A DNA stretch of 64,000 bases from Eutreptiella sp. 'Long Island Sound 2002' (GCA_964036045.1 OZ038378.1:31062001-31126000); one strand, 5' to 3'; positions 1-64,000 are shown, counted from the first letter of the stretch. Program-made: numbers and translations. The notes: generated by a model from the sequence alone, not told the origin.

Positions 1-1900
1 TACCGATCCGACGTTTGTCCTCGGTTCTTGCTGTGTCATACCATTCCTTCATGCATCGGGCCCAATCCTCCCAACTTTCCACCCACACATTCCTGAACGT
101 TGGTTCCCACTTTGGGCATTGGATCAACATCTTGTATACTGTTGTTCCATGTGTTTGCCCGCACAGGGGACACTTTGCTTGCCCTTTCTCCCATGGTGCC
201 CCCGCCCCCTGTTATCGAATGTTGCCCCATAGCCACGTGATCCACGTCATGCGTCTTGTTCCTTCGAGTGGCAACCACCTTTTCCTGTGGGTCCCTCCCC
301 ATGTTGACTCATGGCGGTACTCCATGATCCATTTCTTGGCTCGTGTGGGCGCGGCGCCATTGCAAATTGTGCTACTATCCACCCCACCCTCTGGTGCCTT
401 GGGCGAGGGCAGTTGAGTTGCCATTTTTGCCAACTTATCAACAACATCGTGTCATATTTCCTTCTTCTCCTCCGCGTAATGATAATGATGATAATGTTTG
501 ATGTTTCGGTGGGTTGGTATCCATCGCCACAGCAGTTGCTTCTTTGACTGGTGCATCTCAATGACTTTGCGCAGGGCGCTATCCGAACATACCCTGCGCG
601 GCTGTATGGCACCGTAATCCACCACCGCTTTGTTGTGTATCACTAGCTTCTCCCCTGGGCTCGCCAAATAGCATACCATTGCTTCTCCGTGCGGTTCTGC
701 CCTGTGCGATGTTGGTGGTCCAATTTCCCTAGCAATTACTTCTAGCTACCCACATTTGATGCCCACTCCTGCCTTTTGATCCTATTTACTGCCATAACCG
801 TACCACATCATGCCTGATTTTTATTTTCCATTAGTATAACATACCACATCATTTACAATAATTTGATAGAACCTTACTGGCACGGTGCCCGTTTCATCCA
901 CATCCAGGAGACCCGCATTGCCATGATATGGTGCACGGTACTCTGCCAGGCCCACAGCCCACCACTTTTTCGTGGGCCCTTAGTATGTCCTCATCTTCCG
1001 AATCCTCCTCATCAAACAGCCCCGGTCCAACTTGTGGTCACCGCCTCTCTCCCATTTGCAGTGGTACCGTGCCTCCCATTTGTTCCACTATGTAGACATT
1101 GTCCCTTAGTGGTGCCATGGTGTAGTGTATGGGTTTTTAGGTCGCCTTGGTGATCGCAAGGTCTGGGTCCCGTATTGTTTGTTGCATGATCATGATATAC
1201 CTGGCCCCATAGGCTCCCCAAATTTGATGGAGGCCCAGTTCTCCCTTCCTTTGTGCCGCCACAACGTGAGTGGCGTTGTACCTTGGGTCCACCCCCTTGG
1301 CCATGGTCATGAAATCCCTCACTCGTTGGTCCACTTTATGGAATATCCTGTCATGGGGCACAAACAAGGAATGGTATAGTCACCTAGGGATCAACACCGC
1401 ATTCACTAGTTGTACACGCTCAAATGCATTCAACAGTAAGTGCTAGTACCTGTTCAAATCACTCTTGACTTTCACCATGATTTGTGACCGTGCCAAAGAT
1501 GCATGTGCTGTGCGTTATCAGTTGGCCTAGGTGACTAAGAACTGGAGACGTTGTCTTAATGTGTTGTCCATCCCACACGCTGCGTGTGGACAATGGTCTT
1601 GGTGCCCAGTGATACAGTTTCGTCTTGCCTGGGTAAACCTTAAACCCCAGGACGTCCACTCATTCTAATATCCTCCTCATGGTCGCTTTCAACTGTGGTA
1701 GGTTGTCTGCTACAATGGCGATGTCATCCCTGTCTGGCGTCAGCTTCACCAAGCATGTACTACGCTTGGGGCAAGGTAGCTTGCCCTTCATAAAGCTCGG
1801 CCTTGTGCCAAGCATCACGGGCTTTTTGGCGAGCCCAACCCTCTTTCAAGCTATTCCGTTTACCTTTGGAGGTGGGTTGCGCGGCATGTGAGGCAAGAGA
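1..1900 (-). mobile_element. Degraded non-LTR retrotransposon (LINE) 3' part: RT, RNase H and a C-terminal Cys/His motif
   Basis: Minus-strand motifs in LINE order: DDIAIVA (~1708-1728), GFKVYPGKT and SHLG (RT domains 6-7), GELGL, then RNase H C-terminal WRWIPTH...DVVDKLAKMA (~420-530), then CPLCG..H......C. Many stops and frameshifts. Confidence 0.75.
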
Positions 1901-4749
1901 GCTAGACATATTGTGAAGACGGGGCTAACAGGAGAGGGACAAGCCCTAGAGTGTAACGCAAAGGACTTAAGCCAGCTATGATGAGATAGCCTGTCGCGCT
2001 ACAGGCGCGCTCACCTCCGTAGATCGGGCCCACTCAAGCGAGGGAGGGTAGCCGCATCATGCAAGACATCCGGCGACACTCTTCCCCCCTGTGTTAGCCC
2101 ATGCTTCGTGCAACAATGTGCCCTCCTCACAGTGAATGACGAATGTTTGTGTGTCAGACTCAGCCTCATCTGTAGTCGTTGTGCTCGAGTGGTATTCCGG
2201 CCATTTGACCCTTCTAAAGTGTCCGGGGGTTATGTTGTATGCTTCGCATGTGCTGTGGTTTTTGTTACTCGTGATGTTTGCCACTAAGCTGTTTTCACGG
2301 AGAATGCCCTGGCGTTGCCTCAGGCCCTGCCCTTCCGCATCCCCGCAATGCGCGGTGGCTGCGCTGTCATTTGCGGCACCGTGGGGAAACTTTGGCACGG
2401 CGGTAGTTGGCTGGGTGCAACCCAACACTTCACCCACGCTGTGTCCGTGTTTGCCTGCTTTTGTGGCAGTGTCTTTGGGACGGCTCCTTGCTTCTTAGTC
2501 TACCATGCCCTCGCTACTTGCGGCGCTCACTGACCTGCCTCGCCGGTTTTTGCATTTTTCGGAGCCCAATATTGTACCGCGCTTACAGTCTCTCCTGTTT
2601 GACTTCATAGCAGATGGCTCCTTGCAGACTCTTCACCAGGCTATCCAAGCGATGGGGGACACTACCACCAAGACCTCTGTGCATCTCTGCGACTCATGGT
2701 GGTGGTTGGCGCCGGAAGGGGAGTTATAGGCCGTCAGCAACTTGCAGGCGACCTTCACCATGAATGGGGTGCTTGTGACCGTCAATGCGGACGTCAAGGC
2801 GCCCACAGGTGTACACATCATCTCCCACTGTCTTGTCGCCATCGCGTAGTCCTTGCTACTGTTGGTTTTTGCCCAAGCGGTTGATGCCAATTCTTGGGAG
2901 CTACTCCTATGGTGTTACCCGTCGTTCCAACGCACATATGGAAATTTGTTTAGGGCCCGGCTTCAGCAGCTTTTGAGCCTCGCTAATCTTGATCAAAAGC
3001 CATAGTTTCGGTGCACTCAATACTCCAATTTGGTTGTGGACCCCATCTCACAATGGCTACCATCACAGTTATGGGCGCCGTGGGCAGAGTGGCACAAGAA
3101 GGATGCGGTGGGACAATGCGCCCCAATTTTGGACATGCCCACCCGTCTGCTGAATGTTCCAAATGTCGCAACAAATATCCTCCACCAACTCTACCCACGC
3201 ATCCTCTAGTGGGCCGCTCATCGCGGCCACCCCGCCAAAGAAATTTCCTACGGGGTTCCCCACTCATATTAAGGTGCAACGTGTCCTGGCAGGACAAGCA
3301 CCACACATCATGGAGGCCTCTACTTCAGAAGACCTAGATCGGTAGATCCTTGACCCGCTTCCCCCCCCATGGGCACTGGCGTCGGTTCTCGCGCTTCACC
3401 CGGCGTCCGGTTTGCGCAGTCCTATGGGTCTGTGTACCATGCAAGGGCTCATCGGTACCCCCGTGTCCCCGAGCTCTCATTGGCGGCTTGGACCGCGCCG
3501 GGAGCCCACCAAACGCCTGCGGACAGTCCCGGCACTCAATTGAAGTTGGGCAGGTTCCTGCGTAATGATGGCGTAACCACCCCGACAATGGGGTTTGTGG
3601 CCTGGTCTTCCCGGGAATCGGTAGAGAAGCTGGCCGATAATGACTCCGTGCAGATAGACCTGCTGTCGCAGTTCGAAGCAGCGGCTTCGATGGAGGTCAC
3701 CCGGGATGCTGGCGTGCAACTCCTCCATGTGACGGAAGAACATTGACAAGTTTGCGACAAACTCCACGTGCTTGAAGATGCACTATAGTAGGCACGCCGA
3801 CATCTAGACCACCAAAAACAAGTGCACACTGCTGTATCGATTCGCAAGCTACATTGAGCGATCTTTTTTTTGTAGTTGCAAGTTACCAAGTTGGTGCAAA
3901 CCTTCGATTGCAAGCGCACCGCGGATGCTAACCATGGGATAATGGACGCGCCACCATCCACCCTGCTTCCCCCTGCCCGCAAGCTACCTCAGTAGGGCAC
4001 CCATGTCCCGGAAGTTTTGCCGACCCCCCCCAAAAAGCTCCGTCCGACACTTTGCCCTCACACGCTGCTAGCGCTACTTACGGCTTGGGTGGCCCGAGGC
4101 TCTTTGTCTATCAGTGAACTACAGCTTTTTTCAATGCAGTTTGAATCCGTGTTGGAGATGCCTCCACCGTTGTTGCCTCATGTCGGAAAGTACCCCAGTT
4201 TTGATCCCATCGTGGACCTCACAAGACTCGAAAGCGACAATGCGGAGCCTAGATCAGGCGACGTGGCTGGCCCTCCTTCTTGGACCCACTAGAAGGTCTC
4301 GGTGACCCGGGGCCTGCTCCGGACACCTCCAAACTAGTGCTCAACGGATTTCTTACCTGGTTAAACACGGTGGAGGATAAACAGATGGATGGATTGGCAC
4401 GAGCCTTCCATCTCAACATGCAGCTAGCGGGATGTGTCATCTCTAGCTTTCCCCATGACTCTTTGCGACATCACCGGGAAAAGCTCCGCTCCTCCCTGCC
4501 CCTAACCCCGGTGGTTTCCCAAGCCATTGCATTTAGCTGTTGTGTCCGGCTAAAGCCCTGCGGTGCAAGCACACAGAACTAACGAGTCCGCGGGTTCCCG
4601 AAGCTCCGGGGGGTGGACACATGCTGACCCGCACAGTTCCGGTGAGTTGCCATGTCCCGTGGTGGGCGATGTCATATCTGCCAATTCAACCTATGTTTTC
4701 CTAAGTCCCGGCTAGTTTCCTGTGCTCCCACTTTCAAGATGACCTGTAC

Positions 4750-5950
4750 ACGGTTCTAGACGATTATGTGCGGGCGGAGGTGGCCTTCGCTAACCTTGGT
4801 GTCCGCGAGGAAGCCAGAGCCGTAGTAGACCAAGGGGGCTCCCTCGCTTGCAGTGGCCGGAGAGTGCAGTGAAAAAAGTGCTATAGATAGCCGTGGGCGC
4901 CGTACACTGGCAGAGGCAAGGGTGGTGCGGCCGACCGTCGGCCTTGATGGCCCAAGCGGCTCCACCTGCGCGGAGTAGGGGGTCTACCGCCCCCGCCCCC
5001 ACAGCTCCCAACACCGTCGCGGTGGTCGGGACTAGCAAGTCTGGTGACTAGAAACATGATAAACGCCCGCGTTCCAAGGAACACCGGAGGTGGCATTCCC
5101 CTTCCTGAGAACACCGGCACCCAAGGCATAGTGAATGTAGGCGCTCTTGCTTGCCCCCCCCCCCCCACCCCACCCCACTCCATCCCACCGGTTGTCCCGG
5201 CATGTGGGTTTGTATCACGGTGACTTGTGTGTCCGGAATCCCATGACATCTCAAGCCGCGCCCGTGTTCCAATACGGATCTGCGTTTGGCTACATGCCTT
5301 CTCATGGTACTGTGACTACGTCTCACTGCGCCCACCCCTCCTTGGCCTTTTTTACTTCGCGAACTGCCGGTGCGTTGAGCCAGCACCGGAGATCTGCCCT
5401 CACAAAGTCATGTAATACCCGTGTCGTTGACAAGACTAATCTTGGAATAGTATAAAGAGCGCGGAGGTCCAAAAACACCCTCCGCCAAAGCCGTCATGAC
5501 AGCTACAAAATGTCGATACGTGTCCGGAAGAGCTATTGGGGTTGAAGAGAGCAAAGCTGCACAACCGTCTGCGAAAAGTTGCTGCTATCTCTAGGAGACA
5601 CCAATGCCCATTGTAGATCGGGCCCGTCTTAGGGTGTTGCCCATGGTGGGCAGGGCCGGCAGTGTGAAGAGGCGTAACCGCTCGGGTTAGTGATCATACG
5701 GAAAAACAACCTCACGCTCCACACAAACAACACTCACATCGCCGGACGTTGTCCGGCCGAGAAAGAAATCCGGCACACCCACAAATCATTGGGCACTGAC
5801 CCATGTGGGCCCCTGCATACCATATTCAAAGGGTTGCAAATGCACGTCATCTATAAACTCTAGTAGGACGGGGGCAATCTCTGGATATACCTAACTTGGA
5901 TACACAATTTCTTGACCACCGTGGATTGCACTAGAAGTCCCCGCCCGGCA
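4750..5950 (-). mobile_element. Possible degraded retroelement fragment (RT-like and tyrosine-recombinase-like motifs; DIRS/Ngaro-like?)
   Basis: FIDD at 5846-5857 and LLRAGGAAWA at 4949-4975, both on the minus strand. No continuous ORF, and the spacing is too short for an intact element. Confidence 0.25.
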
Positions 5951-7639
5951 GCACTAGTCTTGAATCTGGAGCAACATGTGGGCGCGGCCACTGAAGCAAC
6001 AACCGATACTCATTAGCCGTCCCTTTGGGTACATGTACACATTGACTATCTAGATGGGAGTGCCGCGGCAAGTGACTTCGAGCACGATGGCTATGCCATC
6101 CGGGAGGTGGATGGCTATGCCATCTGGGAGGTGTGTAAAATCACCAATGTGCAATTGGGAGTCCCGCCGGACCAGCATTGCCACGCCGGCCAACGAGGAA
6201 GAGACCGGCGTGCAAATCCGTTGGCCAAAACGCCCACCTTTTGAAGCGAAACAACAACCGGGGAACCAACTAGTGCAGCGATTTGCGCAAGGCGACCATT
6301 TTCGTTTTTACAGTTCGCTCTACGTTCAGGGTTAGCAGTTCAAAAGTGACCTAGCGCGCGACCTCTGGACTAGAGTTCACTTCTAGCTCACTTACGTTGG
6401 CCAACGTGGCTTGCAACCGGCGAAGAGACCCGATGATAGGGCTTTTTCACCCTCCGCAAAAACGCCAAAGGGTAACGGGGTCAAGGACATTCGGCAAAAG
6501 GGTGGGGGACCGGGTAGTGACCGTCGCAAAACCAAGCCTTTCTCCGACAAAAACGTCGGGAGGCAAGTAGTACACTCGGCCTGACTGTAGTGGAAAAGTT
6601 CGTTCCCCGGCACCGTGCCGACGCAAACGTGCCGTGGCTTGCCTGAAAAGTTGGTAGACCAGACAGTGGGAACTGCACAGAGCCCGGAGTCCTGTGTAGT
6701 CAAACAGGCCGCGAGCCAAAATAATGTCAATCAAAGCACCTGGCATTGGCAAAAGAGAGGCTAGTGGCAAGGGTAGGGACACAAACCCTATGAGCCTCCA
6801 ATCGTCTACTAAATATCCCCACTGCTGGTCACCAGTGACGGGAGGCAAGGTCAACACACGATTGGTCGCGGGTGTGAGCGACACTAGGGTTCTTGGGGGC
6901 GGAAAATTTCTATTCCTACACAAGCTGTTAGCTTGGCGGGGGGGGGGTTGGGGGGGGGGGGGGGGGGCAATATTGCCTATTGGACCGTTTCCCGGGGAGG
7001 GAAGGAGGCTGTGTGAATGTTGGGATGCGCAAGGCAGTCTGCCAGGAGTGGGAAGTGGTAAGGCTAGAGCACTCCTTGGGGGTGGTCCCCTTTGCTCGCC
7101 CGTAGGGCGTCTCGGGACCACCGAAGTCTGACTCTCGTCGCCTACTGTGTAAGTTGTTCACCCCGTGCATTGAACCTACGTACGTTGGCGGCCGCTTGGT
7201 CCCCCCCCGAGCACCTGGCAACGGTGGGCCTTGATGAGTTTCGAGCCTGGCATTTACGCCCTATCGTTCGTTGAACCGTGGCCTATCTTCGTCTGGTCAT
7301 TCCCTGGCGTGTGACGATTTTCCCCCCCTCTCCATGTTATCGTACACTTCTCACGGTGCATTTTGCGCAAACCCCGGAAGTCCACGCCTTTTCGAGATTT
7401 TGTGGAATACTATATGCTGGAGTGGTTACACTATGCGCAGTTGCAATGGGTTGTGGGCTTCATCCGCAATGTCGCGCATGTAGCACCGTTGGACATACCG
7501 GTCCACGGTAATTTCTACGCCTTACTGAGTAAGACCCTGCATGGTCCTATAGTGAATGGTCGCCCAAGAAAGTAGCCTTCTGGTGGGAGTACAAATGCTG
7601 CGGAGGGGGGAAACGCTCGGACATGTGAACACATTCAGC

Positions 7640-8347
7640 TAGTAGATGTACCAAGCCAGTGCCCAGATAGTCTGTTCAATGGGAGCGGAGAGCCATGATG
7701 AAAGATTTTGTCCGTGAAATTCCCCCGTCTTTCTCAAACTACGGACAATAGCACAAGAAATGCGGGGTGACCCCCAAATCACGCTCTTGACACGAAGCAA
7801 AACCCGTGACGTGTACACCTCCGCCACGTAAGAGTGTCTAGGTGACATGGGATGGCCACAGGGTACACGGTCCAGGTGAGGGTGTGCAAGCACACCACAG
7901 CGAAAGCCCCTCCGCCACGATGGGAGCGGAACCACGAACCATCCGTGACAAAGGCTACGTGTAGCGGAACAACAGTGATCACCGGGAAATCGGGCAACAA
8001 CGGGACTAACACCCCGTGCCACAGAGAAAGGTGCTCCAAGTGCCACTGCCAAGGAGCAGCAGTGGCCAACCAACAGGATGTGCATCGCTCAAGCTGCAAT
8101 AGCCAGCATCCATCCGTTCACGGATGGTGATTGTTTGCCACACATGCACTGCTCTACACATGGTGTGATTGATCCTTTGTTCCGGAAGCACCGGAGGGAA
8201 CAAAATTTGGAAACCAGGGACGTGCATGTAGAACACCAAACGGTCATGATCCGTGCTGTGTGCACGACACGGACGTGAGAGACCCTGTCGAACACAAGGC
8301 ATGTCTAGATGGCAACATTGCATTGCCTCAGACAATCCCTGTTTACG
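7640..8347 (-). mobile_element. LINE fragment with RNase H N-terminal half
   Basis: FVTDGSW...GGGAFAVV (~7900-7950) followed after a frameshift by YVAEVY (~7815-7830); Cys-rich segment upstream. Confidence 0.6.
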
Positions 8348-9577
8348 CTTCATGGACACATGGAAGGAGTTGGTCAAGCCGCTTGCGCTAGATCGACCCG
8401 TGTCCGTGGTGGACCGCCCCCAAGAAGCAGCCGCCCTTGGCCGTTGCAATCATGGGCCCGCTACATCCAATCGCGTCCACCCCTTGTTGACACCATGGAT
8501 TGGAAACGGCCGCTCACTTTCCTCCTCTGTGGGGATGCCTACCCGTGCGCCGGTGGAAGTTGGACCCAGCTTTCCATTGGGCTCCTCAACCACGGCGCAC
8601 GGGGCCGAACACCCGCCTACGTATGGGTCATTGGTTTGGCCGTATGCGGGGACAAGGACATGGCCGCGCTCGTGACAATATGGTCCAAGAACCTGCAGGT
8701 ATACGGTCGTTTTGCTCCGCTTTCGTTTTGGCGTTCATTTTCCGAGGTTAATACTTGATATTTCGCAACAATTAACGCAAACTGAAAAATTAATCCAATA
8801 TTAACCTCGAAAAATTAATTGAAAAATTAACCCCCGTTTGTCCGTAGGTGTTGCAGTCCGTCCACGACTGCAAGAAGTTCTATTGGGGCACGAAGTAAGT
8901 GCCCGCTGAGTTGGTCATCGGGGGTGGCCAACCCTTCGTGAGGCACCTCATTGGCGTCTTCATATCGCCCATGGTGGGTTCCATTTACAATATGGGTGTG
9001 TGGGACAAGGTTGCGGGAGCGTGGGTGAAGTCGGACGTCTGCCGCACATTGGAGGGGGAGGTGGTGGCCCGTCACCTCCATTGGGAGACGGGCCTCAATT
9101 TGGAGAATGGGGGGTGCGTAGGTGAGCCGCACGTTGTGGTGGAGCGCTGCTTGGTCTTCCCATGCAGGCCTCCGTTGTTGCATGGCCACGGGCCGCCTCC
9201 AAGTGGCCTTCGCTGTGGCCTGCCTAGGGGACCTTCCCTAGGACAATGCTGTGGCCGTGCAACGCGTGCTCTACCGGGCTCGCACCGGCGTCCGGTTTGG
9301 GGTCTCGGCTTCGCCAGGCGGAGAGGAGGCACGGGCGTTGTTCCTCACACGGGAGGAATTCGCGCCCCTATGAGCCTACGCCCCGGAGGACGATGAGTGG
9401 CAAGCGGTGGTTGCCATGCGGAACCTTCTCCGGGACTTGTACTCGGATACCCCACCGCGCGCCGACCTACGGGCCGCGGAGGTCGTGCGGGCATACCGCC
9501 TGCATTGTTGCCAGGCCGGCTGCCAATCGAATCACCTCTTCTACTTGGAGGAGGATGTGACATTGGCGGTGGCTAAC
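8348..9577 (+). pseudogene. Transib/RAG1-like or CMC-like DDE transposase (gene X), copy 1; partial, 2 exons (8348-8698, 8848-9577), intron 8699-8847
   Basis: KNLQ|GT...AG|VLQSVHD phase-0 splice. Motifs LLCGDAYP, ELVIGGGQPFVRHLIG, PPLLH, GEEARALF, NHLFYLEEDV. In-frame TAA and a frameshift are present. Confidence 0.7.
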
Positions 9578-10077
9578 AACATGAAGGCACGCACGCACGC
9601 ACGGCGTGGCTCCATGTCATTTGGCGCCCCATTTGGCGCATTTGCAGCGCCATTTGGTTTGCCCCGTCCACGGCACGGGAGACCTGGCGGTACTTGGCCA
9701 CCACGGCGGGGAGGTTGTTGCCCCTCTGATCCCGCGCGGGATCGTCGACCCCGTACCAACAATTGGTAAGGAAGGGGACAATTTTCGGGGGCTTGTGCCC
9801 AACCTTCATATTCTTGTAGACGCACAGCTCGTAGGTGCCGTCCACAATGGCCCGTGCACAATCGCCCTCTTGGGTGGACTGCTTGGCCTTTGTTAGGCCG
9901 GCATCCCGCTTGTCCTTCCTGATGAGCATCAAGTAAGGGGTCCCACGGGCCGAGAGGTCTTGTGCCATGGCATGGCTTCCGAAGAAGCTATCGGCCACGA
10001 ACACGGTCCCAGGTGGGATGAGTCGTGACCAGAGCCCCACGATGCGCTTGGCATCGAAGTTCCCCGCACACGACCCA
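9577..10077 (-). pseudogene. piggyBac-type transposase fragment, copy 1
   Basis: VFVADSFFGS and KYRQVSRAVDGANQM match the 2nd and 3rd catalytic Asp motifs of piggyBac (DDE_Tnp_1_7-type) transposases. Confidence 0.88.
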
Positions 10078-10084
10078 AACCGCC

Positions 10085-11050
10085 GGAGTGCTGCGACGGA
10101 CCAAGACATTTGCATGCCTCAACCGCTTTTGATACCCTTGCACGAACTAGTGTATCACGATGACCACCGCCGGGTCTGCCCCTGCCCATCCAAAGGCTAG
10201 TGGCTGAAAAACCTATGAAGAGGGGAGGGTATGCCAACCAGTGACAGCATGCAAAACAAAGGATGCTACCTGATCGGCCACTCTCATGTCGTTGTACGTG
10301 GGGTCAAACACCCGCCTGCCAGCGTTGCTGTCCACTGGCAACTGTTGCATACATCTCATAGGGGAAGTTGGCAGGGAGGCGAGCCCTGGCCAACGCCCAG
10401 AAGCCTGCCGGTTGGCACTGAAAAGCCCGGTATCAGGCACACATTCCTCATGCCGGCCGGCCGCTGGTCCGCACGTCCCAGCGCGGGGAGGACCGCGCAC
10501 CTAGGGAAGCCACTCATCGTGCGCCTCCGCGCATCGCGGACAGTCCCCCAAAATGTGGCCCTGTATTTCCGGCACTCGCCCAGTAAGGGCAGTAAGGGCA
10601 GTCCACTTTGTGATAGACATGCGGAAAAAGGTTGCGGCCGGCTACCCGATTATAGCCGAGCCCCTGGTGCACCGGCATGCGAGAACCCTCCATGTACACC
10701 GTGTGAGGATGGAAAGTGAGCTGGAAACCTTCATATGTGGCTATTACCAGTGACCCTTCAGGGCCTGATTAAAATGGGCTGGTCAAAGAACCTGCACGCT
10801 GAAGATTGTCTGCAAAAACTGGCAGGTCATCTTCGGAATCGATGCACCCCTAGTCTGTTGAAGGCCCCCCCTTGGCCCCCAACATAGAGGGACATGGACC
10901 AGCGCAAAAAACGCATGCACCTCCGGCACAACGTAGAAAACCATTGCCGACGCCGGGCAGCCTTGGGCCATGCTAGCTAGCAAACACGCCAAAGCTTCAC
11001 ACACACCCTCTGAATCATAACCACCCATATGCAATGTGGTGTTAGTGGTA
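10085..11050 (-). mobile_element. Degraded LINE reverse transcriptase fragment
   Basis: MAQGCPASAMVF (QGxPxSPxLF-like RT motif, ~10950) and a later HFGGL motif; heavily interrupted. Confidence 0.5.
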
Positions 11051-11059
11051 GGTAGGAGG

Positions 11060-12300
11060 AGGAGGTCAACAATTGCATCCAGGAAACCTGCCTACTGTAG
11101 CAAAAATTGCAGTATGCCGTGTACTACCGACCCGTATGTGTGCCGTACATCGTCTACCCATGCGCCTCCGCCTGTGGCAGTGGAACCACGTGTAGTGGTG
11201 TACAACACAGAGTAAATCTGACACATGGGAAGAGGCATGTAGTGCGAATTGTGTGGAGGCAGGACTCCAGACTATGCTAGAAGCGGGACATACTGGTCGG
11301 TGATGTGCGTGTTGATGAGTTTCCAAATCCTAGCTTAGTTTAGAAGTGTGCGGTGCTACATGACTTAGACCGTGGGGCAAAGGCACAAGCTTTGCGGCAA
11401 CCGCATCCCATGCCTACCCGTTACATAGAGGGCTTACAACCTCCTCAGCCCAGATTCTGGAGGGACGGGGTGCAGTGGCACAATCTCAATGTGATACCAG
11501 ATTAGTTGTTGCGCAAGCAGTATGTGATGCAGCAAGAAGTGATTTATGCTCCGGAGGTGGCGTCTTACGCCTATTATGCGTCATGTGTTACCTTAGGTGC
11601 CCTCTCATGGGGCGAGCACCTTCGGATGGTTTCCTTCAGGCACAGGTTAGACGTGCCCGGTTGTGTCACGTGCGCTTTTTGCGGTCAATGGGTCACGGCC
11701 ATGCATTTTCACAGTTGCCAATATGGAGGCCTTTGGCGAGCCATCTTGTGCACTAAATTGGCAGATGAACTGCGCCACATGGTACGTGAGTGGGAGGTGT
11801 CTCTCCCCACTTGCTGGGGAGTTCTCTACAGTGGGGAGGTGCCTACCTAGGCCTTACTATTGGCGCCGTGTCTCGCTGTCTTGTACCGTCCATGCCGTGG
11901 GTTACCATATTGTTGTGTGGCCGAGTGCTCCCAGCATTAGAGCAAGCCCTGATCCGTCACGGGGCGACCTCCAAGCAGGTTTGCGCTGCTTTAGTCACTT
12001 TTTGGAAAGAAGGTCTGCACATGTCACATACACCTCACCCTCCGCAGCTTCACGACAATGGAGACAGGCTCCTACTAGGACGGGCGCTGACGACACATCA
12101 AAAATTGCACCCGTCTGGCCATCTCCCCAAAGCCGGAAATTGGCGAGTAGTACCACACGATACAACCGCGGTGCCCCCCGCAATGCATCTACACCTTTGG
12201 CACCACTTCGGCGACACAGCCATGTACGTGCCCTAGCGGCGTCTCACACAACCGGGCACAGGACACACACACTATAGTGGTTTCACCATAGCGTCCATCT
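11060..12300 (+). mobile_element. Degraded LINE 3' part (RNase H C-terminus-like and Cys/His zinc motif)
   Basis: VRIVWRQDS...GDVRVDE-like segment (~11230-11320) and CVTCAFCGQWVTAMHFHSC (~11660-11720). Confidence 0.4.
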
Positions 12301-13875
12301 ACCGGAGAAGTCTAGGTGGCCGCCTTTTGTTAGGTGTCACCTAATGGTTTGCTATGTCATGGACCTTCCCACCCCGGGTACACCGCGCGCGACACCACTC
12401 CCCGGACATCTCAGGTTCGCACTTGGTGGTGCATGTGGCGCTTCTACCTGCAAATTTCTGGGCATATGGTACACTCATACTACACTGACATGCGCCTCCA
12501 TATGCCCAATGGCTGAAGCAACAGTGTTGTGCTGCCACGCTTGCTAGTATTGCCCGTTGGTCTCAGGCACCGAATGGTGTGCAAGCGGGTACATCCTACA
12601 AGAAACGCGGAACCGAGGCTACTGAGGGCACCAAACGGCCAAGAACCAGAATGTAGGAGTGAGTACAACACCCCACCCAAGGCCTTCACGACACAAACAG
12701 AGGGGCGTCGGGCACCAGTTGTAGGGGGCAAGGCACTTCGTGAGAATGCAACCACAGACGGAGCTAAGAACTCCAGAGCACATACATTAAGCAGAGCGAC
12801 GCCCTCCCCCTTGACCGCCCGGTCATCAAAAACCACAGGTGTTCCGAGCGCGAACACCCGTGCCCGTTTTCACCCCCCCCCCCCCCTCCCAAAGGCACGG
12901 TGGCCACAGTGGGGTGGGTGGGCCCGAGCCAAGCTCCGGCCCATACCAGTGCAGGTGCAAGTCCTGCAGACCCACCACCACCACCCTCCTCCTCTTTAAG
13001 GGGGGTCAAAAGTTGGGCTTTGCACATATTTAAATTTCGAGTCATTTGATGGGCAGTGGGCTGCCACTGGGGGAACAATGCATCTGGGGCAAAGTTGATG
13101 AGGACATGGGCTGCAGGGAGGGTTTTCTGCGTGCCGCATGCAGTGTGAATGCGCAACATAGAGATGAGACACGGTGTCAACTGACACTGTGTTCTCTGTA
13201 GGACCTCAATACCTATGAAGTTCGCGTGGTCAATGGTGCAAGTCCAGCAGGGGCTGGGGCACATGTTCAATTACCAATCTGTAGTTGAGGAGTACCGGAA
13301 AACAACAGAGGCGCTCAAATATGCGACCAGAGCGTGCAGACAAAGGGAAACGGCAAAAGGGTGATGATGGGGAGAGTGTGGTTGTGGACATTGAACAAGT
13401 GGTGTCCCCTATGAAGGACAAGCCTGATGACTCTTTACCTGATCCAGACTGAGCCTCTGCCTCTAATTCTTCCAATTCAGAATCTTCAGGTTCAGATTCG
13501 AGTTCAGATGCTGACTCAGGCGCTGATTCAGACTAAAACTGATGACCACGAAATGGTTACGCTGGTTTTGATTGGATTGCATGTGATTTGGGACCAATCG
13601 CAAGGAGGAGGGTCCCCATTCTCTAAACCCCCCCCCCAACCTAGCCAAACCCCCACTTCCCCCTTCCCCCCGTTAAGCACAGCCCTGCCCCCTGCCCCTG
13701 CCGTTGCCTCTGCCTCAGCCTCGAACTCTGCATGGGATGCAGGAGGCTGGGCCCAAAACAGCACGATCAGGAGGGGGGACAGAAGCCCACACCCCAGATG
13801 TGGAAATGCAAAGCCAGAACCAAAGCCTCTGCCTCTGCATCTGCCTCAACTGCTGTTCTCGCTCACTCACCTCAG

Positions 13876-14095
13876 GCCACTCACCAACGCGCGGCGCAAG
13901 CTTCTGGACGCAGATGCGCCATTGAGCAGTGGGGGTGAGAGCTGCCTGGTGTATATTGCAGCGGCAGATGTCCATGCCGATGGGTGGGTTGGGCGACTTA
14001 CGCATGATGGCCAGAGGGCCGGGTTCCTCCGCCACATGCCGCAGACGCGCTGTAAGTTGACGGATCCGCGGTTTGGGTCGACCGCAACTGTGCAG
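13876..14095 (+). CDS. ABCA: ABCA exon (extracellular domain), phase 2 to 0
   Basis: CTCAG|G...GTGCAG|GTACGC; open frame that joins in phase to 17106. Assigned mainly on splice signals and phase. Confidence 0.65.
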
Positions 14096-17000
14096 GTACG
14101 CCCCCCCCCCCCCCCTTAACTGGGGTCACCCCAGTTTTCATTCATTTTGTACGCACAGCTGGCGGGCCTGCCAAGTGCTGTTGGCTGAGAGCCGCTGTCC
14201 ATATGGCAAGAGCCAAGTGGAGTGCTTGGCGGCGCTTTGTGGCAGGGGATGTCGTATGATCAATTGAGCGCGGGTGTGTGTGTGTGTGTATGTGTGCGGG
14301 AGGGTGTGTGTGTTGCCGTGAAGGTTCAGTACGTGTGCTGGGTTGGTACTGGGGCTCCATCCCCCCCTCCCCCATCCCCCCTCTCCCTGGGCCAGCCCCG
14401 CCAACCAGGCAAAATGCCTGGAAATGCCCTGATGGGCAACACTCGCCAACCGGCACACTTCCTCCGCCTTTCGGGCAAACTGCCCCGCCAGCCCTGCACA
14501 TTGACAGTCCGGGGGGCCCAGTGGGCAGGAAAGAAGGGGGGCACACGGCAGGACAGTTGGTGCCAGTGGGTCCAAAACAGCGACCCCGAGTAGCACGTCA
14601 GCAGTCAGTTCATTATCCGCAACGCGCTGCTGTGCACGTGGCTTGGGAGCCAGGGGCTATTGCTGTGTCTATGGGATTGCATGCACCCCCCCCCCCCACA
14701 CACACACTATATAATTGAGCAATGGCTCTACCCCTTGTGCCGCACGCATGGCAAAGCAGCTGCGAGGGGTGTTTGTGCTGGAGCCGCAATTCGCGAGTGG
14801 AGGCGTTGATACGCAGTGGACCTGTGTGGCCCCTAGCCAGCAGCAACACTCCCGGCGTGAGCTTGGGGGGGGGGGGGGGCTACCCAATGCCCCGCATGAG
14901 CGTTTGGGGGCTAACAAATGCCATACGCACTGGACTTGGAGGGTGGGAGGGGTGGGCAAGATCTGTGGACATGGTGACCTCCCTTCCAACAGCTGCCCCC
15001 CTCGAGTTGTACAGGGGCCCTCTTTCTCTGTCTCCCATCTCACGTTCCCCGCAATTCCTTTCATTTCACACAAACGTCTCAATGAATGCAAGACACCGCA
15101 AGTAGGGCACAGTGCATACCTTGTCCGGGGCCCAGCGCAGCAGCAGCTTGACCAGGCCCAAGTGGCCCTCAGCCGCCACGTGCATTATGGGCGTGATGCT
15201 GTTGTTGCGCGCAGGTCCGTGCCAGACTGCATCAGCGCGTCCACCGCCGCCACATGCCCCTCCCGCGCCGCCAGCAGCAGCGGCGTGAACCCGGCCTCCT
15301 CAACGGCCGCCCCATCACACCTGGCCCAAAGCAGGGCGAGGCCCAGGGAATGAGACTGCGTGCAGTGCACATTACAACCACCCTGCTCATCCCCCAACCA
15401 ATTCCTCCCAATCCCCCCCAAAACTGACCTGACCAACAGGGCCTGCAGTGGGCACCAACAGCCCTGTGTGTTATGCACAAGACCCGTGCTGCACGCAGTA
15501 GGCCCAGTGCGGCGGACGCAAGGCCTGCACCTGCAGTGGGAGTGCACAGGGCGCAGGGCCGTGGGGAGTGCGGTCGTGGTGGAGCTGGTGTGCCCAAGGT
15601 GAGCGAAATGTCCCTCTGCCCTGTGATGGTGCACCCAAGGGTGGGGCCGCTGTTCCTCAGCCCTGTGCAGGTGCACACAGGGGTGGGGAAACTGACCCTG
15701 CGCCCTGTGCAGTTGCGCCCGGGGTGGAAAATGTCCCGCGCCCTGCGCCCTCTAGTGGCGCGCACAAGGGTGGAGACAACGCCCCCCTTCCCTACGCAAG
15801 AGCACGCAAAGGTGTTGGAAGTGCACGTCCACCCCTGTGTTGGTGCGCATAGGGCTGGGGCAGCTGTCTCTCTGCCTGTGGTGGTACAGGGCGTGGGAAG
15901 TCATCCTCCCCCCTTGTGCTACTCTCAAAAAGGAAGGGAAAACGTCCCTCTTCCCTATGCTAGTGTGCACAAGGGTAGGGAAGCTGTTCTTCTGCCCCGT
16001 GCTGGTGTGCACAGAGGTGGGGAGACGTCCCTCTGCCCTGTACATGTGGGGAACCGTTCCCTCTGCCCTGTGCTGTTGCGTACAAGAAAGGGCAAGCCGT
16101 CCCTCCTACCTATCCTTGTGTGCACAGGGCTAGGGAAACTGTCCCTCTACCCTGTGCGAATGAGCAGAGGGGTAGGTAAAACGTCCCTCTGCCCCATGCT
16201 GGTGTGCGCAGGATTAGTAAAACTGGTCCTCCGCCCTATGATAGTGTGCACATGGGTGGGGAAATCGTCCCTCTTCTTCTGCTAGGGTGCTCAGGGGTCG
16301 GGAAATTGTCCCCCCGCTGTGTGATGGTGTGCACAGGGGTAGGGCAACTGTCCCTCTGCCGTGTGCTGGTGTGTCGGGTTCCCCACCCCTGTGCACGCCA
16401 ACACACAGCGGAGGTTCAAGTTCCCCATCCCTCCGCACACCAGCATTGGGTGAAAGGACGCTTTCCCTATCCATGTGCACATCAACCCAGGGTGGAGAGA
16501 TGGCATAGCCACCCCCATACACACCAGCACAGAGTGGAGGGACCGTTGCCCCACCCGTCCGCGTGCATAGGGGTGGGAAACTTGTCCCTGCACCTTGTGC
16601 TGCTCTCCACAGGGGTGTGGAAACCGTCCCTCCTCCCTATGCTAGTGTGCACAAGGGTGTGGAACCTGTCCTTGCATCCGGTGTTGGTGAGCAGAGGGTT
16701 GGGAAACCGCCTCCCTGCCCTGTGCAAGTGTGCACAAGGGTGGAGAAGCCGTCCCTCCACCCTGTGCTTGTGTGCACGGGGGTAGGGTATTTGTGCCTCT
16801 GCCAAGTGTTGGTGTGCATAGGGGTGAGGAAACCATCCCATCGCCCGGTGTTGCTAAGCATAGGCATCCAAAGGGGATGCCATCCCTCTGCCCCATGCCA
16901 CTGCGCACAGGGGAGGGGATGCCATCCCCCCTCCCTGTGCTGGTGTGCACAGAGGTAGGGACAGTGTGCCTCCGCTCGGCTCTTGTGGCTCCGTGACCCC

Positions 17001-20000
17001 TTAGGGACAGAGTGCCATTCAGCCCCAGAGGGGGACACCCCCCCGAACTTGACCCATCTGATACCCATTCGATACCCCTACTGCCTTTAGGTCCCTCACT
17101 TCCAGTTCGCCTCAGGCTCCTATTCCGAGCTGGAGGACGCTGTATTCCACAACATAGCGTCCCTGAAGAATGAGCAGTGGTCCCAGATTGTACAGCCGCC
17201 TCTACTACACCTGCTGCCAGATGCGCTCATAGGTCGCCCTTCTGCGCTAAGAATGACGTGGGCTGTTGCGGGTTTCCTGGCTGCTGCTGGGGGAGGGACT
17301 TTGGATATCATGCCAGTCATCATGAAAAGCAGAGCGCCTGCGAGAGGATTTCCGGATCATGCATGACCAGACGCAAGTGCACTTGGGAGAGCATATGACC
17401 AGACCTTTACAACTGCAGAGGCAGTCGCAGCCAACATTTCAATGCCTCATACTGATGGGCGCAATTTGTAGTGACCACCCTCCCCTGCACGCGGGCTTGC
17501 ACTTGAAGGCGGGGGGCGGGGCCCCATGACGAAGTGTGTTCAGCCGAAAGTACCGACATGCACGCGTACTCCTCCTTTGATGGCCTGATGTGGTGGTCAG
17601 CCCAGCCAACTGCTTCTGTCCGCCCCCAACTGATTTGTACACGCCAGACATTGCCTCCCAACCGCCGAAGGGAGCCACTTCTGCAACCACTCTTGAAATG
17701 CCCAGTTGTCCCCGCTCTCCCTCAAGCCCCATGCCTGCCGGCCCCCCTTTCCCTGTCAACCGAGAGGCGGTGCCTGGGGCGCAGCAGGAATACCCCCCAG
17801 GATCAAGCCCATTGCTTGTGTGCAGGTGCAGGCACTCCCTCCATGTCCTGCAACCATCCTCCAGCCATGATCCTGCTTCGTTTGCCCCCCTGCAGTCTGC
17901 TTTTCCCTGTGCCACTGCGCACACCGTGGCTCGGACCCGCCTGTTCACAAGACAATGAACCGGCGCTGTATTCATTGGCGTGGGAATGGATCTGCCACTG
18001 GGCACTGAGCAAACGGGTGTCCCACACCAACTAAGAAACGTCATGCAATCACAGCAAAGCACACGCACATCTTTGCATCGCAGGCCCTCATGCACCAGCC
18101 TCTGACACACAGCACCGGCGGCCTCGTGGCACCGCCGCGGTGTGCTCATGATTCCGTTGCTCTGTCTGCAGATTTTAACGCTGTCCGGGCGGATCATGGG
18201 CGCCTGCAGTACTCGTTCGCTGTCAACGACAATGTATACATTTTGTACCACAGGTGCATGCCCTCTCCGGATTTTGGTCCAGCCTTTGCATCCCTTGCTA
18301 TCCCTCACTGCTCCAGTGCTGCGAAGACGGGGCGCCCGTGCACACACCAATTGCCCATGCCCCAGAGCCCCCCCCCCCCCCCTCTAGGAGCCACACAACG
18401 CAGAGCCAAACAGCGCCACACAGCGCCTCACAGAACCCTATGGGTGGAAACAGCCATACGCTGTTAAAAGTCATAGGGGCTGCGGAGCATCCGAAAGAAA
18501 AGGTTTCTCTTTGGAATCCATCCACCCAGTGGGGCTGATGGTGTGCTGGGGGTCAAATTTCCCCTTGGGGTCTGATGCGCATCAAAGACAACCCCACCTT
18601 TGCCTTGACCAGCAAGCAACATACAGCCCTCAGATGGATTGGCACACTCTGGCACTCCGGAAGGGCTGAGCCACCGGATGGGAGACCACCACAACACCCG
18701 TGGGTACACACACAGCAAAAATTACCTAAGGTGGACATCAGCATACTTGCCCTGTTTTTGTGGGAACTCCTTTTATGGTAATTTTTTGGACCCTTTGGAA
18801 AGGAGACGTCTTACTGCCGCAGCCAACCTCAGTGACACACAAAGACACAACATTTTTCACTGTGTCCCGTGCGGTCCGAGGCTGTAATGTATGGCCGCCT
18901 ATCTTCAGAACGAAGATGGTATCCGGCCCCTTCCGCATCCACAACAAACGTGCCGCCAAGTCTTGCCAACACTGCTGGGCATGCATGACTGACACCAGGA
19001 AGCCCGAAACCAGCCGTATTGTGAGGTTGGTAGCCCTGGCTGAGCCTTGTCAGGATCTCACACAACCATTGGGACAAAATGTGGGTCTTTGACAGAAAAA
19101 GCACACCAAGGCTGACCCCCCGAGCCGTGGCCAGATGGAACTGGTGCTGAGAAGCCAGACTGCACTGGTCGTGTGGACCTACCGACCCCAAGTCGCATTG
19201 TTTGGAGATACGGATTGCCACGGAAACAGGCATCTTCTCGGCAATGGACAGTTTTCGGGGGAGTTCCGCAACCGGCAAGGGCCATGTCCAGCGGCAATCC
19301 AAGTTCGCAGATGCTGAGGTCAGGGTGTGTTGGCACGTTCCGGGCCCGGGAATGCGCACGAGCCCCCGGCACGTGTTCGGGGCACACCCCACCCGATTTC
19401 CGGACATGGGGAGGGCCCCATGTATCCATGTATGCCCTGCACACTTCCTGGCTCGGACCAGCCTGTTCACAAGACAGTGACTCACTGTCTTGACGTGCTG
19501 TATTAACCGACGTTTGAATGGACCTGCCGCTGCACACTGAACAAATAGCTGTTCAACAACAAGCCAAAACCGTTGAGCAATCACAAGGCGGGGACACAGC
19601 ATTGCACGGGGTGGGGATGCATGTGAGGCACAGGCCCGGGGCATTTAGCGGGTATGAGAGTCTTGGGGGTCTTGACTTTCTTTAGACCCAGAAATGCGTA
19701 CACGGTCCCGACTTTCCGGACCCCGAAACGTAATCTCTGAGAGCCCAGCCGTGGCCGGCCAGGCGTCCAAAATGGCCATAACTCGCTCTCGGCGCGTCGA
19801 AATGGGCCGAAACACAGGCCATCGGGTGCACCTTGTTAAGCTCTACGTTTTCTGTTGTGCGGAAAATTCGCTAAGAATGCACATAGCCCCGTGAAATCGC
19901 CATTTATTGTACTTTTTGGGCCTCTGCGTGCACGCCTTGCGGGCAACACACTCTGCCTGTTGCCTTTGCAGAGCCAACAATTTTACACGGGTTTCTGCTG

Positions 20001-23000
20001 AGCTGGTCGATCTCACGGTGCACAACACGGCCCTTGTGAAGTCAGACGTATGTGCTGTTCCCCCAGTCGGGACGAAGGGCTCCTGGGGTGAGGGTAGGTT
20101 GAGTCATGAGGTCCTTGTAGAAATGGGTCAGGGCTGAAGGAAGTGAGATTGGCCCCTATATGCCACCCCAGCTGTGGTGGCAGCGGTGCTTTGTATGCCG
20201 CGTACCGGCGGGTGCGCTGGTTCGAATCTTTCAATGGGCTCCTTTTTACTGGTCCAGCTCCAAGGATATTGAACGTTGAGTGAACAGTTTTACCTGATGA
20301 CATTTTCATGTTTCTCCGAGGTTTGTATCAACGTAGCCTTGGTAATGCAGCGGTGCATTGCATGCCAGGTACTGGCGGGTTTGCAGGCTCGAAACCTGCC
20401 CTGGGCTACTTTTTTGCTGGTCTGGCTTCAGGAATATTGAACGTTAAGTGAAGAGTTCTACATGGTTGCATTTTCATGTTACTCCAAGCACCCGGTATAG
20501 AGTAATGGTACAGAACGACATCATAGTCGTAGTGATGGTATGCAGTGTATACTGGCGAGAGATGCTGTAGAATGATGGCATAGAATGATGGTAAAGAAAA
20601 ACGGTACAGAGTGATGGTACAGAATAACAGTGTAGAGTGCTGATATGGAGTATTGGTGACGGTTTTGAACGATGGCAGAGAGCAGTGGTATATACTGACG
20701 GTATGCAGTAACGGACAGAGACCACTGTACACCCCTGCCCACCACTACACACCCCATTGCCACTACTGCCCCCCCCCCCCATTGCCATTTTGATGCTGGC
20801 CTCTGAGAACAAACACAACGGGCAACAACCGACGGGCAACAACCGGCGGCGTACAGTTCAGGCAATTTCGTTGAACCCTATTGCCACTTCGTTGGCATGG
20901 GCGCCCCCCCCCCCCCTTTACTGTGTCAACACAATACCCATGGCAACAATCCGGCAAGTGAGGGAGACAGCGTGTGTGCACACGCGCACACACGTGCAAA
21001 GCATCCATGCTGGCACACAGCAAAAGAACGTACTGACATCCTTTCCAAATATTGCCCCATAAAACGTGCGCTAAGTGTTCAACTGGCAGCGCAATCGATT
21101 TGACACCAGCACTGAGTGCCACAACGGCCCCTCCTATGTTTCAGACCCTGCAGATACACCTGACCGGGACGCGATCAGGAGGTGATCCAAAGGTAATTGC
21201 AGTTTGATAGGGGGCTGATCGGGACGTGATTGGGAGGTTTTTCGGAGATGATTGCGAGATGATTGGAGGCAATTGGGATGTAATTGGGAGGTCAGGAGGT
21301 GATCAGAGGTGATGGAAAGGGATCCGGGGGTGGTCGAAGTCTCTACCGATTCATCACCCATACACCCACACACACTATCGAGCTGTTCATGCGCTGATCA
21401 CCCCACTCCCAGCAGTGCCCACGCACCGTCCCCTACCCCTCTTCCCCAATGTGCCTCCCCTGATTTCCCTTTCCCCCCCACAACCACCCTGTTCATAAGA
21501 CAGTAAATCTCTGGTGCTGTTCTCAACCGCGTTAGAACGGCGCAGGATGCACCGCTGCACACTAAACAAATAGCTGTTCAACAACAAGCCAAAACCGTTG
21601 AGCAATCACAAGGCGGGAACACAGCATTGCACGGGGTGGGGATGCGCGTGAGGCACAGGCCCGGGGCATTTAGCGGGTATGAGAGTCTTGGGGGTCTTGA
21701 CTCTTTTCAGACCCAGAAATGCGTCCCCCCTCACACCCCCGGGGCACACACCCACAGGTTCTGACCCCGGAGTTGGGTCGCATGAAACTGATGACGTGGG
21801 TGAACCAGGCGTTCATCCGCGAGGCGGCGGGTCTGCCCCTGTACACCGACGTGGGGCGCCTCATGGCCTCCAACTTCATCCAGCCATTTCCGGACTACGT
21901 GTTCGTGGACACCCCCTCCATCGTCGAATGGGTGGGCACATTTCTTTACCCCTTGGCCCTGACGGTGCAGCTGCCCATTTATATGTACCTCATCGTGCTG
22001 GAGAAGGAAGACGGTATGCAATGCGGAAGTGGGGGGACCGGGGACAGAATCTTTGCCATCCCTCCGAACCAAGTTTGGAGCACCCTCCAGACTTCACGGT
22101 CATTTGAATGACTGACACATACAGGCGCTGGTGTGGGAGGGACGGCAAGGGGTTGAAGCAGCAGGGGCAACGGTCCTGATCTCACCCACCAAAAACGGGT
22201 GGGGGGAGGGCACCATGCGGTAGCCTAATAAACTACCAGCTTTCACGGAACTCCCCCCCTCCCCCCCCCACACACCGACCTCAATCATCAAACGCAGGTC
22301 ACACAGAGGCATGAAACAGGACACTACATGGGGGCGATGAGCAAAGCTGTTGGGGACAACATCGGATGGGGAAGCGGTTGGAGAACGGTTGGGGGCGGAC
22401 GGACCCACCACCTGAAGAGAGTGGGAGTACATGGCCTGCTTCAAGTCCAGGCTATCTTGTGTTTGCTGACAGGGGGGGGGGGGCTGACAGTAACACGGCA
22501 TTGCACCTTAGCACAACATGATGCTGCCACCACCTTCCATGCAAGACCGCCATGACCACCACCACGCTTCAGGAAGTGGATTGGGGCCTGACGGACAAGC
22601 ATCGAGGGGGCGGGGTGTGATGTGCAGCACTGGCGTCCCGGTAGCACCCCCGGGGCAGGTGGTTTTGCAATCATAGCGCTGCTCGCGCACCCCTGAGGCC
22701 TTTGCTCCCCCGCCAGGGTGGGGGGGTTCAGCAGAAGCGAATGTGGCTCCTCCCGGGCATCGCTCAAAGTGCTTTTGGCCTCTTTTGAGGCAATTCTGCA
22801 CTTTTTTTCGCTTTTTTGTCAGCCAACACTCCAAAAGCCTTGGAAATGGGGGATGCTTATCCTGCGGCGCCTGTGGCATGCCCTGCGGCGCGCAACTTGG
22901 GTAGTTATCATGGAACATAGGCAACATAGTGGTACATACACACATGCGTTTTTTATATAACGCATAAGCCTATACACCCTTTTCCCCCTACTTTTGTTAC

Positions 23001-26000
23001 TATTTTTACCTTTTTGGGCCTCTATGGTGCATTTGTTGCCCGTCCCCAATATGGAATGGGCCGTGTATGAATTTTGAGTCGTCCCTGCTTTGCGCACTCT
23101 TTAGACGGCAAGGGTTAGTTAGCACGGGGGTGGTTGCTAGCCAGGAGCCAACCCCAAGCCCCCCCCCCCCCCCCTCAGACCCCAAAATGGTTCTGCGGAA
23201 CATTCACGTTCAAATTTTCCGAACAAGTTCTGAGGGCTGAGTTCCGAGTGCTGAGTTCAAGAGGATTTGCAGATATACAGCGGCGACCCCTGTCAATAGG
23301 GTGTGCCCACATTTAAGTCCAATTTTCCCGGATGAAGCTGAGGCGTAGCCTTGCTTGAGAAGGAGGGGAACCACAAGGGGGCTTCAAGTGAAGCAGTGAC
23401 TGTCCCCAACCCGCCTTCATGGAGCACCCCCTCCCCAGGCCTACACTGCCCTCCAACTGTTTTGCAACCGCCCGCACAGCTACTGAAACCGCTCTCCAAC
23501 TGCCAGTAACCGCTGCTGTAGCCGCTCTTGAACCCTCCCATCACCCTCCCTCCCCCTCAAGGGCAGCCCTGCCCCTTCCACACATTTAGACTGTAAGGTT
23601 TTTTGTCTCTCACCCAGGAAGGAGTGCTCCGCGGTACAACATCACGCCGCAAAACGGACTAAGGGGGCCCAGGAGCACTTGCTTGGGCATGTTTGGTCTG
23701 GGCTCTATTTTAGAACGCTGCATTCTTTGACCTAATTGGGCCCTCAAAATGGTTCATGGGAGCACTAGCTATGCGCCATGGGCGTGCCGCACACACCACA
23801 AGGGAAGGGTAATTAGCTTTAGTGTGCACTATCTAGGAAATATACACCGGAACAAAAATTTTCCGTGCACATTGATCTGTTGACACCATCACTCTCTGCA
23901 GAGGAAAGACCAAGGCACCGCCATATCAAGCCGGGGCTGAGCTCGAGGGCTAGATCTTCCATGATCAACAAACAACGTTTGTATAGCACCTCATCTTGCC
24001 CGATGTGGCGCTCAAAGCACTCTTATATGTCGCCATAGGTTTCGTTTAGCTGAGTTCAACAGATTACATTTGACACCCACAAAGCCCATTCCCCATCTCG
24101 TTCAGCCCATCTCCCTGGAGGATCTCTTCGATGAGGCCGACATGGAGTGGGACATGATCATGGGGTACACTTTCATGGTTGACACCAATACAAGAGTTCT
24201 ACCAGCACAGTCGAGCATGATCCTGCACCAGGACGACCGGCTGTTGTGGCCGTTGACCAGGAACCACCACGGCGATTGAGCTCCTCGTGTAGGACGAAGT
24301 TGAGGGTGAGCATGGCCTCTCGGGTGTCTCCTGACATGTATTGCCCGTTGGCTACCTTCAGCCTCACGGGTCTTTGGCCAGGTCGCAGAGAGTCACCGGG
24401 CAACAAACCAATCGTGATCAGGCTAACTTTTGCACTGTTGTCGACGAGAATGTCGAGAACTAGCTCCATACCACCCACGGATACCTTGACCTTCAGATGC
24501 AACTACATCTCACGACCAACCTCTCACACAGCATGCAATCCGAGGATTTTGGGCATCGTGAGCAGCTCCACCAGCAGCTGATACACGTGGTGGGTTACGG
24601 GCTATGCACGCCCATTTGCGACCTCTAGCTGCAAGGCTGATGCGCCCTTAGGCATGTGATGAAGCCAACCCTCCTACGCATTTGACACGGGTAGAAATGG
24701 AATGGCCCAAGGCACCTGTGCAGAAGGAGGATGCAGACACCAACAGGGCACTTTTGGCCGGGAACAATGTCACGACCAAAACGGTGGTTCTCCATAGCCA
24801 CAACTACGCGGTGGGGTGTTTCATTCGCATGATTTAGGTGTAGCCCCCCCCCCCCCCCCCAAGGCCCTGCACTCGTGCCACAGGCAGGAGCAATTTTTTT
24901 TGTAAGAGTGGAGTGATGACTCTAATCCAAACGAGCCGTGTTAGCGATTCAATTACTAATCGGGTCTTTTCACCCACGGTGAATGGGCCTTTAGCCACCC
25001 CTCTGTGTGTGTTTTCAACATGCTCATATTTCAACCACGAAATTCAAAAATGCCTCCGAAATCCAGACCCCACAACTTACGCCGCGGGCTAAGAACTGTG
25101 CTGAAGTGTCCCCCATGGCCGCAACAGTATTTGTGGCCCCCCCATGTGTAGTCAAGCCGGTTCCCGATGTGCCAAGGATGTGCATTTTGAATTAGAAGGC
25201 AGTGGCATTTGAACCGAGGGGACTGGCAAGGGCTCAGATGGTGCATAGGCGGGTGTGGCTAGGGGGGGGGGGGGGGGGCTCAAAAATCCGATAGCGTGGG
25301 GGTTTTGGAAACCCCCCTTTTTTTAAAATGGTCCGTGGGGGGTTTTTTAAGGGTGTTTTTCAACGCAGATATTCTTTTGGGCTGCACATTCAAAGTTTTG
25401 TCCTTGCCCCCAATGCAACCACTTTTGATTTTGTCCCCTTTGCTGGGGACCCATGAGAGCGCAGGGGTTACGTAGCACTTCTGCCCACTTGTGGGCCCCC
25501 GAGAAGGCAGGGGTAAGGAAGCCAATTCTGATTTTCTCCCCGCGCTTGGCGTTGGGGACCCCCGAGATTGCAAGGGTGACGTAGCAATCTCGCCCACTTG
25601 TGGGCCCCCGAGAAGGCAGGGCTGGGGCAGCCCATTCTGATTTTCTCCCGTTTCTTGGGGACCCCCAAGAATGCAAGGGTGACGTAGCAATCCCGCCCAC
25701 TTGTGGGCCCCCAAGAAGGCAGGGGTGAGGGAGCCAATTTTGATTATCTCCCCTTTGTTGGGGACCCCCGAGAATGCACGGGTGACGTAGCAATCCCACC
25801 CTCTTTTGGGCCCCCGAGAAGGCAGGGGTGAGGCAGCCAATTCTGATTTTCTCCCGGCGCTTCGCGTTGGGGATCCCCGAGAATGCAGGGGTGACATAGC
25901 AATTCCGCCCACTTGTGGGCCCCCGAGAGGGCAAGGGTGAGGAAGCCAATTTTGATTTTTCCCCCTCGCTTGGTGTAGGGGACCCCCGAGAATGCAGGGG

Positions 26001-29000
26001 TGACGTAGCGATCCCGCCCTCTTTTGGCCCCCGAGGGGGCATGGGTGATGCAGCCAATTCTTATTTTCTCCCCTCGCTTGGCGTTGGGGATGCCCGAGAA
26101 TGCACGGGTGACGTAGCCATTCCACCCACTTGTGGGCCCCCCGAGAAGGTAGAGGTCAAGCAGCCAATTCTGATGAGGATAGAGTCACGGTCGGGGCTAT
26201 GTTTCTTGCACTAGTGACCTTCATATGGGGCTCGCACCGGACGTGTTCCGTGGGCACGTTTGGTTTTTCATGGTGCACCGTTCACGGTGCACGGGCTTTT
26301 GGTACCACTAATGAGGCCCTTGCGACAGGACATGCCATCCCCTTGACAGGCCAATTTTTGCTTTTTGTCGCAATGACCAGTGATCCGACCTTGTTGCGGT
26401 GGACCGGACGGTTTGGTCCAGAATGTGAGTTTCGGAATGGGCATGTGGTTTTTTTGGATGCCCAAATGGATGCCAATGGTCGTTGGGTCATTCCAGTGGG
26501 CACCCTGTCTGCCTTGTCTTTGTCAAAACCACACAGGTGCCGGAATGTCCTCAGTTGCGTGCAGAGCCTCACGCCGGTATGGCACATACTAGCGTGCGGC
26601 CCACGGAAGCAACAGAATTTTGTTTGTTTTGTGGAGCGGCCATTGCTTTGGCAAGGATGCGCAATCGTGTGGCAGTGCACTTGCAGAAGGGAGAGGTGGT
26701 AAGTGACCCAAGGATGTGTGGTGAGGCCGAACCTTGCGGTTTCTGCCGTTGCCGTACAGGCACGTGCACCGCAAGCATCTTCCGAAGATGGTAATAGCTC
26801 CTCTTCTTCCTCATTTTCTTCCTCCTCTACCTCTTCTTCCAAGGTGGAAGTTCTCCCAAAAATGAAAGTTGTGCCCGGCAAGGGCACAAAGCAGCCCATC
26901 ACCACTCCCAAGCAAAGGTGCTAAGAAGCAATGCGCGGTGAAGACGTCAAGGCGCAAGAAGTAGGCGGAGGCACACGCACCCTAGACACATACGTTAAAA
27001 CCAATATTTCTTTGGCTATGGCTCTCGGGGCCGTCGCGCGTTCCCCGTGTCCCCCGTGGGGAAGTGTTGGCTCTGGGGGTTTTTGGGGTTGCCGAATCCA
27101 TTTCCGCGGTTGTTTTTGTGCGGTTTTGGGGTTTTTAGGGTCAGAGCCACTGTTGGAACTTGGCTCTCGCGTTCTGCGTGTCCCCGGTGTCCCCCTTTCC
27201 CCCCCATGGTGCCTTGCACGGGTCGCGCCCGTCGCGCACGTTTTTGTTTTTTGGCTCTCGGGTTGTCTTTGGGCACGGTTGCTCGTCGGGTGCGTTCTGC
27301 GTGTTTTGCAGGGTATTCTTTTAGGGACAGGGTCCGGCAACACGGAGGGGGGTTGGCTCCCCCGAGACCTGAGGGCTATTGGTAAGCCCTGCAGGGTCCG
27401 GTAGCCACCGGCAGGTATGTTCCCTGTTTAAAAGCGACACCGAAGTGCCAGTGACGTTGTGTAGGCCGCAGTCCTGTAGCACACAAGTAGTCCACAAGGC
27501 AATCCCTTGGTACGTGTTTGAACCCCAAGGGTGTTCCCGGCTAGAATGTTCCCAATGGGAACAATTCCCGCCGGAACAATTTCTTTGGGAACACCATTGG
27601 AACAAGTGTCGCAGGCCAGATAACCAAATCCATCACCATGAGTTTCCAAGTTCGTAAATGATGTTTTTCGTCTCTTTCTTGCGTGTGTAACGCGTCCAAG
27701 GCTTGTCTTTCCCATCGGGGCCATGTTGACATATTGTGGGCCGTTGGTGCCACCTTCCCCTAGGTGTACACATTTGGAACTTTTCGTATCCATTTGCAAG
27801 CCTGCTGTTCCTTGTAGTCCAGACGCACCGTTGTATGACTTTTCAACGTTGGCGTACCCGTTTTCCCGTTTGATTTGTGCATTGTGGCCATGCCTAGGGT
27901 CCCATTTTGGTATTTGTTCCTTGCCTGAATGCTCGCTGGGTCTACGGGCATCTTCCCCTAGAGGTATGTATTGCCAAATTTCGCTTCGTAGTTCATTGTT
28001 GTAGCTTCGGCATGCCTGCGACACAGACCCGGGTTCAGCAACTAACCGCCTACCTCATCCATTTGGCTAGTGCTGTTAGCCTCCAGGACGGGGATCTTGT
28101 TGGGGAGCTCATAGCGGAATGGGCCGTCTCCTCTTCAGTCACCCACTGCCAATTTGCGGTGGCCGTGCGCTTGGCCCAACCGAGCTGTGTCCGAGAGATA
28201 CAGCAAGGCTTTCCAGCAGCGCTGGCAAGATCTGCTAGCCCCCTTGGAGCTTGCCCCCCCGGTGAGCACATTGGATCCCACGGCCACAGGCATCAGTTGG
28301 CCATGGGCATCGTGGCTGCGCCACATTGCGAGCCAACTGCCGTTGTGCTGCATGATCGATTGGTCGTTACCCCTGACATGCATTGTCAGGGGGGATGGCT
28401 ACCCATGCGCAGATGGGGAGTGGTCCCAATTGTCCGTGTCCATCGCTTGCATGGGCTTTTGGGGACGCATTCCCGCCTGCGTGTGGGTCATCGGCCTCGC
28501 AATAGGCGGGGACAAAGCGATGGCGACCTTGGCAACCTCTCGGAAGCCAATATTAAGGTGTGCCGCATACACACCGTGTTGTTCCGGTGACGTTCCGATA
28601 ACTTGTTCCGGCGACGTTCCGGCGACGTTGAAGTGTTTTGTTGGAACCGTCACCGGAACAATTTGGTTCCAACAAAATTGATGTTTTGTTCTTAGGCCAT
28701 CCAGGAGGTTGTGGACACCCACCGGGTGGTCTACAACTCCCGCAAGCGAGCGGCCGGTGCCTGGCTATGTTTGGGTGCGGGTTTGGGCATGGGTTTGGTT
28801 TTGGGCTTGGGTTTGGGTTCGGGTGTGGGTTTGGGTTTGGGTTTGGGTTGCGGGTTTTGGCTTGGGCTTGCGTTTGGGTTTGGGTTTGGGTTGCGGGTTT
28901 GGGCTTGGGTTTAGGTTTGGGTTTGGGTTGCGGGTTTGGGCTGGGGTGTGGATTTGGGTTTGGGTTTGGGTTTGGGTTTGGGTTTGGGTTTGGGCTTGGG

Positions 29001-32000
29001 TGTGTGCATTGTGTTGGTGTGTTTTGTGTGTTACCCTGCCCCCCCCCCCCCCATGTCCCCTTCAGGGTTTGGGTTTGGCCTTGGGTTTGGGCTTGGGTGT
29101 GGGTTTGGGTTTGGGCTTGGGCTTGGGTTTGGGTTTGGGTTTGGGTTGCGGGTTTGGGCTTGGGCTTGGGTTTGGGTTTGGGTTTGGGTTGCGAGGTTGG
29201 GCTTGGGTGTGGGTTTGGGTTTGGGTTTGGGTTTGGGTTCAGGCTTGGGTTTGGGCATGGGTGTGTGCATTGTGTTGGTGTGTTTTGTGTGTTACCCTGC
29301 CCCCCCCCCCCCGTGTCCCTTTCGCTCCTTGCCCCCCTTTTGTCCCTTTCCCTGTTTGCACCCCTTTGTCTGTCTTTGAATGACAATTTTGATTTTAATT
29401 TTGATAAAAATGTTGAAAAAAAAAAAGAAGAAAGGTTTGTGCCTTCCCTTCAAAACCCCAGGCAGTCGACCTGGGGCCCAGCCACTGCGTGGCGGGTAGT
29501 TGGGTTTCACTCTCCCTTCCAAACCCCAGGCAGATGACCTGGGGCCCAGCCACCGCAGTGGCGGGTAATTGATCTACTTACCACGGTTCCCTAGCCCCCC
29601 CCCCCCCCCGGGGCTGCAGTGCGCCTTGTGCGCGCCCAGTACTGTGTGTATTTTCCACTGTTTTGGCGACGTTCCAACAACGTGTTCTGGCGACGTTCTG
29701 GCGACGTTCCAACGGTCACTGGAACGTCGCCACAACGTCGCCAGAATAAGTTACCGGAACGTCGCCGGAACAAGGTGTGCAGTGTGCGGTACCACACACA
29801 CACACACACACACACACTTCGGCGAGCCAATCTCCGCACGCAGTCATACATGGGTCTCCCTCGTTGATAGCACAGGGCGGCCGCGGCTTCCGCGGCAAGT
29901 ACTCCGATGGGGGACCAAACCGCGGCCCTCACCGCGGCCCTCACCGAGGCCATCGTCGCGGCGTTGCAGCCACTGCTACGGCGCACCCCGTGGGGGGACC
30001 CCCTCATAGCGGAGGACTCCGACCAGGGGGGTTGGATACGCGATGGAGCCCAGTACTATGGGGAGGAGTACTTCTGGCTGCCCCCGGGGCAGACTCCGCG
30101 ACAGTGGCGAGAAGAACATCGTCAAATGCGCGAGCAGCAGCAGCTTCACGCGAAGGAGGTCCAGCCCCAGCCCGAGCCCGACGAGGGTGCCGCGGCAGCA
30201 ACGGCGGCGGCGGCAGTGCTGGCGGCAGCAACGTTGGCAGCCAAGGCGGAGCTGGCTATTCAGCAAGCGGTCGAGGACGAGGAGGCTATTGTGCACATCG
30301 CGCGTGCCGGGGCCCAGCCAGGGCGAGCGGCCGCCACGGCGGAGTGGCCGGAGCTGCCGGCAACATGCGTGCCCCCGCCCACGACGCCCTCCCGGGGCGA
30401 GCCGGGCCGGAGGGCACAGGGGCGAGCCCGCGCCAGGGCGCGTCGAGCGGTCGCGTCGTTGGCAGCGGCGTCCACGGCGGCAGCAACCGCGGCAGCAGTG
30501 GCAGCGGCAGCGGACCACGAGGAGTCGACGGCGGCAGCGCACAGCGGTCTGGGCCTCATCGAGCAGGGGGCCATGGTATGCCTGCAGCGCACTGACCCCC
30601 TAGGCCTGTGGGGCCCAGTGGGGGCATGGGCGGATGAGCCCTGCCCCCTGTATGGCAAGTTGGAGGTGCAGGCGGCGTCCCCTAGCGCCCAGGACGCCAC
30701 CTGCGACTTTTTGGGCAGCCCGCAGGCTGCCAATGGCGCTGTCTTTGGCGCTACCGGTGCGCCTGGGGCTGGTGGGGACGCATCCCCCAGCGCCCAGGAT
30801 GCCATCTGTGCCTTTTCGGGCAGCCTGCAGGCAGCCAATGGCGCTGTCTGTGGCGCTACCGGGGCGCCTGGGGCAGGTGGGGACGCATCCCCCAGCGCCC
30901 AGGACGCCACCTGTGACTTTTCGGGCAGCCTGCAGGCTGCCAATGGCGCTGTCTGTGGCGCTACCAGGGCGCCAGGGGCTGGTGGGGACGCATCCCCCAG
31001 CGCCCAGGACGCCATCTGTGCCTTTTCGGGCAGCCCGCAGGCTGCCAGTGGCGCTGTCTGTGGCGCTACCGGAGCGCCTGGGGCTGGAGGGGATGCATCC
31101 CCTAGCGCCCAGGACGCCATCTGTGCCCTTTGGGGCAGCCTGCAGGCTGCCAATGGCGCTGTCTGTGGCGCTACCGGGGCGCCTGGGGCTGGTGGGGACG
31201 CATCCCCCAGCGCCCAGGACGCCATCTGTGCCTTTTCGGGCAGCCTGCAAGCTGCCAATGGCGCTGTCTGTGGCGCTACCGGGGCGCCTGGGGCTGGTGG
31301 GGACGCATCCCCCAGCGCCCAGGACGCCATCTGTGACTTTTCGGGCAGCCTGCAGGCTGCCAATGGCGCTGTCTGTGGCGCAACCAAGGCGCCTGGGGCT
31401 GGAGGGGAAGCATCCCCCAGCGCCCAGGACGCCATCTGTTGCCTTCTCGGGCAGCCTGCAGGCTGCCAATGGCGCTGTCTGCTGCGCTACCGGGGCGCCT
31501 GGGACTGGTGGGGACGCATCCCCCAGCGCCCAAGGCGCCATCTGTGCTGACCCCCCGGCCCTTACCCACTTATCTGGGTTCCGTGGGGGGAGGGGGGTGG
31601 AGGTGGTCAGGACCAGCCCCCCCCCCTGCCTTGCGTTGACCCAATGCCCTGGGGCATCAGGGGGCTGCATTGTTTTTGAGGAAGTCTTTCAGGGAGGGGG
31701 GAGGCAGCAGGAGATGCTGGAGGATGAGGTGTGCACCCGCGCGTGCATAGAGGAGCTCCAGGTGGCGACGCTGGAGCTCCTGATGGGTAGTTTTCGGGAG
31801 GGGGGGCTGCGCCTTTCTGCCCCCCCCTCCCCCATCAATTTATGCCCTAACCCGCCCCCGGGCCGCCTGCCCTGTGCGGCGCCCTGGGGGTCAGATTCTG
31901 TTTCATCTGGCGGGGGATGGGGCCTCACCCCCCCCCTCCACTGCCCTCGCCCCAGCCTCCTGCCCCCCAGACCACGGGGCCAGGGGAGGGGGGGCGTGGC

Positions 32001-32712
32001 GGCTCTGCCACCATCTTTGAGAGGGCCATTGGCCCAGCCCACCAGCGGTGGGAACGGAGGGGCCCTGCCGGTAGCCAGGGCCGCCGGCCTCCCCGTGAGT
32101 GGTGGGGCCCGGCTGGCTTTCGTTTCTGCTAGCCCAGTGATGTCACGGGCTAGGGAACCCCCCCCGTGCGATCCGAGCCCGCGCTCAGGGCACAAGGTGC
32201 GTACTTGGGGGGAGGGGGATCACAATCACCCCCTCCCACAGGTGCATCCAGCAGCTCCAGCGCTGGAGCTGGGGCAGTCGGTTTCCGCAACCGCCAGCCC
32301 GGAGGAGGTACATGTGGGGACGTCGGCTTCAACCGCCGCCGGCCCTGCGACAGAGGCGTGGGGGGTGGGGATTCCGGATCGTCCCCTCCCCCCTTCGTGG
32401 CCGCAGGCAGCGGCACGGGCGGTTCTGGGGCACAGCCCAGGAGGGGGGCACGCCCCCCCAGCAGGAGGCAAGGAGGCGCCGGCTCCGGCGCATCAGGGGG
32501 GCAGCAGGGTGCCGGTGATGGTGCACGGGAGAGCCTCAAGTGAGGTGACCTAAGTCAAGGGCGGACGTCCTTCCGCCGCGCCGCGACATACCGGGGGGCT
32601 GGGGGTGGGATAGGGCAGGCTTCACGCAGGCTCTAACCCGCTAACCCCTAACCCTCCCGTCGCAAGAGCGGCCAGGACATTAATAGCCATCAACCCTCGT
32701 TGATAGCACAGA

Positions 32713-32744
<32 letters not shown>

Positions 32745-35700
32745 CACACACCACACACCACAGACCAACCACAGACCAACCACAGACCACCAACCGCGGA
32801 CCACCAACCACAGACCACAGACCACAGACCACAATCCAACCACAGACCACAGACCACAGACCACCAACCACACACCACAGACCACATACCACAGACCAAC
32901 CACAGACCACCAACCACAGACCACCAACCACAGACCACCAACCAAAGACCACCAGCCACAGACCACAGACCAAAGACCACAAACCAGAGACTAAAGACCA
33001 CAAACCAGAGACTAAAGACCACAGACCACAGACCACGGACCACCAACCACACACCACAGACCACACACCACAGACCAACCACAGACCACCAACCGCAGAC
33101 CACCAACCACAGACCGCAAACCACATACCACAGACCAACCACAAACCACCAACCACAGACCACCAACCACAGACCACCAACCAAAGACCACAGACCAAAG
33201 ACCACCAGCCACAGACCACAGACCAAAGACCACAAACCAGAGACTAAAGACCACAAACCAGAGACTAAAGACCACAGACCACAGACCACGGACCACCAAC
33301 CACACACCACAGACCACACACCACAGACCAACCACAGACCACCAACCGCAGACCACCAACCACAGACCGCAAACCACATACCACAGACCAACCACAAACC
33401 ACCAACCACAAACCACCAACCACAGACCACCAACCACAGACCACCAACCAAAGACCACCAGCCACAGACCACAGACCAAAGACCACAAACCAGAGACTAA
33501 AGACCACAAACCAGAGACTGAAGACCACAGCCCAACAGACCACGGACCACCAACCACACACCACAGACCACACACCACAGACCAGCCACAGACCGCAGAC
33601 CACATACCACAGACCAACCACAGACCACCAACCACAGACCACCAACCACAGACCACCAACCACAGACCATAAACCACAGACTAAAGACCACAGACCACAG
33701 ACCACAAACCACCAACCACACACCACAGACCAACCACAGACCACCAACCGCAGACCACCAACCACAGACCGCAGACCACATACCACAAACCAACCACAGA
33801 CCACCAACCACAGACCACCAACCACAGACCATCAACCAAAGACCACCAGCCACAGACCACAGACCAAAGACCACAAACCAGAGACTAAAGACCACAAACC
33901 AGAGACTGAAGACCAAAGACCACAGACCACGGACCACCAACCACACACCACAGACCACACACCACAGACCAGCCACAGACCGCAGACCACATACCACAGA
34001 CCAACCACAGACCACCAACCACAGACCACCAACCACAGACCACCAACCACAGACCATAAACCACAGACTAAAGACCACAGACCACAGACCACAAACCACC
34101 AACCACACACCACAGACCAACCACAGACCACCAACCGCAGACCACCAACCACAGACCGCAGACCACATACCACAAACCAACCACAGACCACCAACCACAG
34201 ACCACCAACCACAGACCATCAACCACAGACCACAGACCAAAGACCACAAACCAAAGACCACAAACCAGAGACTAAAGACCACAGACCTCAGACCATAGAT
34301 CACCAACCACACACCACAGACAACAGACCGCAGACCACAGACCACACACCACACACCACAGACCACTCACCACAGGCCACCGACCACACACCACAGACCA
34401 CTCAGCACAGGCCACGGACCACAGACCACAGACCACAGACCACCAACCACGTACGATAGACCGCAGACCATAGACCACAGACCACAGACCAATTTCCTCC
34501 ATGTCATACGGGCCACTCGGGCCAGAAAAACTTTCCCCAAGAAGGTGTTCCGGCGACGTTCCAGTAAATGGTTCTGGCGGTATTCAAATCTTGAACACCT
34601 AAAAACACCGGAACGTCGCCGGAACGTCGCCGGAACAACTTGCTGGAACGCCGCCAGAACAATTTTCATTGCCCCCTCCTTTGCAACCACAGACCACAGA
34701 CCACATACCACAAACCACAGAGCACCAACCACAGCCCACAAACCACAGACCAAAGACCACACACCACACACCACACACCACAGACCACAGACCACTGAGC
34801 ACCAACCACAGCCCAAAGACCATAGACCGCACACCACACACCACACACCACAGACCACATACCACAGACCACAGAGCACCAACCACAGCCCAGAGACCAC
34901 AGACCACAGACCACAGACCATAGACCATGGACCACAGACCGCACACCACACATCACACATCACAGACCCACAGACCACAGACCATCAACCACAGACCACA
35001 CACCACAGACCACAGACCACCAACCACAGACCACAGACCACACACCATGGACCACACACCAGATCATCTACTGTGGGGTTCTCGGGTTCGCCCCAACCCT
35101 TCAATCCTACGTGACAATATAAACTCCTACCCCTTTTATTGGCGCGGGGCATGCACACATGCTATGACATTGCATGCGTACAAAAATATTTTTCATGATA
35201 CCTGCAAAGTGAAGCAAGCACGGGGGGAAGCAGGAGAGAAGGGGCACAAACTCAACAGACTCAACTGACCCACAACCCCCACAAGGGCCTACCCTTCCCC
35301 GGGGGGGGGGGGGGTTGGAGACTGACAACACCCGAGACTCCGCTAGACCACCCCCCCTAGGGTAGGACGGAACCTAAGCCAAGGCCTGGGCTAGGCCCTA
35401 GGTCGGGAGCCTGGGTTTTGGAAGGGAGAGTGAAAGAAAACCAAAAACCATTGCCAATCACCCGCCGCCCGAAAAGGGGTTCACAAAGAGACTACCACGA
35501 TGCGCCCTCACGGGCACCTTGCACAACAATGTATGTTACCATTTTACCCTTCCTCGTGCTTTGCTCTTAATGTAGGTTGCTTGTTCCGGCGACGTTCAAA
35601 TAACTTGTTCCAGCGGTGTTCCAATGGTGTTCTAACAAAAACTGTTTTTGAAAACAAGTTTTTTTCACGTTGCAACGCGGCGGACAACAAATATAAGCAT

Positions 35701-38700
35701 ACCAGCGGGGACCCCCAAGGCTAGCAAACAACAGATTTTGGTATCATGTAGGCTTGGTTGGGGGGTAAACAAATTTCGAACTTTTTTTGTTCCGGCCATA
35801 TAGCCTAGAACACTAGAACAATTTGGCTGGAACAACCTTGGGGTTCAAACTCGCACCAAGGGATACCAGGGCCACGAAGGCCACACGTTCTCCCATAGGC
35901 CACAAGTTGCACCCACGGCCACGCAGGCCACACCACCAGTCGCCTAAACAGTGCATCGTTGTCATCGCCTTCCGTAGCCCTTTTTTAGACGCAAAAGGTG
36001 ACTGGTCGTTGGATTTTGAAAAAGCACAGAAATACGAGCATCGGTGTGTCCTGTGTGTCTCGCGTGTCCTGCGTGCTGCCTTTGCACGTGTCCGTGCAAT
36101 CCGTTATTCGTCCCGCATGTCCTGCATGTTCTCCATTGCACTGGTCCTTGTGTCCAGGCATGGCGCTGCCGCTCTACCCGTCATCATACCAAGTCGCTGC
36201 GTCACACTTGGAGCAATGCGACCCAATGTCGGCGGCCGACGGCGAGCTTGGCACCGCCGCGGTGATATTTCAAATTAAGCAGCAGACCAGTGGGTATCAC
36301 GTGGGCTGGGTGCAAGGGGTCAAGGACATCAAAGACCCCAAGACAAAGGAAGTCGAGGACGGCCTCTACCTGTCGCAGGGGATTAGCTAACAAATACACA
36401 CCCGCGAGAACAAAAAGACCGGTGCCACGTAAGGGCGTATCGAGAACCAAAGGAGCCAAGGAAATTTGGCCGTGGCAATCAACAAGATCAAGAGCGGCTG
36501 TTTCCGGGGATTCATCCCAGATGAGGTGTGGGTGCGTCGTGCGCGTCGTTTGCGTTGGCTCTGTCTCTGTCCCTGGGCCCTGTCTGAATGTCGTGCCTGC
36601 TTTGCGCGTCCAGAGTCCCAGGCTCCTCTACTATCCCTAGGGACAGGGAAGCGTCGGGCGCGTCGTGCGCGTTCTCCACCTCCTGTACCCGTGTCCACAG
36701 CTGGAGAAGTCGAAGAAAGGGAAAGAGAAGTCAAAGAAGCAAAAGGAGAAGCAGAAGGAGAAGGAGCAGACAAAGAAGAAGAAGAAGGAGGGAAAGGAAA
36801 AGAAGACGAGGGGCCAAACTCCAAAGAAGAAGGAGGAGGAAGCGGCGGAGGAAGGGGACGAAGATGAAGAAGAGGAGGATGAGGAGGATGACGAGATTAT
36901 ACTTCTCGGCAAAAAGCAGGCCAGGGTGGCGTCGGCGAAGGCACAGGTGGCCAGGATGAAAGCGGCGGGGACCCGGATGGGGAGGCAGGTGAGGTCAACG
37001 TTGTTGGAGAGGATTGACCCCATGTCCCCGGACAGTGGCAAGGGAAGGTCCAGATCAGGGTCGGGCGGCGAGTCCAGCAGCAGCGGCAGCAGCAGCACCA
37101 GCACCAGCGTCGGCAGCAGCAGCAACAACGGTGACACCGAGCAGGACGAGCCAAGCAAGTTGGCAAAGACCAAAACTGCACTTCGCAATGTCGAATCAGA
37201 GGAAGTGGTCGCGCGGGCGAAAAAGCCACACTTTTACGTGGAGACCTCAGGGCGGCCCCCACGTGTGTTGCCTACCAGGGCAACCCGCCAAGAGAAGCAT
37301 AAGAGCAGCGATGCCCACCAGCGAAGTCTCCAATTCCTCGAGGAGTTCCCGCAGGAGTACGACGGCAACGCAGCTAGCAAGGGCGTTTACTCCGTGGGAC
37401 GCACTGGGCAGCAGACCACACTCACAACCGGTACAACAGTACTGGCAGCGATGATCTCATTGACAAGGAATGGGAGTGGGAGGACGTGCAGAACGCGGCC
37501 GACACGCGCATCGTCCCCGGGGACAAGTTCAGAGACAGCGTGCAGAACGCGCCCAGCGTCAGTGCGGACCAGAGACCAGCCGAGGGACAGTGTGGAGGGG
37601 GAGGAAACAGAAGGGGGACAGTTGACAGTGGGCAGTGGGCAGTGGGCAGCGCACACCAGCGGTGTGCTGGTACCCTCTGCAGTGTGCATTGTGGGGCGGG
37701 TGGCTGCCGCGCTGTGAGACCCTGCCTGGTTGGGGGCCTAGGCCGCACAACAACCGATCTCCTCCATCAACAACCCCCTATTGTGCGCATCCCCCCAGCG
37801 AGGAAGGCCGGCCCTCGCGGGAGGGCTGGGGCTGAATGGTGCGGTGGTTACCTAGGAAGCGGTGCATTCTGTGGCGGGGAAGGCCGGCGTTGGGGCAGCG
37901 GGCCCAAGAGGGGGACAGCGGGTGGCAGCGGCAGCGGGGGAGGAGGAATGGAAGGCGAGAAGGAAAGGTAAAGGGAGGTAAGGAGGTAAGGGAACCCAGC
38001 GCTCCGTGAGTCAGTCTTGGACGTGTGGACTTGTGATTGGTCTCGCGGGGCCTTTATAGCTGGGGCAGCTTCCCCTTGGGGAGTGGCGGAGCAATGTACA
38101 TACACATTTATATATTTGCGGCACTTCTTTGTCACAGTTAGTGTGCTGAGACGCGCACGACGCGCCCGACCCCCGCGACGCACTGTGCGGCCCCAGGGAC
38201 AGCATGGGGGACATCATGTAGGACGCGCGGAACGTTGTTGTGGCACCACGGACTGGTCTAGGGACAATGTGCACGACATGCAGAACGCATGCATCCCTTG
38301 TTAACAGCTCACACATGCCCTCATTAGGCCGTCTTTCGGAGGGGCCGCTCCCACGTTCCCAGTGCAAAAGTGATCCGTCGCAGCCCATACGACCCGGGGT
38401 CTGCAAGACTGGATGGATGCAACATTGATGAGGTTTGGGACTACATGCTGAAGCCAATAACCGGGCTGCAGTGTGCCATCCTCGTTGCAGAACACCAACA
38501 GCAACTCGTTCCATGGGTGGACAAGTACGTCGTGCGTGTCATGTGCTACGGCTCCGAACGTCGTGCGCGCTCTGCACGGTGGCCTCGTTTGTTGTTCCTC
38601 ACCTTGGCACCGTGTTCCTGCGCGTGCGTCTTAACCATTTGTAGGTACAATTCGTTCCTGATTTGCCTCGGTATGGTCCGGCCGGTACAAGTGGACGGCA

Positions 38701-41641
38701 TTTGGGATAAAAAGCATGTAGCGTACAACAAGTACATGGCTTCCCTCTTACCCCGGTCTATGTACTACCAGTTACAAAAACTTCTACGAACCGATGTTAC
38801 CGACCTCCTTGAGATGTGCAACTCCGTGTGGAGTGCAGCGTGGGATATCGGTGGGGCGGTGTGTGGGGATGAGGCCATTATTCCCCACACCGGTGGCTGG
38901 TGCATGGGGCTACGGCAATACATCGCCCGCAAGCCCCATGCCACCGGTAGAAAGTTATACGTCCTTGCCGACAACACGGGGGGGGGGGGGGTACGTTGTG
39001 GACGTCTACCTCTACACCGGCCGTCAGGGGAGAGTCCAGGGGTGTGGGTCGTGTGCGGGGAACTTCGATGCCAAGCGCATCGTGGGGCTCTGGTCACGAC
39101 TCATCCCACTTGGGACCATGTTCGTGGCCGATAGCTTCTTCGGAAGCCATGCCATGGCACAAGACCTCTCGGCTCGTGGGACCCTTTACTTGATGCTCAT
39201 CAGGAAGGACAAGCGGGATGCCGGCCTAACAAAGGCCAAGCAGTCGACCCAAGAGGGCGATTGTGCACGGGCCATTGTGGACGGCACCTACGAGCTGTGC
39301 GTCTACAAGAATATGAAGGTTGGGCACAAGCCCCCAAAAATTGTCCCCTTCCTTACCAATTGTTGGTACGGGGTCGACGATCCCGCGCGGGATCAGAGGG
39401 GCAACAACCTCCCCGCCGTGGTGGCCAAGTACCGCCAGGTCTCCCGTGCCGTGGACGGGGCAAACCAAATGGCGCCGCAAATGCGCCAAATGGGGCGCCA
39501 AATGACATGGAGCCACGCCGTGCGTGCGTGCGTGCCTTCATGTTGTTAGCCACCGCCAATGTCACATCCTCCTCCAAGTAGAGGAGGTGATTCGATTGGC
39601 AGCCGGCCTGGCAACAATGCAGGCGGTATGCCCGCGCGACCTCCGCGGCCCGTAGGTCGGCGCGCGGTGGGGTATCCGAGTACAAGTCCCGGAGAAGGTT
39701 CCGCATGGCAACCTCCGCTTGCCACTCATCGTCCTCCGGGGCGTAGGCTCATAGGGGCGCGAATTCCTCCCGTGTGAGGAACAACGCCCGTGCCTCCTCT
39801 CCGCCTGGCGAAGCCGAGACCCCAAACCGGACGCCGGTGCGAGCCCGGTAGAGCACGCGTTGCACGGCCACAGCATTGTTCTATGGAAGGTCCCCTAGGC
39901 AGGCCACAGCGAAAGCCACTTGGAGGCGGCTCGTGGCCATGCAACAACGGAGGCCTGCATGGGAAGACCAAGCAGCGCTCCACCACAACGTGCGGCTCAC
40001 CTACGCACCCCCCATTCTCCAAATTGAGGCCCCTCTCCCAATGGAGGTGACGGGCCACCGCCTCCTTCTCCAATGTGCGGCAGACGTCCGACTTCACCCA
40101 CGCTCCCGCAACCTTGTCCCACACACCCATATTGTAAATAGAACCCACCATGGGCGATATGAAGACGCCAATGAGGTGCCTCACGAAGGGTTAGCCACCC
40201 CCGATGACCAACTCAGCGGGCACTTACTTGGTGCCCCAATAGAACTTCTTGCAGTCGTGGACGGACTGCAACACCTACGGACAAACGGGGGTTAATTTTT
40301 CAATTAATTTTTCGAGGTTAATATTGGATTAATTTTTCAGTTTGCGTTAATTGTTGCGAAATATCAAGTATTAACCTCGGAAAATGAACGCCAAAACGAA
40401 AGCGGAGCAAAACGACCGTATACCTGCAGGTTCTTGGACCATATTGTCACGAGCGCGGCCATGTCCTTGTCCCCGCATACGGCCAAACCAATGACCCATA
40501 CGTAGGCGGGTGTTCGGCCCCGTGCGCCGTGGTTGAGGAGCCCAATGGAAAGCTGGGTCCAACTTCCACCGGCGCACGGGTAGGCATCCCCACCGAGGAG
40601 GAAAGTGAGCGGCCGTTTCCAATCGATGGTGTCAACAAGGGGTGGGCGCGATTGGATGTAGCGGGCCCATGATTGCAACGGCCAAGGGCGGCCGCTTCTG
40701 GGGGGGTCCACCACAGACACGGGTCGATCTAGCGCAAGCGGCTTGACCAACTCCTTCCATGTGTCCATGAAGTGGTCACGTGAAGGGATGGGGCGGGGGA
40801 TTGGGAGGCCCGTCGCGGCAGTGTATGCAGCCCCCCGGCGGGTCGTGAACTCAAACACATGCCGGAAGCCGCCCTTGGGGACATTCAAGTCCATAAGTAA
40901 CCCGATCAATTCGGGTGCGGGGAAGAGGACGGAGTCATATTGCTTCACGGCCTCTATTTGCTTGTTGCGGATGAGCGGGAGTTGGGCAACCTTGGTGGCC
41001 TCGTACCACCGGGTGTTGGACAAAGGGGATGAGGCCATCCACTCACCAAGGAGTTGGGAGACCAAAGGGTCCCGCAAACTCTTGGCCCCACCCAAACGCG
41101 TGAGCGTCATACTAAGCTCGAGAAGGGTGTCCCGAGAGAAAGGCGTAACAAGAGCTACACAAGGGAAAAAGGAGGTTGGGAGTGGGGTGAGTGGGGGGAC
41201 CGGAGAGGGATGTGTGGGACTACATAACTACCTATAGGACTATGCAACCCCTGTAGCAACCCGTTGGGCGCCCTTTGACCACCCAAATACTTCAAATGGG
41301 CATGGTACGCGCACAAGCAAAGCAGGGCAAATGTACCAAAATTGGGTTACCGTGTTAATATTTGACAGGTTACTTTTCATATATTTCATACATTAAAAAT
41401 TAAAAATCACCATATTCCTTTGGCTACAGAGCCGCCATTCACGACCAGAGCCATGGAAAATGTCCAGCGTGTCCCTGGCAAACAAACCTAAACGTTCTAG
41501 GACACGTAGGACGCACATGACGCGCACGACGTTGGGGGCCAAATGCGGCGTGGCTCCGGGGACATGTTGAGAGCCACCAATCTAGGACACGCAGGACGCG
41601 CAGGACGCGCCCGACATTGATGTGCAGATGCACCATGGTGT

Positions 41642-41679
<38 letters not shown>

Positions 41680-44600
41680 GGGGTGGGTGGATGCATGGGG
41701 CCGCGTCCTCACAGTTGGGTATCCAGCCTACGCGGTTGTCCCACCAGGGTTCGCACTGGTCCCATGGGTAGGGATAGCAGAGGCTGCGCCCCCACGTCCG
41801 TCTCGTCATAGCCCACGACCTACTCCACATCATGGGCGGGCCCAAAGCACGTGATGTGCATGGCCGTGCCACATGCCGCGCACGCCCAATGCGTTCGGCC
41901 CTCACCACAATAGGTGCAGAGCTTCCGCTGCGTGTGCCGGACCGGTGCGTGTACCACGCTTTCCGGGCGGGCCGCGGGAGCCTCAGGCCGCGCAAAGTAC
42001 CGCCGCTTGAGGATGTCCCACTGAAACTCCCACATGGTGGTCTTCTCGTCCACCAACCCCAACGCCTTGCATGTTGCAAAGGCAAGCCCGGCCGCGTACC
42101 GCAGGCGGCGCGCCTTGGGGTCGGGTTGGGCGCGGTGTGCGCCGATGTTGTTGAGAGCTTCAACGCCAACCTCAAGTGGGCCTACAACGACCACACGGCC
42201 CGCGGGGGGGGGGATGCCAGGGGCTACGGCATTGGAACGGGAGGCGGAGGTGGTGTTGCAAGCGTTGGAGTGGTGGTTTTTGAAATTTGACCTACCGTTA
42301 CAACACCATGGGGCACCGCATACGGCCCCATGCACTATGGCCAAACTCATGGCCACCCAAAGTCCCCCACCGTCTTCCTTCTCGTCCCCACCCCTAGCTC
42401 TTGTTTCATCGATCCATGTACCAAGACATGCTGAAGGCCCTCTTGGGCGAGATGATGAAAGCCCAAGAAGACCGGCTGGTATGGTTGTTTTGCTTGTTGT
42501 TTGCATTTTGCATCGGTTAATTTTTGGGTAGTCTCAATTAATATTTGTAGGTTAATGTTAACGCCGGCAACTTATAATATTTAATATATTAGTTAGTATT
42601 AAGTGGTTAAATATTACCCTCGCAAATATTATTCGTGAATGCGAAAAATTAATTTCTTTTGTATTTTCGCCTTAGATGCGTCATCCGACCGGTATAGTCA
42701 GGGGGGGGGGGGTTCTGAGAAATCCGATGGCGTGGGGGGTTTTGAAAAGAAAACCCTTATTTAAAAAATCGTCTCTGCGGGGGTTTTAAGGGTGTTTATC
42801 GACGCAGACACACCTTTTGTGCGAAATTTTTTTCGGTGGTATTCTTTTGGACTACACATCCAAAGTTTTGCCCTTACCCCCAATCAAGCCACTTTTGATT
42901 TTTTCCCCCTAGCTAGGGACCCCCCATAATGCAAGGGTGATGTAGCATTTCCGCCCGAGAAGGGAGGGACAGCGTGGTCCTTAGTAATGTCTATCCTCCC
43001 TTTTGGGGGATCCCGAGAAAGCAAGGGTTGCGTAGCAATTCCGCCCTCTTTTGGGCGCCCAAAAATTTTGCCCCCTTTGCTCGCCGGCCCACGTGTGGGC
43101 CACTTCTCATTCTGCCCCCCGCTCTGAAGCGCTGGGGACCCCCCCGGCGGCGGGGGTTATGTAGCCACCTTGCCCACTTGTGGGCTTCCGATTCTGCCCC
43201 CCGCTCTGAAGCGGTGGGGACCCCCGGGGCGGCATGGGTTATGTAGCCACCTTGCCCACTTGTGGGCCACTTCTGATTCTGCCCCCCGCTTTGAAGCTGC
43301 GGGGACCCCCCGGGCGGCCGGGGTTATGTAGCCACCTTGCCCACTTTTGGGCCACTTCTGATGCTGCCCCCCGCTCTGAAGCGTTGGAGACCACCAGGCG
43401 GCGGCGGTTATGTAGCCACCTTGCTAATTTGTGGGCCACTTCTGATTTTGCTTGCCGCTTTGAAGCTGCGGGGACCCCAACGGCGGCAGGGGTTATGTAG
43501 TCACCTTGCCCACTTGTGGGCCACCTCTGATTCTACCCCCCGCTCCGAAGCGGTGGGGATCCCCCCCCAAAGCGGCAGGGGTTATGTAGCCACCTTGCCC
43601 ACTTCAGGGCCACTTCTGATTTTGCCCGCCGCTTTGAAGCGGCGGGGACCCCCGAGGTGGCAAGGGATATGTAGCCACCTTGCCCACTTGTGGGCCACTT
43701 CGGATTCCCCCCCCCCCGCTCTGAAGCGGTGGGGAACCCCGGGCCGGCAAGGGATATGTAGCCACCTTGCCCACTTGTGGGCCACTTCGGATTCTGCCCC
43801 CCGCTTTGAAGCACCAGCGACCCCCCAGGCGGCAGGGGTTATGTAGCCACCTTGCCCGCTTGTGGGCCATTTCCGATTGTGCCCCCCGCTTTACAGCGGT
43901 GGGGACCCCCGAAGCGGCAGGGGTTATGTAGCCACCTTGCCCACTTGTGGTCCACTTCCGATTATGTCCCCCGCTCTCAAGCGGTGGTGACCCCATCAGG
44001 CGGCCGCGGTTATGTAGCCACCGTCCTCATTTGTGGGCCACTTCTGATTTTGCTTGCCGCTTTGAAGCGGCAGGGTCCCCACCAGGCGGCAGGGGTTATG
44101 TAGCCACCTTGCCCACTTGTGGACCACCTCTGATTGTACCCCCCGCTCCGAAGCGGTGGGGACCCCCGTAGGCGGCAGGGGTAATGTTGCCACCTTGCCC
44201 ACTTCAGGGCCACTTCTGATTTTGCCCGCCGCTTTGAAGCGGCGGGGATCCCCGAAGCGGCCAAGGTTATGTAGCCACCTTGCCCACTTGTTGGCCACTT
44301 CGGATTCTGCCCCCCGCTGTAAAGCGGTGGGGACCCCCGGGGCGGCAACGGATATGTAGCCACCTTGCCCACTTCTGGGACACTTCGGATTCTGTCCCCC
44401 GCTTTAAAGCGGTGGGGACTCCCGGGGCGGCAGGGGTTATGTAGCCACCTTGCCCACTTGTGGGCCACTTCTGATGCTGCCCCCTGCTCTGAAGCGGCGA
44501 GGACCCCCGAGGCGGCAGGGGTTATGTAGCCACCTTGTGCACTTGTGGACCACTTCTAATTTTGCCCCCCGCTTTGAGGCACTAGGGACGCTCCAAGCGG

Positions 44601-47600
44601 TAGGGGTTATATAGCCACCTTGCCCACTTGTGCGCCACCTCTGATTATGCCCCCTGCTTTGAAGCGGTAGGGATCCCTGAGGCGGCAGGGGTTATGTAAT
44701 TACCCCGCCCACTTGTGGTCCACTTCCGATTCTTCCCCCTACTGTGAAGCGGTGGGGACCCCCGAGGCGGCAGGGGTTGTGTAGCCACCTTGCACACTTG
44801 TGGGCCACCTTTGATTTTGCCCTCCGCTCTGAAGTGGTGGGGTCCCCCGGGACGGCAGGGGTTATGTAGCCACCTTGCCCACTTGTGGGCCACTTCTGAT
44901 GCTGCCCCCTGCTCTGAAGCGGCGAGGACCCCCGAGGCGGCAGGGGTTATGTAGCCACCTTGTGCACTTGTGGACCACTTCTAATTTTGCCCCCCGCTTT
45001 GAAGCACTAGGGACGCTCCAAGCGGTAGGGGTTATATAGCCACCTTGCCCACTTGTGCGCCACCTCTGATTATGCCCCCTGCTTTGAAGCGGTAGGGATC
45101 CCTGAGGCGGCAGGGGTTATGTAGCTACCCCGCCCACTTGTGGTCCACTTCCGATTCTTCCCCCTACTGTGAAGCGGTGGGGACCCCCGAGGCGGCAGGG
45201 GTTATGTAGCCACCTTGCACACTTGTGGGCCACCTTTGATTTTGCCCTCCGCTCTGAAGTGGTGGGGTCCCCCGGGACGGCAGGGGTTATGTAGCCACCT
45301 TGCCCACTTGTGGGCCACTTCTAATTCTGCCCCCCGCTTTGAAGCGGTGGGGACCCGTCAGGCGGCAGGGGTTATGTAGCCACCTGGTGCACTTGTGGGC
45401 CACCTCTGATTTTGCTTGCCGCTTTGAAGCGGCGGGGACCCCCGAGGCGGCAGGGGTTATGTAGCCACCTTGCCCACTTGTGGGCCACTTCTAATTCTGC
45501 CCCCCGCTTTGAAGCGGTGGGGACCCGTCAGGCGGCAGGGGATATGTACCCACCTTGCTGATATGTGGGCCACCTCTGATTTTGCTTGCCGCTTTGAAGC
45601 GGCGGGGACCCCCCAGGCGGCAGGGGTTATGTAGCCACCTTGCCCACTTATGGGCCACTTTTGATTCTGCCCCCCGCTCCAAAGCGGGGGGAGCCCCGAG
45701 GCGGCAGGGCTTATGTAGCCACCTTGCCCACTTGTGGGCCTCTTCTAATTGTGCCCCCGTTGTGAAGCGGTGGTGACCCCCGAGGCGGCAGGGGCTATGC
45801 ACATGTGGTAGCCACCTTGCCCACTTGTGGGCCACCTCTGATTCTGCTCCCAGCTCTAAAGCGGTGGGGACCCCCCCGGCGGCATGGGTTATGTAGCCGA
45901 CTTGCCCACTTGTAGGCCACTTTTGATTATGCCCCCGTCTCTGAAGCGGTGGGGACCCCATGCGGCAAGGCTTATGTAGGCAATTTGCTCATTTGTGGGC
46001 GACCTCAGATTTTGCCTGCCGCTTTCAAGCGACGGCGACCCCCAAGTCGGCAGGTGTTATGTAGCCACCTTGCCCACTTGTGGGCCACTTCTAATTCTGC
46101 CCCCCACTCTGCAGCGTTGGGGACCCTCGAGGCGGTGGCGGTTATGTAGCCACCATGCTCTTTTGTGGGCCACTTCCAATTGTCCTTCCCGCTCCGAAGT
46201 GGTGGGGACCCGTCAGGCGGCAAGGGTTATGTAGCCACTGTGCCCACTTGTGGGCCATTTCCGATTCTGCCTCCCGCTCTGCAGCGGTGGGGAGCCCCGA
46301 GGCGGCAGAGGTTATGTAGCCACCTTGCCCACTTGTGGGCCACCTTTGATTCTCCCCCTCGCTCTGAAGCGGTGGGGACCCCTGGGGCGGCAAGGGTTAT
46401 GTAGCCACCTTGCCCATTTGTGCGCCACTTCGGATTCTGCCCCCAGCTTTGAAGCACTAGGGGTTATGTAGCCACTGTGCCCACTTGTGGGGCATTTCCG
46501 CTTCTGCCCCCCGCTCTGTAGCGGTGGGGACCCCCAGGTGCCAGGGGTTATGTAGCCACCTTGCCCACTTGTGGGCTTCCGAATCTGCCCCCCGCTCTGT
46601 AGCGGTGGGGACCCCCAGGCGACACGGGTTATGTAGCCACCTTGCCCACTTGTGGGCCACTTCTGATTGTGCGCCCCGCTTTGAAGCTGCGATGACCCCC
46701 GAGGCGGTAGGGGTCTTGTAACCACCTTGCCCACTTGTGGGCCATTTTTGATTCTGCCCCTCGCTCTAATGCGGTGGGAGCCCCCGGGGCGGCAGGGGTT
46801 ATGTAGCCACCTTGCCCACTTGTGGGGCACTTCTGATTCTCCCCCGCGCTGCAAAGCGGTGGGGACCCCCGAGGCGGCAAGGTTCATGTAGCCACCTTGC
46901 CCATTTGTGGGCCACTTCGGCTTCTGCCCCCCGCTTTGAAGCACTAGGGACCCCCCAAGCGGTAGGGGTTATGTAGCCACCGTGCCCATGGGGCCATTTC
47001 GGATTCTGCCCCCGGCTGTGTAGCGGTGGGGACCCTTGGGGCGGCAGGGGTTATGTAGCCACCTTTACACTTGTGGGCCAAATCTCATTCTGCCCCCCCA
47101 TTAGAAGCGGTGGGGATCCCCCAGGCAGCAGGGGTTATGTAGCCACCTTGCCCATTTGTGGGCCACTTCTGATTTTGCCCCCCCGCTGTAAAGCGCCGGC
47201 GACCCCCGAGGCGGCATTGTACCCACCTTGCTCATTTGTGGACCACCTCAGCTTTCGCCCGCCGCTTTGAAGCTGCGGGGACCCCCGAGGCGGCAGGGGT
47301 TATGTCGTCACCTTGCCCACTTGTGGGCCACTTCTGATTCTGCCCCCCGCTTTGAAGCTGCGGGGACCCCCGAGGCGGTAGGGGTTATGTAGCCACCTTG
47401 CCCACTTGTGGGCCACTTCTGATTATGCCCCCTGCTCTCAAGCGGTGGTGACCCCACCAGGCGGCGGGGGTTATGTAGCCACCTTGCCCACTTGTGGGCC
47501 ACCTTTGATTCTGCCCCCCGCTCTAAAGCGGTGGGGACCCGTCAGGCGGCAGGGGTTATGTAGCCACCTTGCCCACTTGTGGGCCACTTGTGATTCTGCC

Positions 47601-50600
47601 CCCCGCTTTGAAGCGGTGGGGACCCCCCGGGCGGGAGGGGTTATGTAGCCACCTTGCTCATTTGTGGGCCATTTTTGATTCTGCCCCCTGCTTTGAAGCG
47701 GTGGGGACCCCCGAGGCGGCAGGGGTTGTGTAGCCACCTTGCCCACTTGTGACCCACCCCTGAGTTTGCCCGCCACTTTGAAGCGGTGGGGACCCCGGAG
47801 GCGGCCAGGGTTATGTAGCCACCTTGCCCACTTGTGGGCCACTTTTGATTCTGCCCACTTGGGGGCCCACTTCCGACTTTGCCCGCCGCTTTGAAGCGAT
47901 CGGGACCCCCCATGCGGCATTTTTTTTTTGGCACATCCTGATTGGCGCAAGCGGCATGAGTGCTATGCCACTAATCGATTGACTCCACTTGAGTACAGGT
48001 CAACTTGTAGTGTGCAAGGTGTCCATGTCAAAAAGGTCGGGAAAGGGGTACATTGCCTACAAGAGCCATCCTTGAGCAACACCCACAGATTGGCTCATTT
48101 GCGCGCAATGTCTTGGAATATCTTTTCCAAGGCGGTGCAACCCTTTTGAAACTATGTGGTGCACCCCTCCTGTTCGACAAAGAAGACAATCCTTCGGGGA
48201 CCGCCCCGGACACCAAATGAATGGAGGATAGCGATCCTACCGATGCTTTTTCCCTGGAATCCTGGCTACGTTGTCATGGTTGTGACCGAAATCAAGTCTA
48301 TGTCCCATGCGCCAATGGACACACTGTGCATATTCCACAACTTGTCAATGAGTATTTCAACGGCAATGTTGAACATACGTCAACCGATCGGGTGCGGTGC
48401 ACAGCACAAACCGCCTGGTTTGGTCAGACCCCCACGAATTTAAACAATATTGCATTGCCTGACAATTGCAATTTTGATGAGGATGGAGTCACGGTTGGTG
48501 CTATCTTTCTTGCACTTGTGACCTTCATATAAGGTTCGCAACGGACGTGTTCCGCGGGCACGTTTAGTTTTTCATGGTGCACCGTTGACGGTGCAAGGGT
48601 TTATGGTACCACGAAGGAGGCGCTTGCCACAGGACATGCCATCCCCGTGATAGGTCAATTTTTGCCTTTTGTCGCAATGAGCAGTGATCCAACTTTGTTG
48701 CGGTGGAAGGGACGGTTTGGTCCGGAATGTGAGTTTCGGAATGGGCATGTGGTTTTTTTGGATGCCCAAATGGATGCCGATGGTCGTTGGGTCATTCCAG
48801 TGGGCACCCTGTCTACCTTTGTGAAAACCGCACAGGTGCCAAATTGTCCTCAGTTGCGTGCAGAGCCATACACTGGTGTGGCACATACTAGCGTGCGGCC
48901 CGCGGAAGCAACAAAATTTTGTTTGTTTTGTAGAGCGGCCATTGCTTTGGCAAGGATGCGCAATCATGTGGCAGTGTACTTGCAGAAGGGAGAGGTGGTA
49001 AGTGACCCAAGGATGTGTCGTGAGGCCGAACCTTGTGGTTTCTCGTGGACGCACAACGGGCACGTGTACCACAAGTATTGTGGGGTGTGCGTGTGACTAG
49101 ACTGGTCGGCCGACGCAACTCGGGAGGCCCTTAAGGCTATGGCGGGCCAGGCCTCCCTCCCCGCGCCATTGTGTGGGCCTTCCATTACTAGTGTGCATGC
49201 TCCTACAAGGGAAGGAGAGGGAGAGCGAGGAGGTGTAGGGGGCGGGGGAAGTTTCCGTTTGTGACGTGTGTGTGCATATAGCTCCGCCTACTTCTTCTGC
49301 CCTGACGTCTTCACCATGCAATGCTTCTTAGCACTTTGCTTGGTAGTGGTGATGCGCCGCTTTGTGCCCTTGGTAGGCACAGCTCTCTTTTGGGGGAGAA
49401 CTTCCACCCCGGAAGAAGGGGTAGAAAAGGAAGAAGATGAGGAAGACGAGGAGCTATTACCATCTTCGGAAGTTGCGGAACTCTCGTTACCGCTGGATGA
49501 ATCGTGATCTGCGGAAGACCCAGATTCCACAGAGCTTGCATCCTCCTCCGGTTTCCACTCCCAATCGGAGCGGCCAAGAGAGGCTTCAGAGAAGGACGCA
49601 CTCTCGTTGTGGACCGCCTTTGCCACTTTCAAAGTGATCTTGGGCTTCATCACCATGGGGATTTTTTTGGCTCGCCCCCTTTTTTTCTCATCGTCCTAGC
49701 TGACTACAACCCATTCCGTCAAATCAACGGTGTTTGGTGCCACGGTTGGATGGCACCGTGCCAAGTGAGTGTTGATGTTGAAAACCCACGGGGTGGCACT
49801 GCACCCGGGAATAGGACATTCACGGGGCATTTTTTCTTGTTTGCGCATGGCCACTGCGAGCTTCAATGGGACCACACACGGGCATGTGCTGCTGAATTTG
49901 TTGCGCTTCTCTTATGCCCTCCCCTTGACGCATTTCTCACCCCATGTATTTCTAACCCCATGATGCATTCTGCACCCCATGACCGACCTTGATGCATTTC
50001 AACCCCCATGCTACAATTCCAACCCCACGGTGTATTTCGAACCCCATGACTGCCTCGGAGACCCACAGTCCCGAGGTTACTAGTACCCATCGCCGGAAAC
50101 ACCCAAGCCGATGAAACCCTACCATAGACGTTGGTAGGGGCGGTGCGAATTGTCGGATCACACCTGGGCGGCATACCCAACTGTTCGGAGGTGCCCGACG
50201 CTATTTTTTCTTGCGGGGGGGGTTTTGGGCGGCCGGGGTGCTCTTCGCGCGGACAATACCCCCGCGCAGCGAAAAACCACCTTTAAACCCCCCCCCCCCA
50301 AACCCCCCCCTTTTTTTTAAATTTGGCTCTGTGGTGGGGTTTAAGCATGATATCCGATTTCCGAGAACCCCGCCCCCCCCTGAGTATAGTGACACGCGAG
50401 GACGCTAGCGCCACAGAGGATGACAACGCCACCGAGGATGCGGCACTAGGGGTGGAAATTACCGTCTCCGCGGAGGGATATGCGGATGACACCTACATGC
50501 TGATGGTTGCGCTGCTGTCCCTCCTGTCCATGCTGGTGGCCACTAGCAAATGGCTGAAGCTCACGAGCCAAGAAATAAACGCCAAAAAGTCGCTAGCTTT

Positions 50601-53600
50601 TTCGGCAACCAACTCAGCGAGCGGGAAGCCAGAAGCAATAGAGGCGGCCCTGGATGGGGTATTGATGCCCGTGCAGCAGGAATTCCGGCAGCTGGGGGTG
50701 GGCGTGCGCACCGTCCCACGGAGGGGCACGGGGCCGCTCCTACAGCGACGTATTGGGGAAGGAAAAACGGCCCTTAAAAAGGCACGCACGCTGCCCGTAG
50801 GCTTCGACCGAAAGGCCACAGTGGCAGCAGTAATGATCGTGGCCGCAACACTGTTTGGAGTCGAACTCGCAGACATCTCCCTCCGCGACATCAGCAGTCT
50901 GGAGACAGCCATCATGATAGCGATGTGGGGCCCCAGCAGGCCTTGCACGGCGAAGGAACTGGTCTTTGCGCTACTGCTGCCGGGTCACCGAGTGCTCCCC
51001 TCCATGGTAGTCCCGTACAAGCGGATGTGCTGGCTGGCACAGATTGCGCGCACCCCGGGCACAGCACAAATAGTAACACAGGCTATCTGGGAGCGCACGA
51101 CGACACCCAAGGCAGCAGGCCCGCTGGGACAAGCGCTCTGGGAATTCCGCAAGCTGGGCTGGCAGTGCCAGGGCGGATGGTGGCAGTGGGCCATGCTGCA
51201 CAGGGAGGCCCAGCTGGCAGCGCTGGAGAAGCGGAGGCCACGCACATTCGGAGCTATGGGGGCGCCTCCATCGAGAGCTGACACGCAGAGAAATGAACTC
51301 ATGCGCGGATGAGTTGGACAAGTCACTGCTCTGGGGGGCACTAGCTGGTGCCCCGTGGACGGCGGACAGGGCATACCGTCGGGGGCTTCGCGAAGACGAT
51401 CGCTGCCCCTACTGTGACAAAGGGGTCAGGGAAGATGACAGCCATCTCCTGTGGTGGTGTGGAGCATGGAAGGTGGCAGGGGAACCCTTCCTCTCAGACA
51501 TCATGCTGCTGGCAAGAGCGATCAAGCTGGGGGCCCTGTCGACGTGGCCTCCGTGCCTACGCCGCTGTGGCCTGATGCCGGAGTCTGTGGTAGCGCGCAG
51601 TGGGCTGTCGCGGTGACCGGGGTGGAGGAAAAGATGCGGGGAGCTACACCGAGTCTCCCGACATTGGGAACCGGGTCCAAAGGAGACTTGGGAGGAGGCC
51701 AGCCGCCAGAGGGCGGAGCTAGGGCTGGCGGGACAACAGTGGGCGGATGCGGATACCAACCCGCTGGAGTAGTTCTTCAGCAAACTCCATGGCATGTTCA
51801 TGGCAGTACTCCGGACCAGAATGAAGACGGAGGAGGAGGTAGGGTTGCTGTTTCCGGCAGTGCGAAAGCGCATACAGCAAACCTGCTCCCCCTGACACCA
51901 GCTGCAACTCCCGCATCCGCAGCAACTACCGACAAAAGTACCGGAGCTGGGGCCGCTGCCAAGGGACTGGAGATGGGGACGCGATTTCCTGCCAGCCATG
52001 CTAAGCTGGCTCAGGGAGCTACACCGGCTGCCGACGGATGATGATGCACCGGTGGGTCACGGGCAGGTGTCGTTCATGGAGCTAGCCCTGGACTTCGAAT
52101 CCCATGCGGGACGACCCCTGCCGCCTACCCCACAATCGCGCTTCACGGGGTCAGAAATGTCATTGCAAGAAAAGGGCCGAGTTCTCCGGCTGGCGGTCAC
52201 CCTCCTATGAAGAGCAGCAGGACGCAAGTCTATCCTACCGGCAACAATTACCACCAGATGTCGCGCGCTGGTCCCGCTAGGGGCCGGCATGGTGGTGGGG
52301 CCGAAAGGCCGCCTGCTATTCACCAGGCCAGCCGCGGTATGGCACCACCTGCAAAGACTGCGCCAATACAATATAGAGCGCTGGGCGCGTCAGCAACAGC
52401 AACGAGTGGCGCGGCGGAAGCACAAACAGCGACGAGCGCAGGGGAAACCGGCAATGTCGCCCGGTGGCAATTCAAGACAGCAGGAGAGGTGCCCGGGGAA
52501 AGGAGGAGCCAAGAAGACGGTCGGGGCGTATGCCAGTGATTTCTACGCGGGCCCCATCATGCCGCAAGGGGGCCGCAGAGGCCAACAGTACCAGGTGGTG
52601 GCAGCGGAGGACGGCCCCGTACCAAATGCAAGGGCGGCACTTTTCTCACCGCCACAGCGCCGCGCCAAGGCCCGATGCCCGGAGCAGCACCCCCGGCTGC
52701 CACGCCTTTGGGTCTGCGCGACACACAAACAGAGATAGTGCGCCACATGCGCTGCGTCGGGACGAGGGGTTCGGCACTGCTGCGCCCGGGAGCACGTCGG
52801 GCATCCCCGCCCCCGTGCGCACGAGCGCAGTCGACCGCCTGGGGCATCGGGCAGAGCGAGGGCAGCGGGGCTGCGCACACCGAGGGGGGGGGGGGCTCAG
52901 CGAAGAGGCCCAAGCGACGCCAGTAGGAGTTAGTGCGAGGAGGCCAGGCCTCCAAGAGAGGACGGGGGCACCCTGACCCCCCCCCCCCTCGCGAAGCGGG
53001 CGCGAGTGATGCAGCAGGACACGGCCAGGCATGGGCGCGCCGGGATGGAGGTCACATACCCCCACCCCACCAGAGGTTCTGACCCAGGCGAGGCTCCGGC
53101 TGTGACCCCAACGGGCGCTGGACAGGATGGCGCACATACTGTGCGCTGCACTGATTTTGGTGGCGCTCTGGGCGACATCGGGGGGCCCTGGACCCATGCG
53201 GGTCTCCCTCTTTAATATTGTTCTTCCCCTAAGTATAGTCACACAGACACACCCCTTCTTTTATGCCCTCCCCTTGATGCATTTCTCACCCCATGGTGTA
53301 TTTCTAACCCCATAGTGCATTCCGAATCCCATGACCACCCTGGATGCGTTCCAACCCCCATGCTGCAATTCTAACCCCATGGTGTATTTCGAACCCCATG
53401 ACTGCCTCGGAGACCCACAGTCCCAAGGTTTCTGGTACCCATGGCCGGAAATACCCAAGTTGATGAAACCCTACCATAGACGTTGGTAGGGGTGGTGCGA
53501 ATTGTCGGATCACACCTGGGCGGCATACCCAACTGTTCGGAGGTGCCCGACACTATGTATTTCATTTGGTGTGGGGTTGTGGGGGGGAATTTGGGCGGCC

Positions 53601-56600
53601 GGGGTGCTCTTCGCACGGACAATACCCCCGCGCAGTGAAAAACCCCCTTAAACCCCCCCCCAAACCCCCCCCCTTTTTAGAATTGGCTTTGTGGGGGGGA
53701 TTTTAAGCATGATATCCGATTTCCGAGAACCCCCCCCCCCTCCCGTGGTGTGGCTCCGTGGGGCGGTGTGGGGCCCATCCCATGGAACAGTGCCCGCCCC
53801 CATTCCGCTAGGGCTTGTGGTGACGGGGCGTCGGCATGCCCATCGCTTTCCACAGGCTTCTACTACCTGATGAACAGTATGGGGCTGCCCGTCCATGCGT
53901 ATTTGGTCAGTATGTACGGCTTCTTTGCAGCGATGTACACTGTCGTGTGCACAGTATTCTGGGCGTCAGGTGCCGCTCCGTCCCGCATCCCATTGCTGTC
54001 TGCGTCCCTCCGCCACTACCAGGTTTGCGCTTGAGAGGGGGATGCCGTCTATAGCCCCGAGGCACCCCTCTGCAAACCACAGCCAAGAGTGTTCAACTTG
54101 AAGTACCAACCGGCAAGCCCGCCACGCCGTGGATGGTCCACCTGCCTCCCCCACAGTGGTGGTGAGCACCCTTCAGACCTCACAGTCATGGGGAAGGACT
54201 GGGTGTGACGCATGGCCGGCCCCAGCGTGGAAGCAGCAGCATCTGTGCACAGAGGGACAACAGCCCCACCCATGTTCTCAGGTACCGAGAATACGTCTAC
54301 ACAGTGGCTTAGCACACGCAACGTAAACCATTTCCTCCTGAAAACCAGTGCGTACAGTCGGACATATCAACGGGCACACTTACTGGGCCCTTACGGCACT
54401 CCCCCCCCCCATTTACCCCCCCCCCCCCTCCAGGCCTTGATCAGGCGCTCTCTGCTTGCTGTGCCCACGTCACATGCTGGCCGCCCTGTGCTGTCACTGT
54501 GTCATTGGCTGCTTCTGTTCTTCTTTTTCTTGCATTCGTTGCAGACGGCCACCCCGTCACCTACAAGCAGATGGATCAAGCACCAGGGGGGGGGGGGGGT
54601 TTAGTCTACGCCCCACCGCCCCCAGCCCCCCCGCCCCTTCCAGCCCCCCAAGCCTGCGCCCCTGTCCAACCTACACCCCCGTCGGGACTGCAGCTCAGAC
54701 AAGGGGGAGGGAGGGCAAGTCGATTTCCCCCATTCACGTGTCTCCACTCCAAAGGGAGCGCTGCTAACAAGAGCAGCGCGCTTGCGACGGACATGGCCAG
54801 GCTTCGACGCTGCCGTCGGCGAGCTGCTTCAGAATTGCGGATTTTTGACTCCATGACGCGACGCGACGCGATGCGACTGTGAGCCCAGAAGTCGCAAACT
54901 CCGACCGATGTCGCTGGCGTCGTCGTTTTCCGTCCATGCAGTGGCCGTCAGGCCTTACGGGTTGCAGAAGACGAGGACATGGGGGCATGCAGGTTTTTTG
55001 CCCCAGCACAGTGACATTCACAAAAGCTTCGAAAAATTTCCGAAATTGTTCGACCCCTCTCTGTTTCTCCTCGGTTTCCCCCTCGGTTTCAGGCTTCCCT
55101 GTAGGCAAGGGGCCCATCGAGCGTTGTCCGGATCAGAGACGCCCCGTGACGGTGGACACCGTTGTGCATAGGCGGTAACGAAGCGCACGGAGCCCAGACA
55201 CAGTCCATTGACAGGGGGCTGCACCCGGGGAAGGAGTTTGGACTCGTGGAACGGCTTGTGTGTGAAGTCTGAAGCCCTGACCCTGTACTGGGGCGGGGGG
55301 GGGGGGGGGTCATTTGATGCCGTATGCGTGGCGCGACTGTTCGGGCAATGGGGTCCAACCCAGCGGGAGTGGCAGCAGCGCAGTGTGAAGCAGTGGGGAA
55401 TGCCCCAGCCTGTTGAGAGCCAGCCACATGACCCCCCCCCCCCATTCAAGGGTAGAATCAGCGCTTGCGACAACTGTCCTGCTCTCACCGCCCAAACAAA
55501 CTTTACCCAAAGGCCCCACTTGGCCACCTGGCCTCACCCAACATGCAGGGAATAAGAAACACCACTCACCCACTCTGCGCAATGACCAGCCCCTGGTCAA
55601 ACACCGCTTTACCTTCAAACACTGTCGAGCGACTACCCTGTGGTCATCACTGGTGACCCTGTAAGCCTACCAGTCCTTTTGCAAGGGGAACGGGGGTTAC
55701 ATGGCACTGGACACCGGTTGTACTCCACGGTCACCTACCCGCCTTCATGGACCCCCCCCCCCCCCCGCAAACGCACACAGCTTTTTCTCATAGCTTGGCA
55801 CATGCTGCCCCGCACCCTCATGCTTTAGGCTTCCTCGCACAACTGCGGCTCTTCACCCAGACCAACGGATGGGTACTCCTGGCCTTTGCTGTGGGCTGGG
55901 GCAACGCCCTGATCTCCCTGTCCTTCCTCCTGGCGGCCCTGGTCAAGTCCAAGCGCACCGCCATTGTCCTCGGCTACAGCACCGCCCTCGTGGGCACCAT
56001 GTGCGGTGTGTGCGGTGCGCCCTGCGGGTTCAGAAGGGGCCCGGGGAGCAGGGCGTTGCTTTAATTTTCATTCCGGCAGGGGGGGGGGGGGGGCCCTCCC
56101 CCTTGGACCACCTCCCTCCCTCCCCTGGACCCCCTCCCCTCCCCCCTCCACTCTAGTTCACCTGAGAATCAGGGTTTTGGGAACGTTTTTTTCGTTTGGG
56201 CCAATTTTTTCCTCCCGCGCCTTCGGGGCACTTCCAGCAGGGTTCTTTGGTCACTCCACTGTGTCCTTTCTTCCCTCTGTTGCAGACACCATGTCCCAGC
56301 GTCCCATAAGTGCGTTCTTCGGCACCCCGGTCCAACCGTGTCCCCGCGTAAAACGCGACGACCTTGTAAACGCGATCCTCTATTTTCGTTTCCAAGATAG
56401 ATGGACTGGGAAGAAAAGGCAAGAGGCGTATAATGTGGCACAGAAAGCATGTTCCACACTGTTTCTGAACACTCCAATGGCAACTCTGCATGAGTTTATA
56501 ACACAAGCAGCCGTAATGGCACGCCAAGACCGCGAGGTGCGCTGCCTGCCGCATGAGTTTTTGCTCATGCAAGTCCAACTCTGATTGATCTTCAGCAAAT

Positions 56601-59600
56601 AATTTGATAACAATGAGCATTCCACTGTGTTTCCTGTTTGTGTTGCCTGGTGGTGTTCAGGTGAGGGCACAATGTATGGACCCAAAAAGATGATTTGATT
56701 ACCGGTGTTCAGACATTATGACAGATGTATATACTGAATGGGTCAATGTGGTGCATTTTTGCAATTCTTGGTCGATATGGTTCATTCCGGCAGGGGGGGG
56801 GGGGGGGGCTCCCCCCCCTGGACCACCTCCCCCCCTCCCCTGGACCTCATTCCCCCCCCTCCCCCCTCCGCTCAAGCAACGCCCTGCCCGCCCTTCTGTG
56901 GACCCCTGAGGGTGGTGGCGGGTCGGTCACGGGTCGGTCAGCTTGGCAGTTGGGTTCGAGGAAGGGGTTGCCTTAATTAAAATGGGTTGGGGGGTTCACA
57001 CTAGGGTTTTGAAACGGAGAATCTGGAGTAGGCAAATCGTCTCAAAACGTGCCCCCTGGGGAGGCGGAGGTGGAGGCGGAGGAGGAGAAGGAGGAGGAGG
57101 GGGGGGGAGGACAGGGAGGAGGAGGAGGAGGAGGATTCGTATATGGATTTGGGGGCCAATCACAGGCTCACAGGACATCCGGGGGGTGCATGATGGCGTC
57201 CCCGACGACGCTGCATATCGGCCAGCCATGCCATATAATGCACTCCCAGGACCCTACCGTTGCGCCCTCTGCATTCCCGCGCTGGGTAGCTGCACTGGGC
57301 CACACCCCGTGCTGTTGTCGGGGCGCTCTGGAATCGAGGCCGCCACCATCCCTCGCGTTGTCCCTCGCTCCTGCAAACTCCTCAGCACTACTCCGTCGCC
57401 CTTTTCTCTCCTCACGCCCCAGCCCCTGCCCCTGCCTCTGCCCCTGCTCCCACAACCCCACCCTCCCTGGCCCCTACCCCTGTCTTCACCCCTGCCTGGT
57501 CATGCTGGTCATGCCATATGATGCTCTGCCTGGGTCCTTTTCAGACCCCCTGATGCACCCTCCGCATCTCCTGGCCAGGCGGCTACGCCGGGTCACGCCC
57601 CGTGCTGTGGTCAGGGCACTCAGAACTCGTGGCTGTTGCCCTGCGGCACGCTGTCCCTCAACCTTGCCTCTACCCTTGCCATTCGTCCTGCCCTTGCCCC
57701 TATATCTTCTCCTGCCCCCAACCCTGCCTCTGCCCCTGCCCCTGCCCCTACACCTCCACCCGCCGTGGCCCCTGCTCCTGCCCTCACCCCTCCCTGGCTA
57801 GTCATGCCATATGATGCACCCTCTGGGTCCTCGTTGGACCCTCCGTGCAGCAGGCAATCCGGGACATGGTGCATCAGGCACGCTGTAGCGCTGCAATGGT
57901 GGCACTCTGTCACACTATGCAGCATGCACTCTGTCACGCCAAGCAGAAATACTCTGTCAAGCAAGCACCCCAATCCACCGTGCGGTGGTACCAAGCCCAC
58001 CAAGAGGTAACGCTAAGCCCATCCTATGGTGGTGCCCAGCCAACCGCAAGGTGGCCTTCCCATCCTATGGTGGTGAAGTCAACCCCCGTCCCCTTACCAA
58101 TTCAGGGGCTATGGGGGTGTTCTTGTTCTAATGTAGTCATCGTGCCGCAACTATTGTTGCCTCATTTTGGAAAGGAGGGCGTCCTTTGAGCGCGGCCCCA
58201 CAACACAACCACCAACAGTGAGGAACTGCAGTGAGCTACAGTAGAGGAGGAGCTGCTGCAGGAAAGGAAGTGTAGCAGCTGCAGCACCACGGCTGTAGCA
58301 GATGTGCTGCACCCCCATAGCCCCTGGATGGGTAACGTGGCGGGATTGGCTACCGTGCGCTGTAGCACCAGAGCGGCACCAGGATAGGAGCAACAATAGC
58401 TGTAGCACAAAAGCTGCAGCAGACCAACAACCGGTGCGGCACCCCCATAGCCCTTGGATTGGTAACAAGGCAGGGGTCGAGTGCAGTGCAGTGGGTGTTG
58501 TACAATGTTGTAGCATGCAAACTGTAGCACCAGCCCCGCAGCAGCAACTTGGCTAGTGCAGCACCCCCATAGCCCCAAGATTGGTAACGGGGCGGGTGTA
58601 GGCTGCAATGAGCCGCGGCACAACATGGTTGCTGGCTCAGCAATGGATGCCCAGCAGCTGTTAGGCCCTGGCTGCCCGCCATGGTATCATGGTGCTGCTC
58701 ACCGCGGGGTTTGGGGCCGCTTGCAGAGCAGGGTGCCACTTGTGGGGTGCATGTGGCTGCCTTTTGGTGAGTGATTTAGGCCTCCCGGGTCCTGCGTTGA
58801 TAGGACCTGGACTCTTGAGCGGGCCTTTGTGCACACGGACACCCGTGTGCTTGGTTTCCTCGCGCCAGGCAGGCGACGGATGCCCGTCTCATCTCCAAGG
58901 CTGAGCCTGCTCAGGGGAGGGTGCCTCCCGTTGGCCGTGCGGATGTCTGCTGGGAGGGTGACACCGGGGTGGGAAGACTGTCCCTTTGGCCAGTGCTGAA
59001 GTGCACAGTGGTGGGGAAGCGGTCCTTACACCCTGTGCAAGTGTGCACAGGGGTGGGGAAACTGTCCCTCCGCCCTGTGCTGAAGTGACAAGGGGTGGGG
59101 AAACTGTTGGGCGCTGTACGTTCGCTTGGCGATGACTGCACACCTTCCCCCTGGAAGTGGTCTACCGCACACTCCCTCCTCCCTCGGCCCTGACAGGCGT
59201 AGTGCTCGGCACCATTGTGTACGGCCACAACCCCATCACCGGGTCCCAGACCATGCCCCTGCTCCTGCTGCTCAACCCTCAGTGGGCGTGGTCGCGCGCC
59301 GTGTACCTATTTAACTACGCCTGCTTGCGCAGCACTGGCTGCTACACCACCTTCGCTGCCCTACCCCCTGAGGCCGTGCGCATCTGCGCAGCCCTGTACG
59401 TGGACGCGGCGCTCTGCTTCGCGGCGGCGATGGCGCTGAGCCAACCGTTCCGGACTCCCGAGGCCCCGGCGCCACTGGTCAAAGGTGAGGAGAGTGATGT
59501 GGACTATTCGCAGGTCTGCGCCGCGGATTCCGCGGGCAGGGGCGCCGAGCAGAGGATGTGGGTGTGAATAGGTGGGGCGAGACGACGACGGTGGTGACCG

Positions 59601-61943
59601 GGAGGACGCAGGGGTGGGGGCACAGCACGGAAACCCACCGCCAACCATTTCAGGGCTGGCTGGTGGCAGATCGCTAGGTCATCCTCATTTTTGGGCTCCT
59701 GGACCATGGGCAAGCCTATTCGAGGACAAAACACCGCCTGCGAAAGGTGAAGATGTGGAGCGATTGGCTGCTTTCTGGTTTCTTGATATTTTGCTGCAGG
59801 CCGCCCCTTTAAAGACTGTCCTATTCCCTTCCAACTGCCGTCGGTTGCCCTTCAACTGCTGTTGGTTACCCTCCAACTGCTGTCGATTGCCCTCCAGCTG
59901 CCATCTGTCAGCCTCCAATGGCCTTCTGTACCCTCCTACTGCTGTTGGTTACCTAATAGCCGCCAGGCTCAGTGTAACGCCAGAGTCTTTCTTTTGCCAC
60001 AGAAGACTGCGGTGTGTGTCCCCAAGGTGCCTGGTGCACCTGCTGCACACCCCTACGCCCACAGATGCCCCCCTCCTGCGTTGAGGAGCGCCGGCGGGTG
60101 TTCAACAAGGCGTATGCCGCAGACAGCCCGTTGGTCATTCGGGACCTCAGCAAACAGTATGAAAACGGCAAACAGGCGCTGTTAGGACTCAATCTGGTGG
60201 TGGAGAAGGGGGAGTGCCTGGGGTACCTGGGGCCCAATGGGAGCGGCAAGACCACGACCATGGGGCTCCTGTCCGGCGCCCTGCAGCCCAGTCATGGCAC
60301 AGCGCTGATCGGGGGCAAGGATATCCAGAAGGACTCGCAGGCGGCGCGGCTGCTCAGCGGCGTCTGTCCGCAATTTTCGGTGCTCTGGGACGAGCTCACG
60401 GTGTGCTCTCCCTCAAGTGGCTTGATGTGTGTTTAGTCAGTTACATTGGAGCAGGGACAGAGCTGGTGCCGTGTGGCTCTGTGGCTCTGTGTGGGCGCTG
60501 TGTGTGGCTCTGTTTGCGGGCTCTCTGTGTGGCAGGGCGGTCCTTTGACAGCGCTTCTTCTTTTTTTTTCCACTGCCCTCAAGAACCGCCCTCTGGACCA
60601 TCGGTTAGCTGCCGGTAGTTGAGCACCAACTGCCAGCGCTTAATGGCCAATTTTTTGTTCATTTGGTACTGACTGCGAGCGAAGGGTCATATGTCTTCTC
60701 TGTGCCAATGACAGCCTCAGAGGGACTTGTTCAGACCCGTGGTCAGAAGCGTGCGTACAGACCAGGGTTAAGCGTGCACAAGCGTGCGCAGTGTTGGGTG
60801 GTAAGTGTGTGTATGTGTGCGCGCAAGGGTTCTTTTTTTTTGTTGACCGGAAAGCCCCTGAAGTGCCAGCCACGTCCAATGATGGTGTCTAATGGTAGTA
60901 CACCGGAGGGGTGGGGGTATTATATCTGGTTCCTTGTTTCTCCTTCCTCTTTGCCAAGAAAGCTGCTGTACAAAACGAACCTAGACGCACATCCAAGGTC
61001 TATTCGGGGCCCACTGCGGGGAGGCAAGCATGCACAGCCCAGTGGATTTTTTCTGACAGCAACCATGGTATGGAAAGATGGGTATTTGGCGCTACTGTGG
61101 GGGTTGGAAGTCAGAAGTTGCCTGGACCACAGGGTTGTGTGGTATGCTTGTCAGAAAGGAGTGGACACCCCAACCTTTAGCTGAGGCATCCTGCCACATG
61201 TCGGTCAGCAAGTGATTATACTCAGGGATAGAGGATGATCCTTTCCCTCGCACTACATTATCAATTTCCTCCTCGTCACTCAGACTACTTTTTCGCTTAG
61301 CATCGCCATTTATTGGTGGACAGTTCCCTTAAACAAAAATTCCACTGGCACCAATTTTATTTCTGCGGAGAACCAGTGCATGACTAAACAAGAGGTCCAC
61401 CTCTGTGTCCCCAAGCCCAAGCGTACACAAGCGTGCAGAGGGTTGGGGTGTAAGCGTTTGTAAGCGTGCATAGTCATGGAAAGTAAGCGTGCGCAAGCGT
61501 ACACACACGCTTCTAACTACGGGTCTGGACGTGTTCCTGGATGATTTGAGATTTTGTTGTGTGTAGTGCCTTGTTGCCTTCTCCATCGCGGTTCGTGCAT
61601 TTGTTGGGGTGTGGTGTGGATCAACGAGAATTTTCCTTTATTCTTTGAGGACTACCCTGGCGCATGGGTTCTGTGACGTCTGTGCGTGGGCTCTGTGCAT
61701 GTGGCTCTGTCCAGCTGTTCACACTACAGGTGACGGAGCACATGCTGTTCTATGCCCGGCTGAAGGGGGTGCATATCGCGGAGGAGTGGGACCATGTGCA
61801 GAGCCTGCTGCGTTGCGTGGGGCTCCGGAGGTATCAGAATCGCCTCGCGAGCCAACTCAGCGGTGGGATGCAACGGCGGTTGAGTGTGGCCATCAGCCTC
61901 TGCGGCGATCCCAGTATTGTGATCTTGGACGAGCCAACCACAG
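13876..61943 (+). CDS. ABCA: ABCA-subfamily ABC transporter, partial multi-exon gene (10 exons found; 5' and 3' ends not found in the window)
   Basis: Exons 13876-14095, 17106-17232, 18172-18253, 19972-20047, 21758-22013, 53856-53969, 55829-56005, 59197-59513, 60065-60400 and 61730-61943 are all GT-AG and phase-compatible, giving one open frame. It runs extracellular domain, TM segments (LPIYMYLIVLEKEDG), Walker A GPNGSGKT, CPQF, signature LSGGMQRR and Walker B VILDEPTTG. Confidence 0.93.
15120..15320 (-). pseudogene. Ankyrin-repeat exon with a frameshift, antisense inside an ABCA intron
   Basis: CAG|...|GTATGC boundaries on the minus strand. GFTPLLLAAREGHVAAVDALMQSG then, after a 1-nt shift, TPIMHVAAEGHLGLVKLLL. 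Confidence 0.8.
15560..16960. repeat. Degenerate ~42-bp minisatellite with an internal inverted core (CCCTGTGC...GCACAGGG); short related array at ~58940-59105
   Basis: Repeated CCCTCTGCCCTGTGCTGGTGTGCACAGGGGTGGGGAAA-like units read directly. Confidence 0.85.
17106..17232 (+). CDS. ABCA: ABCA exon, phase 0 to 1
   Basis: TTCCAG|TTCGCC...CTCATAG|GTCGCC; FASGSYSELEDAVF...LLPDALI. Confidence 0.8.
18172..18253 (+). CDS. ABCA: ABCA exon, phase 1 to 2
   Basis: CTGCAG|ATTTT...CACAG|GTGCAT; DFNAVRADHGRLQYSFAVNDNVYILYHR. Confidence 0.85.
19527..19699 (+). repeat. 173-bp dispersed intronic repeat (near-identical copy at 21552-21724; diverged relative at ~17930-18110)
   Basis: CCGCTGCACACT...GACCCAGAAATGCGT occurs twice with few differences. 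Confidence 0.92.
19972..20047 (+). CDS. ABCA: ABCA exon, phase 2 to 0
   Basis: TTGCAG|AGCC...TCAGAC|GTATGT; joins to give YHRANNFTRV. Confidence 0.85.
21758..22013 (+). CDS. ABCA: ABCA exon (end of extracellular domain, TM2), phase 0 to 1
   Basis: CCACAG|GTTCTG...GACG|GTATGC; TFLYPLALTVQLPIYMYLIVLEKED. Confidence 0.93.
24091..24620 (-). mobile_element. LTR-retrotransposon aspartic protease (retropepsin) fragment with an internal inversion
   Basis: Minus strand ILVDNSAKVSLI...VRLKVANG (degenerate D[ST]GA); the C-terminal WDMIMGYTF motif is on the plus strand at ~24140-24180. Confidence 0.7.
25440..26160. repeat. Internal tandem repeat of element A, ~7 units of 103-109 bp
   Basis: CCCACTTGTGGG / CCCTCTTTTGG cores at 25484, 25593, 25696, 25799, 25908, 26017 and 26125. 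Confidence 0.9.
26165..26777 (+). pseudogene. Element A internal ORF fragment, homologous to the element B ORF at 48470-49078
   Basis: Shared translation GAMFLALVTFIWGS...RFGPECEFRNGHVVFLDAQMDANGRWVIPVGTLS; frameshifted. Confidence 0.75.
27990..28775 (+). pseudogene. Diverged paralog of the gene X transposase; exons ~27990-28557 and 28696-~28775, intron 28558-28695
   Basis: SLQDGDLVGELIAEW ~ SLRDPLVSQLLGEW; VRGDGYPCADGEWSQLS ~ LGGDAYPCAGGSWTQLS; VWVIGLAIGGDK. The GT-AG intron is at the equivalent position. Internal deletion and frameshift. Confidence 0.75.
28770..29310. repeat. Interstitial telomere-like (TTTGGG/CTTGGG)n array in two ~260-bp tandem blocks
   Basis: Direct reading; block ends TTACCCTGCCCCC at ~29031 and ~29292. 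Confidence 0.93.
29880..32693 (+). mobile_element. Single-ORF insertion (ORF1/gag-like or unknown protein) flanked by 18-bp direct repeats
   Basis: CCCTCGTTGATAGCACAG at 29858-29875 and 32694-32711. ORF 29907-32553 is broken only by a 1-nt shift near 31440. TAACCC repeats lie near the 3' end. Confidence 0.6.
30676..31550 (+). repeat. Coding 105-bp (35-aa) tandem repeat, ~8 copies
   Basis: Unit starts at 30691, 30796, 30901, 31006, 31111, 31216, 31321 and 31426; SPSAQDAICAFSGSLQAANGAVCGATGAPGAGGDA. Confidence 0.95.
32717..35058. repeat. Degenerate (ACCACAG)-type simple-repeat array with higher-order blocks
   Basis: Direct reading; blocks recur at ~253 and ~387 bp; interrupted at ~34495-34685. 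Confidence 0.95.
36160..37600 (+). pseudogene. Degraded spliced Lys/Glu/Ser-rich coding region, probably the N-terminal exons of the piggyBac gene or an accessory gene
   Basis: ORF 36665-37717 with K/E-rich and acidic tracts, EWEWEDV at ~37460, GT-AG gaps with GCGTCGTGCGC-type motifs, and stops. Confidence 0.4.
38370..39545 (+). pseudogene. piggyBac-type transposase core (intron 38525-38644)
   Basis: VCGDEAIIP, LRQYIARKPHATGRKLYVLAD, VADSFFGS, YRQVSRAVDGANQ. Frameshifts at the G-run ~38977-38990 and at (GTGC)4 ~39520-39536. Confidence 0.93.
39545..41110 (-). pseudogene. Gene X transposase, copy 2 (exons 41110-40424 and 40274-39545, intron 40275-40423)
   Basis: The 248-aa ORF 40364..41110 covers exon 1. 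Exon 2 has the same motifs and lesions as copy 1, plus an extra stop. Confidence 0.75.
41820..42104 (-). pseudogene. Displaced C-terminus of the piggyBac transposase, with Cys-rich domain
   Basis: LRYAAGLAFATCKALGLVD...HAPVR...CTYC...THWACAACGTAMHITCFGPAH, a piggyBac-type C-terminal Cys-rich domain. Confidence 0.85.
42105..42400 (+). pseudogene. Displaced C-terminus of gene X, carrying the putative catalytic Glu
   Basis: AARLGVGLGAVCADVVESFNANLKWAYNDHTARGGG; Glu codon at 42153-42155. Confidence 0.72.
43040..47900. repeat. ~85-bp satellite (~57 units) inside element B, with a 425-bp (5-unit) higher-order duplication
   Basis: TTATGTAGCCACC at 43157, 43239, 43324, 43408, 43493 and onward; 44461 matches 44886. 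Confidence 0.96.
48010..49096 (+). pseudogene. Element B internal ORF, unknown protein with a C-terminal Cys/His zinc motif; in-frame stops
   Basis: One frame reads RAILEQHPQIG...*MEDSDP...VTFI*GS...FCLFC...MRNHVAVYL...EPCGF...HKYCGVC. Confidence 0.55.
49288..49656 (-). CDS. 122-aa Ser/Lys-rich ORF inside element B, function unknown
   Basis: Uninterrupted ORF; a homologous segment is present in element A at 26778-26970. Confidence 0.3.
   Translation of the reverse strand: MVMKPKITLKVAKAVHNESASFSEASLGRSDWEWKPEEDASSVESGSSADHDSSSGNESSATSEDGNSSSSSSSSSFSTPSSGVEVLPQKRAVPTKGTKRRITTTKQSAKKHCMVKTSGQKK
50396..53225 (+). mobile_element. 5'-truncated LINE (RT C-terminal half, zinc-binding motif, C-terminal tail)
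   Basis: GYADDTY, EINAKKS, QLGV, then CPYC...EDDSHLLWWC and VSFMELALDFE. Flanked by a 19-bp imperfect direct repeat at 50377-50395 and 53226-53244. Confidence 0.88.
53856..53969 (+). CDS. ABCA: ABCA exon, phase 1 to 1
   Basis: CCACAG|GCTTC...TCAG|GTGCC; joined to 22013 it reads EKEDGFYYLMNSMGLPVHAYLV, matching the ABCA EKE...MGL...Y pattern. Confidence 0.92.
55829..56005 (+). CDS. ABCA: ABCA exon (TM segments), phase 1 to 1
   Basis: TTTAG|GCTTC...TGCG|GTGTG; LRLFTQTN...SLSFLLAALVKSKRTAIVLGY. Confidence 0.9.
56049..56886. mobile_element. 838-bp non-autonomous TIR element (hAT-like CAGGG ends)
   Basis: Perfect 13-bp TIRs: CAGGGCGTTGCTT (56049-56061) and AAGCAACGCCCTG (56874-56886). Subterminal ~85-bp direct repeats. 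Internal ORF starts MSQRPISAFF. No target-site duplication (TSD) seen. Confidence 0.72.
57200..58700. repeat. Low-complexity region with degenerate ~290-bp and ~125-bp repeats
   Basis: GCCATATGATGC-like motif at ~57230, 57512 and 57806; CCCCATAGCCCC..GA..GGTAAC at ~58313, 58443 and 58564. Confidence 0.6.
59197..59513 (+). CDS. ABCA: ABCA exon (TM segments), phase 1 to 0
   Basis: GACAG|GCGTA...TCGCAG|GTCTG; LNPQWAWSRAVY...LYVDAALCF...EESDVDYSQ. Confidence 0.88.
60065..60400 (+). CDS. ABCA: ABCA exon, NBD with Walker A, phase 0 to 0
   Basis: EERRRV...GECLGYLGPNGSGKTTT...GVCPQFSVLWDELT; AG and GT boundaries. Confidence 0.97.
61730..61943 (+). CDS. ABCA: ABCA exon, NBD with signature and Walker B, phase 0 to 1
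   Basis: VTEHMLFYARLKG...LSGGMQRRLSVAISLCGDPSIVILDEPTT|G. Confidence 0.97.
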
Positions 61944-64000
61944 GTACCTGCACCGTCCCCCAAGGCCCTAGCCCCCTCCCTCTTTCTCTCCGCACTGGAG
62001 CTGCAGGGACCACAGACTCTCAGGCCGACTGGCTGATGGCTCAGGGAGTACACGGCCAGCACCACTCTGGGCATGGTGTTCCTGAGGGGATGTCTTTGCT
62101 TGTTTTCTGTTCATTGAAAGTGTGGGACTGTCAAGACCGTCACCCCAACTGCTGACGATTAATCCCCACCTGCCGACCTTCAATCGCCCACCGGCAACAG
62201 ACGATGGTCAACCGATGACCCGTTGACTGCTGTTGGTGGTTGGCTCAGGGTATTCGAAAATAAAATGGCAGATTATTCGCCCGTTGCTTTGTACCTTGGG
62301 CTTACCTCAAGCGAGTGGTACTGATTTTGGACGCCAAAGTAACGGGAACCCCAGGACTTTTTGCTGTGGTGCAATTCCCAGATGCTTTGTTTTGCATGGC
62401 ACCCGCCGAAGGACTGCATGTGAAGCCTCTGTCAGCGTTGGCTATGGCGGGCAGTCGTGCTGCGATTGCCCCCCCCCCCCCCCAACAAATGAGCCGGATT
62501 AACACAAGCAGGACACGCAAAAGACATGGCACTGGTCACCAGTTGTACTGGCAGTACCCACTCAGCCTTTGTGCCAAGCCCCCCCCCCCCCCTTTCTGGC
62601 ACTGTGTTACATTGCCCACATCGGTGGTCGGGAGCACCCTCCAAAGTTCACTGTCATGGGGAATGACTGAATGTGAAGCACAGCCGGAGGGACGCCAAGG
62701 GGCAGAAGAAGCGTTTGTGAGCAGAGGGACTACAGTTGGACTGTCACTTCCCCAAAATCTTTTCCCCCGATGGTTTGGGACAAGCAAAAGGAAACCGTTT
62801 CCTCCTCAAACCCCAAACCAGTGCGTACACCCGGAAATACGGACCGGCACATTGACTGCATCTTTAATAGCAATCCCTTCTCCCTCTCCTTCCTCCGCAT
62901 CCACCCCTCCGGGCCCCACAGAGCTGGTCTAGTGCCTGGGGCCCACAGCCTTACGCTGGCGGAGACCGAAGGGGCCCAGTAAAGTCAGCCTTTGCGCTGG
63001 CAGGAGACTTGATGCTAGTGTGCGGCGGGTGGTTGGGTTTGCGTCTGGCGGCGTCCAGCAGAGAAGTGGTTCTGCATCTGCCGACCTCTGGCAGGGAGGT
63101 TGGCTGGCGTGTGCCGACGTGTGGCGACTGGGAATGGCGGATTTTTTTCCTTCCCCTTGTGCTGTTTTTTGCACCTCACCGGCATAACCCCCCCCAGTGA
63201 GCCAGCGTGCAGACCCGGGTCCTTTACACCCCCCCCCCCCCGGATTATTTTTTTACCCCATGTGTCTATACTCAAAACACTCGGGATTTTCAGGAGATCT
63301 GAATAATGGATGAAAAAAATATCGGACGGAATACCACTCCTCAGCTGTACTTTCTCAGAGATGCCCCGTGCCCTGTACTTTGTCAGAGACGGTTAAACAG
63401 TGTGTTCTCTATTGAGAAGTCCCTGCTTCAATTCCTGGTATCAGCGATCTGCAGGGTGGTGCAGACACTGGCTGGGCCGAATTCCAACCTGTTCGGAGGT
63501 GCCCGACATTTTTCCAACGGCATGTGACAGGCGTCTGGCGACGACTGGCAGGGGGGTGGTTCTGCGTCTGCCGATGTCTGCAGGGAGGTGGGCTGGGGTG
63601 CCGACGTGTGGTTTGCCGCACACTAGTGGCAAGCCTGGCTGGCAGTCAATGGTATGTGACGAGCAGACGTGCCACCAGCGGCAGCCAGGGCAGACAGCGC
63701 TGTGTGTTGCCGAGTCAAACGCAGGACGCAGCTGATTCTTACTGACTTCCGGGTGCAACACGTGCGGATTTCGCTGCGTGGCACAAGAAGGGGGGCTGAT
63801 TCCTAACGGACGCATGTCCCCTGCCGGTCGCAGACCAGGTTGGCCTGTCTGGTGACGAGTGTTTTCCGAAAAGGGCAATGAAGACTTAGAATGCATAGGT
63901 CCGCATGGGTCGTTCTTAGCCTTTAAGAAGGGGTGCCGCCAACAGGGTGGCCTGTTCTCCAGCTGTGCACACGCACTCTGATGTCCTGGGCACAAGATGC

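Follow-up and report, generated by a model that had tools for sequence, protein, structure and literature searches.

Did two transposase genes of different superfamilies, lying broken and intermingled at one locus, ever belong to a single mobile element? The question is raised by the window, i.e., the whole 64,000-nucleotide stretch of Eutreptiella sp. 'Long Island Sound 2002' DNA analyzed here, in which a preliminary description recognized a piggyBac gene and a Transib/RAG1-like gene (gene X) divided by an inversion and proposed that a composite element had carried both. The locus seemed to be one split unit because both breaks fall inside transposase reading frames. Very probably, the locus consists of three dead cut-and-paste transposons nested in one another, and a later rearrangement altered the nest. 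The parts of the two genes, and a related duplicate elsewhere in the window, are placed as follows.

38394-39545, plus strand: piggyBac-like transposase, N-terminal two thirds; DDE_Tnp_1_7 (Pfam) is matched in two frames
38525-38644, plus strand: GT-AG intron of the piggyBac-like gene
41823-42104, minus strand: C-terminal part of the transposase with the Cys-rich domain, joined to the N-terminal part in P0236, P0221, L004, L009 and L010
39546-41110, minus strand: gene X (type A) pseudogene, with exon 1 at 41110-40424, an intron at 40423-40284 and a degraded exon 2 at 40283-39546
40588-40586, minus strand: first catalytic D of gene X, in exon 1
42105-42290, plus strand: gene X, C-terminal part, carrying the catalytic E motif with its codon for E at 42153-42155; length and order are as in L001 and L002/L004
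8348-10087, minus strand: partial duplicate of 39035-40772 (1,740 bp, 98.2% identical), with the left inversion junction at 9576/9577

The inverted segment occupies 39546-42104 (2.56 kb), with breakpoints precise to ~2 bp. The piggyBac frame runs on the plus strand to ...TTC ATG TTG at 39545 and continues on the minus strand from 42104 (CTG CGG TAC...), its Cys-rich tail finishing at 41823; gene X occupies the minus strand from 41110 down to 39546 and continues on the plus strand at 42105 to ...ADVVESFN. When the segment is flipped, the window becomes colinear with uninverted copies found at other loci (L001, L009 and L010), and the order first proposed, piggyBac gene, ~700 bp and gene X on one strand, is recovered. 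Through the right breakpoint the flipped window gives a single colinear match of 2,182 bp to L001:8025-10169, where a gene X copy that is 74% identical is continuous and reads ...AVAN ARCLGARLGAVCAGVVESLN at the joint, in length and order like the flipped window. Through the left breakpoint it gives colinear matches of 2.1-2.9 kb (91-92%) to L009 and L010, whose piggyBac-like copies (91-93% identical) are likewise continuous. Transposase proteins continuous across the breaks are also found in L002, L004, P0236 and P0221, and sequences predating the break are recovered from L009/L010, from L001 and from Logan contigs of other copies. The two junctions are reciprocal, each part is present once and the flip restores colinearity, as expected of a simple two-break inversion. 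At the piggyBac break the restored frame reads FMLLRYAAG, as compared to FMLRYAAG in uninverted relatives, i.e., 3 extra nt; at the gene X break 1 nt is missing unless base 39545 is shared, in keeping with the 1-bp microhomology that had been described. On these comparisons, the proposed 2.56-kb inversion splitting two transposase genes is confirmed as real.

A mis-join of repeat copies during assembly, with the true locus uninverted, was weighed against this reading. Both genes belong to multi-copy families, and uninverted joints are plentiful in public runs, where Logan contigs show the uninverted form of other copies and the joint from 39527 to 42103 is covered at a depth of 280-1005; among these runs, which are available as short Logan contigs of a multi-copy family, no read or contig bridging either inverted junction was seen. 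Public assemblies, queried for an exact copy of the ORF that spans the junction, also returned no record. Against a mis-join, the public uninverted joints differ from the window at ~4% of positions and therefore come from other copies, the junctions match each other reciprocally apart from a gain or loss of only 1-3 nt, and the left junction is present twice in the window as two diverged sequences (98.2% identical), the second at 9577 as previously noted; the right junction occurs once within the window. We consider an assembly artefact very unlikely, and take the inversion as a property of the genome.

The flip restores the genes in order, as had been claimed, but not as open frames. The window copy of the piggyBac gene has frameshifts relative to L010 at a run of 14 G (38978-38991, +7 nt) and at an 8-bp GTGC slip (+8 bp) near 39520-39535, and is a pseudogene. 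Gene X has at least four in-frame stops and at least one frameshift, with GGG replacing the second catalytic GGD, and is likewise a pseudogene in the window. A short second intron in exon 2 of gene X was considered and rejected, as two stops lie inside the GGD...PW motif region conserved in homologues. The presence of one GT-AG intron in each gene (38525-38644 and 40423-40284) agrees with the preliminary description, as does the piggyBac identity of the first gene: a piggyBac-like assignment is supported by Pfam PF13843 (DDE_Tnp_1_7), which is matched in two frames (E 2.2e-6 and 7.9e-4) and also in the close relatives P0224 and P0236, and by a Cys-rich sequence pattern, C-x2-C ... C-x2-C ... 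H-x2-C, at 41823-41900 on the minus strand that aligns with P0208, P0217 and P0221.

The breakpoints themselves carry few marks. No inverted repeat was found at the two positions, and on this ground the inversion is not attributed to recombination between such repeats. An inversion made by a transposase, through aberrant or intramolecular transposition or by cutting at cryptic end-like sites, could be imagined where three transposons are present, and the duplication of 2-3 nt at the piggyBac break is near the 2-bp duplication of RAG1-fold elements. It is nevertheless a highly improbable origin: neither breakpoint is the end of an element, the cuts show neither ATAT nor TTAA nor any end-like motif, and at the gene X break one base is gone and none was added. 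Because the breakpoints lack flanking repeats or transposon ends, the evidence points to end joining, rather than to recombination or transposase action, as the probable mode of repair.

Whether the two genes had moved together turns on where the piggyBac-like element ends and on what surrounds it.

26980-27003, plus strand: 5' terminal 24 bp of the type-A element, separated from the remainder by the piggyBac-like insertion (28 nt with ATAT in comparisons with the L001 and L007 tips)
27004-27007, no strand assigned: left ATAT target-site duplication, with its partner at 41412-41415 and a single ATAT in L001 and L007
27008-27503, plus strand: piggyBac-like element, its left inverted end and opening ~500 bp; identity is 92.5% with L010:5347-5856 and 91% with L009
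35863-39545, plus strand: middle of the piggyBac-like element, with the upstream ORF and the N-terminal two thirds of the transposase, colinear with L009/L010 (91-93%)
36665-37717, plus strand: conserved E/K-rich upstream ORF, its protein 84-91% identical in L009/L010
41412-41822, minus strand: piggyBac-like element, 3' end region; L009 and L010 both cease to be homologous at the identical base
41412-41415, minus strand: right ATAT
41416-41433, minus strand: right inverted end
~41487-41620, minus strand: subterminal GCGTCCTGCG-type repeats in the 3' end region
41636-41680, minus strand: (CA)n in the 3' end region
41697-41814, minus strand: conserved 118 bp, 90% identical to L004:3897-4013
41111-41411, minus strand: type-A element, 5' leader containing an AT-rich block, adjoining the piggyBac end and aligning with L001:7822-8130 and L007
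42291-42690, plus strand: type-A element, downstream part, its AT-rich block at 42513-42680; L001 homology extends to 42594

The piggyBac-like element is ~4.9 kb long and its left end lies at 27004, not near 38370 where the preliminary description had begun it. Homology to L009 and L010 begins and ends at the same bases, and the flanks outside differ among the three copies. The terminal inverted repeats are short, with T(T/C)CTTTG(G/T)CTA... following ATAT on the left and the reverse complement on the right, and this end motif is common to L009, L010, L011 and L004. The composite element had been said to fail if one gene had its own inverted ends and target duplication in the spacer, and this is what is found: in the flipped order the spacer is ~710 bp, and the right end of the piggyBac-like element with its ATAT lies inside it, between the two genes, at 41412-41433. 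The hypothesis that the piggyBac-like gene and gene X are two genes of one element that moved with both transposases draws on their tandem order on one strand before the inversion and on L004, in which a piggyBac-like gene also adjoins a gene X homologue. The L004 genes are divergent, however, and not tandem. By tblastn, gene X is absent from the three other piggyBac loci (L009, L010 and L011) and piggyBac is present in one of five gene X loci with long flanks, being absent from L001, L006, L007 and L008, so that the expected linkage at several loci did not materialize; all of the long-flank loci are from one assembly (ENA ERZ25074135). A search around the flipped unit revealed no long inverted repeats bracketing both genes. 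Moreover, L001 and L007 have ATAT only once at the site, i.e., they are empty sites for the piggyBac-like insertion, and a three-way alignment of the window, L001 and L007 is colinear across the insertion point. The cut-off 28-nt tip matches the type-A tips of L001 and L007 at 19 of 28 positions each, a score reached by 1 of 2000 shuffles. These alignments place the piggyBac-like insertion at an ATAT lying 25-28 bp within the 5' tip of the gene X element. A composite element is thus scarcely credible, and the two genes are, on the sequence evidence, those of two separate dead transposons in an ordinary nesting and not parts of a new two-transposase element. The L004 arrangement, in which a type-B end lies ~1.1 kb upstream of the piggyBac-like transposase-coding region with no piggyBac left end between them, suggests another nesting. 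Teratorn, a piggyBac-like element fused with a herpesvirus, is a true composite of the sort first proposed for this locus (PMC10175614); its partner lies inside the piggyBac ends and moves along with them, whereas gene X is outside the piggyBac ends.

With the piggyBac superfamily this element shares the DDE_Tnp_1_7 catalytic domain, a Cys-rich domain at the C terminus, short inverted ends and a target duplication that is palindromic and 4 bp long. The superfamily is characterized by TTAA duplications and terminal inverted repeats of 12-19 bp, and non-TTAA sites of piggyBac-like (PBLE) elements have been described as rare single-copy exceptions that are probably mutational (Bouallegue et al. 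2017, PMC5381638). Here, in contrast, ATAT in place of TTAA is present at both ends of all four copies (the window, L009, L010 and L011) and in the two empty sites, and the element is long, with a conserved E/K-rich ORF upstream.

The third transposon is nested within the piggyBac-like element.

27504-35862, plus strand: type-B RAG1-fold transposon of 8,359 bp, nested in the piggyBac-like element; 88-91% identical to L004:6614-8056
27907-28766: gene X-like fragment in the type-B element

Its terminal inverted repeats are 27 bp with 2 mismatches (27504-27530 and 35836-35862), its ends begin CCCTTGG, and it is flanked by a duplicated AT (27502-27503 and 35863-35864) where L009 and L010, which are uninterrupted there, show a single AT. 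In the type-A element the 5' tip begins CCCTAG or CCCCGG and has no CACAATG heptamer; a 3' end was not found by end motif or by L001 homology, nor was a target duplication of this element. A further repeat element begins near 42699.

The assignment of gene X to the Transib/RAG1 group held at the level of the fold only. Its motifs occur in the order D, D, E; the E belongs to an ESxN...K context and is separated from the second D by a large helical insertion. Related proteins form 427 clusters. Both halves, modelled separately, are predicted to fold as the RAG1/Transib core (structures 6PQN, 6DBO and others): by Foldseek against the PDB, the top 46 matches of the N-terminal half (pLDDT 81) are RAG1, BbRAGL or HzTransib (best E 8e-4), and the top 44 of the C-terminal half are RAG1 or HzTransib (best E 2.4e-3), the TM-scores of 0.3-0.4 and weak E-values reflecting that each model is half a protein. 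These models support gene X as RAG1/Transib-like in its predicted fold. At the sequence level, no Pfam family was found for the gene X pieces and no PDB match by single-sequence or profile search; an ESM Atlas feature search with exon 1 gave weak unrelated matches only (scores 0.84 or lower), and a metagenome scan gave one short contig only. In the Mirage group of EnSpm/Mirage/Chapaev (CMC) elements the target duplication is 2 bp, and the DDE transposase is regarded as allied to that of Transib; compared by description only, the type-B element resembles this group in its 2-bp duplication and differs in that CAC is not found at the start of its ends. The defining features of Transib are a target duplication of 5 bp and the heptamer CACAATG (Kapitonov and Jurka 2005, PMC1131882). 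The related type-B element has instead a 2-bp AT duplication and CCCTTGG ends; sequence similarity, duplication length (for type B) and end sequence all depart from the Transib assignment.

A history of five steps would account for the locus. A type-A element with a RAG1-fold transposase (gene X) would have been resident, with its 5' tip at 26980. The ~4.9-kb piggyBac-like element would then have inserted, in the orientation of gene X, at the ATAT 25-28 bp inside that tip, with duplication of ATAT, and this insertion by itself would have set the piggyBac gene before gene X with a ~700-bp spacer between them. The piggyBac-like element would in turn have received the 8.4-kb type-B element ~500 bp in from its left end, with duplication of 2 bp (AT). 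A double-strand break in each transposase reading frame may then have allowed the 2.56-kb middle to be rejoined inverted, with 3 nt added at the piggyBac break and 1 nt lost or shared at the gene X break; we infer the mode of repair and the order of this step relative to the type-B insertion, and the element boundaries, target duplications, colinearity on flipping and pseudogene state are shown directly. Finally, a 1.74-kb piece spanning the left junction would have been copied to 8348-10087. In all essentials this resembles what is known of nested DNA transposons altered by a two-break inversion, in that the elements retain separate ends and target duplications, empty sites are present in paralogous copies, and the junctions show gains or losses of 1-3 nt without flanking repeats; the sole oddity is that both breaks are inside transposase reading frames.

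Three independent nestings occur in the ~230 kb examined (piggyBac in a type-A tip, type B in piggyBac, and in L004 type B beside another piggyBac lineage), and given the co-occurrence in L004 there may be some non-random association of piggyBac and gene X. As landing sites, the ATAT-specific piggyBac-like elements may prefer AT-rich blocks, terminal or intronic, within RAG1-fold elements, and RAG1-fold elements may prefer the 5' regions of piggyBac-like elements, although a reciprocal target preference of this kind between two transposon superfamilies, with no composite element, seems to us rather doubtful.

The analysis removes a false lead, as there is no element here with transposases of two superfamilies. 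The locus serves instead as a worked example, with base-level boundaries and paralogous empty sites, of two protist transposon lineages that are out of the ordinary: a piggyBac-like family whose target duplication is ATAT and not TTAA, and a family of RAG1 fold that duplicates 2 bp and has ends of the CCCTTGG type. The boundaries are useful for the annotation of this very repeat-rich genome, and bear on the extent of the RAG1 fold beyond Transib proper.

The 2.56-kb inversion that the preliminary description had proposed to have split two transposase genes is confirmed, and the identities assigned to both genes are supported. The region is GC-rich eukaryotic DNA, dense in repeats, and the coordinates first reported were all correct on re-reading of the sequence. 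The parts of the piggyBac-type gene and of gene X, a RAG1/Transib-like transposase pseudogene, lie as follows.

38394-39545, plus strand: piggyBac-type transposase, N-terminal two thirds (Pfam DDE_Tnp_1_7)
42104 to 41823, minus strand: remainder of the piggyBac transposase, including the Cys-rich tail (from sequence)
41110-40367, minus strand: open reading frame of gene X exon 1, 248 codons, exon end at 40424 (from sequence)
40423-40284, minus strand: GT-AG intron of gene X (from sequence)
to 39546, minus strand: gene X exon 2, degraded (from sequence)
from 42105, plus strand: last part of gene X, with the ...ADVVESFN motif (from sequence)

Segment 39546-42104 was inverted in silico and the flipped window was aligned to relatives taken from public assemblies (the L loci), whereupon colinearity was restored with L001, L009 and L010. 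A single colinear match of 2,182 bp (74%) with L001 spans the right breakpoint (42104/42105, in gene X); the L001 protein reads ...LEEDVTEAVAN ARCLGARLGAVCAGVVESLN there, its length equals that of the restored window reading, and L002 and L004, which are more distantly related copies, are likewise uninterrupted at the gene X break. Over the left breakpoint (39545/39546, in piggyBac), L009 and L010 run on uninterrupted at 91-93% identity, and the related piggyBac proteins P0236 and P0221 and the L004 copy are likewise continuous. At the piggyBac break uninverted copies read TTCATGTTGCGGTAC, and the two sides in the window read ...TTCATGTTG and CTGCGGTAC..., with 3 additional nt; at the gene X break uninverted copies read GTGGCTAAT followed by GCGGCG (in a Logan contig, a short assembled contig of a public sequencing run; L001 is similar). 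The gene X joint of the window is 1 nt short unless base 39545 is counted in both genes, as the preliminary description had suggested with its 1 bp of microhomology. A search for an inverted repeat flanking both breakpoints found none. Mis-assembly is argued against by a second copy of the left junction, as had been contended from the copy at 9577, since 8348-10087 is a 98.2% identical duplicate of 39035-40772 with the same junction; in public runs, where contigs are short and the families multi-copy, mainly the uninverted form is seen, belonging to other copies.

Both genes of the window are dead. The Pfam match that supports the piggyBac assignment is split over two frames because a G14 run (38978-38991) shifts the frame; relative to L010 the gene carries 7 extra nt in this run and 8 in a GTGC slip, and sequencing error in the homopolymer could account for part of the G-run excess. 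Gene X has at least four in-frame stops and at least one frameshift, and its second catalytic GGD is replaced by GGG. Its exon 1 is related to 427 protein clusters in a library of 1.84 billion proteins, every one short and ORF-sized, and none of the 427 carries a Pfam domain or an informative name. Motifs common to the homologues are GGD(G/A)YP, GGD(L/S)PW, C-x-L-H, SPDGE, D(I/V)VESxNRxLK and RGGG. In Foldseek searches against the PDB, the top 44 matches to a model of the C-terminal half, confident in the helical core only, were RAG1 or HzTransib (best E 2.4e-3), and in an independent model of the N-terminal half (pLDDT 81) the top 46 matches were RAG1, BbRAGL or HzTransib (best E 8e-4); the modelled halves therefore indicate that "Transib/RAG1-like" holds for the fold. 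An apparently intact gene X (ORFs of 257 and 405 aa) lies on the 6-kb contig L003, followed on the same strand by a 687-codon low-complexity ORF without a Pfam match (L003:3415-5478). Within the otherwise GC-rich gene X element, AT-rich blocks with many TTAA/ATAT-type words occupy the intron (40284-40423), the 5' leader (41340-41410) and the 3' region (42513-42680); within the intron, 40304-40329 pairs with 40363-40388 as a 26-nt hairpin (85% paired), and the 3' block of L001 ends, intron-like, in a pyrimidine tract and AG.

The preliminary description had further suggested that the two genes, some 700 bp apart, formed one composite element with two transposases. The following features bear on this question.

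27004-27506: left end of the piggyBac-like element, matching the first ~510 bp of L009/L010, including the matching inverted end
27504-35862: type-B transposon, complete-looking, 8.4 kb, filling a gap in the piggyBac-like element
36665-37717: E/K-rich ORF, 350 codons, upstream of the piggyBac transposase
41412-41433: right end of the piggyBac-like element, inverted end plus ATAT, within the former "spacer"

In L009 and L010 the homology to the flipped window begins at 35879 and stops, in both copies, precisely at flipped position 40239 (window 41411), past which the flanks of all three are mutually unrelated. The two ends place the piggyBac-like element at 27004 to 41415 in present coordinates, or ~4.9 kb once its passenger is subtracted. 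ATAT, instead of TTAA, flanks all four copies examined (window 27004-27007 and 41412-41415; L009:4153/11888; L010:5347/11756; L011:4902/11583), and two paralogous empty sites, including L001:7818-7821, have one ATAT each, which points to a true 4-bp target duplication for this family, whereas non-TTAA piggyBac sites were considered rare single-copy exceptions in a published survey (PMC5381638). The E/K-rich ORF, which has no Pfam match, shows 84-91% protein identity in L009 and L010 and is faint in L011. Directly after the piggyBac stop codon, 118 bp (41697-41814) are 90% identical to L004:3897-4013, in lineages whose transposases are merely ~55% identical, which suggests a 3' sequence conserved as a cis-acting element; GCGT(C/T)CTGCG-type subterminal repeats follow it in the window and L004 alike.

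The composite element is refuted by the piggyBac end and ATAT between the genes, the nesting outcome that the preliminary description had itself set against the idea, and by the lack of the linkage looked for at several loci: L009, L010 and L011 share the piggyBac-like ends with gene X absent within 10 kb, and L001, L006, L007 and L008 have gene X without piggyBac. The 28 nt at 26980-27007, left of piggyBac, match the 5' tips of type A (the gene X element) in L001 and L007 at 19 positions each (1 of 2000 shuffles scored as high), and when the window flanks are joined across one ATAT, the result is colinear with both loci. Tip match and colinear empty sites together indicate that the target of the piggyBac-like element was an ATAT lying 25-28 bp inside the type-A 5' tip, and that this ATAT was duplicated on insertion; the two genes are a simple nesting, an ordinary transposon nest. 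In L004 a piggyBac of another lineage has a type-B 5' end, in opposite orientation, ~1.1 kb upstream of its transposase-coding region. The right end of this piggyBac falls at L004:3643, and between the two genes there is no left end; the adjacency appears to be a further nesting rather than one shared unit.

The terminal inverted repeats of type B, 27 bp long with 2 mismatches, begin with CCCTTGG, and the start of the element (first 1.3 kb examined) represents a second gene X lineage, 88-91% identical to L004:6614-8056. AT stands at both flanks, against a single AT at that place in L009 and L010, so that this RAG1-fold element shows a clean target duplication of 2 bp. In its interior, a stretch at 30-32 kb has ~70% GC, and at 32-36 kb the sequence is strongly strand-skewed. 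By definition (PMC1131882), Transib elements duplicate 5 bp and carry a CACAATG heptamer, in contrast to the 2 bp and CCCTTGG of type B. The gene X elements thus fail two defining Transib features, and family membership, as distinct from fold, falls away. They may stand nearer to the EnSpm/Mirage/Chapaev group, in particular to its 2-bp Mirage type.

In the most probable history, a type-A element would already have been present when the piggyBac-like element entered its tip; type B would have inserted into the latter, before or after the inversion; two breaks would have been repaired by end joining, which reversed the segment between them, and a 1.74-kb piece containing one junction would then have been duplicated. 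Long tandem arrays (43087-47856 and 25400-26200; units of ~85 bp, ~80-87% alike) start just past the type-A element, and related arrays occur in L001:99-1452. For both by-products of the analysis, the ATAT-flanked piggyBac-like family and the RAG1-fold elements that duplicate 2 bp of target, the empty sites provide base-level support.
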